DNA of 64,000 nt, taken from assembly GCA_000091205.1 (NCBI GenBank), contig AP006502.2; one strand, written 5' to 3'. This document shows positions 1 through 64,000 of the stretch, piece after piece; the first letter of the stretch is position 1; each line of letters starts with the position of its first letter. The notes beneath the pieces are model-generated. The model was not told the origin of the DNA. It worked only from the letters and a program-made list of their open reading frames with translations, and did not search any database. Made by a program: the position numbers and the translations under genes. The DNA is from Cyanidioschyzon merolae (lineage: Eukaryota).

Positions 1-1937
1 TTATAAGTGCGCTCCACGACATACCGCTCTACGTTGACCGAGAGAAGGGTATTTTAAATATGGTCGTTGAAATACCCCGCTGGACGAATGCCAAGTTTGA
101 GCTGCGGACGCGACTTCCCTTGGCGCCTATCATGCAAGACGAGAAGAAGGGAAAGTTACGGTTTGTGCAGAACGTCTACCCATACAAAGGGTATATCTGG
201 AACTATGGATGCTTTCCGCAGACATGGGAGGATCCAGAGCAAGTCCATATGGAGACGGGTGCCCTTGGTGATGGCGACCCGCTCGATGTCTGTGAGATCG
301 GCCAGCATATCGCACAGATCGGTTCGATCAAGCAGGTGAAGGTGCTCGGCGTGCTGGGTATGATCGACGAGGGAGAAATGGATTGGAAAGTTCTGGTGAT
401 GGATGTGCGAGACCCCAACGCCGACAACTTGAATGATGTTGACGATTTGTATCGCACAATTCCTGGTTTGGTGCACGCTACGTTTTCCTGGTTCCGCACA
501 TACAAGGTGCCCGATGGCAAGGAGGAGAATAAGTTTGCTTTTCGCGAACGCGTACAGAGCCGCCAATACGCCCTTGAAATTGTCGAGGAGTGCCACAGAA
601 GCTGGCAGCGACTTGTGTACGGAAAGGTGAAACACAGCAACCACCACTGTTCGAATACAACGCTGACTGATACACCACTCTACATGCCACCTGAAGAGGC
701 AGCGTCCGTGGTCGAGCAGGTTCGCACGGAACTGAGCGCAACCACCGAGAACACCGGGGATGCGGGAATGAAACATGGTGCTCTTGCGACACGATCTCTG
801 CGACCACTTCATCGTGAGGCCTCGATCAGTCAGCTGGAAAAATTCCACATGCCTGATTTCGCCCAGGAACTCACCAACGAATTCAATCAGCACGAGCGGT
901 CTCTCTTCCAGGCGCCTTCGGAGACGATCAAGCACTTTCTGACGGAGCAACAGCGACAATATCCACACGGTAGTTCAGAGCTCTCGCTCCTCATCACCGA
1001 ATATGGAACAGCAGCGAAGATCATCGCCTCGAACATCCGCGATCAACCGGAGGCACCATTTGAGTACATGCGACAAAACGCCGATCGACAGCTGCATACC
1101 GCGCTGGCGACTTCAGGCTTCTGTTGCATGATCTATTCAGCGCAAACCGGGCAAATGATGCCCTTGGACCTGGACGCTGGCATTGGCAACTATGTCGTGG
1201 TCTACACTGCACTCGTTGGTGAAGTCGGCGGCACGCTGGGCAGCCTTTTTTCAGTTTATTATCGCAAATCTTACTCGGGTCGCGAGGGAGATACTGCTGA
1301 TCTGTTGCAGCGAATTGGATACGAGCAGGTAGCAGCTGGGTATGCACTGTACTCTTCGTCTGTGCATCTGGTGATTAGCACAGGTCTTGGCGCGCATATC
1401 TTCTTTCTGGATGATATCAGCGGGCACTTTGTACTGCGACAGAAGTTTGTGCAGATTCCACCCCGAGGTCGTGTCTATTCAGTAGACATATCGAGTTTAC
1501 CAAAAGCGATTGAGGGCGTGCGCCGCTATCTCGCCCAGCTGGAGTCCTCGAATGCGTCCCGTGAAACGAAACATACAGCGCTGATGGACGGACCAGCACC
1601 TGGCAAAATCTTTCGTTACGAACACAATGTGGTGGGCAATTTTCACCGGATTCTGCGGCACGGTGGTATCTTGCTGATGCCGGGACCACGGACCAACGCT
1701 TTGGCAGACTTTTTGGGTGTTGCGGCGCCGCTTGCGTTCTTGGCGCGTCAAGCAGGCGGCAAAGCGAGTGTGGGTAAGCGCCCAGTCTTGGAGCTGAGTG
1801 CCTGGACCCTGGATATGCGCGTTCCGCTCTTCATTGGCAGTATGAGCGATGTGAGTGATCTGGAGGTGTGCATTCTCGGACATCCGGTTCCGGAACGCTC
1901 CATCGTTACCGCTTCAGAGACTGTCTCATATACGTGA
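1..1937 (+). CDS. Family-I soluble inorganic pyrophosphatase domain fused to a C-terminal FBPase-fold domain with a degenerate active site. 5'-partial: the frame is open to the window edge.
   Basis: Translating the frame upstream of the listed ATG(60) gives ...SALHDIPLYVDREKGILNMVVEIPRWTNAKFE..., which matches the PPase core HDIPLY / VVEIPRWTNAK. Other PPase motifs present are DGDPLDVCEIG, DEGEMDWKVLVMD and YKVPDGKEENKFAF. The C-terminal half aligns with fructose-1,6-bisphosphatase: TEQQRQYPHGSSELSLLITEYGTAAKIIASNIR, AAGYALYSSSVHLVISTGLGAHIFFLD, GGILLMPG and FLARQAGGKAS. The metal-binding DPLDGSSNID motif is replaced by TALVGEVGGTL, and SEE by SAQ. Confidence 0.8.
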   Translation, partial: ISALHDIPLYVDREKGILNMVVEIPRWTNAKFELRTRLPLAPIMQDEKKGKLRFVQNVYPYKGYIWNYGCFPQTWEDPEQVHMETGALGDGDPLDVCEIGQHIAQIGSIKQVKVLGVLGMIDEGEMDWKVLVMDVRDPNADNLNDVDDLYRTIPGLVHATFSWFRTYKVPDGKEENKFAFRERVQSRQYALEIVEECHRSWQRLVYGKVKHSNHHCSNTTLTDTPLYMPPEEAASVVEQVRTELSATTENTGDAGMKHGALATRSLRPLHREASISQLEKFHMPDFAQELTNEFNQHERSLFQAPSETIKHFLTEQQRQYPHGSSELSLLITEYGTAAKIIASNIRDQPEAPFEYMRQNADRQLHTALATSGFCCMIYSAQTGQMMPLDLDAGIGNYVVVYTALVGEVGGTLGSLFSVYYRKSYSGREGDTADLLQRIGYEQVAAGYALYSSSVHLVISTGLGAHIFFLDDISGHFVLRQKFVQIPPRGRVYSVDISSLPKAIEGVRRYLAQLESSNASRETKHTALMDGPAPGKIFRYEHNVVGNFHRILRHGGILLMPGPRTNALADFLGVAAPLAFLARQAGGKASVGKRPVLELSAWTLDMRVPLFIGSMSDVSDLEVCILGHPVPERSIVTASETVSYT

Positions 1938-2380
1938 AGCGTCGTAAACGAACTTTGCATCCAAGCAACGCGTGCGCACATCATGATCGATTCGGTATAG
2001 GAGCGTGAGAGAAACCACAAAACACTTTTGGACGGCAGCGCGTGTGGACGAGTCTTGTCAGCGCTTATCCAATGGTTCAGTGGATTCATCTGTGGAAGCA
2101 CACGATCCAGAAACGATTCGCCGCGGCGAAGTGCTCGCTGACCTCGCATTTGACAAAGCAATTTCGTCTTTTCTTTGAATCCAATACGCAATGTTTACGA
2201 GCCGTGCAATGATCCGAATGGCAACACCAACGGCGCCTCGGCGGTAGACGCAGTTGGCAGAGATCTCGTCACGAATGCGTCGCTGCACGCTCGTAGCCCG
2301 GGATATCGTGGCACTTGTCGTTGTCTCTCGAGGTGCCCGGAGATCGAAAGTGTCCACCATGACGAAACACTGGGTTGCAT

Positions 2381-5300
2381 TCACGATGTACCCGCTCCAT
2401 CGCGACCGCTGTCATCAGCGATACCTCCGGTCACATCGTCATCATCGTCAAGAGTCAGGTTGCCGAGGTCTACCTCGCGCGCCATGCTTGCCCGAGCTAT
2501 TTGCGCATAGATGCCATGAGCGCGCTCCATGAGTACGTAATGGGGTCCTTGCTCGACGACGTGTCCACTTTCGATGACACTAATCATGTCGGCAAAGTAG
2601 AGACTCTCGACGAGGTCGGCACGCAGCACGAAAACGACAGTGCGACCCGTGCAGATCGCTTTCAGGTCCAGTGCGACACCGTTCACCGTCATATCGAGCA
2701 ACGCCGCGTAACTCTCCGAGTCCAACAGAAGCATACTCGGATTACGGAGAAGGACGCGTGCAATGCCCAGCGCCTGCAACTGCGACGACGTGAAAAGCGC
2801 CTGTGCCGTTCTCGCTGATGGAACCATGGTCTGGTATCCGTTCGCAAGACGTAGAATCACCTCATGCATACCGACTAACGAGGCCGCACGGCGTACTTCC
2901 GCAAAGCATGTCCCAGTAGCACCAAAAGCGATGTTCTCGAAAACAGTCAGGCCGGCAATGAGACGGCTACCACGCCAGGGCACCAAGCCTATGGCAGCCG
3001 TCAGGGCCGCAGATGTGTAATCCTGCATCGGGTGCTCGCCAAGCATGATCCTGCCGCTGTCGGGGCGGCGCTTACCCGAAAGTAGCTCCAAAAGCAGTCG
3101 CTCCTCGCGTCGTTTCCGTAGAATGATACAATGGATCTGGTGATGTTCGATGGTGAGGTTCAGACTATGAAACACGTACTGCGCATAACGGCTGCCGATA
3201 CCATGCCGCGGGACCTTAGGATCGAGCGTATATGACTCCGCAAAAGAGCCGAACGGGGTTCCTGGGGACTGTGCGGAGGCGGGTGCGCTCCCGCTACGGC
3301 CACTGGTGGTTGACGAGACGCCGCGATCCTCTTCAAGAGGCGATGCGGTGGATGAGGCTTTCGATGCCCAGTCCTCAGGATCGTCCTTGACCGAGACATT
3401 ATCGAAAACAACGCGTACGCAGCGGTCGTCGACGCGCAAAACAGTTCCCAATCCTGCCTGACTAGCATCAACGATATCGAGCACGAAATCCAGGTACGCA
3501 TAGAGGTTCTGGCGTGCGTGCGAGTAACGCACCAGATTCTCCGTCATTCGAAGCAAGCTGATAATAAGCATGATGGCGAACAGAATGGCGGTTACTAGAC
3601 GGCCGCTTGAGCGATGCTTCGTTCTGGCAAGATGCCCGCCAATATAAATACCCAATACCGCGAAAATAGCGAGCACGAGGCCAAACGTCAGACCGCGTAG
3701 CAAGGACTGCAAGAGGTTCAGCCGCGCATCATGTTCACGTTCCACATCCGTAAACTCGTAAAGCCGTTGGAACTCCTTCTGGAACTGTTCTAGATAGACG
3801 ACGTTCGGCAGCGCAGCTCGGGACAGTTGCAGAAACTCACGAGCTTTCCGTGCTGCTTCTTCGTACCGCTGCTGGGCCCTGCGTGTAACGAACAGCTGGA
3901 GCATGCCCAGACCAGCAAGAATGGGCGTCGTGCCCAGAAGCACCAAAGTCAGAAACCAACTTTCAATGATACCGAAAATAAAGCTGCTGATAGCCTGCGC
4001 TGCGTACAAAGCGACACTCGACAGGTGCTCCACAGCGTCCAATACAAGTAGCTCCATTCGATCCAGTGTGTTCTGTTCGAAGAGCCAGCGATCGAGTCGA
4101 TCCGTGCCGACACCCGTTGTCAAAAGAAGCGCAGCAAACGACCAGAGACGGAGTCGGTAACGGACACGGCGACCAATCGTACCAAGCGAGCGACTCTGCC
4201 AGAGAACTACAAACGCAGCGGCACCGCTGATCACCCCGAATCCGATAAGGTAGCGATGAATGCTCGACACTGGGTTTCCAGCGATCACACCGTAAAAGAT
4301 CTGTGCCCAGTAATTCACGACGTGCCCGAAAAGGAACAGATACGCGGGAAAAATAACGCCAGATGCAAGGGCTGCCAACAACCCACCGACTGTCAACAGA
4401 GGTGCATTGAGGAGCCACTGACGCGGTGATAAGAGGTTCGCGATACTCTTCAGTTCTGCTAGATTGCGCTCAACGGTGTCCGAATCCACGGAGCACGCAC
4501 AGAGCGAAAATCCACAACACTGGAAGAGACCGCATCGGCGATTCCAGAGGGGTGGCAACGCTGCACTCATCGCAGGTTCGTCGGCAGAATCTCCATTCGC
4601 ATCATGCTGAGGTAAAGACTCTTCTGCACACTGTTTGGTGGCAGTCGAACTGGAACCAAGCGCCTTCTTCATCGATTCCGCCAGGGTGCGCGCGTACAGC
4701 GAGCCATCCGGGTAGATCCCGTAGACAAGCATCGCATAATAATCCATAAAAAATTCGCCGTGATCCGGCGAACTTCGCAACTTCTTGTTGAACACGTGTC
4801 TGAGGGCCTTGAACTTACCAAAGCCCCGCATGGAATCACCAGCTGGAAGCGACGTGGAAGCTTGCGCATCGCCTGGATATCGGCCAGCGGGCCCTGCAGA
4901 GCCAAAAGACGGCGATGTTTTGGGAAAGGCAGCCTGCATCCCCTGACGTGCTGCAGCTAACTGTTTCCCCGATGGATGTGGACCCTGCGCAGGTTGCGCC
5001 CCCGCAATATCGTCAACTGTAATCGCCACTGCGTCTTGGTCAACCAAACTCCGATTCATGGCGGCTTGAAAGGTCCCGTGTACAGCGTCGCTCGCTGTGG
5101 CAGGCGGCGTACTCTTGTTGAGATACTTGCGTGGAACGTAGGTTGGCGGCTCGTCTTCAGACGATGCGGAAGACAACGCCGAAGACGAGAGGTGTCCCGC
5201 CGAGCCTGTGTCCCCTGTATGAGCACCTGCGACAACGTTGTTTGCGGAAATAAGGCCAGTTCGAGGCGCGCTTTCAGACTGCGCACTGCCGCCGTCTGCA

Positions 5301-5704
5301 GCTGCTGCCGCCGAAGCTGTGCCTGCGACAACGTGTCTCTCGTCCGTACCACTCTGAGCTGCTGAAGAGCCACTGCTCTCAACTATGCTGAGTGCATTCT
5401 CGACAGCACGACCTTGAACAACACCAGCGGGTTCCATAGGGTTTCCGTGGGTCTCGAGATTAGCAGCTGCGCCGCTTCGTGAGCTCCCAGTCGACCGGGT
5501 GCTCCCAGCTGCGTTTGGCCTAGTAATATCCTCCCGTCGCTCCCCTGGACCATTACGGTTCGCATCCATAAAGTATCCAGTTCCCTTGTACGGATTTCCC
5601 GTGACCTCCACTGGACAATAGCACAAGGGGAACCCAACAGAGCGTTGCGTTTGTTCGCAACCTGGTGCTGCGGCGAAGAAACCGCGAGTACGAATCTTCT
5701 TCAT
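2381..5704 (-). CDS. ABC half-transporter-like protein: a low-complexity N-terminal region, a 6-TM ABCB-type transmembrane domain and a C-terminal nucleotide-binding domain with a degenerate Walker A. The true start is uncertain.
   Basis: 1107-aa ORF. TM helices are visible (e.g. GVIFPAYLFLFGHVVNYWAQIFYGV, LVLAIFAVLGIYIGG). The C-terminal NBD remnants are a signature-like FTSSQLQALGIARVLL, a Walker B LLLDSES and an H-loop-like HVVEQGPH. The Walker A position reads ILRKRREERLLLELLSGKRRPDSGRIMLGE, so there is no GxxGxGKS/T motif. Confidence 0.6.
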   Translation of the reverse strand: MKKIRTRGFFAAAPGCEQTQRSVGFPLCYCPVEVTGNPYKGTGYFMDANRNGPGERREDITRPNAAGSTRSTGSSRSGAAANLETHGNPMEPAGVVQGRAVENALSIVESSGSSAAQSGTDERHVVAGTASAAAAADGGSAQSESAPRTGLISANNVVAGAHTGDTGSAGHLSSSALSSASSEDEPPTYVPRKYLNKSTPPATASDAVHGTFQAAMNRSLVDQDAVAITVDDIAGAQPAQGPHPSGKQLAAARQGMQAAFPKTSPSFGSAGPAGRYPGDAQASTSLPAGDSMRGFGKFKALRHVFNKKLRSSPDHGEFFMDYYAMLVYGIYPDGSLYARTLAESMKKALGSSSTATKQCAEESLPQHDANGDSADEPAMSAALPPLWNRRCGLFQCCGFSLCACSVDSDTVERNLAELKSIANLLSPRQWLLNAPLLTVGGLLAALASGVIFPAYLFLFGHVVNYWAQIFYGVIAGNPVSSIHRYLIGFGVISGAAAFVVLWQSRSLGTIGRRVRYRLRLWSFAALLLTTGVGTDRLDRWLFEQNTLDRMELLVLDAVEHLSSVALYAAQAISSFIFGIIESWFLTLVLLGTTPILAGLGMLQLFVTRRAQQRYEEAARKAREFLQLSRAALPNVVYLEQFQKEFQRLYEFTDVEREHDARLNLLQSLLRGLTFGLVLAIFAVLGIYIGGHLARTKHRSSGRLVTAILFAIMLIISLLRMTENLVRYSHARQNLYAYLDFVLDIVDASQAGLGTVLRVDDRCVRVVFDNVSVKDDPEDWASKASSTASPLEEDRGVSSTTSGRSGSAPASAQSPGTPFGSFAESYTLDPKVPRHGIGSRYAQYVFHSLNLTIEHHQIHCIILRKRREERLLLELLSGKRRPDSGRIMLGEHPMQDYTSAALTAAIGLVPWRGSRLIAGLTVFENIAFGATGTCFAEVRRAASLVGMHEVILRLANGYQTMVPSARTAQALFTSSQLQALGIARVLLRNPSMLLLDSESYAALLDMTVNGVALDLKAICTGRTVVFVLRADLVESLYFADMISVIESGHVVEQGPHYVLMERAHGIYAQIARASMAREVDLGNLTLDDDDDVTGGIADDSGRDGAGTS

Positions 5705-5770
5705 GGCGGTGATGTGGCGGCACTGGGCGCCTGCGGGCCATCGCGTAGCCTATGCATCTGTCGAGCGCCA

Positions 5771-6527
5771 CGTCAACGGATCTCAAGATCGACGCTGATG
5801 CGCTGATACATATCGGAATTTGGACACGTGTGCTTCGCGGACCTCGTGTGTGCCTGCGTGCAACGTACATGAATCGGTACATTTCAGTTCGCAAGATCGA
5901 CGCTGATGCGCTGATACATATCGGAATATGGACACGTGTGCTTCGCGGACCTCGTGTGTGCCTGCGTGCAACGTACATGAATCGGTACATTTCAGTTCGC
6001 AAGATTGACGCTGATGCGCTGATACATATCGGAATATGGACACGTGTGCTTCGCGGACCTCGTGTGTGCCTGCGTGCAACGTACATGAATCGGTACATTT
6101 CAGTTCGCGAGATCGACGCTGATGCGCTGATACATATCGGAATATGGACACGTGTGCTTCGCGGACCTCGTGTGTGCCTGCGTGCAACGTACATGAATCG
6201 GTACATTTCAGTTCGCAAGATCGACGCTGATGCGCTGATACATATCGGAATATGGACACGTGTGCTTCGCGGACCTCGTGTGTGCCTGCGTGCAACGTAC
6301 ATGAATCGGTACATTTCAGTTCGCAAGATCGACGCTGATGCGCTGATACAAATCGGAATATGGACACGTGTGCTTCGCGGACCTCGTGTGTGCCTGCGTG
6401 CAACGTACATGAATCGGTACATTTCAGTTCGCGAGATCGACGCTGATGCGCTGATACATATCGGAATATGGACACGTGTGCTTCGCGGACCTCGTGTGTG
6501 CCTGCGTGCAACGTACATGAATCGGTA
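5771..6527. repeat. Tandem satellite, 108-bp unit, about 7 copies, near-identical.
   Basis: The unit ...aagatcgacgctgatgcgctgatacatatcggaatatggacacgtgtgcttcgcggacctcgtgtgtgcctgcgtgcaacgtacatgaatcggtacatttcagttcgc recurs at 5785, 5893, 6001, 6109, 6217, 6325 and 6433. Copies differ at only a few positions (caagatc/cgagatc, cataTcgg/caaAtcgg). The period is a multiple of 3, so it produces long artefactual ORFs in three frames. Confidence 0.9.
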
Positions 6528-8092
6528 ACGTTGCGTGATCCGATTGGAAACCTAAACTCGTTTCAGACCGGAAGCAGAACCGTTCGGGATGGAACAGCGT
6601 CAAAGTGTATTCTTCCATACCGCGGTTTTTATTTTTTTGAAATTGTATGCGTTCAGGAGAAATGATTCACGCAAAACGTTGTCATTTTGGGTGTCTCGTT
6701 CGATGCTGTCAAAAATAATACTTGAGGTCTTTACGTTCCAGAACATTGCCTGCAATTGCAATGCCATTAGGCGGTGTTTGGCGATATGGTTTGAACGCGG
6801 GCTTCCGTGCGCCCGCTGAAATCCCTAGGGCTTTGCTCGGGTCTTGCGCAGAGTGCTTGACAGCCAGCAAGTGGCATTGGATCACGCTGGGCTGTAGCCA
6901 GGGCGTTGGGTATACTCGAATCGAGGCACTTGTCTGTGGAGCAATGGATGATGTACGTTCTACGAAGCGTGAATAGATAGGGCGTCGTCCGCTGTTTCTG
7001 CTGGGGGATTCGTCCATTACCAAACAACAGCTAGAGGCTTGCCATGAAAACTCGCCCTTTGAATAGGGATTTGCGGCGCATCTAGATACCTCCTGTGCCA
7101 GTGTCGCTTCATGGTATCGCCTAGCATTCGATCAAGCCCTCCGTTACTCCAGCAATTGAAGCCCTCGAGAGGAGCAACGGTGAAACAGATGCAAAGTAAA
7201 GTATGCATCCATGCTACGCAGCGGATCCTGGTAGAATCACTGCATACAGGGGATTCGTACAGGAGAAGGACCGTTTTCGCATTAGTCCAATGATATAGAA
7301 CAGGCCAGTCTTCAAGACGAGCATCTTAACCATCCTCGGTTGCGTTATCCGAGCGGAATAATTGCCTTCTACACAATCACTCATGACTGGGTCTGTGTTC
7401 ACAGCACCTGCATGAATCGGGGTATAACCAATGAAGGAGATTCCCCACGATAGCGCACGACGCCGCGTTCGTGCCAGTACCACCATGCCATGAACACATG
7501 CTGATTACGCCATTTGCATCGCCAACTTCTCGTCGACAATAGAAACGCACGAGACTCGATGCACTTGTCCGCAATGCGGGCGACATCGCGTGCCTCAGAG
7601 ATCCGTTTGCGATTGGCCGTTCAATATATATTTACAAAGATCCAGGCCGACTGTGTGGCGTGCAGACGGAGACAACAAAGCCACCGTGGATCGTCATCAG
7701 CCTACAATGCCACAGATTCGTGCACGATCCACCGTTTAATAAAAACGGAGATCGTCGACGTCTCGCAGCAAGCGCATGCGTTCGAGTTTTGCATGCAATC
7801 GTCAACGTCAATCTTCATGCAAGAGAAACTATTCGTCCGAATCACTGAGCAGAAGCTAATTGCCAGCGAATTCCATCCGTCACACGAGAGAGAGAACATC
7901 CGCATATGCTGTAGTACATTTTGCGTGAACGGAATCAAGGAACATCTGTTATTTCCAGTGGTTTGCAGCTTCGATGCGACGGCGACGACGACGACGACCA
8001 CAACATCGCCTAGCACGACCCACCCATGCGTTCGAATCGTCCAAGCGAGGCCATTCGCCAGCATCCGAATCCTATGCTGCGCTTGTTTCCCG

Positions 8093-9304
8093 TCAGACAC
8101 CAACAATCACTGGGACATGGTCGCCGCCCTGTTCAAGCACCACAGAGCGCGCTCGATGATACGCTTCTCCGTCGAGAGATACAAGTTGCGGTGGATCAAG
8201 CTTGATGCGTATCCACGAGCACTTGAAATATCGGCACGATTGATCGTGGATGTGCTGTCCTGACTCCAACTGGAACATGAACTGGGCCAGTCGGAGCCTT
8301 GATACACCGGCAGGCACCAACAGCACATCCATGCAGGCGTCGTGCGCGTTCGCCAACGGAGCGAACTGTGCCTGTGGCGAAGCGTGGGTAACGTTCATAA
8401 TCACAATGAGCACATACTCGCGTTGTGCAATTGTTTCCGTGAGTTCATCTGCAGTTCGCCATCCCATTTCGGATTGCGAATCACGAATCACGTGGCGATA
8501 CTCAATCGCAGCAGAGAAGACGCGCTTACGAAGAATATACCAGCCAGCTCCGATGTTGAAACGAATCTGTCCCAGGCAGCGCATCCGCTCCGTTCGGATG
8601 TCAAGGTCCGCCACCAAACCTATCGTCAGCGAAAGGAACGCATACCCATTGGAACGACCGTTCAAAGACGATCGCGAAGTCATACGTGACGACTCTGTGG
8701 AAACAGAGTCCGCCTCATCAGCCTCTTCACCGGAGTTGGAACGAGTTAGGAGCGGAGTGTTCTCGGAAGAGACAGCCTTTGGACGCCTCCTGAACCGCAG
8801 ACAACCACAACAACGGCGCTCTCGATAAGACTCCGTTTCTTTCGCCCAGGATTTCGCAGAAACATCCGTAATCTCGTAGTGAAAGGCGTCTAGGCGCTCG
8901 CAAACCCCACAGAGCTCGCCACGTGACGTGCACTGGTGCAAGAGCGTCCCTATACGCCGGGCGGCCTCCAAAGCATCAACGACACCGAACGAAGCGGCGA
9001 GTCCGTTTCCCGTGCCCAGCGGAATGATACCCAAAGGTACTTCTGTTCCATACAAAACGTTTGCGACCTGGTGGAAAGTACCGTCACCACCGACACAGAG
9101 GACTGCCAGGGGCTCGCTCGGCGCAAACACGGCAGCTCGGGTTGGCAGGTCATCAGGAAACTGGGTCCAGAACTCCTCTATTTCTAGAGAAGGCTCGGCT
9201 GCAAGTAAAGTACGCTTGACCTCCTCCCAACGGCGTTTGACAGCTTGAAAATTCTTGCCCCCGCTCCTGCTGTTAATTACGACAAACAGGCGTTTCGTTA
9301 CCAT
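8093..9304 (-). CDS. DAGK-catalytic-domain lipid kinase, sphingosine/LCB-kinase-like.
   Basis: The start is MVTKRLFVVINSRSGGKNFQA. It has LCVGGDGTFHQVANVL, a glycine-rich GIIPLGTGNGLAASFG and a C-terminal ...LVSLDGEAY. These are typical of the DAGK_cat / sphingosine-kinase C1-C5 blocks. Confidence 0.7.
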   Translation of the reverse strand: MVTKRLFVVINSRSGGKNFQAVKRRWEEVKRTLLAAEPSLEIEEFWTQFPDDLPTRAAVFAPSEPLAVLCVGGDGTFHQVANVLYGTEVPLGIIPLGTGNGLAASFGVVDALEAARRIGTLLHQCTSRGELCGVCERLDAFHYEITDVSAKSWAKETESYRERRCCGCLRFRRRPKAVSSENTPLLTRSNSGEEADEADSVSTESSRMTSRSSLNGRSNGYAFLSLTIGLVADLDIRTERMRCLGQIRFNIGAGWYILRKRVFSAAIEYRHVIRDSQSEMGWRTADELTETIAQREYVLIVIMNVTHASPQAQFAPLANAHDACMDVLLVPAGVSRLRLAQFMFQLESGQHIHDQSCRYFKCSWIRIKLDPPQLVSLDGEAYHRARSVVLEQGGDHVPVIVGV

Positions 9305-9739
9305 CGAAAAAGCAGACGGAGTTGCAATGACGGGCAGTGGTCAGTGCGAGTTTCGCGATTCCCGTACAGGAGCCAAATCAAAACGGTACACCAGAGTGCT
9401 CGCGCTGTTCCTGCCTTGAGCATTTTTTTCGAAGTTTTGTTTGATGTTCAGTCTCTATTCTTGAAGTGGAGTTATTGGTGAATGAAAGATTTATACTAGG
9501 GTCTAGGTTGGTCAACCGCTCGCTCGGAGTGAAACCTTCGACGTTTTGTTGCCTCTGAAATTTGTGACCTCATAGACGACACAATAAAGCGGAATTCAAT
9601 TGAATATGGGTTCGTAAAATATCCGGTATCATTATCTAGTTCATACCTACAAACCTCCACGGTTCTGCTCCAGAGTTGTGTGTCGCATGCTCAAATGGCA
9701 TATTCTTCAAGTTTTTCGAATACCCGCGTGCGTAGTTGT

Positions 9740-9945
9740 GTGTGTACGTTCATATGCGGTTGCCTATCAGTTTACGTGTGTGCACGCATGTGTACCCGCA
9801 TTTGTTCATGTGCATGGATGTATATCCATAAAGGCGTGTGAGCGTCTTTATTCTTATGTGCGTATGAGTGTCTTTATGTGCATGGGCGTACGCGGATGCG
9901 TGTTCATGTGCATGTGTGTGTGTGTGTGGACGCGCCACTGTCGCC
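9740..9945. repeat. Low-complexity GT-rich tract (cryptic GTGCAT/GTGTG repeats).
   Basis: tgtgtgtgtacg...acgtgtgtgcacgcatgtgtac...gtgcatggatg...gtgcatgtgtgtgtgtgtgtggacg. It lies in the 1-kb gap between the lipid-kinase start and the hslU-like stop. Confidence 0.6.
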
Positions 9946-10318
9946 TCCCGGAGCACTTCATACGAGAATAGGTGTTCTGCATGTCTGCGAGTCTCTCGTT
10001 TTGTCCTGAGCTATTCAGATAGCGAGCTTCGGACTCGAAAGGCGGGACATCCGGCGTTCAACATTGCCGGGAAGCCACCAATCGATGGTGATGGCGATGA
10101 CGATGATAAAGAAACCCCTTGAGGCCCATCACATTTTCAAGAGCTCCGCTGTAGCCTGCGCGTCTACGCCGTCCCTACGTGCAGGTTTTCGCAAACGTGG
10201 CAAAAGTGATGTGTCGACTCCTTCGTGAACAGAGGTTTGGATCGCTGCGCTTGTGATCACGATAATCGGGTCCGCATACCAGCTCGCAGAGTTACCACCG
10301 CTGCGCGACCTCGGTGCG

Positions 10319-11986
10319 TCAGAGAACAAAGCGGCTTAGATCCGTTTTCAGCAGCATGCCACCAAGCGCATCGCGAACATTCATCACGTCAATGAGAACT
10401 CGTTGGCCTCGCATTTCCGGAGCCTCAAAGCTTATCGTTTCTATGATACGTTCCACAACCGTATGTAAACGACGTGCACCGATATTTTCCACCGTTGTGT
10501 TCACCTCTGCAGCAATCGCCGCCATTTCGTGAATAGCTGCATCCGTGAACTCAAGTTCGACGCCTTCGGTCCGAAGAAGTGCCACTTGTTGTTTCAGGAG
10601 CGAGTTCTCTGGTTCGGTGAGTATTCGGTACAGGTCCGCTTCGGTGAGACCTCTAAGCTCCACTCGAATCGGCAGACGACCTTGGAGCTCCGCCATGAGG
10701 TCACTAGGCTTACATTGATGAAAGGCTCCCGCAGCGACGAAGAGAATATGATCAGTATTCACGTTTCCGTACTTTGTGGAAACGGTGGTGCCTTCCAGAA
10801 GCGGCAATAGATCGCGCTGCACGCCCTCCGCCGAAGCATCCGCTCCGTGTCGGTAATGGCTTGGCGTACAGATCTTGTCGATTTCATCGAGAAAAACGAT
10901 ACCATCCTGTTCGGTAAGCTGAAGCGCCTGGCGGGTCAGGCTCTCATCCGAAAGTAAGCGCTCTGCTTCTGCCTCCTCGATGACGCGACGGGCATCCCGA
11001 ATTTTCATCCGCCGTTTGGAGGATGAATTCCCTCCAGCTCCGCTTCGCTGGACAGTAAAGATGCGATCAAGGCTGCGAATCATCTCCGTCATGCGCTCGG
11101 CACTGGCGTCACCGAGCTGCAGGAATCCCGGTCGATTCGAAAGCGGACGTGTTTCTTCGACCTCGATTTCGCGATCCTCCAAGGCACCTTTTCGCAGAAG
11201 ACTTCGGAAGGATTCACGGGTCGACTCGCGGGCTGCCGGACCGGTCAACTCATCGAGGATACGATCCTCCACGAGCTTGTCCAGTTCATTTTTGAGTCGC
11301 TTACGTTGTTTCTGTTTCACGAGAGAAATCGCGTTCTCGACCAAGTCTCGAATGATTTGATCCACATCACGTCCATGGAAACCAACTTCTGTGTATTTAG
11401 ACGCTTCAGTTTTCACGAACGGAGCGTCGACGAGCTTTGCAAGCCTTCGTGCGATCTCTGACTTGCCAACACCAGTGGGTCCGCACAGTAGAATGTTCTT
11501 AGGAGCAACCTCTTCCCGCAGTTCTGGAGGCAGCTGGTGGCGGCGCCAACGGTTTCGCAGTGCAATAGCCATGGCACGTTTTGCTTCCGTCTGACCAACA
11601 ATAAAGCGGTCTAGCTCCGCAACTACCGCACGAGGCGTAAGTGCTCCCGTAGCGTCCGGTTGTTCTGAGGGCGTCTCGGAGGTCGCAACAGAGTCGGGCT
11701 GGTGAAGCGACGAGAGGCTATCGTCTACGTTCACAGTGTGACGGTCACCAGAAGAGCATACGCTTCGTACACTCGTTCTGTACGTGAGTGAGACTGTTGA
11801 AGACGAAGGCCTTTGCAACGAAAAGCGATGTTGAGAAAACGAAGCAACGCTTCGTAGCCACAAGCGTTGCCTCGAAACGCTTCCATTGTGCTTGGTGAAC
11901 GTCCGGATGTAGCGAGTTATAGAAGAGAGTTCAGCTCTACTGTTTAAACGCATCTCTTGCGATAAACAGTAGCACACCTTCGGCAA
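10319..11986 (-). CDS. hslU: HslU AAA+ ATPase (ATP-dependent protease HslVU ATPase subunit), organellar type with an N-terminal presequence.
   Basis: TPRAVVAELDRFIVGQTEAKRAMAIALRNRWRR; Walker A NILLCGPTGVGKSEIARRLAKLVDAPFVKTEASKYTEVGFHGRDVD; Walker B GIVFLDEIDKI; C-terminal GRLPIRVELRGLTEADLYRILTEPENSLLKQQVALLRTEGVELEFTD...NIGARRLHTVVERI. An N-terminal ~100 aa Ser/Arg-rich extension precedes the conserved core. Confidence 0.85.
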   Translation of the reverse strand: MPKVCYCLSQEMRLNSRAELSSITRYIRTFTKHNGSVSRQRLWLRSVASFSQHRFSLQRPSSSTVSLTYRTSVRSVCSSGDRHTVNVDDSLSSLHQPDSVATSETPSEQPDATGALTPRAVVAELDRFIVGQTEAKRAMAIALRNRWRRHQLPPELREEVAPKNILLCGPTGVGKSEIARRLAKLVDAPFVKTEASKYTEVGFHGRDVDQIIRDLVENAISLVKQKQRKRLKNELDKLVEDRILDELTGPAARESTRESFRSLLRKGALEDREIEVEETRPLSNRPGFLQLGDASAERMTEMIRSLDRIFTVQRSGAGGNSSSKRRMKIRDARRVIEEAEAERLLSDESLTRQALQLTEQDGIVFLDEIDKICTPSHYRHGADASAEGVQRDLLPLLEGTTVSTKYGNVNTDHILFVAAGAFHQCKPSDLMAELQGRLPIRVELRGLTEADLYRILTEPENSLLKQQVALLRTEGVELEFTDAAIHEMAAIAAEVNTTVENIGARRLHTVVERIIETISFEAPEMRGQRVLIDVMNVRDALGGMLLKTDLSRFVL

Positions 11987-12310
11987 TAGCTATCACGCAG
12001 GGTGAACAGAGAATAGCAAATCCCGTTACTGCGGAGAGTTCGAGGCGGGCTCGCGCTATGCGGCGCGTACGAGCTGGCTGCGCTACCAGTCCGGCGAGCG
12101 CGACACTCGCTTTTCGACATGGAAGACCACATATCCATGTAAGCATAAAATGGAACCGGTCAATAAATCTAATCGGGAGTAAGCATTAATGTTGGCGTCT
12201 TTTCTCATTGTCATCAATAACAGCTTTTACGTGTCTTTTCCGCGACTGCTCCTTTGTTCTCTGTTGTATCTCCGGCATGAGATTCGTCGATCTCTATTTT
12301 TCCATCAAGC

Positions 12311-13516
12311 TCAATCGTCAGCAGTCGAAGTGTGTTGAAGGCAACTTCCTAGTCCCGATCTCGCCGCCTCCGGCTCTTGTCAAAGTACTACATGCACGGC
12401 CGGAAGCTGTAATCTACGCTTCGCCTGCCATTTTCATCTTCTTTAGATAAAGCAAAAGTGCGCCCTTCAGCGCCGCGGTCCTTGACTGTGTTCAGCTGTT
12501 CCCAAACGACCATCACATGACCTCCGAGCGCCATCCTGTGTCAGTTGAAGGCACGCCGCATCGCCCGGTACGGGACCGGTACAGTGCGCTCCGCTCGATA
12601 CCTTCTTCCGTGTCTCCGGCCACTGCCGAACCCTGCGATGACGGGCTTCTGCTGCACGATACCCTCGAGGAGTACGTTTTGCGCTACGTGCGCAAGCGCG
12701 CGCTGTTCCACGTAACAGAGGATCCGCGGAAAGCAACGCTGTCCGCAAGGAAACAAGAACCCCGAGAGAAGTCCAGTTTCGAGAAGTGACATATAAGTTT
12801 TCACTCCGTCTACGGTCCCTCCTTGCAAAACGACGACACGTTCTCCAGTCGAAACAACCGTTGCGATGTCTCAAGTCCGGGTCCAACACCCGATGCTCAT
12901 GCAGACAGAACAGCCGGGAGCAGCCTCTGGAGGCATATCCCTCGAACGGTAACCAGCTGGTGCTGCGGAACCCTGTATCGTTGATGGCCGCGAAGAGAGG
13001 AGCGTTTCTCTTCCCTACCTTGTCGACTATTAGATCACGTAGGGAAGATCAGTGAAATTGCGGCATGGACAGGCGAGCGAGTCCTCAGTGAACGATGTCG
13101 AGTTGCTTTTGTCGTCCGTCCAGTGGCGTGCAGAACTGCGCACATGCGTCGCCTTGAGGCAGCAAGGTCGGAAACTTGAAGAACGTGTCACTTGGGCGTG
13201 CGACGCATAAAGCTAAAAGAGAAGAACGGAGGTTTGTGTGTGTGTTTCTGTGAACTGAATTATGATACCGGATAGTTTACCAACCCATATTCATTCGAAT
13301 CCCGCTACATTCCGTCAACTACGACCTTCCAAAGTTCAGGGGCAGCAAGGCGTCGAAGGTTTCACTCCGAACAGACAGTCGAGCAACCTAGACCTTGGCG
13401 TAAATGTTTCATCCAGGAATGATTCCACTTCAAATATGGAGACTATACATCAACCAAAATTTCGAGGAAGCTGCTCAAGGCTGGCATAGCGCGAGCACTT
13501 CGGTGTAACACTTTGA
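12311..13516. repeat. Long direct repeat A, copy 1 (about 1.2 kb).
   Basis: Near-identical to 17401-18596. It starts at tcaatcgtcagcagtcgaagtgtgttgaagg and ends near ...gcgcgagcacttcggtgt. Only a few SNPs or indels separate the copies (e.g. tgtgtgtgtgtttctg vs tgtgtgtttctg). Confidence 0.85.
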
Positions 13517-14893
13517 TCCGACGCTGGTGTAGCAAACGCGAACACTGAAATGTATGCCAGTGTCACCGGGTTCGCCAGATTCGCACACTGCCTCGATCGC
13601 TCGTCGCTTTAGCACCCCTAGCCTAATCATACTCTTGGAGGAACGGAGGTCTCGTGCATGCCTGCTTATCGCAACAGAGGATCCAGGGCTTGGTCTTATA
13701 TTCATTGACCTGATTCCATTGAGGAACAAGCTTTCCCGGGATGTTTCATGCATGACGCACGAACAGTGTAGCAACGCAACGGCACGAGAAATTCCGCGGC
13801 CGAACAGCTCCAGCAAGACCCAGTTGGTGTCTCCTGCAAAGCGAGGCCATCATATAGATGCGAGGGCTGGACCCAGGCTATCTCGAAAGAACGGAATACC
13901 TTCATGTCCGGAGCGCAACGAAAATGCCTCGCGCGATGGTATTTTCTGTAGAGAACGCACTTCATGGATCCGCGCTCTAGTTATTACAGTATAGTGCCTT
14001 CCTGTTTCACCGGTAGAAACGGTATATCGAGCGCGACGCCATTCAGTAAGTGGTATGGGCTGCTTCGACGCAGACAGTGTGTGGCGTCAACTGCGTGCAG
14101 TTCTACGCGACACGAGAACTCGACGCCTTCCTGCAGCACGATCTAGCCGCTGATTCGCTGATCGTGTATACTTGTGCGAATGCGTTGTCTGGTTGTCAGC
14201 ATCCTGTACACCAGGGATGCCTGGTGGAACATCCCGAGAAGCGGCCCGACGATTTTGCGCAATACGCGTCGTGGCTTACGCTCCAGGGCTCAGTGCCAGA
14301 GGGAAATGCGCAGCCTCTTTCACGAGAACTCGGCATGCTTTATTATCGAAGGAAGATAGAATGGTTAGAGCTGCCCATACCATCGCTGCAGTTTCCGACT
14401 CGGTTCTCAAGAGACCTGACCCGATGCGCTGAATACAGTTCACATAGGGTAAGCGAGTTTCGTTGGACTCCCACTCCAACAAGTCTACCAAGAGGTTCGC
14501 GCTTCCAATCTGACCACATAGGCTTCGCAAGGCTGTTTGAATGAGCGCTTGGATTTGATAAGGCTCAAGTCTCACGGGCACCGCAAAGTCGACGTCGAAC
14601 CTGAGGTACGCGAAGCGAGCAGGCAGCGTGCAGCAGGGTCGCAGCAGACGCATACCCGACACGTACCAAGAGACGCCTGTCCCGGTGAGCTGAACGCCTG
14701 ACGAGTCCCGATGCAGGCGCGCTAAAAGTGTTGCTTCGTGGTTCGTTAAGTGCTCGGCTTCGTCTCCAGGGCGGTCTTGAAAGCCCAGAGCTCACGAAGA
14801 CGTTGCTAGGATTCTGTTGACTGGGGCTAGCTCCGAAAGACCGTGTGTTCTTGCGACATTTCCGAATATCATTGACAGAGGCTGGCTGCTGGC

Positions 14894-16264
14894 TTGCGTC
14901 GGTTTATCTCAGACATTTATGGATACAATGGACATTGCACATCTTGCCGTCTCCTGGCGACGGCTGGCAACGGCTCTGTCTGCGACAAACGGAACCCGTT
15001 CGAGCATCCGCGCTCCTTGCAGACTCAGAAGCATCTGATTTTGTACGTTACAGTTGCAATTCATCAACGGGCTTTTTGCTATGGTTGCTGCGTTATCCTT
15101 GCACGTTCATTCTCATTTTCCGACGTTTTCACGTCACTTGTAGAGCTTATGGAACTGGACGTGCCTCTTGATGCACAAACGCAGAAACACTGGCGCTCCT
15201 GTGAAAGGCGAGTTGCTGACGCTTTGCGGGTGCTGCAACACGGCGCACTGCGCGGGGAGCGGGATCTCGTTCACGCCATTATCTACCGCAATGCGAACCA
15301 GCACCACAAACACGCCTACTTCCAAGGGCTTCGAAGCGCAGTGCGGGCGCTGGATCGCTTGGACGCTGCGTTTGCTGCACAGAAAGGAAGCTTCGCTCGA
15401 GGAACTCTGCAACTTGATGAGAGCAACTGGCTTGCCGCCCTGGCTCAACTGGATCAGGTACTCATACAGCACCTGTACTCGCGGCAGGAGGTCCAAAAGC
15501 GGCCGCCGCAAGTCACACACCCGCACGGGACGAACGCCTCGTCAGCCCCGGCCCTGCAGTTGTCTTTGGAGACGATAGCAAACGCACTGGAGCCTTTGTT
15601 GGAGGTTGCTATTGAGTGGCTTGCAGTTGTGCGTCACCGACTGCGCATCAGTTTTAAACACGCTTGGCACCACTTGGTCCTGCGTGCGAATTTCCTAGCG
15701 CTGGGCATGGCCCTTGTGGCAGCTGCAGGTCGGCTGCACGCAATCGTAGAGCGGGCGATGGAGAGTCTGACACACGCCCGCTGCCATTTGCACTGGATTC
15801 GAAAAACGCGTCAGAAGCATGCTCGACATGCCAGTACTCGTGAAAAGCGTCCGCAACAGCACCCATCGCGATCAGCGCAAAAAGCTGATCAGTTGCGAGA
15901 GCCAGTCAGCTCTGGAAGGCAACAGAGGCACGCAGGCATCACGCGTTCAACCGGTGTCATCGTCACGGGTTCTATCGAGGCACATGCGAGGATGCGCAGC
16001 ACGAACGACGAACCTTTACATGCAGCTCCTTCTCTGTATCACGCGTTAGAGGCGACACGCTCGCGCACCTCCGAATGGAGCGCCGCCCCTAACGTTTTTT
16101 CGACCTCGCCTCCTGATCGCGCTGCACCGCAGCGGACTCGGGAAGAAGAGCCCGCAGAGACCATGCCGCGAAGCCATTCAGTAGACAGCCTTGATGAGAT
16201 ATTTGCAGCGGCGGAAGCGTCGGAGGCCGACAGTCTTGAGCACCTGAGGCGTTATATTGACTGA
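14894..16264 (+). CDS. Hypothetical protein (456-aa ORF; a likely start is the internal Met at ~15134, MELDVPL...). It lies inside the cassette bracketed by direct repeat A.
   Basis: It is the longest ORF in the 13.5-17.4 kb interval. The central part is non-repetitive and the C-terminus is Ser/Arg/Gln-rich. I recognise no family. Confidence 0.3.
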   Translation: MRRFISDIYGYNGHCTSCRLLATAGNGSVCDKRNPFEHPRSLQTQKHLILYVTVAIHQRAFCYGCCVILARSFSFSDVFTSLVELMELDVPLDAQTQKHWRSCERRVADALRVLQHGALRGERDLVHAIIYRNANQHHKHAYFQGLRSAVRALDRLDAAFAAQKGSFARGTLQLDESNWLAALAQLDQVLIQHLYSRQEVQKRPPQVTHPHGTNASSAPALQLSLETIANALEPLLEVAIEWLAVVRHRLRISFKHAWHHLVLRANFLALGMALVAAAGRLHAIVERAMESLTHARCHLHWIRKTRQKHARHASTREKRPQQHPSRSAQKADQLREPVSSGRQQRHAGITRSTGVIVTGSIEAHARMRSTNDEPLHAAPSLYHALEATRSRTSEWSAAPNVFSTSPPDRAAPQRTREEEPAETMPRSHSVDSLDEIFAAAEASEADSLEHLRRYID

Positions 16265-17400
16265 ATAGTGACGAAGGGAAGGCACTTGATGGGATAGAGC
16301 CACAGGTTTGCATTTGTGACCCGTCCTGGGCCAGCTTAAACTGTCGCAGACGATACGGTCATGTCTCGTCGCAGACGATACGCATTCCAAATCGGAGGAT
16401 ACAGGAAATCACAGAATACGCATGTAACTATTGTTTTCCGCGCGAATGATTCTGGCTGGAGGTTTTTGACGTTGCATCGAGCGGGGCTTGGAACGTCGAA
16501 GTAATCGGAAGCAGCAGCCCGCTTCTATTAGCTTTCTCGCCGGTGGTGCATTCCTTTCTGTGTCAAAACCGAACACTTGAACAGCTCCAGCAGTGCTCGT
16601 TTGTCTCCTGGAAACAAATGCGTGTACATGCGGATGCATCCTGTGCGGAGTTCTGTTCCGTCGGCTCTGCCTAGAGAACACGGGCTCGTAATTTAACAAG
16701 CCGCTCTTCTCTTTCCACGCGTAGAAGGCTAAGTATCCACCAACACGATCTGGAAGCGCGCTGTCTGTCGCCCCAGGGTCGCGGTTCCTAGTTTGAAGGC
16801 GCGCAGCACGGAACAGCCTCGCCATGACCTCGCAAGTGGTGTCGGGTCGCGCCTTGTGGACGCGCCACCATCATGTCTCTGTCCACATGCTGCAACTATG
16901 CCGTACAGAGCATTGAGTAGCACTGACTTGGTATACTACGTTTGTAAAATCAAGGTTCCGGTAAGCGCTCTAAAACTTAAGAACAGAAAGAACTCTTTGC
17001 AAATCCTCGTTGAGTCTCCGGGCGAAAGAATCTATTCGCTCCACCTGGGGCGCTCATGAAAATGTCCTTGTTCCTCGGCGCGACCTAGCCATGGGTAGCG
17101 TAGGATCTGAAGGCCCTATCCGAGCCCGAGCAAGCCACAAGTTCGAGCACGATAGGCATCAAGCGAGCTCTGCGCAGCAGGTCCGCGTCGGTATGTGTTT
17201 GGTAGCTGGCCATCACGTCCACATTCATATCAGAATAATATGGGACTGTTCCATATGCCTTACTCGGGTACATATGCTAACGATAAGGTATATTCCCACT
17301 ATGAGCAACATCAGCCTTTGCGGGCTTTTTCTGTGACCGCTTCCTTTTCCTCTCTCCTCTCTTCGACTTTAAAATGAGCTGGGCTCTACTGTCTTTCCTG

Positions 17401-18596
17401 ATCAATCGTCAGCAGTCGAAGTGTGTTGAAGGCAACTTCCTAGTCCCGATCTCGCCGCCTCCGGCTCTTGTCAAAGTACTACATGCACGGCCGGAAGCTG
17501 TAATCTACGCTTCGCCTGCCATTTTCATCTTCTTTAGATAAAGCAAAAGTGCGCCCTTCAGCGCCGCGGTCCTTGACTGTGTTCAGCTGTTCCCAAACGA
17601 CCATCACATGACCTCCGAGCGCCATCCTGCGTCAGTTGAAGGCACGCCGCATCGCCCGGTACGGGACCGGTACAGTGCGCTCCGCTCGATGCCTTCTTCT
17701 GTGTCTCCGGCCACTGCCGAACCCTGCGATGACGGGCTTCTGCTGCACGATACCCTCGAGGAGTACGTTTTGCGCTACGTGCGCAAGCGCGCGCTGTTCC
17801 ACGTAACAGAGGATCCGCGGAAAGCAACGCTGTCCGCAAGGAAACAAGAACCCCGAGAGAAGTCCAGTTTCGAGAAGTGACATATAAGTTTCATTCCGTC
17901 TACGGTCCCTCCGTGCAAAACGACGACACGTTCTCCAGTCGAAACAACCGTTGCGATGTCTCAAGTCCGGGTCCAACACCCGATGCTCATGCAGACAGAA
18001 CAGCCGGGAGCAGCCTCTGGAAGCATATCCCTCGAACGGTAACCAGCTGGTGCTGCGGAACCCTGTATCGTTGATGGCCGCGAAGAGAGGAGCATTTCTC
18101 TTCCCTACCTTGTCGACTATTAGATCACGTAGGGAAGATCAGTGAAATTGCGGCATGGACAGGCGAGCGAGTCCTCAGTGAACGATGTCGAGTTGCTTTT
18201 GTCGTCCGTCCAGTGGCGTGCAGAACTGCGCACATGCGTCGCCTTGAGGCAGCAAGGTTGGAAACTTGAAGAACGTGTCACTTGGGCGTGCGACGCATAA
18301 AGCTAAAAGAGAAGAACGGAGGTTTGTGTGTGTTTCTGTGAACTGGATTATGATACCGGATAGTTTACCAACCCATATGCAATCGAATCCCGCTACATTC
18401 CGTCAACTACGACCTTCCAAAGTTCAGGGGCAGCAAGGCGTCGAAGGTTTCACTCCGAACAGACAGTCGAGCAACCTAGACCTTGGTGTAAATGTTTCAT
18501 CCAGGAATGGTTCCACTTCAAATATAGAGGCTATACATCAACCAAAATTTCGAGGAAGCTGCTCAAGGCTGGCATAGCGCGAGCACTTTGGTGTTC
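17401..18596. repeat. Long direct repeat A, copy 2.
   Basis: Same sequence as 12311-13516, 5090 bp downstream and in the same orientation. Confidence 0.85.
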
Positions 18597-18696
18597 CATT
18601 TTGATCTAACACGACTTCAGCGCATTGAGCTCTGCGGTTCTCGGACAGCGCTCTTGGAACTGCGCCTACTTGTCTGCTTCCCTCACTTTACTGTAA

Positions 18697-19515
18697 ATGT
18701 CGAGGTTTTTGTCCCGAATATGGACTCGGGACGTGCTGCGAGCTTTCTGGGTCCAAGACCGACGGGTTCTACACCGATGTCTAGCTCCCGCTTCGTGTCG
18801 GCAGTGGCAGCTGCAGGGCTTCGGTTCGCGCAAACTCACCGATACGGCAGCGCGCTCGAAGGAGGAAGCAGAGACCGCTGCAGGTGGAGCGCCCCATGCG
18901 CAAACTCAGAGCGAAGTTCTCTCAACTATTGAGGCGCTATTGTCGAAACCGTGGACTGGAGAGTTTGAGGCAAACCTTGTGCCACTGGAGCCTCACCTGG
19001 AACGAGCAGCAACCATCTTAGCCCGCGAACAGGCGGACTGGCAGAAAGTTCAAGTCGCTACCGGTCCAAGTCCAACCGCTGAGGCCCGAGCGTTTGTACA
19101 CGACCTCCATTTGCTGTTCCTCGTCAAGGAAATGGCCCCGACAGCGTCTTTACTTGCAGAAACCGCCCTGGACCTTTTACGTTTGCGTATGGATGAGACC
19201 GGTTTCCTTGGCAGCCAAGTCAAACCGTCCAAGTCACAGCTAGAAAGCGAGATCGAGGACACAGTTCGTGCCTATGAGGCAGCAACACGCCGTCTAGAAT
19301 CTGCTAAAGAGAAAGCGGTTCGGGATGCTCCTATCCGCGAGCCGATTTGGAACGAGGCCATACGAAAATGGGAACTGGATGTAGGCATCCACATCCTGCA
19401 GCTGAGGCAAACCATCAGCATAGAGGGATACAGTGAACGGTTCGGAGCGATTGCAGGGCATCGCATTGTTCCAGCTAGAGTGGTGTCCATCGAGAAATCT
19501 GACTCCACAGGCTGA
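18697..19515 (+). CDS. Hypothetical protein (272 aa).
   Basis: The ORF starts about 100 bp after repeat A copy 2. It has an N-terminal Arg/Ser-rich presequence-like segment followed by a non-repetitive, helix-rich sequence. No family recognised. Confidence 0.35.
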   Translation: MSRFLSRIWTRDVLRAFWVQDRRVLHRCLAPASCRQWQLQGFGSRKLTDTAARSKEEAETAAGGAPHAQTQSEVLSTIEALLSKPWTGEFEANLVPLEPHLERAATILAREQADWQKVQVATGPSPTAEARAFVHDLHLLFLVKEMAPTASLLAETALDLLRLRMDETGFLGSQVKPSKSQLESEIEDTVRAYEAATRRLESAKEKAVRDAPIREPIWNEAIRKWELDVGIHILQLRQTISIEGYSERFGAIAGHRIVPARVVSIEKSDSTG

Positions 19516-21071
19516 GCTGGTCAGTGCAAATACGAAAACACGCTCTCGATGAACACATCTATTGGAGATCCTGTGCTTGTCTTTCGCTCAAGAAGCCTTT
19601 GAATTGATCGTTGCTCTCGCGACGTATCCATACAAAATGGACAAGTGAAGCAACACCGACGTGGTAGACGATATCGAGACCGTGTTCGATGGAATCCCAG
19701 TCGGGCCTGCCCAGATGTGGAAACGAGTGAGGTGGATGCTGGTTCCGGCCTTGGCTGGATGCGAAACTATCGCAAGACAAGCATAGCGATGCAGACGGGC
19801 GCCAGTTTTGTAAGGACAAAATCACAAGTCACTGTAGGTGTTGTATGGGGGCCCGATATCCGCTGAAGACTTTTTGCAGGTCGTGGCATGCATTCGAAAG
19901 CGATACACCGACTCAGCGATTGCACACGGAAGCACACGCGTGGAGTTCTTGTGAAGCAACTGCTTCGTTAGCTTGCACTGGGGTCTTGTGCGCGTGAATT
20001 GATACGCGATGTTCAAAAGAATGTGACAAAATCTTCGATCGATTCGAAGAGCTAAAAGCTATGCGATTCCTGCATCTAACTGATTTTCGCGTTCGCCAAC
20101 GGGTCAGGGGCAACTCACCAGATCAGTGCCCTACTGCTTCTAGACTATCTGTGACTACCTATATGCGACACTGATACCTTCGGAGCGGCGGAATCGAACC
20201 AATGCGCTGCGGAGCACCAACTCCTCACATGAAGGTAGTAGATTGCGAACGACATGAGGCGCGCGCTCGATCTGCAGTCAATGCACGGCAACGTTCGCTT
20301 CGTGCACATGAACGCCCGGCAACGAGAATTTCCGCGACCCTTCCAGCTAAAAGCGGTTATAACGACCAGAAGATAGGTCTGAGGATTCACAGGCCCTACT
20401 TAGCGGGTATGAAGGCGCTAGTCGCAGCATCCAATGATATAGGTGCACAGCTCTGCCCGGTGATGTTTCGGAGGTGAACCAGCGACCCTGAAGCATGCCA
20501 CATCTTGATCACGGTGCATGGCGCCCTGCATGAAGAAGGCATCGAGTCGGACGCAGCGCGCGTCGCCCATGAGCACTTGCAGCGCGCGTGGAAAACGATT
20601 TGAGTGCATTCCCATGTGGTACGCGGGTACTCTCCAAAAAAGCATCGATAAAAGCACCCAGTGCACTGCAAGGAGAGGGCGCACTCCTCCTCCTCCTCCT
20701 CCTCCCCTCCGTGTATCGTTCCAGACTGTGAGCTCGTGTTGCGAACACTGGCAGTTGCGAATCACAGATCGCTGCAGTGGCCCGCCACTGGTCATCGAGT
20801 GACTCGTCTCGGAGGTGCGCTCGCCGCCCAGCGCTGCTCCGTGAGCGCGCCCAGTGCTTCATGACCACATGGGTATTGTTCCGGATTTTTCCAGCACCTC
20901 ATTGGCATCCCCTTTCACCGTCGCATCTGATATCCTGACAAAACAGCAACACCACGCAGGGGAATCGTCTGGAGTTGTTCAGCTGGGCGGAGCGCCCAGC
21001 CGCATACCGGGACTCCAGAGTTCCTAGGTATCTCGCATCGAAATGCGCCAGCGTGGCGTGCGTAATGGCCT

Positions 21072-23489
21072 TCAGCACGCGCTGGAGCGCGTGCTCCAGT
21101 GCTCGTCCCACTCCCGAATGTACTGACTAGCCCTTGGTATATTGCAGCTGCCCAAAAGTTGGGCGACGGCATTTCGAAACCATTCCTGCGCCGAGACTGC
21201 GCTATCCGACGAGACAGAGTGCATTGCGCTGCACTGTTCGAGCGCTTCTCGCCAGGCTCTGTATAGCCGCTCACGCCATTGTCGTAGGCAGCTTTCCCAG
21301 GTGGCAGATATCGTCGCAGTCGCTGGTCCATCGAGTGTTGCAGCAGTGGCAAGAGTAGTAGCAGCATCAAGAGCAGCGTATCCTGCATCCGGCTCGAGCG
21401 CAGCAGACTTGGCGGCATCGTTCGAATGGCGTTGTCGTTGCAGCGGAGCAGTTGTAATCGAGGCAGCTTCGTTCCATTCTGCTCGCACGCGAGGCTTCAG
21501 CGGTGCGCCGCTCGGCAGGCACTCGACGGCGAGAAGCATCGTGAGCCATGCAGTCGCTCGCAGTTCGGGAGTGTCGTGCATCCAGTTATGGAACGGTGCT
21601 TCGAGCACCTGATAAAGTGCGCCTTCGAAAACGAGCGGTGTCGCCTCTGCAAGCAGTGGTGCCAAGTGTGCCATTCTGTCGGCAGTAACTGCCGCGAGCC
21701 TGTTCAGTATTTCCGTCAACTGTTCCGTGATTTGCACTTCGAAGCAATGACTTGTGAGTTTGGTGCGCAGCTCCTGTGCCCAGCGTTGCAGCTCATCAGC
21801 AATTCCTCGAAACGGTTGCGAATCACCGACGAGCGCGATGCACTGATCATAGAGCGTTGCTTGCGCCCCAACGGTAAGCTGTCCCAGTAGCTCGCAGTTG
21901 TGATGCCATAGACTCCAGCGCTCTGCAGTGACAGGGCCCTGCAACGCTGCGAATTCACCTGCCGACAGCGCCTCGGCAAATAGCGCGACGAGATGCCTCT
22001 GGAGCAGAATCTTCACTTTGGCGACGGATTGCTCCTGGCTGTCAGCAGTTTCGCATACTGCGCGCCAGCTGCGATGCTCTGCAGCGAAAGCCTTCCATTC
22101 GACAAGCTTGGCTGCGAGCGCTGCGAGCGACTCCCCCAGGCTCGACACATCATCCGGCTCTGAATCGAGTAGTCTGCGCTCAGATTCCGACAAAGAGCAA
22201 ACAGTGAGTGCATGCCGCAGCTCGCATTCAAGGCGGCGAAGATTCCGAATTTCCACCTCCAGCGCCGCAAGCCGAGTCCACTCCAGGGCCTGGAACAAGG
22301 GCCGGTGACGCAGTGCTGTGAATACCCGTCGCCAACGCTTCTCCTCTGCTCCAAATTCCGGTGTATGTTCGCGTAAAAGCCTCGAAAGATCCTGCAACTG
22401 TTCAGGAATATGCTCCACGTGCGTCAGCTGGCCCCAATCGAACGCCACCAATGTCGAGGGAGGCTCCAGCTCCGGGCTAGTAGTGCCAGCGGTCAGGTCG
22501 AGGGCGGGCCCTTCGAATGAGGTTAGCGTCCTATGCAACAAAGGTGGCGTCAGAATTCCCGCAAGTGCGTCCGTCCCGTTTTGTCTAGCGTTATTGACAG
22601 TCTGCTGCACAGCAACGCCATCAGAGACTTGATCCTGAGGCCCGGGCGAAGGCGACCGCCTCCGAAGAGCAGACGCTGACGAAGGCACCGGCTGGCTGCT
22701 TGCAGCGGCTGCGTCAAGAGGCAGACGTGCCCCTCCTTCGACGTCGACCGCAGCACCTTCATCTGCTGTGATGCCTTTGAGAGTGACAGGAGGTTCTCGT
22801 GCAGTGCTTTCCATGGTACCTGAGCTCATGACTTTGTCGGTCGTCGCTCGCTGACCCCGAAGCTGCAGCTCCGCAGCATAGCACTCTCGATAGCTATCCT
22901 GGAGCACCTGCACAAAGCGCGTTGCCTCAGCTAGGTCGCTCGGAGCACAAAATAAACAACTCCCATCGTTGAAGAGGAGTGTGAGCCTTGTTTTCGACTC
23001 CGTCGACTCTGAAACCCACTCAACTGCTCGTAGATCCCTGGCGTCCCAGCTTCGGGTGAGTAGCAGACGCTCGCCAGATAACTTGTGTAGGGCAAGCGTA
23101 GGCCGCTGTTTCGAAACACCCTGTCCTTTTTTAGAGGACCTGGTTAGTGCTAGAAATCGCTTTTTCTCTGTCTGCTTTCGCATTCTCTGAAGGAGGCGTC
23201 GCCCTGTGCTTTCCCACTCCACTCGTCGCAACTCGAGGACCGCAAGACATTCCTGGCCAACCTGAAGCGCCACCGCTCCGCTGACCTCTTTCTGAGGTTT
23301 TGAAGTACGATAAGTTTGCTCTGACTGGCTCATTCTCGAGATTGGAGGTTTCCCACTAAACACGCGTTGAACCGCTCTGCGGCCCAGACGTCTCGTGCTT
23401 GGTTCGCCTCCTGTCGAGGAGAAATCAAAGTCTGGCGGATGCCGGAACGTGTCCCGCACACCTGCATTGATCGCATTGTACCTCGACAT
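21072..23489 (-). CDS. Hypothetical protein (805 aa).
   Basis: Long non-repetitive ORF. Its N-terminal ~150 aa have a PH-like pattern (LALTRSSKKG...LLLTRSWDARDL..VEWV....TRLTLLFNDGSCLFCA). No confident family. Confidence 0.5.
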   Translation of the reverse strand: MSRYNAINAGVRDTFRHPPDFDFSSTGGEPSTRRLGRRAVQRVFSGKPPISRMSQSEQTYRTSKPQKEVSGAVALQVGQECLAVLELRRVEWESTGRRLLQRMRKQTEKKRFLALTRSSKKGQGVSKQRPTLALHKLSGERLLLTRSWDARDLRAVEWVSESTESKTRLTLLFNDGSCLFCAPSDLAEATRFVQVLQDSYRECYAAELQLRGQRATTDKVMSSGTMESTAREPPVTLKGITADEGAAVDVEGGARLPLDAAAASSQPVPSSASALRRRSPSPGPQDQVSDGVAVQQTVNNARQNGTDALAGILTPPLLHRTLTSFEGPALDLTAGTTSPELEPPSTLVAFDWGQLTHVEHIPEQLQDLSRLLREHTPEFGAEEKRWRRVFTALRHRPLFQALEWTRLAALEVEIRNLRRLECELRHALTVCSLSESERRLLDSEPDDVSSLGESLAALAAKLVEWKAFAAEHRSWRAVCETADSQEQSVAKVKILLQRHLVALFAEALSAGEFAALQGPVTAERWSLWHHNCELLGQLTVGAQATLYDQCIALVGDSQPFRGIADELQRWAQELRTKLTSHCFEVQITEQLTEILNRLAAVTADRMAHLAPLLAEATPLVFEGALYQVLEAPFHNWMHDTPELRATAWLTMLLAVECLPSGAPLKPRVRAEWNEAASITTAPLQRQRHSNDAAKSAALEPDAGYAALDAATTLATAATLDGPATATISATWESCLRQWRERLYRAWREALEQCSAMHSVSSDSAVSAQEWFRNAVAQLLGSCNIPRASQYIREWDEHWSTRSSAC

Positions 23490-23549
23490 GGCAGGGTGCT
23501 ATACTGGCCTCGTTGACGTATTCTGAGGCTCTAGGTTGAAAGAAACTTG

Positions 23550-25112
23550 TCAACCTTGAGTGCTTTGCTTTTTTGCCCTCACTTGGGCGGAAAAATCTGT
23601 ATGAGTTTCGCAACCGGCCAACGCGTCCTCCGACTTGCTTGTGTTGAAAGAGAAACGCTGCCCCCTGGAACCGTTTCTCGGCGAACGCGTAGGCCGTGCC
23701 CCAGACGAGACAGTTTCGGGATCCAGGGAAGGGGTTCGGAAGCTTCTAGCGTCGAAGTTTCCAGAATCACAGCGGTTTTCGCACAAACGCGGCTCACTTT
23801 GGGGCGGCAACCAACTCTGGCGGCGGCAGCACTTGCTGCAGCCAACAGCGAGAAAAGCCTCGACCAGCCCCGCGAGACAATCCACGACATAGTGGTGTCG
23901 AAGGAAAACCGCCGCCCAGGAGACCGATACCACGTAGGCCCATGAAACAGAGACAAGTGCGAAGAAAACCCGTCTTCTATGGCCACCTGCTGCTTGATTC
24001 CCGGAAACAAACGACTGCCCCTTGAAGGCGCTTGCCATCAGCGCGTACTTGCGGCAGGGCGTCATGGAAGTTATGAAGCGTCTCTGAGAATGCTGCCGTA
24101 TTGCATATTCAGTACATTTGATCGCCATCCAGGTGGCCGTGGCAACATGCAGCGATGGGAACGCCGCGAACACCCATAGGTTCCGTTTGAAAAGGGTAGA
24201 ATACAGAGGAAGCCCCAGCCACTCGTCGATCGCTTCGAGTCGCGCTGCCGAACCTGTTTGCCTCCGAGAATACCATCTGCGGGACTTTGCGTTTGTGGAT
24301 GCAGCACACTGTTGTGATGTTGGCCAGAATGCACCCGTTTCCTGGAGAACAAACCAGGGCGGGGCCGTTGGCCATACAATGTGCAGGATAATGGCTATAA
24401 AGTTCAGCCAACCGTACGAAGATAGCAAGTCAAGAGTAACGGTCCAGGTCGTGGGATCCAGCGATGTCGCCGACATCCTGGGATTCTTTGATGTGCCAGC
24501 AACAAGATACAGCAACAAGAGGAACGTGGCAGCTGGCACAAACGCATGCAGACTGTAGATGAAAGCAGCAAGCAACTCCGCTGTGTAAATATGACCCTGC
24601 GATTCCGTAGAATCATTCAGACGCGAACCGCAAAGCCAAAGCTGCATCGACATTGCACTACTCTGGTTTGGTGCCAGCAACCGAGTCTGATCGATCGTAG
24701 CGAACGGACGACGGTCTCGCGAAGTCTGCTCGATGAAAGCCCAGCTCATTTCATTTCCAGAGTCGCCCGTGTTCTGCAGTGCATGCATTCGATTCAGTTG
24801 CAAGGCACGTGTTCCTAAGGCGCTTGACAGTGACAGCATACGGATCAAAGCCCGATCCAACTTGGGGAGAAAACACAGATGTTGGACTGGCGGCCTACGC
24901 TGGGCAGGCACCACCACCCCGTAAAAGTTATAGATTAGCCACCATAATGTAAAGGGCAGAACTGCCCACAACAGATTTTTCCTTCTTGCACGAGAGTTTG
25001 AGCGTTTTTTTGATTGACTGGTAAAGCAAGCACGAGTGTCTGGCACCCGAGTCCGACGTATGTGATCCTCTTGCTCGGGCCGTGAAGTCTCCTCGCTCTC
25101 CAAACCTGCCAT
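23550..25112 (-). CDS. PAP2-superfamily membrane protein resembling inositol-phosphorylceramide synthase (AUR1) / sphingolipid synthase.
   Basis: Multi-TM ORF. It has a C3-like motif AFPSLHVATATWM (compare SFPSGH) and a C4 motif HYVVDCLAGLVEAFLA (compare HYxxD). The N-terminus is basic. Confidence 0.55.
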   Translation of the reverse strand: MAGLESEETSRPEQEDHIRRTRVPDTRACFTSQSKKRSNSRARRKNLLWAVLPFTLWWLIYNFYGVVVPAQRRPPVQHLCFLPKLDRALIRMLSLSSALGTRALQLNRMHALQNTGDSGNEMSWAFIEQTSRDRRPFATIDQTRLLAPNQSSAMSMQLWLCGSRLNDSTESQGHIYTAELLAAFIYSLHAFVPAATFLLLLYLVAGTSKNPRMSATSLDPTTWTVTLDLLSSYGWLNFIAIILHIVWPTAPPWFVLQETGAFWPTSQQCAASTNAKSRRWYSRRQTGSAARLEAIDEWLGLPLYSTLFKRNLWVFAAFPSLHVATATWMAIKCTEYAIRQHSQRRFITSMTPCRKYALMASAFKGQSFVSGNQAAGGHRRRVFFALVSVSWAYVVSVSWAAVFLRHHYVVDCLAGLVEAFLAVGCSKCCRRQSWLPPQSEPRLCENRCDSGNFDARSFRTPSLDPETVSSGARPTRSPRNGSRGQRFSFNTSKSEDALAGCETHTDFSAQVRAKKQSTQG

Positions 25113-26313
25113 GATTAGGGAAACAATCCAGCGAGTGATGCACTAAGCCAAATACCGCAACGTGCGTGTAGTTTCCCAGGCAAAGACTCTGAGTTTGACA
25201 CAGTGTCCGACTTTTCAAATGCGCTCCTTGCTCGTGAAACACAGCCCAAGGCGCTCACAGACAAGCTTCCAAGTGGTCTCCCAACAGCGTACTCGTCTGT
25301 GTACAGCGTACAATCAACAACGTTTTGAAACAGGGACACATAACGTCGAACTGGAGCAGTGCCGTTCCCGCCTTGTGCTGCACGCATGCATGACGCGTGG
25401 ACACGGATCAGTCCGATACGTGCATTGTGCTGTCGATCGATTTTTTTCGATGAAAAGAACGTTCCATGGACCACGGGATACCAGCGTGCGTAATGGATAT
25501 TGAAATAAACGGAAGCGCTCAATGTTCTTCACTCTACCTCCAAGTTGCATCACTTTTACTTCCTTTCGGATGCGATGGCCGTTTTGTACGTTGTATCGTG
25601 CGCCGAGTGCCTGCCTTGCTGCATGCGTGATAGCAGTTATGCCGCCGGTGCAGATGCAGCACGGGCACAGAACGGCTTTGCCAGATCACTGAGGGCATCG
25701 GATCGCGGGACGCTTCACCTGATACGAAGTCGGAATACGTAATCATTCTGGGGGCTTGAAAACTGGGCAGGCAGATGTTCTTTATGCGGCAGCGGGAAGC
25801 GATGTACTAGGATTCCAACCCGACCAAGGCGATGCCCAGACACAGGATACCCGCTCCTAATCCCAGAATAAACTGTGACGAGGCGGTGAAGGACCTCACG
25901 AATCTGAAGAACCATTTGACAATGAACCTCGAACGTTTCATGATACGCGCCGTGTTTGTGCTGTATCCGGGTGTCTCTTGCAAAGGAATATGGGCGATTA
26001 TCAATGGCATCATGAACGATCGATAGTATAAAGATGAGATCGAATTCGTCGACAAGACGACATCACGCAGGAGCACAAATGAAGCTTCCGTAATCTGTGC
26101 GGTTATACAGGAGCACTGCGCAGTCTTGGGGCTGGCGAATCGAGCAGGAAGGATATCAGAGTTGAAAAAGATAAGGAAAGACACTATCGCCTCGTCCTGC
26201 GCAATTTTGTGTTTCTGGACCGAGAACTCGAATGCAAGGCGGAGATGAAGCCTAATGAGGAAAACATGAAGAGTGGGAGAGACGGAAGGCGTCCCTAATG
26301 GGTAAGCGCTTCA

Positions 26314-27597
26314 ATGGCGTTCTGTTGTGCAACATCAAGTCACATTTTTGTGACTATCGACTCCAGAATCCTACATGGCATCATGAGGGAGAACAGTCCG
26401 GAGTTCGATGTTAGCAGGGAGAACTTCACCGGTGAAAACCGGGAGACGTACTGGAAGAATATCTTCGATTTCAGATGTCTCAAAACAAGCAAGAAAAAGA
26501 ACTTCACTGAGATGATCGAAACCGATGGAGTAGCCATGTGTGTACACCATCGGCGCTTGAAGGCAGATCGTCCAGTTCCGCTCTCGACTTCGCCCTCGGC
26601 GAAGCATGAACATGAGTAGAGGACGGATCCTGCCACTCAGAAAGTGCAGGATCACGACCTTGTCGTTGGCGCAGCGGAGCATGAAGATGAGAAGGAGGCG
26701 GGTCTTGAGAAGCAGAAAGTGCAGGATGACGACTTTGTCGTTGGCGCAGACCCCCGAAACACAAATATCATAACGATCGCTGTACCTAAGCGTGCGGAAG
26801 ATGGCATTGACGGCAACTTATGTCAGAAAGACATACGTCTTTTGAGGTTCTCTAGAGCAAGATACTATCGAGAATCGGGAACCATGAATGCAAGGAAGAA
26901 AATCGACACATGGAATGGAGGAATGAAGGGTCACCTGGGAGCTTTGAGCGAAGTGACGAGCCGAGGAGCGGACTTTCGAGCTTTTCGGAAATTCATGGAG
27001 GTTCGCGTTGCTCATTGGGAGGTGCTGTGGAAAGAGTATACAAAGCCCCGGTCGGCTCGTTTGCGAATGAATCTATACAGTGGGAAGCAGCGGGCGTTTG
27101 CCAACTTTTTCAATCAGTTGAGTGCCTTGAAGGAGGACGAGAGTCAAAGGCTCGTAGTAGCGTATGGGACAGCGCACTGGGCGCCCAAGAAAGGCACTAA
27201 GCCAGCTCCAACGACAAGAACTTACGAGGAGTGCGCAAGGCGTTTTGTTACGATACCTATAGATGAGTTTCGAACATTGTATACACACCATGAGCTGGGG
27301 TGTATACTTCAAAGGGTCGAGATGGAAAAGAGCCAGTAGAGCCCTGAAGTTATAAAAAAGTACGGAGCACTGACGGAAGACCAAATGGAAAGGAGGGCGA
27401 GAGTTCGAGGATTGCTTGCACTAGTGAGTACAACTACCAGTGGCAAGAAACGCATGGAGTTTGTGAACCGCGAATTCAATGCCGCAATCAATATAAGGAA
27501 ATGTGCGGTGCTGGAGAAGAGACCTCCAGAGTTGGCGAGAGAGAATTTTGTTGGACAATCTCTCAAAGTCGAACTATATGAGAAAAAGTTGGAATAA
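26314..27597 (+). pseudogene. Decayed Fanzor/TnpB-like (OMEGA-family RuvC) nuclease gene. One frame is interrupted by in-frame stops at 26620 and 27340.
   Basis: ORFs 26314-26619, 26644-27339 and 27385-27597 all lie in frame 1. A RuvC-I-like block is ...[20 protein letters not shown] RuvC-III-like block is GKKRMEFVNREFNAAINIRKC, matching the TnpB/Fanzor RDxNAAxNI motif with D to E. The intervening RuvC-II position reads RLVVAYGTAHW. A 75-bp internal duplication sits at 26641-26790. Confidence 0.55.
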
Positions 27598-27994
27598 GTG
27601 GTGTGTGGCCGGTCCAAACAGGTTGCGAGGCGTCTGCACAACTGTCGGAGACGTTCTGTCTAGGGCGGGCTCCTCGCCACTACTGTACACCGCTGGCGGA
27701 AACGTTTTTCTTTTGAAAAGCGTTCGTTGTTGGCTTTGGTGAGCTCAAGCTTTGACTATCATTTGTTGAATAACCAAATTAAAACCAGTGAGTGGATCGT
27801 GTGCTCCAGTGGAAAACACCGTGCTCCACTGTTGGTTGCTTACGCGCCTCACTCTGAGGAGGCCGTGCATTTCAGGAGCGATCCGTCCCCTGCTGCTACA
27901 GAGCGCATAACGCCGTGACCTCCCGACGAGGCACTGACAAGGTTAGTGTACAAGTTCCAGGATCCGAGCAGCACCAGACGGCAACGCGCTACAA

Positions 27995-30253
27995 ATGCCA
28001 AAGCAAAAGCTTAAGCTGCCGCGTGGGCCGCAAGGCCGGCTTCCATCATCCTCTACTGATCCAAACCGAGGTAACCGCATACCTGGAGGTGGCGGTTGGG
28101 GTCGAAGTCGCGCTACCGTTAAACGAATACGGATGTATGCTCGTCCCGCTTATGAGCGAGACCGCAACGGACGCATCCAGCATGATCGTGGCGACCTGAC
28201 GAGTTCGGTCGTGAAAGAACCCGGTGCGGGTCGAATCGCTCCAAATCGTCGTTGGTTTGGAAATACTCGTACAATTGACCAGGAGAGTCTCCAGACTTTT
28301 CGAGAGAGCATTTCAGGTGCAGAGCGCGATCCATACACGATAGTTCTGAGACAACGGCATCTACCGTGGACGCTCATCAAGGAAGGCATGGAAGCGAGAG
28401 ACGTTGAACGTTTTGAACATGCCGCAGGCAGGGCAAACCTGCGGTCGCATGCATTGGCGGAAGGCTCGGAAATGACAAGGGGAGTACGGTTCAAGTCCTC
28501 TCAGGCGCTGCTTCGTTTGGAGCCTTTCGCTGAAACATTTCACCAACGTCGCTGGAGAAAGCGACCGCGAATCGCCTTCGATAGTATAGAAGAACTGGCG
28601 GAAAGCGTTCGAGATACTGCCACAACTGCAGCCGCGGCCGCCGGTGCTGCTCAAGCCACCACTGCGGAGCCTGGCGCTGGCAGCGAAGAGCCGAGACCCG
28701 AGGCAGGCCCAGATACATTGCGATCACGCAGTCTGCCTCCAGTACCAGGAGCCGAACGGTCTACAGCAGGTTCATTGAAACAGCTTGCCTCGGAGCAGGT
28801 TCCTGAGCGCAGCATCGATGCACTGGGCAAGACGGCGTACACGAAAGGCCAAAGCCACCGCATCTGGTCGGAGTTGTACAAAGTCATAGATGCTTCCGAC
28901 GTGGTGCTGTTCGTGCTCGATGCTCGGGATCCACTCGGCACCCGTATACCGCTCATTGAAAATATGCTCCGCAAAGAGCATGCTCACAAACACTTGGCTT
29001 TCGTTCTGAACAAGTGCGACCTGGTGCCAAAACATGTCACTGCTGTCTGGTTACGTCTCCTGAGCCGTGAGTATCCCACCGTTGTTTTTCGTGCAAATGA
29101 CTGCAAACGCGCATTCGGGCGTGGAGCGCTCCTACAGCTACTCCGGCAGTTCGCGCGCCTGCATCGCAAAGATCGCCAGTCCATCACCTGCGGTCTCGTG
29201 GGCTACCCTAACGTTGGCAAATCGTCCATCATCAATGCTTTGCGGAAGGAGAAGGTGGTGCGAGCCGCCCCTATTCCCGGAGAGACCAAAGTCTGGCAAT
29301 ATGTAACCCTTTTCCGTCGTGTGTACCTCGTTGACTGCCCAGGGGTGGTGCACGCGCGCCTCGCTGGACACATGGACGTCTCTGACATGGTGCTTCGCGG
29401 TGTTGTTCGGATTGAGAGCCTCCGCGATGATGCGGAGCGGCATATACCGCGTCTGCTTGAACGAGTCAACCGACATCATCTCGAAGCTGTTTACCGAGTG
29501 AGCCTGGATGGATGCGACGCCGACGGTTTTCTCGACGCTATCGCCCGGGCTCGCGGCAAACTTCTTCCTGGCGGTGAGCCCGATCGCAACGCTGCAGCCA
29601 AACTGCTCATTCATGATTTCATTCTGGGTCGACTGCAATGGTACGTCGCACCGCCGGCGATGCCCTCCTCAGTGGCGAAGGCAAACGCAGTGCTCTCTCT
29701 GGACGGCAGCGCTCGCGCCTCTGTCATTGGTACGAACGCGGTTGAGGTGTCGTCCGCTGGCGACGATCGGAACTCGCAAATGCAACGCCATACAGGGAGC
29801 AATGCTGGCGTCTCGAGTCCCGGATCAGAAGCGCTTGACATGGACGAAAGACGAGCCCACTCTGGATCAGCGGCCACCCGCCCGCTGGTAGATGGAGCTG
29901 ATCTGCTCCTGCACGATCTACTAGCCGAACAGAGTTTCGATGAAGATGATGAGGCTCCTGAGGCGCTGTCTGTGTTTACGACAACGAATACTAGCCGAGA
30001 TACCAGCGCTGGAACGCAGTTCACACCGGATGCAGCGGATAGTACTGCGGGGACATCGTCACCAGTCCGAGTCTCTGAAACTGCCGAGCGGTCCATCCGA
30101 AAAGCCCGGAAAAAGTCAACATCAACGCGATCGAAGCGGCGTGCAGGTCGTCTTTCCAAGCGGTTGCGTCGGCTGGCAGAGTGGAATACGGAGCCCGTGC
30201 TGCAGGCAAATCTCCAACGGACATTGCAGAAAACCGAGCCCAGGGTCCATTAA
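27995..30253 (+). CDS. NOG2: Nucleolar GTPase Nog2/NGP1 (GNL2; circularly permuted YlqF/YawG-family GTPase) with a long Ser/Thr/Ala/Asp-rich, basic-tailed C-terminal extension.
   Basis: NRRWFGNTRTIDQESLQTFRESI...DPYTIVLRQRHLPWTLIKE; KGQSHRIWSELYKVIDASDVVLFVLDARDPLGTRIP; permuted order G4 HKHLAFVLNKCDLVP, then G1 GLVGYPNVGKSSIINALRKEKVVRAAPIPGETKVWQYVTL, then G3 YLVDCPGVV. This is colinear with yeast Nog2. Confidence 0.9.
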   Translation: MPKQKLKLPRGPQGRLPSSSTDPNRGNRIPGGGGWGRSRATVKRIRMYARPAYERDRNGRIQHDRGDLTSSVVKEPGAGRIAPNRRWFGNTRTIDQESLQTFRESISGAERDPYTIVLRQRHLPWTLIKEGMEARDVERFEHAAGRANLRSHALAEGSEMTRGVRFKSSQALLRLEPFAETFHQRRWRKRPRIAFDSIEELAESVRDTATTAAAAAGAAQATTAEPGAGSEEPRPEAGPDTLRSRSLPPVPGAERSTAGSLKQLASEQVPERSIDALGKTAYTKGQSHRIWSELYKVIDASDVVLFVLDARDPLGTRIPLIENMLRKEHAHKHLAFVLNKCDLVPKHVTAVWLRLLSREYPTVVFRANDCKRAFGRGALLQLLRQFARLHRKDRQSITCGLVGYPNVGKSSIINALRKEKVVRAAPIPGETKVWQYVTLFRRVYLVDCPGVVHARLAGHMDVSDMVLRGVVRIESLRDDAERHIPRLLERVNRHHLEAVYRVSLDGCDADGFLDAIARARGKLLPGGEPDRNAAAKLLIHDFILGRLQWYVAPPAMPSSVAKANAVLSLDGSARASVIGTNAVEVSSAGDDRNSQMQRHTGSNAGVSSPGSEALDMDERRAHSGSAATRPLVDGADLLLHDLLAEQSFDEDDEAPEALSVFTTTNTSRDTSAGTQFTPDAADSTAGTSSPVRVSETAERSIRKARKKSTSTRSKRRAGRLSKRLRRLAEWNTEPVLQANLQRTLQKTEPRVH

Positions 30254-33200
30254 ACGAGTACAGAGTGAGAGCAGTACCATTTAAGAGATTGTAGAACCTT
30301 AATTTCAGTGGGCCTGAGTTACGGAACACCATAATCGTTTATCGCTAGCAACTGCTGGGGGGCTCGTTTCTGGTGTATATATATCTATGGCGCACCAGCT
30401 TTGCTGGAATGCCGAACCGTACCAAACCATACCATACAAGTGCGTTGCTCCAAGCGAGAATCCAATACCCTTTCCCTTGGCCTCTGAAAGAGTTCAGTCC
30501 AAGCCCATAGCTTTTCCGCAGGATGCGCATACTGAGCATCACACGATTCCCTCGAAAAGTTCGGTCGAAACAACGCTGTCAGACGCTCGGGCAGCACGAG
30601 GCATTTCCGCATTGTGACCGCGATGTTGTCGTTTCTGTGCATATATATCGCTTTGGCTCATGGTTGCTCGTGGAATTACACGATACCAAGCATCTCAGTT
30701 GTGTTTTCCTCGTCATCCAACGTTCGCCCAGAGCTTACCTTACACCATCTCGTGTGTGCGTCTCCGTTTTGCGTCCCTTGCCTCTACTCGTTTCATCTTG
30801 AACTCGTGCTCGTAATACGCGCGTGCTAGCCTGGAAGAATCGATGGGAATCATACAGAATAGATTCCCGCACTTATCATACACTTCCGTGGAAGGAGCAG
30901 AAGTGCTGGCCTTGCGCGTCACAGCACGCTCTGCGAAGCGCGCTACCTCCAAACGAAGCGACTTGTCGATCGTTTCCTTTCCCAAATTGCTGAACGAGAT
31001 GAAGAATGCATGTTTCTTGTTGCGATTCATCGGAAACCGTTGAATACGCTTGCACGGTCCCATATACTCCTGTAAAATGTCGTCTGCAAGCACCAGGTGG
31101 ACGCTCAGTTCTCTTCTGCATGAATTGCCAAAAGTTTTCTTGTGTTCGATAAGGGTCTCAGTGCCTCAATGCGGGTCTTGAAGCAGTTATTCCACGAGTT
31201 AGTATGCCTGCCGACGTCCATCATGCCCGCTCTTCTATAATACTGGGCCCCGGAGAAGTTCAGCAGTTTCACCAGATTATCGCTCTAGTCTTTTGCTCGG
31301 TCCAATTGATTTTGGGGTACGGCGACGGCTACAAAGACTTTTAGCGGAAGTTCAGGCCCACGAATAAGACTTCCTCTATATCTACCCTGAACTACTGAAA
31401 AAGAATCTCGTAGCTCGATTCATGCGAAGTATTTGAAAAGTGCATGCAGATTCATGTTCCGTAGGCCTCCATGCTCGATGTAAACCTCTTTCCATTTCCT
31501 TGCTATAAGAGCGAGACCTTGGACGCGCTCCGCAAACGCTCTTCGCAAAGTTCTGGAAATGCTTTAATCATGTTCGCAGAGGCTAGTTGCTGTTCACTCC
31601 GTAGGACATGCAGTACAGAAGTGCATATACTGAGATAGAGGGTCTTGATTGGACATTTGGAAGCCAAGCGGAACACAGTTTTGTCGTGCCGACGGCGCTC
31701 GGATGCGAGAAGCGTTCGTCGCTCATGAAGGCGCAATGCAAGATAAGACAGTGGCGCGAAATGTACTCCAGGTATCGCGTTTCGACCATCCTTGGAATAC
31801 GATGTTTTTCGGTCCGCATCCGAGAACAATACGATGAGTTTGATCGATCGTTTTCTTCTGGACGCTTTTTCCGAATTCGCCACCATCAGCTCTTCCATCA
31901 GTCCCGACTTTTCTGTTTGAGTGTGATGAGGCTGGGACAGTGATAGAGCGGTAATTATGAAGAGTTGGATATTGAGCCGCATATTGTTTTCGGTATCGAG
32001 GATAATCTTATATTTTTAAGCACCTGCGCTATATATGATGCTTTCGCTGAGTTGCCACTGCGACGCGTCAAGGTATTCTGAGAAGCACGTGAGCAGCTCC
32101 TGGTCCAAAGATCAAGCCTGATTGCGTCTTCTGTCGACAGCACCAGTCGCACTGCAGCACGAAGGTGTGATCGAAAACGGTTCCGAATGAATGTGAATAG
32201 CTAGTGGCTCTGAATCCGCAACTCGTACAAACAGTTACTCGATGAGTTGTGTCATAGCGATAGAACCGAAGCGAGCCCTGGACGAGTTAGTAGCTCCATG
32301 ACCTATGATAACTTCCCGTATCTTACGATTTTTCTCAGATTCATTCTTTTGATGCGTTCTTGTTCGTAGACTTGGACAAGGCTTTGAACCGGTCTTGCTG
32401 TACAGAGAGTTTTTCCATTCTTTTCGTCCCAGTCCCTTGTTCGGGAGAATCTGTCTCACCTTTCTCAGGTAGTTTCTTCTCCTACTGTTTTGCAAGGTGG
32501 GGTGGTATGAATTTGGCCGCTGTACTCCAAATCTGAGTTATTCCTCGGGATTCGAACGCAAAGCGTAGATGATGGGCGCCATGCTAGCCGGTTGTATCGA
32601 TGTATATCTCCACTTCTCGTCGAGCAATTGTTCATCGTCTTCCGTTTAGCGAGCACGCCGCTGACCGCACCGCACTATTCCGCTTCCTCCTGCGTACGAA
32701 GAGAGAATCAACACAGACGGGAAGGGGAGGCGAAGCCAGAGAACGACATGTCGAGCAACGATTAGTCGACGAACTTCTGTGTCTTGTGTGCGAAAGACTC
32801 GTCTATGGACCTGCGAGCTTCAAAATGGCATGTTAGGACAGAAAAGACGCTTTCGACTGGATTGGACCAAGTAGAGCAGGCCGGCAGGACAAGCGACTCA
32901 ACGCCTATCCCAGCTGCGCAGGAATTTACCGCTCATGAGTAATGAAAACCTAACTTTGTGTAAATGCATAACAGAATATTGTCGTAAGCAGAAGCTGCGA
33001 ACTAACTCGATGAAGAAATCCGGTCGCTGTACGATCCTCTATTCTTGGTGACTTGTAGGAGGCCACAAGATCGAATCGCCGCTAGAGCGGATGTCATTGG
33101 AATGCGCACATGTCCCTTCTTAACGAAAACTGAAGAGACCCGCTTCGAGGTACCCATATTTAGGTCTGCGTCCTGTTCTGAATAAAGCGTTATCGACTGA

Positions 33201-35437
33201 GAGGATAAACTCGACGCTCCAGTGATAAGCGCTCGCGTTGCAATACGAAATCGACAATGTGTTCTTCAATTAGCGACCGCGCCCCCGAAGAGCGTACTTC
33301 TTCCCTTGTCCATCCGTATCTCTTCATAACAGTTCGTATCGAGGTTGCGAGGACTTCATATCCTGTGGCTTCTTGTGCATTGTTTCTTAGACGACGTATT
33401 GGGTGAAATGTATCGACAAGGCTCCAGTCGTAAAATTAGACTTGATCAATTCGTTTTTGGGTGCAGAATGTTCAGGATAAGGACTACGAGAAGCGTATGC
33501 GTCTACCTGCTGACCATGAAATCAATGATTCAAAGAAATTAGGCCCTTCTTCTCATTCACGGTGTGACATAGAAAGTCTTTCTGCGAAAATCTTCGATTC
33601 CTGGGGACGCATTTCTTTGTTGAGTGCATACGAGCAAAAAAAACAAATACAAAAAGGCTCTCCTGCTACAGGTGTACCAGAGTTGTCGATTCAGAGTATA
33701 AAAACACCTGCTGGAGCTTGTTCGTGCCCGATGCCTTTAAAAGGCGCCACCAGCTCGTGCAGTACGGATCATGCGGTTTTAACTTAGGTACTGTTTCAGA
33801 TGCTTCCATTCCGAGCATGGTCATCGCTCCGTTCATTCGGAAAGCATTCTTCATTGAGTGATGCAATGACAAGTGTGCACAAACAGCATCGATAGATTCC
33901 TGACAAGTGCCACAGCCGCGCACATCGATAGCTTTCATTGCGTCAAGGCCGATTGCGCTTTCGGTCACTGGAACGCGCCAAGCTGCAGACGCTTCCGGCA
34001 ATCAATATGAACCACCAATTCCAACGCATAAATAGCGTCGCTCGAGAAGTTTGCAAACGGAAACCCATGCTTTCGGGATGAAAGACGCTCACTGACTCAG
34101 GTTACTATGTCGCCGAAAAGCCCGGTTATCGGCAACAACCTATAGGTGCATCCATCGCGCATTGCAGCACATTTTATGCTGAACTCAGAGATCCCTATCC
34201 GCGAGCAACATGAACTGCATGCTTCATCCAAGGCAAAGCCGATGTCCTGCCTGCTGGTTGGTGACGACGAGCGGCTTTCCCGAATGATCCATTGCTGGGA
34301 AGAAGAATGCCGGAAGCTGGCCTTCGAAGGGAGTTTTGGCATCAGTTCCGTCGCTCTGTTGCACCATCTTCATGGGCACGTGCTTTGGATGCAGTTGTCG
34401 AGAGACTGTCTCGCATCCTCGCGAAAATTGGCAGCGATAATAAGAAAAGAACTTGTATCACCGCTGAAAGTTTTTCGTGCTGGTCCACAGATACTCTATC
34501 CAAGCGCTAAAATCAGGATGCACTACAGGTCAATGGTTACCGAGTTATCTGTGTAAAGAAGGCATGCTCTGAAAGACAATGTAGACTTAGATGGATCGAG
34601 CGTAAAGAAATATCTAGCAGGGCACCGAGTCTCAGGCGCGATGCTAGAAATGAGTTGCGTCGACGCCAGGCCCAAGCGGGCTCCCTGGGCAAAAGCCCCC
34701 AAAAACAGGAACGCACACGTGTATACTTGCGTATCTTTATGCATGGAAGTGCGTATCTATGAACATGCATAGGAATGCGCAGAGACGCTTTGAAATTTAG
34801 GATTCCGCGGTTTCAAGGCTCGCCATACTGCAACGTGCACGCTGCTAATCTTGGCATCGGCATACAATGAAACGATTTCCTGATTCCGAGCATATTTCTG
34901 GTAACGAACACAAGAGCCACCGCAGGAGCATGTTCATCGTCTATTCTTTCCAAAGCGTGGTGGAACGACAACGTTTTCGTAGAGCCAACGACGACTACGT
35001 TAAAGGTGCAGAGGCCAATCGTCGTTGTTCGCCAGGTGTTTTCGGACTCGCATGAGACGAACCTCTCTGCTATCGTCATATATTTATACGTATTCGAGGT
35101 CGCGTAATGAGGCACTGCGTAGCATGCTGAAAAGAACATCATGGACAGCGCGAAGAGGGACAGTTTCACAGCGGTTAAGGGCAGACGCTCATGGATATCG
35201 CTCAGAATCCAAGTCAATTTTTCTGGGTGGTATGCCATACTACCCAAACAAGATAGCGTTTCAGAGGAGGCGCCAGATCTATGGACTGTTTATGGTACTG
35301 TGCTGTACGCAAATCGACCCGGTCGCACTGCAAGTATCCTTGAAGCGCCAGCCGTGCTCTTGCTCCTTGTTCAGGACGTTCGCAGCGCTCCAGACGCCTC
35401 TCCGGATGCCGATGGACACTGCAGTTTCGGGCGCACG

Positions 35438-37588
35438 TCAGGGCTCGGGGCTGAGCTCCCGTTGGCGACGTTTCCGTTTCTCCCGGAGTCGTTCGCGATC
35501 ACGACGGCGGTCTTCAGCATCCACCGCAAGCCGCTCTTCCAGTAAGCGCGCGGCATACGCTGCGTGTTCTTCTTGCAACCACCCCGGCCGGAATGATTCT
35601 TGCACATTCTCCTTGTCATGGTTAGGAGCTAATGATGATTGGTGACGACGTGCGTTCTGCGCCTCATTATCCTCATCTCGCTGCTCGCAGAGATGTGCGT
35701 TTTCTCCACGTACGCTGAAGAATATTTCTTCTTCGGATTCAACCGCGGCATCCATAGCTGCAGAAGACGTCGCCGGTGCTCCTGCTTCCGCCAATTCGGA
35801 TCTCGAAGTGGCCTCCGCGGCACTAGTCGCTGCTCGTGTTTCAAGTCGTTCTTGTCGATATCCATACACGTCACGAGCGAGGCGCTCGTCCGACTGCTTA
35901 GAATCTGTCACTGCCAAAAGCAACTGCGATGGTGCAGCTGCAAGACCCCAGCTCAGCGCAAGCGCCTCGGCATCTATTTCCGTGACGTCGAAAACATCCT
36001 TGTCAGCCTGGATGGCAATGTGTCGGAGATAGGTTTCCAGGCCGCGCTGCACGATATACTTGAGATGGGCATCGGCAGCGACGATCGCAGACACCTTTTT
36101 CTGGACGTCGATGTAAGAATTTGCTCGGATCCGAACGCGTTGCAAACTCACTCCAGTACGCTTGTAGATTTTCTGAACCAATGTCTCCTCTTTGCCACGA
36201 GTCAGAAACAGAAGTGCGCGTCCGTCGCGTTGGTACCGAGCAGTGCGACCCACCCGATGCACGTAGCTGGCGACATCCTCCGGAGCATCCACTTGGAGCA
36301 CCCAGTCGAGGTCGACAAAGTCGAGGCCGCGTGCAGCCACATCCGTTGCGAGCATGCAGGCAGCTGGTGCTTCGGCAAATCGTTCATACATCTGCAAACG
36401 ACTTGAGAGCTTCATTTGACCATTCATGTAGAGTACGGGTAGCCCGGGCCGCATGCGACACAGAATTTGGTAACAGGCTCGCACCTGTTTGCAGGACGTG
36501 AGAAACACCAAAATTTTCTGCTTCAGATGCGAACGGAGGAAGGAATACAACAAGCTCAGCTTCATGAAAGCACCATCAAGCACCACATAGAGTTGTTCGA
36601 GACGCTTTGGCATATCGTAACCATCTACTTGCTCCTGATCACGAAGCGCAATGTACTCGGGGTCGTGCAACGAAAGTCGCGCCAAGCCCCGAACAGACCG
36701 AGTCTGGGTAGCGGAGAAGAGCACCGTCTGGCGGCCTTCTTCAGGTGTAGCAGGGTTGCGCCTCGAGGATTTGAGCTGCTGTATAATAGCATCGATAGTC
36801 TTTGCAAAGCCGAGGTCGAGGATCCGGTCTGCCTCGTCGAGGGCAAGGAAGCGCAATCGGTCCGTGGTGAAGTAGGGCGTCTCGTCGAGGTGCTGCAGAA
36901 GACGCCCCGGTGTTGCGATAAGGATGTTCATATACGGGAGGCGGTCACGCTCTTCGTCAGTGCTGCGACTCCCGCCGATCAGCAGACCAGCAGAAAATGT
37001 GTGAAATCTGCCAACATTCTGCAGGACTGCGAAAATCTGATATGCTAGCTCCCGAGTGGGCGTGAGGATAACGGCACCAAGACCGTCTAGTTGACTCTGA
37101 AAGCCGTCCAAGTAAAGTCTTTCAAGAAGCGGTACCAAAAAAGCGAGCGTCTTCCCAGAACCTGTTCTAGCGGCGCCGAGCAAGTCCCGACCCGCCAGAG
37201 CATACGGGATCGCTGCCCGTTGAATGGGAGTCATTTTTGTGTAACCGCTTACTTTTAGACCTTGAAGGGTTCTTCTGGAGAGTGGAAGCTCGCTAAAGTC
37301 TCGGGAACTCGACAGAAATCGCAGCCGATCTGTTGGACTCGCTGCGGAGTTCTCACCGAGTACCTCTCGGAGCTGCGCTCGTCTCTGCTGAAGCTCCGCC
37401 AGTTCTGCAATCGCATCTAGTCTGCGAGACTTTCGCTTCGATATTTTTGGCGGCGCACTTTGCTTCTGTTTCAGACCCATTTTCTTCAACAAAGCGTGTT
37501 TATCGTTGCGAACAATAACGTCGACGAAAACGTACCGAGGGTGGAACGACGAGAAGCACCGGTGCACAGCGGAGGCCGTTGCAATCAA
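35438..37588 (-). CDS. DBP4: DEAD-box ATP-dependent RNA helicase, Dbp4/DDX10 family. The probable start is the internal Met at ~37480 (MGLKQKQ...).
   Basis: Q-motif ...TPIQRAAIP; motif I ARTGSGKTLAF; Ia PTRELAYQ; TPGRLLQHLDETPYF (a DDX10-type block); II LDEADRILDLGF; III SAT; LSLLYSFLRSHLKQK; V ARGLDF; VI HRVGRTAR; basic Arg/Glu-rich C-terminal tail. Confidence 0.9.
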   Translation of the reverse strand: MIATASAVHRCFSSFHPRYVFVDVIVRNDKHALLKKMGLKQKQSAPPKISKRKSRRLDAIAELAELQQRRAQLREVLGENSAASPTDRLRFLSSSRDFSELPLSRRTLQGLKVSGYTKMTPIQRAAIPYALAGRDLLGAARTGSGKTLAFLVPLLERLYLDGFQSQLDGLGAVILTPTRELAYQIFAVLQNVGRFHTFSAGLLIGGSRSTDEERDRLPYMNILIATPGRLLQHLDETPYFTTDRLRFLALDEADRILDLGFAKTIDAIIQQLKSSRRNPATPEEGRQTVLFSATQTRSVRGLARLSLHDPEYIALRDQEQVDGYDMPKRLEQLYVVLDGAFMKLSLLYSFLRSHLKQKILVFLTSCKQVRACYQILCRMRPGLPVLYMNGQMKLSSRLQMYERFAEAPAACMLATDVAARGLDFVDLDWVLQVDAPEDVASYVHRVGRTARYQRDGRALLFLTRGKEETLVQKIYKRTGVSLQRVRIRANSYIDVQKKVSAIVAADAHLKYIVQRGLETYLRHIAIQADKDVFDVTEIDAEALALSWGLAAAPSQLLLAVTDSKQSDERLARDVYGYRQERLETRAATSAAEATSRSELAEAGAPATSSAAMDAAVESEEEIFFSVRGENAHLCEQRDEDNEAQNARRHQSSLAPNHDKENVQESFRPGWLQEEHAAYAARLLEERLAVDAEDRRRDRERLREKRKRRQRELSPEP

Positions 37589-40500
37589 TGATTCCGTCGT
37601 CGCCTTCTTCCCGTGCAGTACAGGCTCGCAGGGAAGCAGGTTCAGCCGGCCGTTTCAGCGTGTTCGGAGACAGTCTCTACGTAGAAATTGTGTATTGTAA
37701 GGAGTGCTACTCCAGGACGACGTTTGCAGAGGTTTCGATCGCTGGCGGAGCTCCAAGCCTAGCACGGGAAAGGCCTGTAGATGTTTCAGATAAACCTCCG
37801 AGGCAGCGTGGCTGCCGCCTAGAGCCTCGGATCGGAACGGGGAGGCTTTCGGGGGAACGGTTTGAAAGTGTTTGCGATGTTACACAGCTGATTTTCATAA
37901 GGCGGAAGTTGGATGCGGAGTCAGCACCTGACTCCGCAGCCAACTTCGGGAAGAGCAGGTGCCCGGACTCGGAACCTCGCAGGAGCCGCCTACCGCGCAT
38001 GGATTTGGCACGGCACGCTGTGAGCATCGTCGCAGCAGTGAACGGAGCTGGCAAACTAAGGTGCTTGATGAAGATGTTGGGCGCGCTGCCTTTACTCCAG
38101 TGACGAATTCGTCTGCAAGCCCTGGCGAGCACCCCGCGGTACCTCGACAGCGTCAGAGGCCGTTGACTACGCCAAGCAGTATGCGCTGGTGACTCCATCC
38201 AGAAAATGTCGACCGCTGGCGAAACAGCGAAACATGCATGCTGTTCATGTAGTGTGAGCAACCTTTCCAAAGACCCATAGCCAATATTCGACTGCGATAG
38301 CGCTCGCGATCTCCGCTGGGATTTAGACACCTCAAGGCTTTAGGTGTTGGATATGCCTACCTGCTTGCCTGCATGATCCAAGGTGGAAACACGTTACTGT
38401 GGGTGCTTGGCAAAGCGTCGCGCAGGACTGCTCTCTATATCTTTGTACATTGCATCAATGCGTATAGCCATCCGCACAAGGAACGACGGCGTTGCCGCGT
38501 TCCAGACGCAAGCCCTATGCCTTCTACTTCATTATCAGGAGTGCTCCCGCAAGTTTGTGGCGATAGTACAAGTATGCTGGTTGCATGCACGTGCACATGG
38601 AAGGTGCTCTGTCCATTCAGCTTGGGGACGCTCCCATGCATAAAACAAAGCGTAGAGAGGCAACATGGTTGTGCGTGATCGAGGGGTACAGAGCGGTCCT
38701 GGAGAATGCAAGCGAAATGAACTTTCTCACTCCTTGTTTGGATTCGTAACACTCGGTTTCCCTGCAAGTAGTGAATTCTCGGCCTAGCGCTATCGGATTT
38801 CAGCGCCACAATGACCATCTTTGGTGCATGTCCTGAATATACACCTGATGCAAGGATCGTAGCACCCTATGTTTGCGCAGTAGCTGACCATGCCTGAGCG
38901 CAACGAACGATACGTCGTCTTGAAGAGGGCCTTGTGGCGCAATACGCAAATAGACGATGTTTACTTCTAATTGAGCGTGCCTGACCCCTGATATCGGCAA
39001 TCATTATGCACGGGTCAGGCACTGATCGAGGAGCGCTCGCGAGAGACAGATACAGGCAGGGCAACAGGATTTCATGACCATTGCTGCAAGCCAATTCACT
39101 CTATCGGAAACAGTGAATCAGAGTGAGTACGAATGTTCCGGCACACAGAACGCGTTTTCAAGCATGCTTCCGGCTGGTGGAGCTCGGCTTGGATTGGCTG
39201 TTGCCGAAATAATGCTTAATATTGCGTTTCAGATTAAAACGGAATACTGAACGTCTCGCTCTCTTCCTGCCATTCGAATTGTCCGAAGATTTTCACGTAC
39301 GGGCCCGAGGTTGGAGATGCAGCTATCAGGGTTTCCGGATTCATGCGTAGTTTAAGGTTATGGGTCGAGTTTCCGAAGTTGCTGCTTCTACGTTCTGCCG
39401 CCGGAATTCCTTTTGTCACTGTCATCAAGGTGATTGGCGACTCCCTCGACCAAGCTTTCATACAATAACCGATATCGTTATCCAATGCATACGTAATAGC
39501 CTCCATTCTTCTCTTTTCCTTACAAGTAGCATGGTCAGGTAAAGCATTCTCTAAGTTTTCGATCTTTCTCTTTCAAGGCAACGCGTGAGTGCACTTATTT
39601 GCACCGCTTGGTTGACAACTGAAATACTCAACTACATTAGTTGAGGACTGTTCATAAGCTCATGCGGAAAGGTTGCTGAATTTGTCACGTCAAACAATCG
39701 ATTCCATTCGAAATAGAACGCTTCCCTTATTCGTGTTCGTTGACGAATCAGGATACGATAGCAGCATCATGCCTCTAAGAATATACGCTCCGAGAGACAT
39801 CGATCTTTTCTCTTCGCATGCACTGAGGTCTTGGAGCCAGACCCTAATCCTCGCAGCGATCGCTCGTGCTAAAGAGCGCATTATCGTTTTGATGAACGAG
39901 AGCAGAAACGGATCGACTTTCCTCCAGCCTGGATTTTCCTTCCGATTTTCTTTTCATCATAATCAACATCGTGTTCCACAAACGATCTACCGAATAGCAG
40001 CACGTGCGCTTGCACGTTAAACAGACATACTAGTCGCCGAGTGGATCACCCAGAACAAGCCTGTGTCCGTAAGATACGTCACTAGGTGCGAAATCGGAGG
40101 AAGGTTCGCCCAGGCGAGCCCTGTCTACACGTCATGGGCACTACCGAGCAATGAGGCAAGCCGTAACGCACCACGGGGTTGAACTCGTTGAACGATGTGT
40201 GGTGGAGATATGGAAACGCCTAGCCACAGTCAAGTGTGAATCCTGCGAAGGTCGCATTCATGTTGCGTATCCAGAGGGCGAGCATTGCGAACGAAGCGCA
40301 GATCACAACTACCATCCGTGCACGAATTTCTTTGACAACGCCTGGAATCAGCAAATTCAGGACTTGAACACTGCAATCAGCACCCTTCGACTGCTGACAA
40401 CCAAGCCGGAGCGACAGGACAGACTAGCGTATTCAACGCCCCAGATAATAGACGCGAACGTGAAACCCCCACAGAAATAGCCTGCGAGGGCTGGTGTTGA

Positions 40501-41575
40501 TGACAGCAGACATAGAACCGCTGTTGAAAGTGGGCAACCAAGTTGGAGGACCTATCCCATTTCGGTCTGAAACGTGGTTTCAGAATGCGCCCTGTTCACT
40601 GTCGACAGTGTTCCGATGCGATGCGGATTTGTGACGTGTGAGATGCACATCAACGGCTATCAATATATAGTTACTGTGAGGATCTGAGCCTGCGTATACG
40701 ACAACGCTGATCTTCGCCCTGGAAACCGGCAACTTGTAGCGCTCACACTCCCTGCTCGTCGGATACCGCCCAAGTGTGTGCCTCCGCTCTCATCGTAAAC
40801 GCAATTCAGAGTAACCGGTTCTTCTGCGCGCATGCGATCATGACAATCACCAGCGCGCTGATGCGCAAGAGGCATGCTCAGTGAAACCCTGAAAAAACCC
40901 TTTACGCCAGAAAAATCATAGACGACAGGTTCCCCGTTTTTCTACCGATTTGTAGCCATGCCGCTTCCTCTAGCTCCGACGACGATTGAAACAAGGGCAT
41001 GAGAGGTGGTATCGCCATGCCCGAGCGCTTGGAAACCTTCGGTGGAGGCCGCGAACTCTGGACTTGGGTCGATGGTACTTTCTTGAGAGATGTCCATTTC
41101 ATTCATTATAGATCTAAATTGTCCAAAGTGATGCTCGCGTCGATGCCCGGCAGGCTTCGCTGTGCGAGTCGAAGGATGGCGATTTGAATTTCGTTGCTTG
41201 GGTCAGCGCGGTGCTCCAGAGGCGCTCAACCGGGCCTCTTCCGCAGCACCTGAGCATATCCCGGTCAACCAAACGAGGGAACTGCTTGAAACGTTACTTA
41301 AAGCTAGTGCTCGTATCGGAACGTTCCTCCTTGTTGAAGTGAACGGGAGGACGGTGTTTGCCCGGGTTCTAACTTTGGTCTGGGAAGAGCCGAAAGCGTC
41401 TTGTTTACGGTGCGATCAGTTTTCAGCCAACCGGCAAGTTGCAGCTGGGACGGGAACTCTCGAGACTTGTAGATCACTTGGAAAAGAGCGCTGTTCGCTG
41501 ATTAAAGGACAGCAGCAAAGAGAGGTCCCGAGGGTTTTGTGTTGAGATTTGTCGAGCGCTTGAGCAGACAACTGG

Positions 41576-44500
41576 ATGCCTCCAGTTGACACCGTTGCGA
41601 ACGAAGCAGCGGATGCATCCGCGGCTGCGAGTTCCGAACTTCTGTCTGTCGTCTCGGCTACGAATGCACAAAAAGCATCTTCTCATGACGAAAGCACTCA
41701 AGTTTCGACCATTTCCTCGCAACTGGCGGTAGACGACGGAGCTGAAGCCGCAGCCAAAGTGGCACTCACATCCGAGCAACCGGTATCGGCAGCAGAGCCG
41801 TCCGCTCGACCTGGTCTCGACGGCTGCATTGAGAAACCTCGTGGAGAACTGGCTGGGCCCAATGATTGCACTTGTACTGCAAACCCCGGGACCGAAAGTC
41901 AGCCAGGCAGAGATGTTGTTCGTAGCCCAGCCGAATGGCCCGCGAGCGATGATGCCCTCCTCCGTGAAAAGATACAGCAATGCCCCAGGATGGACTGGAA
42001 CCAAGTCGCTCTTGCTTTCCAAGGCAAATATACTGCATCCGAGTGTTCTCAGAGATGGCGACAGCTTGCTGGGCGGCGTCATCTAAAAGGGGCCTGGTCG
42101 CCCGAAGAGGATGCGCGAATCATCGATCTTGTCCAGAAGCTCGGCGAAAAGAGCTGGAGTCGCTTGGCCACCTTTCTCGAGGGGCGTACGGGTAAACAAT
42201 GCCGAGAGCGCTGGTTCCACCATTTGGCCCCAGGCGTGAACAAAGCGCCATGGACAGAAGAAGAGGAGCGCATTCTTCGTGAGAAACACGCTGAATTTGG
42301 CAATCGGTGGGCGATGATTGCCCGTTTTCTTCCAGGTCGATCAGACAACACAATCAAGAATCACTGGAACGGGACAATGAGACGTGAAAGAAGCCGTCAA
42401 GAACGACTGAAGCGGCGCGAAGAGATGGAGAGGCGCAAACGGGAGAAGGAGCAAGAGCGTCAACGGGCGAAAATGGAGAGAGAAGCGAAAAAACGTGCTG
42501 AAACGGAAGCGAAAGCCCGGGCTTCGTCCGAGCAGCCCACTGGAAAGCGTGCGCGAGTTCATGCTGAAAATTCTCAGTTACACACCGCAGCTTCCAAAGA
42601 GCGCAAGCAGGTTGCTTCGGCCAGCGCCCTTCGAGATCTTAGTAACTTGCCGGAACCTGCGAGAAATGTGCATGTTGACACGCACCCGTTTCAAGCTGAA
42701 ATGTTCACACCAAAGGCGGCGCGTGCTGCCCCCTGCGCGGAGACCGATGCGGATTGGTTGACCTATTCAACACCCTTTGCGGCATATCAGGGAGGACCCT
42801 CCATCTCTTGCGCTCTTCCGAACACAGCGGCAGCTCCAGAACAATATAGCCGCGTTCTACATTCCGAAAGACGCGCCGGTCCATCGCTTGCAGGTGCGGC
42901 TTCAGCTGGGACGATGATGTCTATGCCATGCAGTTCGGCGAGCAACACAGGTATGGTGCATCCACACGGTCCCGCTTCGTGCTGGACTCCGGTTGCCTTT
43001 CCTGGAAACTTGACGCCAGACGCCCTTTTGAATGAGAGCTGGGCAACGAGCGCGAATCTTACCGCATACGGTATCCTGGATACGAGCTCGGGGCCCTTCA
43101 TGGCATCGCCGGTCGCCATGACTCCGAGCAGCATGGCCGCATTCTCAGCAGTCGCAGGTACGCATCTTGGGATATTTACACCAAATCCCTCACGCGCGAT
43201 GGGATTTGCAATCGCCCCAGGCTCCAGTGCTCCGCAAGAGAAGCCACCATCGACGCCTCTTCGTGTTGTTGCTGGATCGTTTACGCCCATGACGCGTTAC
43301 ATGGATGTAAGCGCCGGCTGCTCATCGGAGCAAAGAGAGCGCGAAGCTGCCCAGACTTGCGGGCCCATGGTATCCCAAAACACGGCACATGGAGACCTCA
43401 GACAGGCCGGTCCATCCAGTGCTGGTGATCGGAGCATAATTTCAGCGGAATTCGTTTCGAAAACGTCGGATGATGCCATGAGGCCTGTCACTGGTCCAGA
43501 AGCGCGTGTTCGCGAGATGCCCGTCCATGCTGGTCGTTCAGATGAGAGGCAAACTCCGATCCGTATGCCGCACTTTGGCGCAATGGTAGGCGGCCGAATG
43601 TCGACGCCACACCCGTCCTCCTTGGGTCAAGCGCTGGATGCCTCGGAGGGCTTCGAGAGCCATGCCCAAGCGCCAGCGTTGAGTTCTGGCACCCACTCGA
43701 CCATGCTGCATGCTGGCCCGGCTGTGAGCGGGCGGCAGCCGATACCACCACCTGCCCCATCTGGCAAGCCCTGGTTCTCGCCTATGTATGGAACGCGGCC
43801 ACTGAGTTCCCCGCAGCATCCCGGTAGCCACAGTCACGCCACTACAGATGCATCACGGCGATTCCGGGGGTCTACGTATCATGTTTCCTTTACCACGAAC
43901 AATACTGGAGCTACGAGCGCCTCGACGATCGGTGGAACCTTCACGGGTACTGCTGCAAGCCGCCATCGATCCTTGCTCAACTGGGGGCACGCCAGAGACT
44001 TTCCTGAAGCGCGGCAAGCAGTGGCCTGCAGCCCCTCCGCACTTTTAGTGAACACACCCGCAGATGGCCAAGCACGGGTCGGAATCGATTCTTCGGCATA
44101 CCGGGCGAGGTATCTGGCCCGCGTTGCTGAGCATGGCCTTTCAGCGGAGCGGACGCAGCAACCAGGTTCGATAACCTGTGCTACCGACCAGGACGAGCTG
44201 AGCAGCTCGTGGGCTCATCTCCCGTGTACGCCACTGCCCGCGACACCGCTGCACAGCCTGCTCCTCTCCGAGAAGGCCTTCGAACATATCATGCCAAGCG
44301 ATAGCGGGAATGACTTTCTTGGTCCCGCACGGCTGATGGTGAGCAGTAGCCCCGCTGAACATAGGCAACCGTCACCGGTGGCGCATTCGAGACCGGGAAC
44401 GCCCGTCCAGAGCCTTCGTGAAAGGTTCCTTCAGCTGCCGTCAGAGCCGCCGACTTCTCCCGGAGAGATATCCGCTTTGCGAGCTCCGGACTGGGCACCA

Positions 44501-44743
44501 GGCGCCTCTAGTCCGCGCGCTTCTCCACATGGTGCCTCAACAACGAGCCTACCCAAAGATAGCGACGAGTGGCCCGTCGTAACGCCGCACACTGGTGGAC
44601 GCGACGGCGAACCAAAGTCACCGCGGCACTGGCTCCGTTCGAAGCCATGTACAAAAGTCGGTCCCTGGCAGCACCAGGTGGATGCAAGTCTCATGACCGA
44701 TACACCGCTTCGAGAGTCCGCAGATCGCTCCGAATATCGCTAG
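41576..44743 (+). CDS. Myb-family transcription factor with three tandem Myb/SANT repeats (R1R2R3, c-Myb-like) and a long low-complexity C-terminal region.
   Basis: R1 [24 protein letters not shown]; R2 [47 protein letters not shown]; R3 [49 protein letters not shown]. These are followed by a Lys/Arg/Glu-rich coiled segment and then about 750 aa of Ser/Pro/Ala/Thr-rich sequence. Confidence 0.75.
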
Positions 44744-45107
44744 AAACGCGACGCTCGTCGCACCCGATGCCAGTACCTGCACCATAAACACCCGAAACTA
44801 CAGCATACTTCCGAGCATGTCGACTCGTGTTCGCATTACGCAAACGCAGTCTACGCTGGCATGATCCGCACACCGAGACGCCTCCGCAACGCTCTCCCGT
44901 ACGTCGATATCCGTCATGCAACTGGATATCCCTGATCAGGGCGAGCGAATTGTTCGGGGAAACAGTCAGGAACGCCACCAGCGTCGTAAAGCTATGGCGC
45001 CCGCAGCATGCGCGATAAACACCACGGCGATATCGCGCAAGGATGTTCACGCGGTGCACACACATACACCTGCGAACACTCGCTTGCTGCCTATACGATG
45101 AGCGTAA

Positions 45108-45135
45108 CTGCTGCTGCTGTTGCTGCTGCTGCTGC
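45108..45135. repeat. (CTG)n microsatellite.
   Basis: ctgctgctgctgttgctgctgctgctgc. Confidence 0.8.
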
Positions 45136-46958
45136 AAGGACGTTACGGAAAGCAAACAGCCTGAACTGTTGAGGAACATTCCGAAATTTTACCCAAAAGC
45201 GCTGACCATCGCGTTGGACCTGGTGTCCGTATTCATCGGACTGTGCCACACATGCTCTTCTGGGTTCGAGCGAAAAGCGATTGGAAAGCGCGCGTATTGT
45301 TCCAGACGAGACGCGTGGTGCTGTCGTGCAGTCACAATACGATCGATTAGCGTCGATGGGTGAATGCATGAATTGATAGATGGATGGGCGAGCGGCGTCG
45401 TGCGAGACCTTCCGAGATCCCCGTGGTATGGAGACACCAGTACTCGCCGACTCGGTCGTCGTTCGCGGCTAGCGTCGTTCTTTCCTGGTCAGGAACCACA
45501 ATAGCACAAATACGCATCATGAAACGCCTCGTATGGCGATCGTCGAACGTGAACGCACGGACTAGCGACCAGACAACCGGGATTCGGTCTTCACGAAACA
45601 TTGGCGACTTGTTTTTTTTTCAAAATTATACAGAGGTACGTGGAAAAATAGGCGTTCGCATCCACGCAGCGCACTGAAGCCGAAATTCGACACCCGGTTT
45701 CACCGAGCTTGGTGCTGCCGCTAGTACCGCAATCCTCCCTTTGCAGCAATCAAAGAAAGCGCGTACTTCCGATCCGGATCAGTGTACGCTCGGATGCGCA
45801 TTCAGTTCCGCCGAGGTCGTTTCGGTGCGCGTTTGCATATCGAGAACGCCGCGTACGCTTTAGTGCACGATGTGCGAGACGCTGAATCCGCCCCTGGTTC
45901 AGGATCGACAATCCACGGCAGGCAGCGTCATTACCAGTCACTGGGAAAGGTACAGGTTCGAGCAACGCGTCCCGTAGGAACAGCCATTCTCTTCCCAGGC
46001 CGCATCGGCAGCGTCTCGGTTTTTCCAGTCGAGCTCATCCAGCTCCCATGATGAGTTTGCATTCGTGATGAGTGAACCGCTCTGCGCGGTGTATGAGTAG
46101 CCGAGCGTGTCAGTTTCCCCATTCGGCTGCCAAGCGCGCGCATCAGAAGTCGCGTGTGAGGCCAGAGCTGTGTCGCACATGACCGGAATCTCCTCGAGCA
46201 CGTACTCCTCATCATTATCATCTGCGTAGTTCAGATCCCGTTGATCCAGCGCTGCCTGGCACCAGTCCCCGTGGCTGCGCGCTGACTCGCGACAGATTTC
46301 ATCCAGTGTTCCCCAGTTGCAGCGACCTGCGCCACGTTTCTTGGGAATCCAAACACTGCCGGAACGAATCTGCTCGCGCGAACGCTTCCCCGGTGACGAC
46401 CAGGGGGCTAGAGGCTCAGCCCCGACTGACACTGGTAACAGCACGTCCGAGGCTTGCTCCCGCGCACTCGCCGTAGACGCTGTGTCGTGCGCCGCCAGCG
46501 AGCGCAACGTCAGCCGCTGCACGCTGGGCGCGGGGCTCGACAGGCCACGTGGTGTCGCGGTGTCGCTCTCGACCACCGTCTGCAGTGTTTGTCCGTCGCC
46601 GTGAGGTTCCGCGAACTGCGCACCATGATTATCCCGAGAACTAATCAAGTGCATGAAACGATAAATGTTCGAGTTTGGGCAGTTCCAGCAGATCGCGCTC
46701 GTTTCCTGGTCGCCGAACGTGCACGGTTTGAAACACGTACCAGATAGGTTAGGTGCTTTCAGCGCAAATCGTGCGATACCACTTCCTCAAAGCAGTGTGC
46801 TCGTCGCAAAGCGCCCTGTAGACCGTGAAAACGGCCGGACGTGCTCGAGCTCGAAGTGCCTCCTCCAGGAAGGTAGGCAGGTACGGCACGTTTCCGGTTG
46901 CACCAGGCTCTCCCAGGAGCGCGAATCAGTTGATGCACGCGTCCATCGCCGGCGAGAT

Positions 46959-46984
46959 TGCGTGCGTGCGTGCGTGCGTGCGTA
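46959..46984. repeat. (GCGT)n microsatellite.
   Basis: tgcgtgcgtgcgtgcgtgcgtgcgta. Confidence 0.8.
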
Positions 46985-47874
46985 CACGTATGTACCGGAA
47001 AAGCCGCCGCGTCACGTGCGACACGCGCGCTCCTCCGGATTTGATTCCGGTCTACAGAGCGTCTCCATTTTCAGATGACAAAACGTTTACATTGACCATG
47101 GATCCCAGAATAGCGAATGGATAGTGACTTTCGGGAAAGCGTCCATCATGCTACACTGTACCTTGTATTGCTGATATTTCCTCTTGGCTGTACTAGTCGT
47201 TTCGTACGTTGTATCTGGCACCGACTACCTGGCGTTGTGTGCTAGCAATAACGCGTATAGCTCTTGTGCGAATGTTATCCTGAGACGGAACAGCTTTGCT
47301 GTACCAGAGAGGGCATCGACTCGAGGTGCGTGTCACCGCGCACGGAATTGGGACTCATCATCATTCTGGGAGCCTGGAAGCTGCGCGTACAGACGTAATG
47401 CCTGCGACTGCACAGAGCGGTATTCTAGGAGACCGCGGCGACCAGAGCGACACCCAGACGCAGCATCCTGCTCCTAGTCCCAGAACGAATTGCGTTGCGG
47501 ACGAGCTGCGCAGGTCTCGCCACAGCACCTGCCACTGGAGGAAGCATGAAGCATGAGTCCGGCAGACTCGTTCGGATCGCGGGACCTTCCGCCTAGAAGG
47601 TAAAGTTTCGAAGATATGGAAACCTTCCCCCGTTCCAACGTTTACCTTTGAGTTGGAATGTAGTTTACATCGAGTTGCTATTTAATGGTTCGTTCCTGCC
47701 CTTTCTTACCTGGGAAAATGCTCGCTGCTCACGGGCGGGCACGACTGGGTATCTGGGCAATGCGTTCCGCGCATGGTATCCAGATCCATGGGCTCGCCCG
47801 TGCGGTAGTGATACGAATGCGTTTGTAGCCTCTGTTGACTTTCGCTCATTCGCGTATGCTATCGTTCGCGAACG

Positions 47875-48369
47875 ATGTGGCTACAAATAAGTAGTGTCCG
47901 TGGGGCACTAAGACCATCGACCCAAGGATATCCTGATACCGTCGAAGCCTGTCCTTCTGGGCGACGTACCGGGACCGTTTGGCAGTGGCGTTTGTGCGCG
48001 AGCTCAGAGCCTGAGGCGCACGTGCGCTGGCGTTGCTCACAACCACCGCTGCACGTCCAACGCTGTGGCGGTGCCGAGAGCCGGCCTCCACCCAATACCC
48101 CTCTGACCGAAGTAGACTTGCTATGCTGGCAGCCGTGTCACTCTTGTCACGGCACGCTTCAAGTGCTCTGCCCGCACTGCGATGGGGAGGGCTCGCTACC
48201 CATCGAGACTCAGTTCGTGGAGTGGGTAGAGAACCCAAAAGAACTCGAGTGCAGTGCATGTCGTGGGTCCGGGTTCCTGGACTGTCAAGAATGTTTGCAA
48301 CAAGGTTTCATACCGCGCTGGAACGACGCCGAACGAGCGCAGGCAGGTCGGTTGCTCGAGGAGCGCTAG
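47875..48369 (+). CDS. Small ORF with two DnaJ-type CXXCXGXG zinc-finger repeats. The gene model is uncertain.
   Basis: CWQPCHSCHGTLQVLCPHCDGEGS and CSACRGSGFLDCQEC: paired CxxC-x-G-x-G motifs as in DnaJ or BSD2-type zinc-finger domains. Overlapping ORFs in other frames make the start uncertain. Confidence 0.3.
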   Translation: MWLQISSVRGALRPSTQGYPDTVEACPSGRRTGTVWQWRLCASSEPEAHVRWRCSQPPLHVQRCGGAESRPPPNTPLTEVDLLCWQPCHSCHGTLQVLCPHCDGEGSLPIETQFVEWVENPKELECSACRGSGFLDCQECLQQGFIPRWNDAERAQAGRLLEER

Positions 48370-49665
48370 GTGTATGCGCTGCTTTGCAAGCATGTCACGT
48401 GAGGCACCTGTAAACTGTTCCCGTGAATACCACTGGCAGTACGGTTCGAGTACTGACGCGAAAGGGGGTCCACGAGGCGGAGAAACCGCCGTATCGGTCT
48501 ACCTATGGATGCTCATTTACATCGGGGATGTCTCTACTGTAGCGGGCTTTCCGGTCCGTAAACGGATATGTTCTGCGGTGCTCCATGTAATGCTGCTACT
48601 GGTTTGCGTCGCCCTCGATCATGAATTGCGGCTGATGAATGTACTTGTCCGCTCGCGTTCTGGACAGCAACTCGGCGACCAAACGATCGTGACATCGCCA
48701 AGGCGACGGTCGGGAACTCGTGACCCGAGCGCTGCTTTCTCCATCACTCAGACGGCTCGCGTTATGCAGTTCGATAGGCAGAAGCCCTGCTTTTTTCAGA
48801 GGATGAAGTACCACGTGCGATACGGCGAGCTTCTGCCTGCTGGTTTGCAGAATGGCGACGTGCTGGCTGTTCACCTGCTTGTTTGCGAGTCGCAATGCGG
48901 CGTGATGCCGGCGCCATGTGTCGAACCTGCACCACACAAGCACACCTCACTGCCACAGGTGACAAGGTCCGCGAACTTTTGGTATTAGCTCGTAAACAAG
49001 GCCTCTATGCACGACGTCGAGTATTTTTCGTCGTCCTTCCAGCAGCACAAATTGCTGCATCCACGTGTAGCCCTGGAACAGAAACATCAAAAACTTGAAG
49101 CATGCGTGATTCGATCATGTACCACGAAAGGTAATGACAAGAATGCAATCGTGTAGATTTGAACTGCATCATGGCATCGAATATGTGAAGGTGCTATGTT
49201 ACAGGGATTCGCGATTAATTCTGCTTCAGGTAACGTTACGATTCCCAGCAGCAAACAAGCCGACGAGCAAACCAAATACGCTACCAAGAATCCTAAGAAA
49301 AGCAATGGTTCCACAATTCGTTTTCGCTTGACCTCGAATGCCGAGCATACATATCTGAATAAAGTTCGGAAATAAAAATAACCAGGAACAGCGTGAGCAC
49401 CTCCCTGTTCCAATGTAGTTTCCAACGACATTACCCCGGGCACGAGCTTCGATGCTGGATCCGCCGCCCCCTTTCGATCCGCGCCGTCTCCAGATGCGCG
49501 TCCCGTGATGCATGCATCGGTAATCCGCCGCTGCTGCTTGCCGCCGCCGCTGGGATCGACGCAGATCAACATCCGCGCCTGCGGGCGTGCATGTCGCACT
49601 GCGAAAATGTACTTGTCGGTTACCGAATTGCGCACGACGCATCTCTGGATTCCAGATAGCGAGGA

Positions 49666-50394
49666 ATGTGGACGGCTGCTTTTGTCACGTTGACGGGATC
49701 ATCTGTATATAGGCGTTCAGCGCTCTCACCTCTGGTCAGCGGACGAGCGACAGCATCACCGAGCTTTCATTCGAGGTGGGCGCGCTTCGGTGTCAAAAGT
49801 AGGCAGCGAGGTCGGCAATGCGCACGCGCGACGCTCCAGTGTCTCCTAGAACCGCTAGGATTCTTGAATGTAGCAGCTGAGGAGGCAGTGCAGAATCCGC
49901 TGGTTATCCAACGCATCGCGGACTACTTCAAAACGTTGTCCATACCGGAACCAGTTGTGGAATATGGGCACCCTGTCATGATGACCATCATGGTGGCGGC
50001 TATGGGCCTCGGAGGCGCTTACCTTGGTTGGGCAGGTCGCTTGAATCCTGACAAGCGGGCAGGAGTGAAACAGAAGCAGACACATGCCACAGTCATGGGA
50101 GCATTCACCCTGCTCGCGTTTTTAGGGGCCTCCGGCGGTATGCTCTCTGTCGCAATGCAGGGCTTCCCGGTTGGTCAATCTGCACACGCGCTGAGTGCGG
50201 TGCTTGTGCTGGTCTTACTTTCTTTCAACGGCATCTACGCTGGGACTGGGTTCGGTGCCGGCAGCAAACGCGGGCGAGAAGCGACGGAAGCAGCTGCACA
50301 GGGCCGTCGTGTGCACGCGTACCTTGGTGTTGCGATCGTGGCCGCTCTGCTCCTGCACGCCTTCCTCGGTCTGCAGATGATTATTGGAAGTTAG
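49666..50394 (+). CDS. Small 4-TM membrane protein with a His at the N-terminal end of each helix (DUF4079-like) and a Ser/Arg-rich N-terminal presequence.
   Basis: HPVMMTIMVAAMGLGGAYLGWAG; HATVMGAFTLLAFLGASGG; HALSAVLVLVLLSFNGIYAG; HAYLGVAIVAALLLHAFLG. These are preceded by ~85 aa rich in S/R/A (MWTAAFVTLTGSSVYRRSALSPLVSGRATASPSF...). Confidence 0.4.
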   Translation: MWTAAFVTLTGSSVYRRSALSPLVSGRATASPSFHSRWARFGVKSRQRGRQCARATLQCLLEPLGFLNVAAEEAVQNPLVIQRIADYFKTLSIPEPVVEYGHPVMMTIMVAAMGLGGAYLGWAGRLNPDKRAGVKQKQTHATVMGAFTLLAFLGASGGMLSVAMQGFPVGQSAHALSAVLVLVLLSFNGIYAGTGFGAGSKRGREATEAAAQGRRVHAYLGVAIVAALLLHAFLGLQMIIGS

Positions 50395-51687
50395 ATGGCA
50401 TGCGACGAACTCATGTTGCAGGCACCGCTGCCTTGAGCTAGGAGTGGCACCCGTTGTGGCCGACATATCCCTCGTACACGGTATGAAACCGGCACTAGGT
50501 GAGGCTTGAACGTGATCCTCCCGAATCATGCCTTACACGCCAGCTGATTGTCTTTGCAGTATGGACATCGTTCCAAGGCGCAGGCTCGCTCGCTGATGCA
50601 TATCTTGGAGAAGGATGCCTCCCTTGCTGTTCATGGTTCGTTGAAAATCCCTGATTTAACTGCTAGTGCATGTGGCTGCTTCATTCGCTTTATCCGTGTA
50701 TGTACCCGAGAACTGGCCCGTGCTCGCATCGCGTACTCCGAGCTGGAAGCTTGCAAACGCCTGCACAGTTCGCGGGGAATGCATAATGGACTGTAAACTC
50801 GAATCGAAAGGACGCTGGGTTGTTTGTTCGATATCACTCCATCCGTTTGGAACTAAAATGGAACACGTCGACAAAGCCAACACGGGCGCACACACGAAAG
50901 CTGGGGTCTCGTCCCAGTGACGTCGACAATAGCCTGTGTACGGGCTTTTTGCGACTAATTGCTTTTCCTGACTATAATCTCCGGTTTCGAAAACGAGCGT
51001 TCTTCTGTGTACTCCAGCTCAGCTGTTGACAGTCAAACATCGTTCATGGTAGCGTATATAGCCCGATGTTGCTATTTCCGTGAGTTATCGACGCATATCA
51101 TGTACAGGCGCAAGCTGCGACCTCTGTTTCGCCTGAAATTTTCATCTTCTTTGTATGCAGCCTCGGTGGGCGCTTCGCAGCGTTGATGCTTGGCTGTATT
51201 CAGGAGTTTCCATGTGACCATAATGTATCCTACTCCGATGGCGGCTCAGTGGCGCACGAACGCTTGCTTTATCACTCCATCCATGCCGTTGACGGATACA
51301 GAGGACTCTCCCCGGTGCTTTCTGCGGCTTCTGTTCCTGGCGCTGGGCCAAACGATCAGCGGCTTCCGCTGGGCGATCGTCTCGGTGAGTAGGCTGTTCG
51401 TTGCACACCTGCAAGCGCACGATGTTGCATTCGATACCGCACCATCCGCCTGTTTGCAAGCTGTTCGATTTCTGAGCGCGCTATCGAAAAAAGTGCCGCG
51501 GAGCTTCACAGGTATCGAAATACTTTGGTAATTCGTGGGTACGGAGTCCGCAGCTGCGGCCCGCTTGCGACGATGCGACCAATGCTGCTGGGATTCCCTT
51601 CTGTATCGCTCGCTCGTACGTCATTCTATTCACACTTTCGTTCTCTTCCGCTGACCTGAAGATAAAAGTCGCGCTTTGAGACGCAAA

Positions 51688-52439
51688 GCGAGTCTGCACT
51701 GCTCAACAGAGGGCGCTCTTCCTCGACATGTCATCGCGCGAGATGCATCGCGGTTCGGCATCATTATGTACTAGTCATCATCCGGATATGACTTGCGTCC
51801 ATTCGAGCCCGAAAGCATCGACATCAGCTTGGGTGTACAGTGCCAACGCTCGCTTTCGTTGCGGCATCTCTATCAACGTCGCGACGACCGTGAGCGTTTC
51901 CGTCGCCGCTCGCAAGTCGTTCGCCTCCGTCGACGCCCACGGGATCTGTGTCACCAGTCGCCACTCTGGGAGGCGAGTATGATGATTCCACACAAGCGTC
52001 CATGAAGCGCTTCATACAGCGCTCGGCGTGGATCCGCGGATTGTTTTCCTTTTCGAGGCCTGCTCTGATACTTTCTGGTACCTGCGCTGTACGTGTTCTT
52101 ATCGCCAATGCGCCGCTGCGACGCGTCGAGATGTTCTGGGAAGCTTGTGTCCAAAAACGTGATTTTGCGGTACCAAGACCGCATTGCGTCCTCTGTTCCG
52201 AATACCGGTTGTGCTGACGCTTGAAAGTCAGCTCGAAAGCTTTCAAAAGAAAAACTGACAGCTGGGCGCCCTGCCTCCTGAGCTCCTACGAACAAGCGCC
52301 TTCTGGGGTACGTCACAGCGAGGGAGCGTAAACAAGGCGTTGTCGAGAAACGCGCTACGCGATCCCCAGTGGTGCCCTGTGTCTCCGTTTTCGGAAGTCT
52401 CTCCCGCATGATGCCCGCTAGTAGAGAGGATTCGGCAAT
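51688..52439. repeat. Long direct repeat B, copy 1 (at least 750 bp).
   Basis: aagcgagtctgcactgctc[a/g]acagagggcgctcttcctcgacatgtcatcgcgcgagatgcatcgcg... It is near-identical to 63250 through the window end, with SNPs and one small indel. Confidence 0.85.
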
Positions 52440-54503
52440 GGTTTCAGACTGCGGTGCCTGCTCCGACGTCTTTTCCTCGCTGTCGCGCCGCGTCTGCTCC
52501 GTGGAAGGAGCCCGCTCTCCTCTGACAGACGCTTTTTCTCATTTTCACTTCTACTTGGCGGCGCGGCATGGGTGTCATTGCTATACATCACAGCCGTTTT
52601 GATCATCGTTACTCAGAAGCATCCCTCGGACAGTGAGTCCGAGACGTGCCTGTTCTATCTGTGCCTGTATCCATCTGCAACGCCTCATGCACACGCTCGT
52701 CACCACCTGCTGCTGCAAGCACGCCCGTGGTCCCAGGCGCGCCTTTCCGCTGCACCTTCTCGCCCGCTCGCACGAACCGAGAAGCAATATAGTAGCCCAG
52801 GGATGCCGAAGGTAGAGCGAGGCGTGCCGAAGAACGGTTTGTTCATGGACGGCGCCAGGGATATGCACGACTCGTCTACCGATCCCGGAGCGTAGCATGG
52901 GCGCAGGACAACACAGAAGCCATCTCCGACTGGACCGAACACAGGAAAACACGCTGACCCAAAGAGCAGCCTGATGAAAATCCCAGCTGGGGACTCCCTG
53001 ATCGCTCCTGCATCATGGCAGGCGACCTTCTCCAAGTGCAGGACAGGAGCATGCTGGATGGAAGAGCCAGAAAGCGCTGCGGCGAAGGCTGAGCCGGTGA
53101 GCAATCCTGCCCGTTTGGCGATGTAGACGCGACCACATCAAGGCATCGCCGCAAGCACTGATGTTGCTGTCATGCACGATTATCTCTTCTTTATGATTAG
53201 CGGTTTGTACCTCTTTGAGTACCCATATGCGGGTCTACCATTTGTCTCGAGTGACATCCCATCGACTACAGCGCATGCCCTTGCCTCCTGTGGTAACCGC
53301 CCGCGTTTCAATACCAACTCGATTGTGTGTGTTGCTGAACGTGCGACGATCTTGAATAGAGGCACTGTTTTTCCTTCTTCAATTCGTGTCTCTAGATCAC
53401 CGTCCCTATCAAAGGTACGATATCCTCACGTTCTGTAACTACTTTAGTCATGTTTCATCGACAGCGTATAGAGTGGCGTGGATTCGCATGGTGGCAGTCG
53501 TTTAGATAGCATTGGACAGGGTCTGTTCTCGGTGCACAAAGTTTCGGATACGGGCTACACGACTGGTGGTTCATCCACCAGCTGGACGTAGAATGGCTTA
53601 CTTGTACAGCTACGGCGGTTGTTTCACAAGCTCGTATACGGAACTTCGCGTTTTTCCGCGACCTTTCTCCAATCCACAAATAACATTCCCTATGATGAAT
53701 TCCTGCGAGAGAAACAAAACAAAAGCGTGCTGGTACAGGTGTTCCGGAATTCACCGCGCTTCCCATACGGTATGCTTTGGCCGGGAATCCTGCGGAACGC
53801 AAAACGCAACACATGCCACTGGACCAGAGAAAGGCGCCTATCCAATACGTGCCTCGAGACGTCTTGGGTGCGCGACAGCGTACAGGTTCAGATCGACTTG
53901 TCCGCCAACATGATGAGCACGGTACACTGGTCTTCGTGCCTGAGCGATCTGAACTTGGCTAAGATACGGGTGTGGTTGCGAGTCGTCCGAAGCTTCTGGT
54001 ACTGTAGACGAGCCAGCGTAGCGAAGACCGCCCCACGTACCGTACGCTCGATTGGAACCGCCAGCTGCTCGCTCCAAACGCTGGATAGATGAATGGATTC
54101 TTTCGAGTCCGGTGAATCTCGAATGCGCTTTCCAAAACATACGCACCCATATTCCGAGCGATCCAAGTGGCGAAATACATTCGTATCAGTGGGAGCGGGG
54201 CGGCGGGCTGCGCATGTGCTTGCAATAGTTGATCCAACACTGATTCGATATTCGATTCGCCATCGACAAAGATCATGCGGTTCTGAAAGCCCGCACGCTT
54301 CGAGTCCGGGAGCATGCGAGGTGGTACGCGCGAGCCACACATCATCTGCTACTACCAGCCACATCAAGATAGAAAACAACGAACGCTCTGCGATCGGCAG
54401 AGCGCCGACAGCCTATTACCGCAGGCGCATCCGCAGTTGTGCAAGCATTACCGTGCGGTTTGCTTGTACCGAGGCGAAGCCGATTTTCGATACAAGTCCT
54501 CCG

Positions 54504-56024
54504 TCAGGAGCGCAGGACCTGTCGATAAAGGTCCGCCTGGCGTTCTGCGTTCTCGAGAATTCGTTGGAACCTTGAATCGAGCTCCGCAATCAGCTGCTTC
54601 GCGGCGCTTACCTCCATCGCAAAACGTGACACTGTATCACGAAGCAGGTTGCTGAACGAGACCGCCTCGGCCTCAGCCGCCATGGAAAATTCCTCAAACC
54701 GTGACTGAAGCTCGAAGTGCTGTGCCTCTATGCGTTCCCGAAAGAGCATGCGCTCTTGATCCAGTTCTCGTTGGAGATCATGACGTTCTGCTTCACACTG
54801 CAGATGAAATCGCGCCCATTCATCGTGAAGACGGCTCTCGAGTTCTGCCTGTTCTGCAAGAAGCGAAGCTTTCCGGGCTTGCAGCGATCTTTCTATCGAA
54901 CGCTCGTACATCTCGACGGAAGTCTCCCGATGTCGCAAACTGCGCTCTCGTGCCTCCACAAGCTCAACAGGAACCATTCCCTGCATGAGACGCTCCATCC
55001 GAACACGCTGCTCTTCGAGGGTGCGCTGCATGTCGCGCAGGCGTGCCTCCCATGCCTCAAGTTCCTTCTCTCGCTGCAAGACGCTTTCCTTTCGCGCTTC
55101 GAGATCTTCCACGCGGGACTCGCGCTCGCGTAGTGCTCCTTCCCGAGCACGGAGACGCTTGTCAAGTTCAGCGTACTCGGCCTCAATCGCTTTTCGTTGC
55201 TGTTCTTCAAGTTGCTGTAGAACGACAGCGGGAACCAGATCAGCAAGCTGAGGTAGCGCTTGTGCCAGTCTCGGGAGATTCTCGCGCCAGGTCTCAATAA
55301 GCGACTTTTGCGAGCGCGCCAGCATTCTGAGCAAGTCGTGGATCTCCCGAGCATCGCGTTGTGCTCGGAGCAAGGTTACCTGCAAACGTTCGCACGAAGC
55401 TGTCGTTGCTGCAGGGACACTGCTCGCTGCGGCATTGTCCGAATGCACCTTGAAAACTGCGGCGCTGACACAGGAATCTACCACACTTTGCGCCACACTC
55501 TGTAGCTGCAATCGCTGGATTTGGTCTGTGAGCGTCTGCTGTTTGAGCTCAAACTCCACTAGGCGTCCATTCTGCTCCGCTACAACCTGCCTCAAACGCA
55601 GGGCCTCCGCTCGCGAAGACTCCAATTCTTTTTGAGACTCTTCCAGATGCTTCTGTAGTCGGCTGAGCCATTCGTCTCGTTCTTCCAGCTCAAGTCGCAA
55701 ATTGTCCACTTCAAGCTCTGCAAGCGCAACGCTTGCGAGGGTGCTGGTACTCGTGGTCTCCCCCAGGTTGGTCTTATTAGAGGAACGCGAAGCGTGCCGC
55801 CTTCCGATGCGCCAAGGACCACTGGGCATCTGTTCGTTTGTCGGTGTAGACACCTGTGGAGCCGTCTCCACCGCACTCAAGTTCGGAAGCGTGCCTGATA
55901 TCCCTGCGTCCATCAAGGGTGGGCCTCCAACCCGGGGCGCTCGTTGACAGCTTCCACAAGGCGAACACGAATCGAGCGCCCCTGCGCTGCAAAGAGCGCC
56001 CAGGCTTTCCCGATAGCGACCCAA
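54504..56024 (-). CDS. Hypothetical coiled-coil protein (506 aa).
   Basis: Long heptad-like Glu/Arg/Leu/Gln-rich sequence (LELEERDEWLSRLQKHLEESQKELESSRAEALRLRQ...). No enzymatic motif is present. Confidence 0.45.
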   Translation of the reverse strand: MGRYRESLGALCSAGALDSCSPCGSCQRAPRVGGPPLMDAGISGTLPNLSAVETAPQVSTPTNEQMPSGPWRIGRRHASRSSNKTNLGETTSTSTLASVALAELEVDNLRLELEERDEWLSRLQKHLEESQKELESSRAEALRLRQVVAEQNGRLVEFELKQQTLTDQIQRLQLQSVAQSVVDSCVSAAVFKVHSDNAAASSVPAATTASCERLQVTLLRAQRDAREIHDLLRMLARSQKSLIETWRENLPRLAQALPQLADLVPAVVLQQLEEQQRKAIEAEYAELDKRLRAREGALRERESRVEDLEARKESVLQREKELEAWEARLRDMQRTLEEQRVRMERLMQGMVPVELVEARERSLRHRETSVEMYERSIERSLQARKASLLAEQAELESRLHDEWARFHLQCEAERHDLQRELDQERMLFRERIEAQHFELQSRFEEFSMAAEAEAVSFSNLLRDTVSRFAMEVSAAKQLIAELDSRFQRILENAERQADLYRQVLRS

Positions 56025-56551
56025 GGCACTCCCGAGTCCAACGTTTTGCGTGGTGCTTGCCAGGAGCCAGACTCGCGTCTGAGACGCAGCAACCGTTGCG
56101 CTGGGATCAGTGCGCGCCTACGAGCCTCGGCTATCGATAAAAACACGCCAACTCCGGAGCGTCCTGCAGGCTCGAGGGTACTCCACAACTCTTGAAGCTC
56201 TAACTTGCGTAAACTTTCTAACGTGTACTGAAGTACACACGAAACTTATCCACCTGACAAAGCCAAGCTGCTAGTACGCTTGCGTACGACGCAATTCCGA
56301 TGTGGACACAGGTGCTACGGCACGTCGCTACCACTCGTTTCGTTCTCGAGATCCCGGCACACAAACTGCGCTTGAGGCCGCAGTATTGGCTACCAAACGC
56401 CACCGCTGCAACTGCGGCTACGCAATCAGCGCTGTTAATACTGTCTCTCTCTCTCTGGGTGTGTTTATACGGTATCGTCAAAGTCGCCTTTCACAGGTGT
56501 TCTTCTCTCAGGCTGGAAGCGAAGCGTTTGACTGTCATGCTGCGACAGCGT

Positions 56552-57040
56552 TCGGAGGAAACTTGGGCACTTGCTTGAGGTCCTTCGAAAAGCCGAATAT
56601 ATTGGTGCTCGCGAAACCGTTGAAGTGAGCGTCCGGAGGAAACTTGGGCACTTGCTTGAGGTCCCTTGCAAAGCCGGATATATTGGTGCTCGCGAAACCG
56701 TTGAAGTGAGCGTCCGGAGGAAACTTGGGCACTTGCTTGAGGTCCTTCGCAAAGCCGAATATATTGGTGCTTGTGAAATCGTTGATGTGAGCGTCCGGAG
56801 GAAACTTGGGCACTTGCTTGAGGTCCCTTGCAAAGTCGGATATATTGGTGCTCGCGAAATCGTCGATGTGAGCGCCCGGAGGAAACTTGGGCACTTGCTT
56901 GAGGTCCCTGGCAAAGTCAGATATATTGGTGCTCGCGAAATCGTTGATGTGAGCGTCCGGAGGAAACTTGGGCACTTGCTTGAGGTCCCTGGCAAACCCG
57001 GATATATTGGTGCTTGTGAAATCGTTGATATGATCCAGGG
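56552..57040. repeat. Tandem repeat, 81-bp unit, about 6 copies.
   Basis: ggaggaaacttgggcacttgcttgaggtcc[t/c]t[c/g]gcaaagccgaatatattggtgctcgcgaaa[c/t]cgttgaagtgagcgtcc recurs at 56554, 56635, 56716, ... The period is 81, a multiple of 3, so long ORFs stay open on both strands (27-aa repeats). Confidence 0.9.
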
Positions 57041-58758
57041 TTTCGAGACTGCGCCATCGTCATCGGCATTCAAGCGAGGATTTATAGTGTCATATACTGG
57101 AGCTTCAACTTCAGAAAGCCCCAAAGTATACTTTTGTTCGCAAGGGCAAAGCCGTTTTCCTTGACATACCCACACCTTTTGATATGCGTGTCGTTCTCTG
57201 CATCGCGTATTCGCCAAGTCATATGTCTAGCGCCTGCAACTCCCATCCATGCATATCCAGGCTACTTTGAAAGTGAATCTTGGACATTTCCGTGCCGTTG
57301 GACACTGCTGCAGGACGTTGGTTTGTTTCGGAGGTACAGTTTGTGGCGCTTGCCTTGGACGGATTCTTCGGAATGTGAACGATGAATTGATGGATTCGGT
57401 AGATGCGCTTGTACGTACCGTTCGTGGTCGCTGGGCTCTTCAGACGGGCATCAGGGACCGAAGCCTGTTGACGTTTTGGCGCTCCGGCAGGGAGCAAAAC
57501 GCCTCGGAATGAGTTCCAGTGCCACGTGGCTCACTGGAAACATGGATCCTGTCAGACGACGTCATCTTTACCGTAGATTCATGGATGGGCATTACCCTGG
57601 AGAAGCATCCAGCAAGCCTCATTGCTGGACAATTGATACCGGATCACCGATGAGCGACATGCGCTCACGAGTACCGTTGACGCAGCGCAAACGAACGATC
57701 TCGTCATTGCGGAATTCTGCAATGATGCCAGCGATAAAGGCCTGGGGGCTCTGTCACCACGATACATTCATCGGAAGCGCATGCCGTCCAGTGTTTTCCA
57801 TGCTTCTATCTTCTGATCAGGGAAAAGACTCTTTTTGCGCCAGCGTTTGCAACTTGCGCGGCTAAACGTTGGCAACGAACTGATCAAGGGCGTCTGGCTT
57901 AGGCCCAGCAACCCTTCACGGTTTCTAGAGCACCTGAAGGCTCGGCACACGCTCATGAGCGTACCGAGCGATATATACATTCAAGAGCATCATCCGATAG
58001 AATCCTCGATCAACGTAAAAGATGCTCACTGCGCGAACCGAATTTCCTGTTGCATGGACATGCGTCGTACCTGTGGGCGAGGTTACCACTTGCCAGCGAT
58101 TGTCCCGCATTCAAGGCGGCACTTGACCGTGCTGCCACGTCCCAGGCAGCGCTCACAGCAGACTCGACACCCAGACGTTCGCATGAACTGACGAATACCT
58201 CGAGAGGAAACGAGGGGTGACGGTGCTGGTGGCGCCGACGGCGATGGCAGCTGCGGCATCTAGAGGCTGGTGAGACTTCAAGCTACGTCGCGACACGTCG
58301 GACGCGTTTCCACATACCAATAAACGTCGTGCTATCCGGGCTCGCTGGCTCGCGTCAATGATCCTAAACCCCTCAAACAGGGAACGCTGCACTGCTTTTG
58401 CCAACGACACACGCTTCCATTCATGTGACACAATCGACAAGTCGCTCTCGTGTCCGAGGTCCTGGTAGACAACACCTCACGGGATGCCCTACTGCTTTTC
58501 TTCCGATAACATAACCTTTACAATGACTACGAATCCCGGTTTGACACATGGATATGCCCTGCTGATCCGCAGCGCTCTCGAGATGGAGCGCAGCGGAACG
58601 CGTCGCGATGCCGTCGATTCGAACGCGATGCCGCTGGTGACCGTACAAGCCTTGGGTGTATCGCTGAGCTGCATTCCTGGTGGTGAGCGCGTCCTCCAGC
58701 AAGCTTGGGACCTGGTTTGCGAATAGCGTCCGAGTGACGCTGCTTCTCTCGCTTCAAG

Positions 58759-61700
58759 ATGGCTTTCTGGGAGCAATGCAAGCGGTTGCTAATTTTCATA
58801 CTTAAACTTCTTATTTCGGAAAAGTCGAAAAACGCACTTCGCGTCGCACTGGTGTGTGCAGCGGTGTCTATTACGATCTTCTTCGCAGTACTCAGGTCAC
58901 GCCTGGAGTGTTATACGAACAACCTAGCTTATGTAGCGCTTGTGATTATCGCACAGCACCCGCATATAGGATCCGTTTTGCGCGCCGGTGCAATCCTTAG
59001 CCTTGCGAGTCTCATTGCGACGGTGTTCGGTCTTGTTGGTCTGGCGATGGCAGACAAAAGTGCAGCGGCGCTCTACTTTATAACCCTGGTGTTTGCGGGA
59101 ATTGCAACCATTCTTCGAACGGACACCAATCCGATCTCTCCTGGTATGGGCATCTCGATTAACTTTCTGTTCGGGGCAATTTTCATTTTCTACGTGAAGA
59201 CGCCTCCATCCGAGGCCTGGGATCGAACGTACCCCACATTACTATCAGGTCTCTTTGCTTCTGCTGCATCACTGATTGGCGCGATCCTCATTTTTCCAAA
59301 GTCTGCTCGCCGGAGTCTTCGGACGGGACTGGCGGCTAGTCTACGAGAAACCGGGGACGTCTTGCGGGATCTACGAGAAACGCTTCAAAAGCCGCCGAAG
59401 GATCGCCAGTTCTCTATCTCGATCGAGTCGGAAATGGGTGGACAGAGCTTTGCTCCGGCGGCGCTTGCCAAAGTGCAAAATCTGCGAGCAGCTCTAGCGC
59501 AGCATCGAGTGATGCTTTCGTATATGCCTTTCGAGCCGAACCTGCTGCCTCCGTGGCAGTGTGAGCCTGATAAAGCCTGGAGCCGCCTGATAGACGCCGT
59601 AGAGGACTTTGTATTTCAGGTGGATGCGATTGTCTGTGTGTTCGCCAATGAACAGGCGTTTATATCGGAAGCTCTCAACGAGCTCTTTAGCGATTCGATT
59701 CAAGTCATGGTCGATTTCCTCGAAGCAGCGACAGAGAGCGCTCACAAGCTTGCAGATTCTATACAGGCCTATCCGCGAGCCCTGGATACCGATGTTGTGC
59801 TGACACGTCCAATGCGCCGACAGCTGAACCGGGTCATTGCTAGAGCGCGCCATCAGCGCTGGCAGGCGCTTCGTTACGAAGACCGGGATCGAGATGTGAA
59901 TCCCGCCTCGGCTTATGAATTTGCCTCCTTGATTTTTGTTGCATACAACATCCGTGCACTGCAGCGTCTTGTTGAGAATCTGAAGCAACGCGTATCGGAA
60001 CTTTTAACGGAACGTCGGCGACTGCGCTTCGCACCGATTGCCAACCTATTTCGATGGGTGCCGATGATCCTAATGGCGCCTGTACAGTCGTGGATGAAAA
60101 CGCATATCCTTTTGCGGAACCCGACAAATGCGAAATTTCTCATCAAATATCTTCTATGTGTAGCTATCATAACATTCCCGACGCTTTTTGTATCCCAGTT
60201 CTCGCACCGGGTGTACGCTTTCTTGCAGCACGATAACGCCATTTCTGCGTACATTATTGTGACGATCTTGTTTATGCGCGGCGTGGAGATGACGATATTC
60301 CGCGTGTTTCTCTACTTTACCGTGACCTTCGCTTCCTGCGCTTTGGCGTACGCTTTGACGGTTATGGCACCAACTGATCAGTACGTCATTGACATGTGGA
60401 TTGGTGTCTGGACCTGGGGTGCGCTGCTCGTGGCGTCCATTGACCCGGCGTATATTGTGACGACATTCCCTTTCCTGCTGGCCCAGTACTTTATAATCGG
60501 ATGCCAGTATGGACTCGGTTTTACATTTGTGTACGCGGCTTCTCGTGCTGTTTCGGTCTCTTGTGGCTGCTTCGTCGTTGCGGCAGTGAGCATTCTACTT
60601 TGGCCCTATCGAAGCGAAGAAGAAGTGCGCGCACTTCTGAGCCAGATTTTGACGTCCATTACCGAGCTATTCATCAAGACCAATGAAATATTTTTCAGAA
60701 TGAACAAGGAGGGCGGCAGTGCAATCTGGGAGGAGACCGGTGGTGCCGAAATTGAGTCGAAAATCCGTCAGACTGAGACGCTTATCACAGTCGTGAATCT
60801 GCGTATGATGCTCGATATCACACCGAACTACCGCAAGTCGTCGCTGCCGCAGGGCCTAGGCTGGGTGGCGCTGCTCATGCGACGTTTCTATTTGCTTCGC
60901 CAGGTTGTTCGCGCTTCTCCGCAGATTCGCGGCTGTTACAGCACAACCGCCTACGAGATGTTCCTGAAGCACCTGGAGCCAGAACTGGAAGTAATGCTCA
61001 ATGAGTGGAAGCAGACCGCTGAGTTTGCAGCGGAGCGGCTCCGATGCCGGCGAATTAACCGTCCGCCGCCCGACAAGCTTCTAGAGGCACTGCACCGTCT
61101 GCGGAGCGCCCGCGCTGGTGTCATCACAAAGTACGCTGCGGTCCGTTGCGATATGCTTCGACGCTGGCGTGAAAGCTTGATCGCGTTCCATCTGCATTCT
61201 GTAGATACCCGTCGAAGCGACGAATCTTCAACGGAACCGAAACACGACGGATCACTGACAGCAATATCCAGTGACTCGAGTTCGAGTCCGACGAACGAGC
61301 AATGCACTGAAAGAAATCCAATCGTGATTTCTCCGTCCAAGGACGCTGACACCCCGAATGTCATGGAGCCGGGCATGGACGTGGTTGCAGAACGCATGGA
61401 CACAGTGGATCTGGGACCTCCGGACCTCCACCCAGATGACTCGGTCCGCTTTCTCGCTTGGCTGTATGCGACGCGGCTCATGTATACGGCATTCGACTGC
61501 GTAAGCGAAGCCATTGGTAATCTGCGTTATGGCCCGCGTCGACGAACTCGTTGGCAGCGCCTGTGGCTACGACTCGCTGGTAAGAGCGGCCGTGATCATC
61601 GTCCAAAATCGTCGTCGACGTCGAAGGCATCGAAATCATCGGACGAAAAAGCGCATTCAGCTTCTGATAATGTGCAACCAACGGAAAACGAATCCAATGC

Positions 61701-61821
61701 GAGGCCGGACCCCGACGACGAAGAAGCCTCAGCTGTGGAGGTACGAACCAGCAACCAGGTAGCGAATACTGCGCCTTCCATCTCTGGTAGTCGTAAGGAC
61801 GCCGGTCACTATGCTTGCTGA
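58759..61821 (+). CDS. Large integral membrane protein with two 6-TM clusters separated by a cytoplasmic linker (ArAE/FUSC/ALMT-like putative organic-anion exporter) and a low-complexity acidic/basic C-terminal tail.
   Basis: TM cluster 1 spans about aa 25-180 (ALRVALVCAAVSITIFFAVL ... LLSGLFASAASLIGAILIF). TM cluster 2 spans about aa 455-610 (FLIKYLLCVAIITFPTLFV ... SVSCGCFVVAAVSILLW). This architecture is typical of the aromatic-acid-exporter / fusaric-acid-resistance fold. The assignment rests on topology only. Confidence 0.5.
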   Translation: MAFWEQCKRLLIFILKLLISEKSKNALRVALVCAAVSITIFFAVLRSRLECYTNNLAYVALVIIAQHPHIGSVLRAGAILSLASLIATVFGLVGLAMADKSAAALYFITLVFAGIATILRTDTNPISPGMGISINFLFGAIFIFYVKTPPSEAWDRTYPTLLSGLFASAASLIGAILIFPKSARRSLRTGLAASLRETGDVLRDLRETLQKPPKDRQFSISIESEMGGQSFAPAALAKVQNLRAALAQHRVMLSYMPFEPNLLPPWQCEPDKAWSRLIDAVEDFVFQVDAIVCVFANEQAFISEALNELFSDSIQVMVDFLEAATESAHKLADSIQAYPRALDTDVVLTRPMRRQLNRVIARARHQRWQALRYEDRDRDVNPASAYEFASLIFVAYNIRALQRLVENLKQRVSELLTERRRLRFAPIANLFRWVPMILMAPVQSWMKTHILLRNPTNAKFLIKYLLCVAIITFPTLFVSQFSHRVYAFLQHDNAISAYIIVTILFMRGVEMTIFRVFLYFTVTFASCALAYALTVMAPTDQYVIDMWIGVWTWGALLVASIDPAYIVTTFPFLLAQYFIIGCQYGLGFTFVYAASRAVSVSCGCFVVAAVSILLWPYRSEEEVRALLSQILTSITELFIKTNEIFFRMNKEGGSAIWEETGGAEIESKIRQTETLITVVNLRMMLDITPNYRKSSLPQGLGWVALLMRRFYLLRQVVRASPQIRGCYSTTAYEMFLKHLEPELEVMLNEWKQTAEFAAERLRCRRINRPPPDKLLEALHRLRSARAGVITKYAAVRCDMLRRWRESLIAFHLHSVDTRRSDESSTEPKHDGSLTAISSDSSSSPTNEQCTERNPIVISPSKDADTPNVMEPGMDVVAERMDTVDLGPPDLHPDDSVRFLAWLYATRLMYTAFDCVSEAIGNLRYGPRRRTRWQRLWLRLAGKSGRDHRPKSSSTSKASKSSDEKAHSASDNVQPTENESNARPDPDDEEASAVEVRTSNQVANTAPSISGSRKDAGHYAC

Positions 61822-63249
61822 CGGATTACCTAGGATCGAGTTATCGACGCTAGATAGCTCCATGAAAATCAACTCTCACATATGGTGTTTGCCCAGTGAA
61901 CCCACTCCCGATGCGGTAGATATTCGATATTCACGTCTCGCTGGGTTGCTGAAGCATACCATACCGCTTCCTTGCGTCACGCGAGAATAAATGCCCGCTC
62001 TCCCGGCCTCTGATAGTTTTCATTGCAAGTCGCCAGCGTTTCGGACCAGCGCCTTCAGTGAGTGCTAAACGATTCCATTAAAAATTTGCTTGGAACCCGG
62101 AGCCTCTCGACGTTTCACCAGCACGAGTCATCTCCCTATATTGATCCAGGGGTTCAGGTCTGAGCTAAGAAAGGGTCTGCGCGCATGGCTGCTCGTGAAG
62201 TTGCATCGTAGCGAGCCGCTCATCGTAGATCGCGTCTCCATCTGACGTTCGCGCAGCTTCTCCGTACAACATATCGTGCGTCTGTCTCTGTTTCAAAGTT
62301 ATCGTCGCCGCCTATTTCAGTGTGCACTCGTGGTCATGAAGCTTGTACGCTATCCTATAGTAATCGATGGGCACTGTATACAATCGATTCCAGCATTCGT
62401 TGAACGCTGTCGATCAGGGTGCAGGATTCCAGCCTATACGATCCAGAGCTCGCCCAGCGCCATAGGTTATCACCACACGAAGCGACCTGTAGGTCATGAC
62501 CTTTGCCTCCGAATCGAACAAGTTGACGAATGAACGCTTCTTGCCTCCATACGACGGAACTCACTGGTGACCGAGGCGGAGTCTCACGCAATCCTGCCGC
62601 AATTCGTCCGCATGAACCACTGTTCGTGCTTATGTACGCTCTTAGAAGGAGGCCTGCAAAGCGTCCTTCGATGTTCGAATCGGTGCTCAGCGCGCCGCGA
62701 CGGGGCTCGCCGTCGACATTCCACTTGTTGGCGGGCGCCCTGGAGTCCTCCAAGCTCAGCTCCCCATAATGCCGATCCCTGGAAAATTTGAGCCCATTCA
62801 TCTGCCTCCCGTTCGGGTTTTCCGCACCTGACCCCAAAGTATAGGGGAACAGCTACGGCTATGTTGATCGTAGACTAGGGATGCGCACGCACCGCGACAT
62901 AGTTCTCTTCACCTAGCTTAAACAGTTGGTAACGAGTCTCTGTCTGTTCGACGATAGCCTGGTTTTCACGAAATGCACACTGGTGGATTTACCGTCGGTC
63001 TCGATTGTCTCTGAATATATCATCCGATTTCCTCATTGCAAACAAGAAACGTTGATCGCGCTCCGCCAATGCTCTTGGCATTGTCGTTCGAATGCTTCAC
63101 ATCTGGACGCAGAGATCGGCCAAAGTTTTCCTGAAACGGCCATGCAGCGCAACCCGCCAGTGTCTATGGTGATGGAATGAGTCGTGATATGAAGTATTGG
63201 GACTACATCGGATCGACGCCAGATGAGGTCAGGACACGCGCACATGGGA

Positions 63250-64000
63250 AGCGAGTCTGCACTGCTCGACAGAGGGCGCTCTTCCTCGACATGTCATCGC
63301 GCGAGATGCATCGCGCTTCGCCATCATGTACTAGTCATCATCCGGATATGACTTGCGTCCATTCGAGCCCGAAAGCATCGCCATCAGCTTGGGTGTACAG
63401 TGCCAACGCTCGCTTTCGTTCCGGCATCTCTATCAACGTCGCGACGACCGTGAGCGTTTCCGTCGCCGCTCGCAAGTCGTTCGCCTCCGTCGACGCCCAC
63501 GGGATCTGTGTCACCAGTCGCCACTCTGGGAGGCGAGTATGATGATTCCACACAAGCGTCCATGAAGCGCTTCATACAGCGCTCGGCATGGATCCGCGGA
63601 TTGTTTTCCTTTTCGAGGCCTGCTCTGATACTTTCTGGTACCTGCGCTGTACGTGTTCTTATCGCCAATGCGCCGCTGCGACGCGTCGAGATGTTCTGGG
63701 AAGCTTGTGTCCAAAAAACGTGATTTTGCGGTACCAAGACCGCATTGCGTCCTCTGTCCCGAATACCGGTTGTGCTGACGCTTGAAAGTCAGCTCGAAAG
63801 CTTTCAAAAGAAAAACCGACAGCTGGGCGCCCTGCCTCCTGAACTCCTACGAACAAGCGCCTTCTGGGGTACGTCACAGCGAGGGAGCGTACGCAAGGCG
63901 TTGTCGAGAAACACGCTACGCGATCCCCAGTGGTGCCCTGTGTCTCCGTTTTCGGAAGTCTCTCCCGCATGATGCCCGCTAGTAGAGAGGATTTGGCAAT
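63250..64000. repeat. Long direct repeat B, copy 2 (truncated by the window end).
   Basis: Matches 51688-52439 in the same orientation, 11562 bp downstream. Confidence 0.85.

Follow-up and report, generated by a model that had tools for sequence, protein, structure and literature searches.

The 64,000-nucleotide stretch of Cyanidioschyzon merolae DNA analysed here (the window) opens within a gene that encodes an inorganic pyrophosphatase (PPase) fused to a fructose-1,6-bisphosphatase-like (FBPase-like) module (Table 1). Frame 3 of the plus strand runs without a stop codon from base 3 to a TGA at 1935–1937, and by our own arithmetic (~3/64 stops per codon) the chance of 644 stop-free codons is ~1e-14. 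The earliest ATG inside the window lies at base 60 and would give a 625-aa product. On the near-identical contig L001, the fusion gene starts at an ATG that is located 186 nt upstream of window base 3 and is itself preceded, at a distance of 19 codons, by an in-frame stop, confirming the proposal in an earlier note on this DNA that the gene continues beyond the edge of the window. The full-length fusion protein comprises 706 aa, the first 62 codons being located upstream of the window. The window protein is identical at 644/644 positions (100%) to residues 63–706 of XP_005539167.1 (BAM83131.1; UniProt M1UXE4) of C. merolae 10D, which carries the database name 'inorganic pyrophosphatase fused with fructose-1,6-bisphosphatase'. 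Of this already annotated nuclear PPase–FBPase-like gene of C. merolae 10D, the window contains the 3' 91%.

Table 1 Features of the PPase–FBPase-like gene; residue numbers (window aa) count from the codon at base 3.
Feature	Position	Strand	Basis
3' 1935 nt of the CDS, codons 63–706 plus TGA	3..1937	+	Open frame, identity to XP_005539167.1, start codon in L001
Family I (eukaryotic IPP1/PPA1-type) inorganic pyrophosphatase domain, aa 1–230 (predicted activity)	3..692	+	Pfam PF00719, alignment to yeast IPP1
Inter-domain linker, aa 231–300	693..902	+	Predicted disordered, poorly conserved
Sole conserved island of the linker, LHREASISQL with S274	807..836	+	Linker alignment
FBPase-like N-terminal ('AMP') domain, aa 301–480	903..1442	+	Pfam, alignments
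'SAQ' (aa 379–381) replacing S96-E97-E98, metal ligands and general base	1137..1145	+	Alignment to FBPases
'TALVGEVGGTL' (aa 402–412) replacing D118-P-L-D121-G-S-S-N-I-D, metal and 1-phosphate loop	1206..1238	+	Alignment
FBPase-like C-terminal ('FBP') domain, aa 485–625	1455..1877	+	Pfam PF18913
Signature region TNALADFLGVAAPLAF instead of GKLRLLYECNPMAF (C-terminal FBP domain)	1692–1739	+	Residue mapping
C-terminal tail GHPVPERSIVTASETVSYT	1878..1934	+	Kept within Cyanidioschyzon-like strains

Pfam searches place PF00719 (Pyrophosphatase) at aa 20–202 (E 1.7e-47; 161.5 bits, the threshold being 23.5, with the whole profile 1–153 covered), PF00316 (FBPase N) at aa 360–480 (E 4e-21, 75.9 bits) and PF18913 (FBPase_C) at aa 485–623 (E 2e-19, 70 bits), in agreement with the earlier reading of two domains in a single open frame. 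The N-terminal half matches yeast IPP1 residues about 26–256 over window aa 1–230 in a PDB search (E 4e-89), and its alignment to IPP1 (PDB 1E9G/1E6A; E 2e-90) contains no gaps, the yeast numbering being that of the window protein plus 25. The residues that we take to form the PPase active site in yeast (E48, K56, E58, R78, Y89, Y93, D115, D117, D120, D147, D152, K154, Y192 and K193) are all present in the window protein as E23, K31, E33, R53, Y64, Y68, D90, D92, D95, D122, D127, K129, Y167 and K168. These 14 residues, which the fusion has in common with IPP1 and human PPA1, are retained in every covering member among 48 aligned family members. The hallmark motifs are thus intact (14/14), as had been noted, and the PPase half is predicted to be a catalytically competent family I soluble PPase that hydrolyses PPi. 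The fusion PPase is probably cytosolic, because the orthologues of Galdieria and Rhodosorus appear to leave no room for a targeting peptide. IPP1 stops ~30 residues past the domain, whereas the fusion continues with a linker of 70 aa and an FBPase-like domain of 340 aa.

The PPase match ends at aa 230 and the FBPase match begins at aa 298 or 307, consistent with the linker of ~70 aa proposed from the sequence. This segment has a pLDDT of <50 at aa 248–282 in the AF2 model and is ~25% identical to other red algae. Its single conserved island has the family consensus L-G-R-S-x-S-W-L-D-M and includes S274, which corresponds to S336 of the full protein. The AMPK/SnRK1 consensus, which we take to be a hydrophobic residue at −5, a basic residue at −3 or −4, Ser/Thr at 0 and a hydrophobic residue at +4, is matched in the window by L269, R271, S274 and L278, and a motif of this type fits the island in 43/48 members. 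The serine may therefore be regarded as a candidate regulatory phosphosite.

Beyond the linker, the protein adopts the two-lobed class I FBPase fold at full length, as had been claimed. Residues 298/307–624 align end to end with human FBP2 and E. coli Fbp in the PDB (E 1e-30 to 1e-32; E. coli Fbp, E 9e-33 over aa 307–624), and Foldseek comparison of this half with FBPases gives TM scores of 0.80–0.87. The AF2 model, made for an N-terminally truncated form, has a pLDDT of ~90 in the FBPase-like half; the PPase half is poorly modelled, and the pTM of 0.56 makes the packing between domains uninformative. The motifs GxYxVxxxPL, VAAGY, GGI and AGG are common to the fusion and to class I FBPases such as E. 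coli Fbp (PDB 2GQ1) and mammalian FBP1/FBP2. The C-terminal half is derived from a class I FBPase. Its best matches outside the family are bacterial class I FBPases (33–35% identity); the E. coli, human and plant enzymes score close together in the PDB, and we make no claim of a bacterial origin.

Five red-algal classes, Rhodelphis and two glaucophytes share the PPase–linker–FBPase-like architecture. A search for orthologous fusions, as the earlier note had proposed, recovered ~50 proteins with matching Pfam architecture that are 50–83% identical to the window protein, including those of Galdieria, Cyanidium, Porphyra/Pyropia, Gracilaria, Porphyridium, Rhodosorus, Rhodelphis, Cyanophora and Cyanoptyche. 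An HMMER scan with the FBPase-like half across 1.84 billion representatives returned about six family-level ones, followed by a gap to ordinary FBPases, and this exhaustive scan revealed no stand-alone or green-lineage member. The longer matches that were checked proved to have unrelated architectures (tandem FBPase, PRY-FBPase and a different degenerate FBPase fusion from Tetraselmis). The fusion is therefore the norm in Rhodophyta, Rhodelphis and Glaucophyta, and the exact protein is named as a fusion in RefSeq/GenBank, so the suggestion that the architecture is unusual or unrecorded does not hold. A search of the full-text literature outside subscription journals returned no paper on the PPase–FBPase fusion; the architecture itself is already known from databases.

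The same distribution bears on whether two adjacent genes have been read as one through a missed stop, a missed intron or an assembly error. This is an a priori possibility, as a 70-codon linker would be open by chance in ~3–4% of cases by our own arithmetic. However, the fusion recurs in independent genomes and de novo transcriptomes (MMETSP, Trinity and TSA), a conserved motif lies inside the linker, and environmental contigs also carry the 706-aa fusion ORF. Several members are transcript-derived (Porphyridium, Rhodosorus, Agarophyton, Porphyra, Rhodelphis and Cyanoptyche), indicating that the fusion is not a gene-model artefact. Taken together, these observations rule out a two-gene artefact, to which we assign a negligible probability.

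Alignment of the catalytic residues to FBPase shows the loss of the metal ligands, of the catalytic loop and of most substrate ligands. Compared with class I FBPases, the fusion lacks the loop 52–72, D74, E97, E98, D118 and D121, and the window gene additionally lacks E280, K274, R276, Y264, Y215 and N212. Both substitutions pointed out in the earlier note, TALVGEVGGTL for DPLDGSSNID and SAQ for SEE, are exact strings that the alignment confirms, and the former site also contains a four-residue deletion. In the window protein, A, Q, T, V and V occupy the positions of the metal ligands E97, E98, D118, D121 and E280, and the 1-phosphate ligands S123, S124 and R276 read E, V and D. The 6-phosphate ligands N212, Y215, Y244, Y264, K274 and R243 read D, S, Y, M, L and R, with Y244 and R243 (R538 in the window protein) being the only substrate phosphate ligands kept. 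The changes in the signature region are K274 to L, R276 to D and E280 to V. Across the family, E97, E98, D118, D121 and D74 are each retained in 0/54 sequences, and the dynamic catalytic loop 52–72, which contains D68, is deleted in all 54. D74, a general-base residue, is R in the window and variable elsewhere; L replaces K274 in 50/54, L or M replaces Y264, and D replaces N212. E280 is lost in the Cyanidiales clade, including the window gene, and kept in 42/54 sequences, among them most non-cyanidialean members, and most of the latter carry K at position 276. The best NCBIfam class 1 FBPase model, NF006778, scores 178 bits, below its cut-off of 368. Since red algae, Rhodelphis and glaucophytes all lack the loop, general base, metal ligands and 6-phosphate pocket, the loss predates their split. 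Judged by the residues that define the enzyme, the C-terminal half of the window protein would not be an FBPase, and the FBPase-like half is best described as a predicted pseudo-enzyme without catalytic machinery.

The FBPase-like half is 52–56% identical between Cyanidioschyzon and other red-algal classes and has more than 50 invariant columns. Against the closest available relative (83% identical), pN is 0.092 in this half, four times below the adjacent linker (0.394), and 0.049 in the PPase domain and 0.024 in the C-terminal tail; synonymous sites are saturated in this comparison (pS ~0.75), which makes only pN and its ratio between domains meaningful. These values indicate that the FBPase-like half is under strong purifying selection. 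A decaying and now functionless remnant of a once bifunctional protein would account for the missing catalytic residues, but it fits poorly with the invariant columns, the cross-class identity and the low pN, or with retention of the fusion across lineages that diverged more than 1 billion years ago. As judged from this conservation, such a relic is effectively refuted, and we consider it highly improbable.

Constraint within the half appears to have moved to the region of the former AMP site and helix H1–H2 (the N-terminal helix). The former AMP-site positions have a mean entropy of 0.34 against a domain mean of 0.85, and 2/1000 random position sets were equally conserved, a test in which independence is overstated because positions 26–31 are contiguous. 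The former active-site positions have a mean entropy of 1.08, and E98 is hypervariable. The most conserved elements of the N-terminal ('AMP') domain are QRxxPHGS(N/S)(D/E)LSLL at aa 317–330, K339, GNY at aa 395–397 and YYRKS...GD..DLLQR.G.EQVAAGY at aa 419–447, and R22, K42 and position 192 are invariant across the family. In window numbering, invariant residues include H322, S324–S328, K339, N396, Y397, R421–S423, D430, D433, R437 and H475. In genuine FBPases, the helix H1–H2/AMP-site region also forms the C1–C4 tetramer interface and an allosteric relay. The AMP-site and interface residues are taken as those of the pig and human FBPase structures, and the conservation of helix H1–H2 could be purely structural.

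No other part of the domain is as well conserved as the former AMP-site region. The positions that we presume to form this site (T27, G28, E29, T31, K112, Y113 and R140) read S, S, E, S, N and Y in the window, followed by R or Y depending on the alignment, with the R140 equivalent being the invariant R421 in phmmer and Y420 in MAFFT and hmmalign. AMP-insensitive chloroplast/plastid FBPases have N at K112. Because K112 is lost and the R140 equivalence varies with the aligner, AMP binding is doubtful, and a role of the domain as an AMP sensor was set aside.

The earlier note had left a choice between a pseudo-enzyme and an enzyme with a new substrate. The pseudo-enzyme is clearly favoured and the new substrate is not, given that conservation at the former active-site positions does not exceed the background, whereas that of the former AMP-site region does. 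A bifunctional protein, in which the FBPase-like half would remain a hydrolase acting on a new substrate or through a new catalytic arrangement, would be in keeping with the preservation and strong conservation of the entire fold, with E280 and a basic residue at 276 in most non-cyanidialean members, where a residual anion site may persist, and with the invariant family-specific polar residues H322, H475, D430, D433, R437 and C375. Such a protein is nevertheless improbable: 54/54 sequences lack four of the five acidic metal ligands, with E280 also lost in Cyanidiales, the catalytic loop is deleted, the 6-phosphate pocket now reads L, L/M and V, and conservation at the domain average, with a hypervariable E98, is unexpected for a working catalytic centre.

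The fusion is probably an active PPase carrying a non-catalytic regulatory or assembly module derived from an FBPase. In the most likely mechanism, this module would act on the PPase without catalysis, setting its oligomeric state, sensing a small ligand, or both, and would thereby tune PPase activity; a second input could come from the flexible linker, through phosphorylation at its conserved AMPK/SnRK1-like serine. A more elaborate version, possible though hardly likely, is that the remodelled allosteric pocket and tetramer interface of the pseudo-enzyme, together with the linker phosphoserine, make a normally constitutive cytosolic PPase an energy/carbon-status switch that gates PPi removal and hence cytosolic synthesis of UDP-glucose, floridoside and floridean starch, the fusion being ancient in Archaeplastida, retained by red algae, Rhodelphis and glaucophytes and lost from the green lineage, in which starch synthesis became plastidic. 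The pocket and interface meant here are the former AMP-site and C1–C4 region.

The module might also serve in docking, with the dead domain keeping FBPase-type interfaces and co-assembling with the genuine cytosolic FBPase, so that PPase and FBPase, the two phosphate-releasing steps from cytosolic triose phosphate to UDP-glucose and floridean starch, would be tethered. Pseudo-enzymes often work through active paralogues, R22, K42 and R243, which belong to the interface and relay, are invariant or almost invariant, and the fusion is limited to Rhodophyta, Rhodelphis and Glaucophyta with no green-lineage member in the exhaustive search. Red algae and glaucophytes make their storage glucan in the cytosol from UDP-glucose, which likewise fits docking. 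However, where FBPases have E192 as the partner of K42, the family has an invariant His, which argues that the interface has been remodelled and may be specific for self-association, and we regard docking as unlikely. Docking would be one particular form of the non-catalytic reading.

Soluble family I PPases are usually seen as unregulated housekeeping enzymes. A dead but strongly conserved FBPase module, carried permanently by a lineage-wide PPase, would give cytosolic PPi a rare form of built-in control, and the fusion PPase could help to explain cytosolic, UDP-glucose-based carbohydrate storage in red algae and glaucophytes. XP_005539167.1, identical in sequence, and its orthologues, which have the same three-part architecture, bear names that imply FBPase activity, as in the UniProt label 'fructose-bisphosphatase' for a Cyanidiococcus fragment; these names and the transfer of EC numbers suggest such activity, whereas the residues argue against it. 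The fusion gene should not be entered as an FBPase when red-algal metabolism is reconstructed. C. merolae is genetically tractable through homologous recombination, and hypotheses on the fusion are thus directly testable.

Plant FAD synthetase, which is reported to be joined to an inactivated FAD pyrophosphatase (PMC9678776), is a conceptual analogue. It likewise combines an active enzyme with a degenerate, metabolically related hydrolase, although its folds and pathway differ from those of the PPase–FBPase fusion. Another parallel is offered by the family II PPases with CBS domains, which are regulated by adenine nucleotides and, like the fusion, join a housekeeping PPase core to a non-catalytic domain through which regulation or oligomerisation may be imposed. 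Pfam detected no CBS or EF-hand domain in the window protein; its accessory domain is a C-terminal FBPase fold unrelated to either, and regulation in the fusion is hypothetical. A similar core-plus-accessory logic is found in the trypanosomatid acidocalcisomal VSP1, an EF-hand domain with a family I PPase (PDB 5CUY), which is among the PDB matches of the PPase half of the fusion.

The plus strand is open in frame 3 from base 3 to the TGA at 1935–1937 (644 codons, numbered here as window residues), with a first internal ATG at base 60 that gives the 625-aa open reading frame described in the earlier note. All 644 residues are identical (100%) to residues 63–706 of XP_005539167.1/BAM83131.1 of C. 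merolae strain 10D (UniProt M1UXE4), and the GC content of the window (~54%) and its long, intron-free ORFs are in keeping with this species. The near-identical environmental contig L001 places the ATG of the fusion gene 186 nt ahead of window base 3, showing that the gene extends beyond the window as had been stated, and an in-frame stop is located 19 codons upstream of this ATG. The pyrophosphatase (PPase) and FBPase-like halves are parts of one gene. Both domains were delimited by Pfam and by alignment to solved structures: residues 26–256 of yeast IPP1 aligned with window aa 1–230 (E = 4e-89), and human FBP2 and E. coli Fbp aligned end to end with window aa 298/307–624 (E = 1e-30 to 1e-32), leaving a linker of the anticipated length of ~70 aa. 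Every particular of the earlier observation on this gene was borne out, including the quoted strings SAQ (aa 379–381) and TALVGEVGGTL (aa 402–412).

Features of the fusion gene and its neighbours in the window
Feature	Window position	Strand	Remark
PF00719 Pyrophosphatase	aa 20–202	+	Pfam E = 1.7e-47
Linker island LHREASISQL	807–836 (aa 269–278)	+	S274 = S336 of full protein
PF00316 FBPase N-terminal domain	aa 360–480	+	Pfam E = 4e-21
PF18913 FBPase_C	aa 485–623	+	Pfam E = 2e-19
ABC transporter, 1107 aa (PF00664 + PF00005)	2381–5704	-	convergent downstream neighbour of fusion gene
DAG-kinase/YegS-like protein	8093–9304	-	Pfam match
AAA_2 ATPase	10319–11986	-	Pfam match
PAP2-like protein	23550–25112	-	Pfam match
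NGP1-type GTPase	27995–30253	+	Pfam match
DEAD-box SPB4-like helicase	35438–37588	-	Pfam match
Myb protein	41576–44743	+	Pfam match

The AF2 model has a pLDDT of ~90 throughout the FBPase-like half, which Foldseek matched to FBPases with target-normalised TM-scores of 0.80–0.87; on this modelling, the FBPase fold claimed earlier is not in doubt. In mammalian numbering, the dynamic loop 52–72, which contains D68, is deleted from the window protein, and D74 is replaced by R, E97 and E98 by A and Q, D118 and D121 by T and V, S123 and S124 by E and V, N212 by D, Y215 by S, Y264 by M, K274 by L, R276 by D and E280 by V, while Y244 and R243 are both kept. D74, E97, E98, D118 and D121 are retained in none of 54 family sequences, all of which also lack the loop; E280 is kept in 42/54 and gone from the Cyanidiales clade. 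Of the NCBIfam class 1 FBPase models, the best gives 178 bits, below its cut-off of 368. With its metal ligands, loop and most phosphate-ligand positions replaced or deleted, the active site is as degenerate as the earlier note described and, as judged from the alignment, catalytically dead. The FBPase fold is present but the defining catalytic features are not, and the domain is therefore not classed as an FBPase. Shortly before the former SEE motif lies a Cys pair (CC in SGFCCMIYS, window aa 374–375, nt 1122–1127); C374 occurs in at least 90% of family members and C375 is invariant, and of the two, C375 alone corresponds to a Cys of human FBP2 (C92).

GenBank names XP_005539167.1 'inorganic pyrophosphatase fused with fructose-1,6-bisphosphatase', and the architecture is already recorded by that name for this protein and for orthologues, e.g. 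in Gracilaria domingensis. Of the earlier interpretation, the pseudo-enzyme reading stands, but the suggestion of an unrecorded architecture fails. A search for orthologous fusions returned ~50 proteins with the PF00719 + PF00316 + PF18913 architecture at 50–83% identity, distributed among Cyanidiophyceae (Cyanidiococcus, Cyanidium and two species of Galdieria), Bangiophyceae (Porphyra, Pyropia), Florideophyceae (Gracilaria, Agarophyton), other red algae (Porphyridium, Rhodosorus), the non-photosynthetic red-algal relative Rhodelphis limneticus and glaucophytes (Cyanophora, Cyanoptyche). Several were assembled de novo from transcript data (MMETSP, Trinity, TSA), so that single mRNAs, albeit from other species, cover both halves; a gene-model artefact is contradicted by these transcript-derived orthologues. 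The fusion is genuine and ancient. In an exhaustive HMMER search of 1.84 billion cluster representatives, the FBPase-like half matched only ~6 at family level, then came a clear gap down to ordinary FBPases, and no green-lineage member was recovered; by these scores, the family is discrete. The 401-aa entry P0039 from Cyanidiococcus yangmingshanensis contains the FBPase-like half alone, and is named 'inorganic pyrophosphatase' by NCBI and 'fructose-bisphosphatase' by UniProt. The entry probably reflects a truncated gene model, and since the domain lacks the catalytic residues, the enzyme name given by UniProt is probably incorrect.

Between C. merolae and other red-algal classes and glaucophytes, the PPase half is 66–77% identical; the FBPase-like half is 52–56% identical to red-algal classes and 45–48% to glaucophytes, and the linker ~25%. 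Comparison with L004, the contig of an 83%-identical relative, gave pN values of 0.049 (PPase half), 0.092 (FBPase-like half), 0.394 (linker) and 0.305 (N-terminal extension), pN alone being informative because synonymous sites are saturated (pS ~0.75). Among 48 sequences, the FBPase-like half has more than 50 invariant columns. Equivalents of the FBPase AMP site have a mean entropy of 0.34 versus a domain mean of 0.85, with only 2/1000 random sets equally conserved, a result that presupposes the AMP-site and interface residues of pig and human FBPase and is tempered by the contiguity of positions 26–31 and by the capping of helix H2 by this region. Conservation does not exceed background at the former metal and 1-phosphate sites (mean entropy 1.08) or at the former 6-phosphate sites (1.02). 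R22 and K42 never vary, and an invariant His stands in place of E192; in mammalian FBPase, these residues belong to the C1–C4 interface and allosteric relay. The alignments show a dead domain under strong purifying selection that is concentrated outside the former active site, with a conserved putative pocket or interface where the AMP site used to be. AMP binding itself is doubtful, since K112 is N and the equivalence of R140 varies with the aligner. The selection data contradict the view that this half is a functionless relic, and the lack of conservation at the former active site makes a new catalytic activity unlikely.

The PPase half aligns with IPP1 without gaps (yeast number = window aa + 25), and the intact motifs reported earlier are confirmed by 14/14 catalytic residues, kept here and in all aligned family members covering these sites. 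It has every sequence feature of an active family I PPase, and the fusion protein would be a working PPase. Galdieria and Rhodosorus orthologues begin only 25–30 residues ahead of the PPase core, leaving no space for a transit peptide, so the protein is probably cytosolic. The FBPase-derived module would then act non-catalytically, setting the oligomeric state, sensing a ligand, or both; docking of the dead domain onto a genuine FBPase is a possible special case. In red algae and glaucophytes, storage glucan is synthesised from UDP-glucose in the cytosol, so that the two phosphate-releasing steps, PPi removal and FBP hydrolysis, would share one cytosolic route. The phylogenetic distribution of the fusion coincides with these lineages, and the physiological rationale is plausible.

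Phosphorylation of the linker may provide a second input to the PPase. Disorder is predicted for the linker (pLDDT <50 for aa 248–282 in the AF2 model), which is variable except for one conserved island with the consensus L-G-R-S-x-S-W-L-D-M-T, followed directly by a HIPPPEF stretch conserved in most red algae; the window has LHREASISQLEKFHMPDF here. The island matches the motif hydrophobic(-5), basic(-3 or -4), Ser(0), hydrophobic(+4), the AMPK/SnRK1-type consensus, in 43/48 family members, the glaucophyte and Rhodelphis sequences being non-matching. We infer only that the linker serine is a candidate regulatory phosphosite.

Conceptual relatives that join a PPase to an accessory domain include the CBS-domain family II PPases and the trypanosomatid EF-hand PPase VSP1, which is among the PDB matches of the window protein; fusions of an enzyme with an inactivated enzyme (PMC9678776) are also comparable. 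In the database names and the literature searched, the latter mostly outside subscription journals, we found no description of the FBPase half as a family-wide pseudo-enzyme, and in that literature no functional study of the fusion. The gene is ordinary and annotated, yet its second domain poses a genuine and tractable question, apparently unstudied so far, on cytosolic PPi regulation in red algae.

In near-identical contigs, as in the 83%-identical relative, the fusion gene is again followed by the ABC transporter gene and is preceded by a gene with a release-factor domain (PF00472 RF-1) and a lactamase_B gene of glyoxalase II type; these common neighbours indicate conserved local synteny. 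Long ORFs at 14894–16264 (+), 18697–19515 (+) and 21072–23489 (-) had no Pfam match at E <= 1e-5. Outside the window, P0366 of the green alga Tetraselmis striata (658 aa) ends in an FBPase-like domain that differs from that of the fusion family, scores weakly and looks partly degenerate by eye, with canonical motifs replaced by VVVDPLMGADGLD and RSRLVHRGNPLSF. The 340-aa N-terminal region before it has no Pfam match, and the protein may represent a separate case of an FBPase-derived pseudo-enzyme fusion. The metagenomic cluster of P0230 (~700–766 aa) comprises tandem FBPase-FBPase proteins in which the SEE acidic pair reads SGADED in the first copy and the second copy looks canonical. The next-best matches below the fusion family in the homologue search, P0051 and P0052 (532–602 aa, JGI metagenomes), carry two family I PPase domains in tandem on a single chain.

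Follow-up and report, generated by a model that had tools for sequence, protein, structure and literature searches.

How did two almost identical 1.2-kb sequences come to lie 5 kb apart in the same orientation in the genome of the red alga Cyanidioschyzon merolae, and is the DNA between them carried by them? The pair was detected by blastn and by a repeat search in a window of 64 kb, the whole stretch of DNA analysed here, which belongs to chromosome 20 of C. merolae 10D. The left copy R1 (12311-13518) and the right copy R2 (17402-18606), both on the plus strand, align over 1,208 columns with 98.18% identity, 19 mismatches and 2 gaps; counted by alignment position, they differ at 22 sites (19 SNPs and 3 gap columns). 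Their start-to-start spacing is 5,088-5,091 bp and they enclose a segment of 3,883 bp (13519-17401). A match so long and so similar cannot have arisen by chance. Thus, the original prediction of near-identical direct repeats of ~1.2 kb about 5,090 bp apart, distinguished by a few SNPs and indels, is borne out; its coordinates describe the pair, but its right end at 18596 falls 10 bp short.

The repeat is non-coding. In tblastx comparisons with older copies of the same sequence, every reading frame scores alike and contains stop codons. The 90-aa ORF at 12517-12789, singled out from the sequence beforehand, does exist as an open reading frame and has its counterpart in R2 (17608-17880), but was rejected as a gene: strain variants comprise one synonymous and five non-synonymous changes, one variant abolishes the stop codon, no NCBI protein corresponds to it and no frame is conserved in the older copies. 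Rfam gave no match for R1 and R2, neither in region 11900-18800 at E≤1 nor in the whole window at the gathering threshold, and a tRNA scan gave no match either.

The 3.9-kb segment between the repeats is host DNA of ancestral origin with ordinary housekeeping genes, neither foreign nor mobile cargo. It contains a pair of divergent genes that are neighbours in two related algae as well. One member is a POP5/Rpp14 gene for a subunit of RNase P/MRP (14276-14653, minus strand; Pfam PF01900, 30 bits with the cut-off at 23) with syntenic orthologues of 131 aa in L011 and L012. This gene has no protein annotation in the 10D record and no NCBI member in its cluster, and the accessions on either side of it, BAM83134 and BAM83135, are consecutive. 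The other member is CMT124C (15149-16264, plus strand), encoding an RMP1/NEPRO-like protein of 371 aa that is 100% identical to the 10D protein BAM83135.1; its Pfam matches to RMP1 and NEPRO_N are below threshold and its identity to the orthologues is 43%. The hypothetical 456-aa ORF that had been noted here is present at 14894-16264, but the real ATG at 15149 turns it into CMT124C. Likewise, the size of the presumed 3.9-kb cassette was correct, but its interior consists of syntenic host genes and is not a mobile cassette. A further ORF of 146 aa (13554-13994, plus strand) starts 36 bp downstream of R1 and is of doubtful coding status: it is missing from the NCBI 10D proteome and matches neither Pfam nor, by tblastx, the related algae, and its strain variation comprises two synonymous and three non-synonymous changes without stops. 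The left neighbour of the pair is the HslU gene (BAM83134.1; 10319-11953, minus strand), whose product shares 91% identity with those of L011 and L012. To the right lies CMT126C (18697-19515, plus strand), its ATG 91 bp downstream of the end of R2, with 63-66% identity to orthologues of 271 aa. The literature searched contains no mention of the locus tags CMT120-127, and CMT122-126 are absent from the supplement of one paper.

R1 and R2 are not the only copies of this sequence. With R1 alone as query, nhmmer detected six copies in the 64-kb window (E of ~1e-17 to 1e-75), whereas reversed and shuffled controls gave no matches. The family unit measures ~1.4 kb, and the older copies are 58-79% identical. 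They comprise an inverted, 5′-truncated copy (9369-9737, minus strand; E=1e-53, 74-79% identity to the 3′ part of the repeat) located 73 bp upstream of a sphingosine-kinase-like gene, a full-length copy (39201-40600, minus strand; E=1e-75, ~58% identity), a copy retaining the 3′ part only (48949-49441, plus strand; E=3e-17) and one retaining the 5′ part only (50800-51436, plus strand; E=4e-39). Near the 3′ end of the family a small hairpin, GCAC-UUCG-GUGU, is conserved. Exact look-ups of the ORFs and one scan with a 24-mer revealed no other near-identical copy; this 24-mer, common to the repeat and to the copy at 9.4 kb, matched only the present locus in a metagenome collection with few C. merolae contigs. 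The idea of a high-copy dispersed repeat, which the original prediction had held against itself, therefore applies in part, in that six copies occur within 64 kb but the others are only 58-79% identical. Measured against Cyanidiococcus and a third lineage, the intergenic region at each of the two repeat sites is longer by ~1.4 kb, and the family has no match in the syntenic loci of the two related algae. A second family of ~3.2 kb was observed in the window as well (30479-33684 and others). It behaves like the family of R1 and R2 in that it combines old copies of 57-62% identity with one tract of 97.7% between copies 11.5 kb apart; a protein search with its ORF matched only itself and gave no link to the WSV486-like repeat known from this genome.

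The family extends to the left beyond the near-identical tract. When the 5′ extensions of the 40-kb and 51-kb copies alone were made into a profile, it gave exactly two additional matches in 64 kb, and these lie directly left of R1 and R2: within the extension at R1 (12125-12310, plus strand), which begins 172 bp from the HslU ATG, the profile matches 12125-12282 (E=6e-10), and within that at R2 (17202-17401, plus strand) it matches 17202-17377 (E=5e-13). In a lenient blastn search, the left flank of R2 alone matches 50820-51008 and 40506-40408, which adjoin the cores of those copies. The two extensions are 56% identical to each other, as for any other pair of the family, whereas non-homologous columns of this alignment give 23-34%. 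The identity between the two units then leaps from ~56% to ~99% at 12311/17402. On the right side, weak family similarity runs ~20-30 bp beyond the near-identical tract.

Within the tract, divergence is mosaic. Eight of the 19 SNPs fall into the last 120 bp, which corresponds to 6.7% divergence as against 1.0% elsewhere (binomial P=2.6e-4). In addition, the 3′ end of R2 is polymorphic between strains, its haplotype being physically linked to the right flank. At this junction we found three nested haplotypes within 120 bp. 10D carries the R2-specific alleles at eight of eight sites, in the metagenome contigs L016 and L023 they are confined to the last four sites, and L001 and L002 have none of the last three, L002 retaining T at 13501. 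All these sites are phased with the unique flank inside one 127-mer, and R1 is invariant there except at 13501. Two contigs with a single repeat between left and right flank (L017 and L021) are R1-like beside the right flank. Among the copies, all four gametes occur in 16 site pairs no more than 100 bp apart, an argument that is weaker beyond ~127 bp from the flanks, where haplotypes from metagenomes may be composites of R1, R2 and several strains; one Logan contig was assembled with short k.

Both repeats are old and neighbouring members of the non-coding family of ~1.4 kb, located in the intergenic DNA on either side of the POP5-CMT124C pair, and we consider it rather probable that interlocus gene conversion has homogenised them. 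Non-reciprocal exchange across the 5 kb that separate the copies would have made, and would still keep, 1,208 bp of each unit near-identical, and the initial ~180 bp of either unit would have remained outside the conversion tract and drifted to ~56% identity. Since an old 5′ extension is present at both sites, the 98% tract represents a homogenised stretch within pre-existing copies. We infer conversion as the process, together with its direction, from these patterns, and the repeats would act as passive recombination substrates. Through a deletion between R1 and R2, two genes for RNase P/MRP subunits, both presumably essential, would be lost; this would probably be lethal, so that only conversion products would persist. 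C. merolae integrates DNA via homologous recombination, as described in two reports (PMC12874030, PMC3764038). What counts against conversion is that recombination between sequences of ~56-60% identity should be inefficient. The model thus needs either concerted evolution that has been running for long, since the copies arose, or a first event mediated by microhomology or cDNA.

A single event might have had a similar outcome, and we see a modest chance that one unit gave rise to a 5′-truncated copy which either landed on the older one at 5 kb distance or took the place of most of it. For example, a transcript could have been reverse-transcribed by a non-LTR enzyme and inserted through recombination with the copy already present. 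Non-LTR reverse-transcriptase elements number 26 in C. merolae (PMC1955436), two family copies (9369-9737 and 48949-49441) keep a common 3′ region without 5′ parts, and the near-identical tract itself starts internally and reaches to ~20-30 bp from the 3′ end of the family. The R2 unit is flanked by a 10-bp direct repeat, GAGCTCTGCG, at 17165 and 18627, for which the chance expectation is ~0.9% per test with five tests made. However, R2 alone has such a candidate target-site duplication, none being present at R1 or at the other copies, an A-rich or simple-repeat tail is missing, and the copy at 50800-51436 lacks the 3′ part rather than the 5′ part. Moreover, a single event leaves both the 6.7% versus 1.0% mosaic and the three nested haplotypes unexplained. 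The same uneven spread of differences speaks against a plain recent segmental duplication, in which a unique 1.2-kb sequence was copied 5 kb away and then drifted to 98%. High identity, short distance and direct orientation would suit such an event, which the original prediction had offered as one alternative, but both sites have their own old 5′ extension of the family adjoining the tract, and we regard it as distinctly improbable.

Two other explanations depend on how the sequences were assembled. That the pair is an artefact of the reference, e.g. a duplicated contig join, as considered at the outset, has virtually no chance: we found nothing in its favour, the 10D genome sequence is finished and gap-free (PMC1955436), and with left flank L, enclosed segment C, repeat R and right flank Rt, all four junctions (L to R, R to C, C to R and R to Rt) are seen in independent metagenome assemblies of ~99% identity. 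Furthermore, the copies differ at 22 positions, and copy-specific alleles adjacent to the flank recur independently, L016 and L023 sharing R2 alleles with 10D. Assembly does matter for the proposal that the repeats form a functional cassette, driving circle excision or tandem amplification of POP5-CMT124C and altering gene dosage. Contigs reading from the end of C through R into the start of C were found in at least 13 assemblies (L005-L007, L022, L025, L031-L033, L041, L042, L048 and, as self-overlapping contigs of 5,213 bp, L003 and L004), and two assemblies give L-R-Rt contigs without the segment (the above-mentioned L017 and L021). So the circular and deleted forms that were to be looked for exist as metagenome contigs, but they have the properties of a collapsed repeat. 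L009 and L036 end exactly 121-127 bp inside R, the mark of a repeat collapsed at k=127. In contigs with the full layout, R1 equals R2, as expected from one collapsed node walked twice, or the differences lie solely beside the right flank. In sample 3300027863, the deleted form L021 occurs together with a separate segment contig, L045, whose ends reach 92 bp and 101 bp into R. Chimeric contigs are present at the locus too: L022 is joined to AT-rich foreign DNA and L028, possibly chimeric, to an unrelated gene block. We therefore reject these contigs as evidence of excision, as they fit de Bruijn loop artefacts of a collapsed 1.2-kb repeat at k=127. The pair is able to mediate excision or amplification in principle only, and a functional cassette is extremely improbable.

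The block HslU-POP5-CMT124C is inverted relative to the related algae, with CMT126C outside of it. Family copies in opposite orientation are located at both breakpoints, the left one being 9369-9737, and repeat copies may have mediated this three-gene inversion. It is also conceivable, if unlikely, that the family constitutes a portable upstream module of promoter and 5′ leader. Five copies retain the 3′ end. Three of these end 36-91 bp ahead of a co-oriented ATG, namely that of the sphingosine-kinase-like gene, of CMT126C and of the 146-aa ORF, and in another, at 48949-49441, the distance to the downstream DUF4079 gene (Pfam) is 225 bp. The locus tag CMT125 is skipped between CMT124C and CMT126C, which hints at a putative annotated non-protein locus there. 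If this were true, CMT126C would have its working promoter in R2, a lineage-specific transcript or a new small ORF would be driven by R1, and conversion would keep both promoters matched.

C. merolae is a model alga with a very simple, finished genome and efficient homologous recombination. The locus suggests that neighbouring repeat copies exchange sequence in this organism and shows that its intergenic DNA holds old, uncurated repeat families. It has also brought to light the annotation gap at POP5 in 10D. These findings carry practical weight for the design of gene targeting and for population assemblies from short reads, which mis-join at R1/R2.

Typical marks of LTR retrotransposons are TG...CA ends, a target-site duplication of 4-6 bp and internal gag/pol genes. 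Two direct repeats of ~1.2 kb around a few kb resemble this arrangement; however, the tract begins with TCAATC and ends with TTTGATC, no 4-6 bp duplication surrounds the whole element, the sequences that abut the pair, CATCAAGC on the left of R1 and TAACACGA on the right of R2, have no duplication in common, and the interior consists of host genes without gag/pol. The classification as an LTR retroelement is rejected, as had already been concluded from the missing termini, duplication and gag/pol. No LTR retrotransposons were detected in the genome of C. merolae (Nozaki et al. 2007, PMC1955436). The same study described a 253-copy interspersed repeat of ~3.2 kb with a truncated WSV486-like ORF (Nozaki et al. 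2007, PMC1955436). Our family is likewise dispersed in this genome and of obscure origin, but its unit measures ~1.4 kb and its copies have no conserved frame in common. The second family resembles the WSV486-like repeat in its 3.2-kb size; neither family is equated with that repeat. Non-autonomous retroposons (SINE-like or 5′-truncated LINE) share with the family several 5′-truncated copies, a common 3′ region and a small 3′ hairpin, and the genome has non-LTR reverse transcriptases; in contrast, the family lacks a tail and a consistent target-site duplication, one copy is 3′-truncated and no reverse-transcriptase remnant was found. Helitrons start with 5′ TC, end with 3′ CTRR after a GC-rich hairpin and are inserted between A and T. 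Here, the family unit reaches ~180 bp to the left of the apparent TC and the 3′ end is TTTGATY instead of CTRR, so this class was rejected as well.

The closest resemblance is to low-copy repeats, or segmental duplicates, subject to interlocus conversion and concerted evolution. R1 and R2 differ from these in that they belong to an interspersed, non-coding family, in that their algal genome is very compact and largely haploid, and in that outside the tract they are, at ~56% identity, far more diverged than usual for active conversion partners. Nevertheless, the features in common are numerous: a length of more than 1 kb with more than 95% identity at a distance of a few kb, sharp identity boundaries within older homology, mosaic divergence, polymorphisms common to both copies with copy-specific alleles replaced by those of the other copy in some haplotypes at the R2/right-flank junction, and copies in opposite orientation at inversion breakpoints. 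R1/R2 is an ordinary case of this kind and no new kind of genetic element.

A repeat search together with blastn over the whole window yielded a single direct near-identical pair, R1 (12311-13518) and R2 (17402-18606). The two tracts are 98.18% identical across 1,208 aligned columns (19 mismatches, 2 gaps), their starts are spaced 5,088-5,091 bp apart, and they enclose a segment of 3,883 bp (C, 13519-17401). The original prediction of a direct, near-identical pair of about 1.2 kb was confirmed; the start of its span (12311-18596) was correct, the end fell 10 bp short of 18606, and all ORFs named in it were found. Each tract begins with TCAATC and ends with TTTGATC, and comparison of the flanks revealed no duplication bracketing the pair, in agreement with the predicted lack of TG...CA termini and of a target-site duplication. 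An assembly artefact is unlikely as the origin of the pair, because the sequence comes from the gap-free 10D reference.

The unit is not unique DNA: lenient blastn and nhmmer searches detected four further, much older copies of the R family in the window. These are a full-length copy (39201-40600, minus strand, ~58% identical), a 5′ part (50800-51436) and two 3′ parts, at 48949-49441 and at 9369-9737 (minus strand, 74-79% identical). Reversed and shuffled control queries gave zero matches. In tblastx comparisons of the copies every one of the six frames scores, with stop codons, so they are homologous as DNA. No Rfam or tRNA match was found in the repeat and variation in its 90-aa ORF is unconstrained; the R repeat is non-coding. 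A hairpin (GCAC-UUCG-GUGU) is located at 13495-13506, about 12 bp before the near-identical tract ends; its stem is unchanged in R1, R2 and the copy at 9369-9737, while the loop differs (UUCG, UUUG, UCUG). The family seems to have been inserted in the C. merolae lineage only, because no copy was found in the syntenic loci of Cyanidiococcus yangmingshanensis (L011) and a third lineage, whose three intergenic regions have ~1.4 kb less DNA at each R site.

R family homology runs about 180 bp leftward beyond the near-identical tract. A profile derived solely from the 5′ part of the copies at 39201-40600 and 50800-51436, with R1 and R2 sequence excluded, gave exactly two other matches in the 64 kb, each directly abutting R1 (12125-12282, E=6e-10) or R2 (17202-17377, E=5e-13). 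The two extensions share 56% identity, as does any other pair of the family, against a baseline of 23-34% for non-homologous columns in the same alignment; at 12311/17402 identity rises abruptly to ~99%. To the right, family similarity persists weakly for 20-30 bp beyond the tract, R1 resembling the copy at 9369-9737 and R2 those at 39201-40600 and 48949-49441. Old family extensions outside the tract at both sites are not accounted for by a recent segmental duplication, as proposed originally, if unique DNA was simply duplicated. Since diverged family homology abuts both R1 and R2, each site already contained a family copy, within which the 1,208 bp are a homogenised tract. A 10-bp direct repeat, GAGCTCTGCG, at 17165-17174 and 18627-18636 brackets the whole R2 family unit and is a possible target-site duplication (chance rate ~0.9% per test, five tests run); no equivalent was found around other R family copies.

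The enclosed segment carries a POP5/Rpp14 gene (14276-14653, minus strand; PF01900 score 30 bits, cut-off 23) and CMT124C (15149-16264, plus strand), RMP1/NEPRO-like by sub-threshold Pfam hits and a UniRef name. The latter corresponds to the 456-aa ORF, whose product from an internal ATG is 100% identical to CYME_CMT124C of C. merolae 10D; the ORF matches a cluster that includes this protein (99% identity), as well as two orthologues (43%), one of them from Cy. yangmingshanensis. Neighbouring ORFs match the consecutive GenBank proteins BAM83133 to BAM83137 (sphingosine-kinase-like protein, HslU, CMT124C, CMT126C, CMT127C). POP5 appears to be unannotated, because no protein for it exists in the 10D GenBank set and the accessions of its two neighbours are consecutive. 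A 146-aa ORF (13554-13994), with no homologue in Pfam or in the related algae's loci, is of uncertain status. POP5 and CMT124C are neighbours in divergent orientation, and since they are likewise adjacent and divergent in Cyanidiococcus and the third lineage (L012-L014), the DNA between R1 and R2 is ancestral host sequence. Within their intergenic region, at 14808-15035, many metagenome contigs end or turn chimeric at 14808-14819 and 15008-15035, which suggests a strain-variable segment of ~200 bp within the shared promoter region; at 14808, one contig (L028) is fused to an unrelated gene block (Mak16/Bud23-like).

Comparison of 9305-18696 with L011 and L012 revealed that the three-gene block HslU-POP5-CMT124C has opposite orientations in C. 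merolae and in these two relatives. The order of the flanking genes is conserved. Each breakpoint intergenic region contains an R family copy, in opposite orientations (9369-9737, minus; the R2 unit, plus), and no other pair of non-identical copies is more similar (79%). It is plausible that recombination between them caused the inversion.

Excision or amplification of C through recombination between R1 and R2 had been suggested, and layouts read from public assemblies at ~99% identity do include the forms expected. Besides the full layout (L001, L002, L016, L023; L020 and L039 in part), we found a deleted layout joining the unique left flank, one R and the right flank (L017, L021) and a junction layout leading from the end of C through R back to the start of C (L005-L007, L022, L025, L031-L033, L041, L042, L048), together with two self-overlapping contigs of 5,213 bp (L003, L004). 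However, four lines of evidence led us to reject these contigs as recombination products; they fit assembly collapse, although rare events of this kind may occur. Contigs such as L009 and L036 stop 121-127 bp inside R, a hallmark of repeat collapse at k=127. In full-layout contigs R1 and R2 do not differ at any variable site, or differ only at the few beside the right flank, as expected if one collapsed node is traversed twice. Mis-joins occur at the locus, to AT-rich foreign DNA (L022) and, where many contigs break, to the unrelated gene block in L028, and sample 3300027863 contains both the deleted form L021 and a separate C contig (L045) whose ends carry 92 and 101 bp of R. Moreover, a deletion would take out two genes for RNase P/MRP-type subunits, POP5 and CMT124C, which, we infer, are probably essential in a haploid cell.

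In 10D, eight of the 19 R1-R2 SNPs lie within the last 120 bp, where divergence is 6.7% against 1.0% (P=2.6e-4). Contigs crossing from R2 into the unique right flank carry three nested haplotypes there: R2-specific alleles at 8/8 sites (10D), at the last four sites only (L016, L023), or at none of the last three (L001, L002, with T retained at 13501 in L002). Beside the right flank, R1-like alleles are also found in the two contigs of the deleted layout (L017, L021), and R1 itself is uniform at these sites across all contigs, except at 13501. The phase is reliable because sites and unique flank fit within a single 127-mer. All four allele combinations were observed at 16 site pairs <=100 bp apart, an argument weakened because metagenome contigs may mix strains and copies. 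We propose that R1 and R2 are probably homogenised by ongoing gene conversion; in support, C. merolae is known to integrate DNA by homologous recombination (PMC12874030, PMC3764038). Recombination between 56-60%-identical sequences should, however, be rare, and the main rival is a first homogenising event that used microhomology or a cDNA. Alternatively, conversion could have been continuous since the copies arose, leaving the 5′ ends outside the tract. R1/R2 is a low-copy repeat pair, formed via homogenisation of two old family members and flanking conserved housekeeping genes: a real feature with an ordinary mechanism.

A second family of ~3.2 kb, unrelated to the R family, has copies at 30479-33684 and 51686-53751 and a third that starts at 62005 and runs up to the window end; a protein search found no homologue of its ORF. 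Its older parts (including 30479-33684 and 62005-63114) are 57-62% identical, while 51686-52439 and 63249-64000 (the latter truncated where the window ends), in copies 11.5 kb apart, form a direct tract of 97.7% identity. Local homogenisation of old repeats thus seems to recur in the C. merolae genome, since both families combine old copies with a near-identical tract.

Two tandem arrays were also observed. The one at 5781-6527 (108-bp period, ~98-99% identity) overlaps ORFs 5′ of an ABC-transporter gene and is ~334 bp, roughly three units, shorter in contig L020, so that its copy number seems to differ between strains; the other (56547-57033, 81-bp period, ~90-92% identity) lies within overlapping ORFs on both strands. 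In the single ORF at 60-1937 (plus strand), both fructose-1,6-bisphosphatase domains are fused with an inorganic pyrophosphatase domain; this fusion (706 aa) also occurs in the related algae.

Among known elements, an LTR element is ruled out by termini, target-site duplication and gene content, and LTR retrotransposons are reported absent from the C. merolae genome (PMC1955436); their original rejection therefore stands. The R unit lacks the hallmarks of Helitrons. As to those of SINEs or LINEs, two copies keep a 3′ region and lack the 5′ part, another lacks the 3′ part, and no A-rich or simple-repeat tail was seen. Since the automatic Ensembl repeat annotation (PMC11050394) has no consensus families and covers ~28% of the genome, the R family is probably marked in it without having been characterised. 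An interspersed repeat already published for C. merolae, with 253 copies of 3.2 kb and a WSV486-like ORF (PMC1955436), does not fit the R unit, which is 1.4 kb long and non-coding. The second, 3.2-kb family might be this published repeat, although the search with its ORF yielded no homologue.

Follow-up and report, generated by a model that had tools for sequence, protein, structure and literature searches.

A decayed copy of the Fanzor1 transposon CMe-1A between cyanidialean nuclear genes

The segment from 25448 to 27724 of the window (the whole 64,000-nt stretch of DNA that we analyzed) is almost certainly a decayed copy of CMe-1A. This element of Cyanidioschyzon merolae, or of another cyanidialean very close to it, is non-autonomous, lacks terminal inverted repeats (TIRs), and has a single open reading frame (ORF), which encodes the Fanzor1 protein CMe-1. 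The locus was therefore of a known kind: it is a dead copy of a Fanzor1 transposon family published in 2013, and an ordinary pseudogene. A sequence-only reading had taken three ORFs spanning 26314-27597 for what is left of an RNA-guided nuclease gene of the Fanzor/TnpB type. This interpretation is borne out, since the relic is a copy of the published CMe-1A, whose family is tied to solved Fanzor1 structures by profile and fold; the relic is, however, larger than the ORF span, and the family is not poorly catalogued, as had been supposed, having been described with about 150 copies.

Identity and extent of the element

We took the CMe-1 protein and the 3,169-bp CMe-1A DNA consensus from PMC3627910 (DNA from its Additional file 2). 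In a blastn comparison with the window, three colinear segments of the consensus matched, and both consensus ends were reached: positions 1-423 at 25448-25875 (77.6% identity), 1399-2194 at 25878-26672 (88.2%), and 2121-3169 at 26674-27722 (87.5%) (Table 1). Two further bases (TT) past the match at 27722 are common to the copies and close a terminal hairpin. The joined ORFs encode a conceptual protein of 427 aa (∼428 in the earlier count), which corresponds to residues 316-712 of the published 734-aa CMe-1 consensus; BLASTP aligned 423 aa at 78% identity with a score of 680 bits, which excludes a chance match. A search of the flanks for TIRs, proposed in the sequence-only reading, has nothing to find: CMe-1A is TIR-less (PMC3627910), and our own search of this copy detected no inverted pair joining the element termini.

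Table 1. Coordinates of the CMe-1A copy, its parts and lesions, and a separate related element in the window
Feature	Position	Strand	Details	Method
Whole degenerate CMe-1A copy	25448..27724	+	5' module, internal deletion, Fanzor1 pseudogene, 3' terminal region	blastn
5' non-coding module	25448..25875	+	First 423 nt of CMe-1A (TE-N2_CMe-like)	blastn
Junction of internal deletion	25875..25878	+	975 bp (consensus 424-1398)	
Fanzor1 (CMe-1) pseudogene remnant	25878..27663	+	Consensus codons about 165-734; ancestral stop TAG 27661-27663	
Premature stop TAG	26024..26026	+	In local frame; consensus MAG (Lys/Gln)	
Frameshifts versus consensus	26165..26345	+	−1 at about 26165, −1 at about 26261, +1 at 26345	Pairwise alignment
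Two tandem 75-nt units	26599..26748	+	26599-26673 and 26674-26748, 81% identical	
Premature stop TAG	26617..26619	+	First TAG of the earlier reading; AAG in sister repeat unit, Lys/Glu in relatives	
RuvC-I catalytic Asp codon	26749..26751	+	GAC in GADPRNTN; kept	
Canonical RuvC-II position	27166..27168	+	Gly in VVAYG; family and Fanzor norm	
Alternative (rearranged) RuvC-II Glu codon	27265..27267	+	GAG in IPIDEFRT; kept	
Premature stop TAG	27337..27339	+	Second TAG of the earlier reading; consensus CGG (Arg)	
RuvC-III catalytic position	27472..27474	+	Asp to Glu (GAA) in VNREFNAAINI; consensus VNRDFNAAINI	
Premature stop TAA	27595..27597	+	Consensus GCA (Ala); 22 codons short of ancestral stop	
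3' non-coding terminal region	27664..27724	+	Two hairpins	RNA fold
Solo TE-N2_CMe-like element	47074..47707	+	CMe-1A consensus 2-639, 78.7%; separate from the relic	

The 5' 635 bp of CMe-1A are 95% identical to TE-N2_CMe (Bao & Jurka, PMC3627910). About half of the CMe-1A copies that we examined lack this module and start at consensus position ∼650-700; at several metagenomic loci, TE-N2_CMe is missing or adjoins the Fanzor core in inverted orientation. Apparent 5' truncations, together with a simple-sequence tail, prompted us to consider LINE-like retroposition, which we set aside because the 5' ends cluster in two separate classes instead of being spread continuously.

CMe-1A is an old family. 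Bao & Jurka reported about 150 copies, each ∼80% identical to the consensus, some of which still encode an intact protein in C. merolae (PMC3627910). We found copies at >80 genomic loci, and none of the 82 metagenomic loci examined has a fully intact ORF. Family-wide identity at the first, second, and third codon positions is 0.869, 0.895, and 0.806, respectively, and dN/dS between the window copy and the CMe-1A consensus is 0.32; thus, the protein was under selection in the lineage before the window copy died. Cyanidialean nuclear genes flank the element, and its G+C content is close to that of its surroundings. Its right flank is situated some 270 bp upstream of a gene encoding a NOG2-type GTPase; this protein is 58% identical to that of Cyanidiococcus, 54% to that of Cyanidium, and 99% to one from a hot-spring metagenome contig. 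Among the fetched copies, none but that on a short contig (L083) is at a locus orthologous to the window's flanks.

Lesions and catalytic residues

The three ORFs (26314-26619, 26644-27339, and 27385-27597) share one frame and are separated by TAG codons, as had been noted, with the TAGs 3 nt upstream of the positions first given (26620 and 27340). Upstream of ORF1, the pseudogene continues to 25878 in other frames: in three-frame translations, the homologous peptide hops between frames, in line with the frameshifts at 26165-26345. The +1 insertion at 26345 puts the ∼10 residues with which ORF1 opens (MAFCCATSSH) out of frame, so that true homology in the frame of this ORF begins at about 26346. 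Downstream, the pseudogene runs past the TAA at 27595 as far as the ancestral TAG. The 975-bp deletion took the rest of the 5' module, the promoter region, the 5' UTR, the ATG (consensus position 906), and codons 1-164, including the basic N terminus. Altogether, the window copy carries three frameshifts, four premature stops, and this one deletion; with its promoter, start, and 164 codons deleted, its frame shifted, nonsense codons in place, and its RuvC-III motif changed, it is unable to make CMe-1 protein.

The 75-bp internal duplication reported earlier is real; TRF did not detect it, whereas a separate repeat search did. The repeat encodes 25 aa and lies immediately upstream of, and extends into, the RuvC-I strand. 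Unit number is one in the published consensus, two here, and up to about five in other copies: the duplication is one additional unit of a family-wide, variable-number 25-aa tandem repeat before RuvC-I.

The RuvC-I-like and RuvC-III-like blocks picked out in the sequence-only reading are both present in the translation. The RuvC-I Asp is invariant (D314) in our alignment of 49 relatives; in the window copy, the DPG of the family consensus (GADPGNTN) has become DPR. The middle catalytic position had been considered degraded (LVVAYGTA), but this is not decay, since the family consensus reads LVVAYGAGRW and Gly is normal there. In Fanzors, the canonical RuvC-II Glu is typically replaced by Gly or Pro, and an alternative Glu downstream is used instead (PMC10530073). 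This alternative Glu is likewise invariant (E486) in the 49 diverse relatives, in the motif DEFRT[ST] about 33 residues beyond the canonical site, and profile comparison with the Protein Data Bank (PDB) aligns it to IDEFRTS of PpFz and LDEYKTS of SpuFz. At RuvC-III, D555, N557, and A559 are invariant in the 49 relatives. The change of this Asp to Glu in the window copy had escaped the earlier reading; because the family has Asp and the window copy has Glu, the latter is a pseudogene of a Fanzor1 member and not a working member.

The 2013 Fanzor motif definition includes a C4 zinc finger, located between the [TS][TS] motif and RuvC-III, that is typical of the group but evidently not found in all members. 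At that location, CMe-1 has no CxxC pairs (TSYTHHELGC...EKC), and the 49-sequence clade consensus retains only one Cys in this region (LLWC). Bao & Jurka class CMe-1 as Fanzor1 (PMC3627910). CMe-1 belongs to a sizeable Fanzor1 clade that lacks the zinc finger, is under purifying selection, and has an invariant D-E-D triad.

Fanzor1 homology and the alternatives

The 427-aa conceptual protein gave no match to Pfam, NCBIfam, or PDB (phmmer), nor did six intact close relatives match Pfam or a profile of 19 close relatives only match PDB. Because single-sequence searches with the window protein were null, the Fanzor link rests on the published consensus and on a profile and a model derived mostly from relatives. 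For the profile and fold tests, we used intact relatives with about 70% identity to the window copy. Searches found 177 close homologues, all of them hot-spring metagenome proteins, and at least 1,508 more distant relatives (50% clustering level). In the 49-sequence alignment, built from the distant relatives, D, E, and D..N.A are invariant, and its profile matched PpFz1 (9cf0; E = 1.6e-19), SpuFz (8gkh; 3.4e-12), and GtFz1 (9cer; 3.3e-5) in PDB, with the DPG, DEFRT, and NRD motifs aligned. An AlphaFold model had a pLDDT of 81.5 and a pTM of 0.75 (one from a shallow 19-sequence alignment was unusable, with a pLDDT of 36). The top seven Foldseek matches of the model were all Fanzor1 (E = 1.7e-12 to 9e-9; TM up to 0.60); TnpB 8h1j came next (E = 2e-3), followed by the Fanzor2 ApmFz2 (9b0l; E = 1.6e-2, TM 0.18).

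Some close relatives are annotated only as DUF8286 (PF26935), of which we found no mention in the literature searched; this label could now be linked to Fanzor1.

We infer the nuclease mechanism, omega-RNA, and mode of mobility of CMe-1A. By analogy with characterized Fanzor1 enzymes, the active 734-aa form of CMe-1 would be a nuclear RNA-guided DNA endonuclease. Its single RuvC site would comprise the Asp of DPG, the rearranged Glu of DEFRTS, and the Asp of NRDFNAAINI, and the 3' end of the element would be the template for its guide, an omega-RNA. In the literature searched, we found no report of a test of Cyanidioschyzon or CMe-1 Fanzor nuclease activity.

The 3' terminal region of the relic folds at −21.7 kcal/mol (z = −2.8) and ends in a 10-bp hairpin at 27701-27724 (AACGUUUUUC-UUUU-GAAAAGCGUU), a candidate for a right-end cis element or for the guide-proximal stem of an omega-RNA. 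The hairpin arms fit their own partner better than they fit the arms of other copies (51 distinct copies; Mann-Whitney U, P = 1.5e-4); the same self-versus-cross test gave no such signal for two coding controls or for the other three putative helices at the 3' end. RNAalifold found no consensus structure in 61 aligned 3' ends, and an Rfam search with the region found no match. A column-pair helix scan of the 3' ends was uninformative, since columns of conserved G and C/U are able to pair with all others, and per-sequence minimum free energy pairs mapped to columns had no pair in common because indels shift the register between subfamilies. Identity in the 3' non-coding region of family copies (0.81) is not above that at third codon positions, and the copies compared have about 2-16 nt in common past the published 3' consensus end.

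Could any part of the locus still function? That the TAGs are short introns, or recoded or read-through codons, of a living gene with a product of roughly 428 aa is extremely improbable. Such a gene would be consistent with the fact that both noted stops are TAG with the frame kept across them, and with a dN/dS of <1 relative to the consensus. However, sense codons occupy both sites in the published consensus and in intact relatives, both of which align ungapped through them, with nothing spliced out; this colinearity identifies the TAGs as nonsense mutations, not introns. A living gene would also have to accommodate the further stops at 26024 and 27595, three upstream frameshifts, a missing start codon and N terminus (ATG and 164 codons), and a mutated RuvC-III Asp. 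The low dN/dS is accounted for by selection that acted on the master lineage prior to insertion. We consider it very unlikely that the dead coding part accompanies a 3' module (27664-27724 plus flank) still in use, either as a right-end cis element through which the copy is mobilized in trans or as an omega-RNA template for intact CMe-1. In its favor, nothing is missing from the 3' end as far as the last family-wide base, this end folds into the family's terminal hairpin, the arms of which co-vary across copies, and an intact protein is still encoded by some C. merolae copies according to Bao & Jurka. Against this stand the third-position level of constraint in the 3' non-coding region, the null RNAalifold and Rfam results, the lack of an intact ORF at the 82 loci, and the deletion of the element's 5' half, because of which mobilization would have to manage with the right end only. 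We likewise give little probability to the specific version in which intact CMe-1 proteins encoded elsewhere in the genome use, in trans, an omega-RNA-like guide transcribed from the complete right end (hairpin 27701-27724 plus a GT-rich tail); if that were true, decayed copies would still program cleavage or homing at their own flanks.

Another explanation, with hardly any chance of being correct, is that the relic derives from a prokaryotic TnpB (IS200/IS605 or IS607) or a Fanzor2, which would imply contamination or recent bacterial or viral transfer. RuvC motifs are indeed common to TnpB, Fanzor2, and Fanzor1, and distant relatives have subthreshold similarity (E = 0.002-0.09) to the Cas12f1-like TNB domain, PF07282; these scores are, however, below the gathering score, and the window protein itself has no match to this family. 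Fanzor1 structures rank far above both TnpB and Fanzor2 in the fold search, and Fanzor2 is not among the profile matches to PDB. The canonical RuvC-II Glu is missing (Gly), the element contains no TnpA or serine-recombinase ORF, its consensus having a single ORF, and a length of about 600-730 aa with a long helical N-terminal half is typical of Fanzor1. The setting between cyanidialean nuclear genes of similar G+C content also argues against a foreign origin.

Significance and relation to known systems

The locus itself is of very little import, being a single decayed copy among the roughly 150 of a family catalogued in 2013; its value lies in correct annotation, with masking as a CMe-1A/TE-N2_CMe repeat in place of three hypothetical ORFs. 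The family as a whole is of modest interest: the source of CMe-1 is thermoacidophilic red algae, and an intact member of its clade may be a candidate for an RNA-guided nuclease that tolerates heat and acid.

Prokaryotic TnpB (ISDra2 TnpB, 8H1J; IS200/IS605 and IS607) has a RuvC nuclease core homologous to that of CMe-1, and its paradigm of an element-encoded guide RNA is the source of the mechanism proposed above. Unlike CMe-1, TnpB1 has a canonical RuvC-II Glu, a length of about 400 aa, and a TnpA partner, and the TnpB fold match to the AlphaFold model is far weaker (TM 0.2-0.3). The solved Fanzor1 structures, SpuFz1 (8GKH, 9CEU-9CEZ), PpFz1 (9CF0-3), and GtFz1 (9CER-T), have the same fold over about 600 columns and share with CMe-1 the RuvC-I DPG Asp, the rearranged Glu in D-E-[FY]-x-T-[ST], RuvC-III R-D...N-A-A, and the long helical N-terminal half. 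They differ in that sequence identity is only 13-16% and in that the TNB-domain zinc finger (CxxC...CxxC) is missing from the CMe-1 clade; moreover, they are biochemically characterized nucleases, whereas the window copy is a pseudogene.

TE-N2_CMe, an approximately 635-bp C. merolae repeat (Repbase; cited in PMC3627910), makes up the 5' module of the relic and is also present in the window as a solo copy at 47074-47707, to which that module has a sequence match; it differs from CMe-1A in being non-coding and in having its own copy population. The closest known system is CMe-1A itself (Bao & Jurka 2013, Mob DNA 4:12; PMC3627910). The window copy differs from its consensus by the 975-bp deletion, one more 75-bp unit, the frameshifts, four stops, and the RuvC-III Asp-to-Glu change, but belongs to the same family: it matches at 78-88% DNA identity, including both ends and the ORF, likewise has no TIRs, carries the same 5' TE-N2_CMe module, and diverges from the consensus within the range reported by the authors (about 80%).

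Identity, extent, and decay of the CMe-1A copy

The Fanzor/TnpB-like relic recognized in the sequence-only reading was correctly identified in substance, as judged by the published CMe-1A consensus and by the Fanzor1 profile and fold: it is an ordinary pseudogenized copy of a transposon family known since 2013. CMe-1A (consensus, 3,169 bp) encodes the 734-aa Fanzor1 protein CMe-1 and has no terminal inverted repeats (TIRs); C. merolae holds about 150 copies, with individual identities to the consensus of about 80%, and the 5′ 635 bp of the element share 95% identity with a second repeat, TE-N2_CMe (Bao & Jurka 2013, PMC3627910). Using the protein and DNA consensus sequences from the supplementary files of PMC3627910, we found that the conceptual protein is 78% identical to CMe-1 over 423 aa (consensus residues 316 to 712), with a 25-aa insertion that is the product of a tandem duplication. 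The DNA consensus aligns to the window as three colinear pieces, and thus the relic spans 25448 to about 27724, rather than 26314 to 27597 as first proposed.

Three ORFs (26314-26619, 26644-27339, and 27385-27597) share one frame, as reported, and their translation contains both the RuvC-I-like block and VNREFNAAINI. The two TAG stops between them exist but lie 3 bases earlier than had been stated, at 26617-26619 and 27337-27339. An intron reading of these TAGs was rejected: intact relatives continue across both sites with sense codons, for Lys/Glu at 26617 and for Arg at 27337, and the TAGs are therefore nonsense mutations. Relative to the consensus, the first ten residues of ORF1 are translated out of frame; comparison with relatives showed that sequence upstream of 26314 encodes, in other frames, the protein's N-terminal part (…NLKNHLTTNLERF…), and homology persists beyond the TAA at 27595.

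Lesions were called relative to the consensus, whose ORF occupies 906-3110. The large deletion also takes 164 codons, including the basic N-terminus, and the DEFRTS motif has changed from TS to TL; the catalytic lesion of this copy is at RuvC-III. No full-length ORF was found at 82 loci carrying related copies, the longest open stretch being 594 of 734 codons. A dN/dS of 0.32 between the window copy and the consensus, with family-wide identities of 0.869/0.895/0.806 by codon position and about 0.80-0.81 in noncoding parts, indicates that purifying selection acted on the protein in the lineage that spawned the copies, an argument also made by Bao & Jurka (PMC3627910).

The internal duplication noted earlier is a 75-nt unit present twice in tandem (26599-26673 and 26674-26748; 81% identical); Tandem Repeats Finder did not report it. 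Translated, the unit gives an acidic 25-aa repeat (…QKVQDNDLVVGAAKHEDEKEA…), and the final copy of this repeat extends into the RuvC-I strand (…VVGADPGN…). It is the family's variable-number tandem repeat and not specific to the relic: the number of units is one in the published consensus, two in the window copy, and as many as about five in other copies, with variation seen in four relative proteins (P0001, P0002, P0007, and P0044) and at metagenomic loci L012 (6873-7174), L017, and L019. In an AlphaFold model of another relative, P0016, the repeat forms a low-confidence linker (residues 259-299) that is probably disordered. The corrections to the record are thus the true extent, the full lesion list, the normal state of the "missing" RuvC-II Glu (see below), the RuvC-III mutation, the status of the tandem repeat as a family-wide feature, and the absence of TIRs.

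Coordinates of the CMe-1A copy, its lesions, and other features of the window
Feature	Position	Details
Consensus 1-423	25448-25875	77.6% identity
Consensus 1399-2194	25878-26672	88.2% identity
Consensus 2121-3169	26674-27722	87.5% identity
Deletion of consensus 424-1398		Rest of 5′ module, 5′ UTR, and ATG gone
Frameshifts	about 26165, about 26261, 26345	−1, −1, +1
Premature stop codons	26024, 26617, 27337, 27595	
Alternative RuvC-II Glu	27265-67	Retained
RuvC-III Asp to Glu	27472-74	
Ancestral stop TAG	27661-63	
Terminal 10-bp hairpin	27701-27724	
NOG2-type nucleolar GTPase gene	27995-30253	Downstream of relic, same orientation
Solo TE-N2_CMe-like repeat	47074-47707 (+)	78.7% versus CMe-1A consensus 2-639
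Tandem array	5781-6527	Period about 108 bp, about 7 units, 98-99% identical
Tandem array	56547-57033	Period about 81 bp, about 6 units, 88-93% identical
Direct duplication	12311-13518 versus 17402-18606	98.2% over 1.2 kb
Direct duplication	51686-52439 versus 63249-64000	97.7% over 0.75 kb, reaching window end
Inverted relative	9377-9714	75% identical

Element ends and genomic surroundings

A check for TIRs showed that no inverted repeat joins the relic termini. Among 31 distinct right ends, homology exceeds the published consensus end, continuing with TT and then a degenerate GT-rich tail (TTYGYTGTYG…); therefore, the consensus stops short of the real right end or leaves out a target-site preference. 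The extension amounts to about 2-16 nt (window 27723-27740; L005, L013, L017, L024, L026, L032, L036, L081, and others), and its TT closes the terminal hairpin.

RNA folding of the final 61 nt of the window copy gives two hairpins (−21.7 kcal/mol, z = −2.8). In 51 distinct copies, each arm of the terminal hairpin fits its own partner better than it fits the arms of other copies (mean energy, −6.9 versus −5.1 kcal/mol; p = 1.5e-4), an effect absent from three other candidate helices and two coding controls. RNAalifold found no consensus structure in the copies' 3′ ends, an Rfam search gave no match, and conservation of the 3′ noncoding region is not above that of third codon positions. The arm comparison supports maintenance of the terminal hairpin among the copies; the hairpin may be a terminator, a cis-element in the DNA that serves transposition, or a guide-proximal omega-RNA stem.

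The left ends form two discrete groups. Copies of the first start at consensus position 1 and carry the TE-N2 module (the 5′ part of CMe-1A); those of the second start at about 648-703, lack the module, and follow other shared modules or an inverted TE-N2 end. The second group makes up about half of the copies, and on its upstream side are no fewer than two other shared 5′ modules, or else an inverted TE-N2 end with an A-run (L001/L009/L032; L004/L021/L024/L026/L042/L043/L071/L080/L081; L013/L025/L037/L053/L072). The 5′ region of the Fanzor core thus seems modular or nested. At L018, two copies lie head to head. A T-run (5-8 residues, frequently with C as the last base) directly precedes position 1 in 16 of the 22 distinct flanks, against a T background of 0.21, and in the window at 25441-25447 and 47068-47073; on the opposite strand, it is an A-run after the TE-N2 end. 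A target preference could explain it, as could a poly(A)-like tail belonging to TE-N2_CMe.

The downstream GTPase is 58% identical to its counterpart in Cyanidiococcus, 54% in Cyanidium, and 46% in Galdieria, and 99% identical to a JGI metagenome protein. Taken with the matches to CMe-1A and TE-N2_CMe, these identities indicate C. merolae or a very near relative as the source. Locus L083 (JGI metagenome 3300050369) matches window 27673-31072 at 99.2% identity and starts within the last 50 nt of the relic; therefore, the same insertion beside the NOG2-like gene is present in an environmental strain or population, and the L083 assembly probably broke in the repeat. The right end lies only about 270 bp upstream of the GTPase start codon (window 27724-27995); the relic may contribute to, or sit within, the promoter region of that gene.

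Given the solo TE-N2_CMe-like repeat, which is only 65% identical to the relic's 5′ module (25444-25868), the relic is not the sole mobile-element sequence in the window. The long duplications, in which no convincing ORF was seen, may for this reason be another repeat family; weaker copies occur near 40292-40499 and at L001 and L002.

Fanzor1 affiliation and the RuvC sites

Queried as a single sequence, the joined 427 aa matched nothing in Pfam, NCBIfam, or the PDB sequences. A large protein collection yielded 177 relatives (50-80% identity), all unnamed proteins from JGI/ENA metagenomes, some labeled only PF26935 (DUF8286). To avoid dependence on a single publication, the Fanzor assignment of the family was examined independently. 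A search with a profile built from 19 close relatives recovered 1,508 proteins (E ≤ 1e-3; 1.84 billion cluster representatives, clustered at 50%), many of them 600-740 aa with the same architecture. In a diverse alignment of 49 sequences, 24-40% identical to the red-algal proteins, three groups of columns never vary: the DPG Asp, the DEFRT Glu, and D, N, and A in NRD-NAA. This 49-sequence profile ties the RuvC-motif family to the Fanzor1 structures of Parasitella PpFz (E = 1.6e-19), Spizellomyces SpuFz (E = 3.4e-12), and Guillardia GtFz (E = 3.3e-5), with the DPG, DEFRT, and NRD motifs aligned. AlphaFold gave no usable model with a shallow alignment (pLDDT 36) and reached pLDDT 81.5 and pTM 0.75 with the diverse one. 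The top seven Foldseek matches of this model in the PDB are all Fanzor1 (E, 1.7e-12 to 9e-9; TM up to 0.60 over about 600 columns), followed by ISDra2 TnpB (2e-3), Cas12 relatives, and Fanzor2 (1.6e-2). Sequence profile and predicted fold both place the CMe-1 family in Fanzor1.

The middle catalytic site, read earlier as degraded (LVVAYGTA), proved otherwise, the family consensus being LVVAYGAGRW. Fanzors and a subset of TnpBs have Gly or Pro in place of the canonical RuvC-II Glu, and an alternative Glu about 45 residues downstream is essential for cleavage (Jiang et al. 2023, PMC10530073). CMe-1 has its equivalent in the VDEFRTS Glu, some 33 residues downstream, which is invariant across the clade and aligns with its counterparts in PpFz and SpuFz. 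With Gly in the family consensus and the alternative Glu retained, the site is normal for the family.

Like the hairpin, the longer ends, and the modular 5′ region, a final observation is a lead rather than a finding. TNB domains of TnpB/Fanzor proteins typically have a CxxC...CxxC zinc finger, which is missing from the CMe-1 clade (protein alignments A1 and A2; P0122-P0268): CMe-1 has TSYTHHELGC…EKC in this region, and the wider clade retains one Cys, in LLWC. This zinc finger-less clade, to which the 1,508 cluster representatives belong and in which some close relatives are labeled only DUF8286, still has the catalytic D, E, and D invariant.
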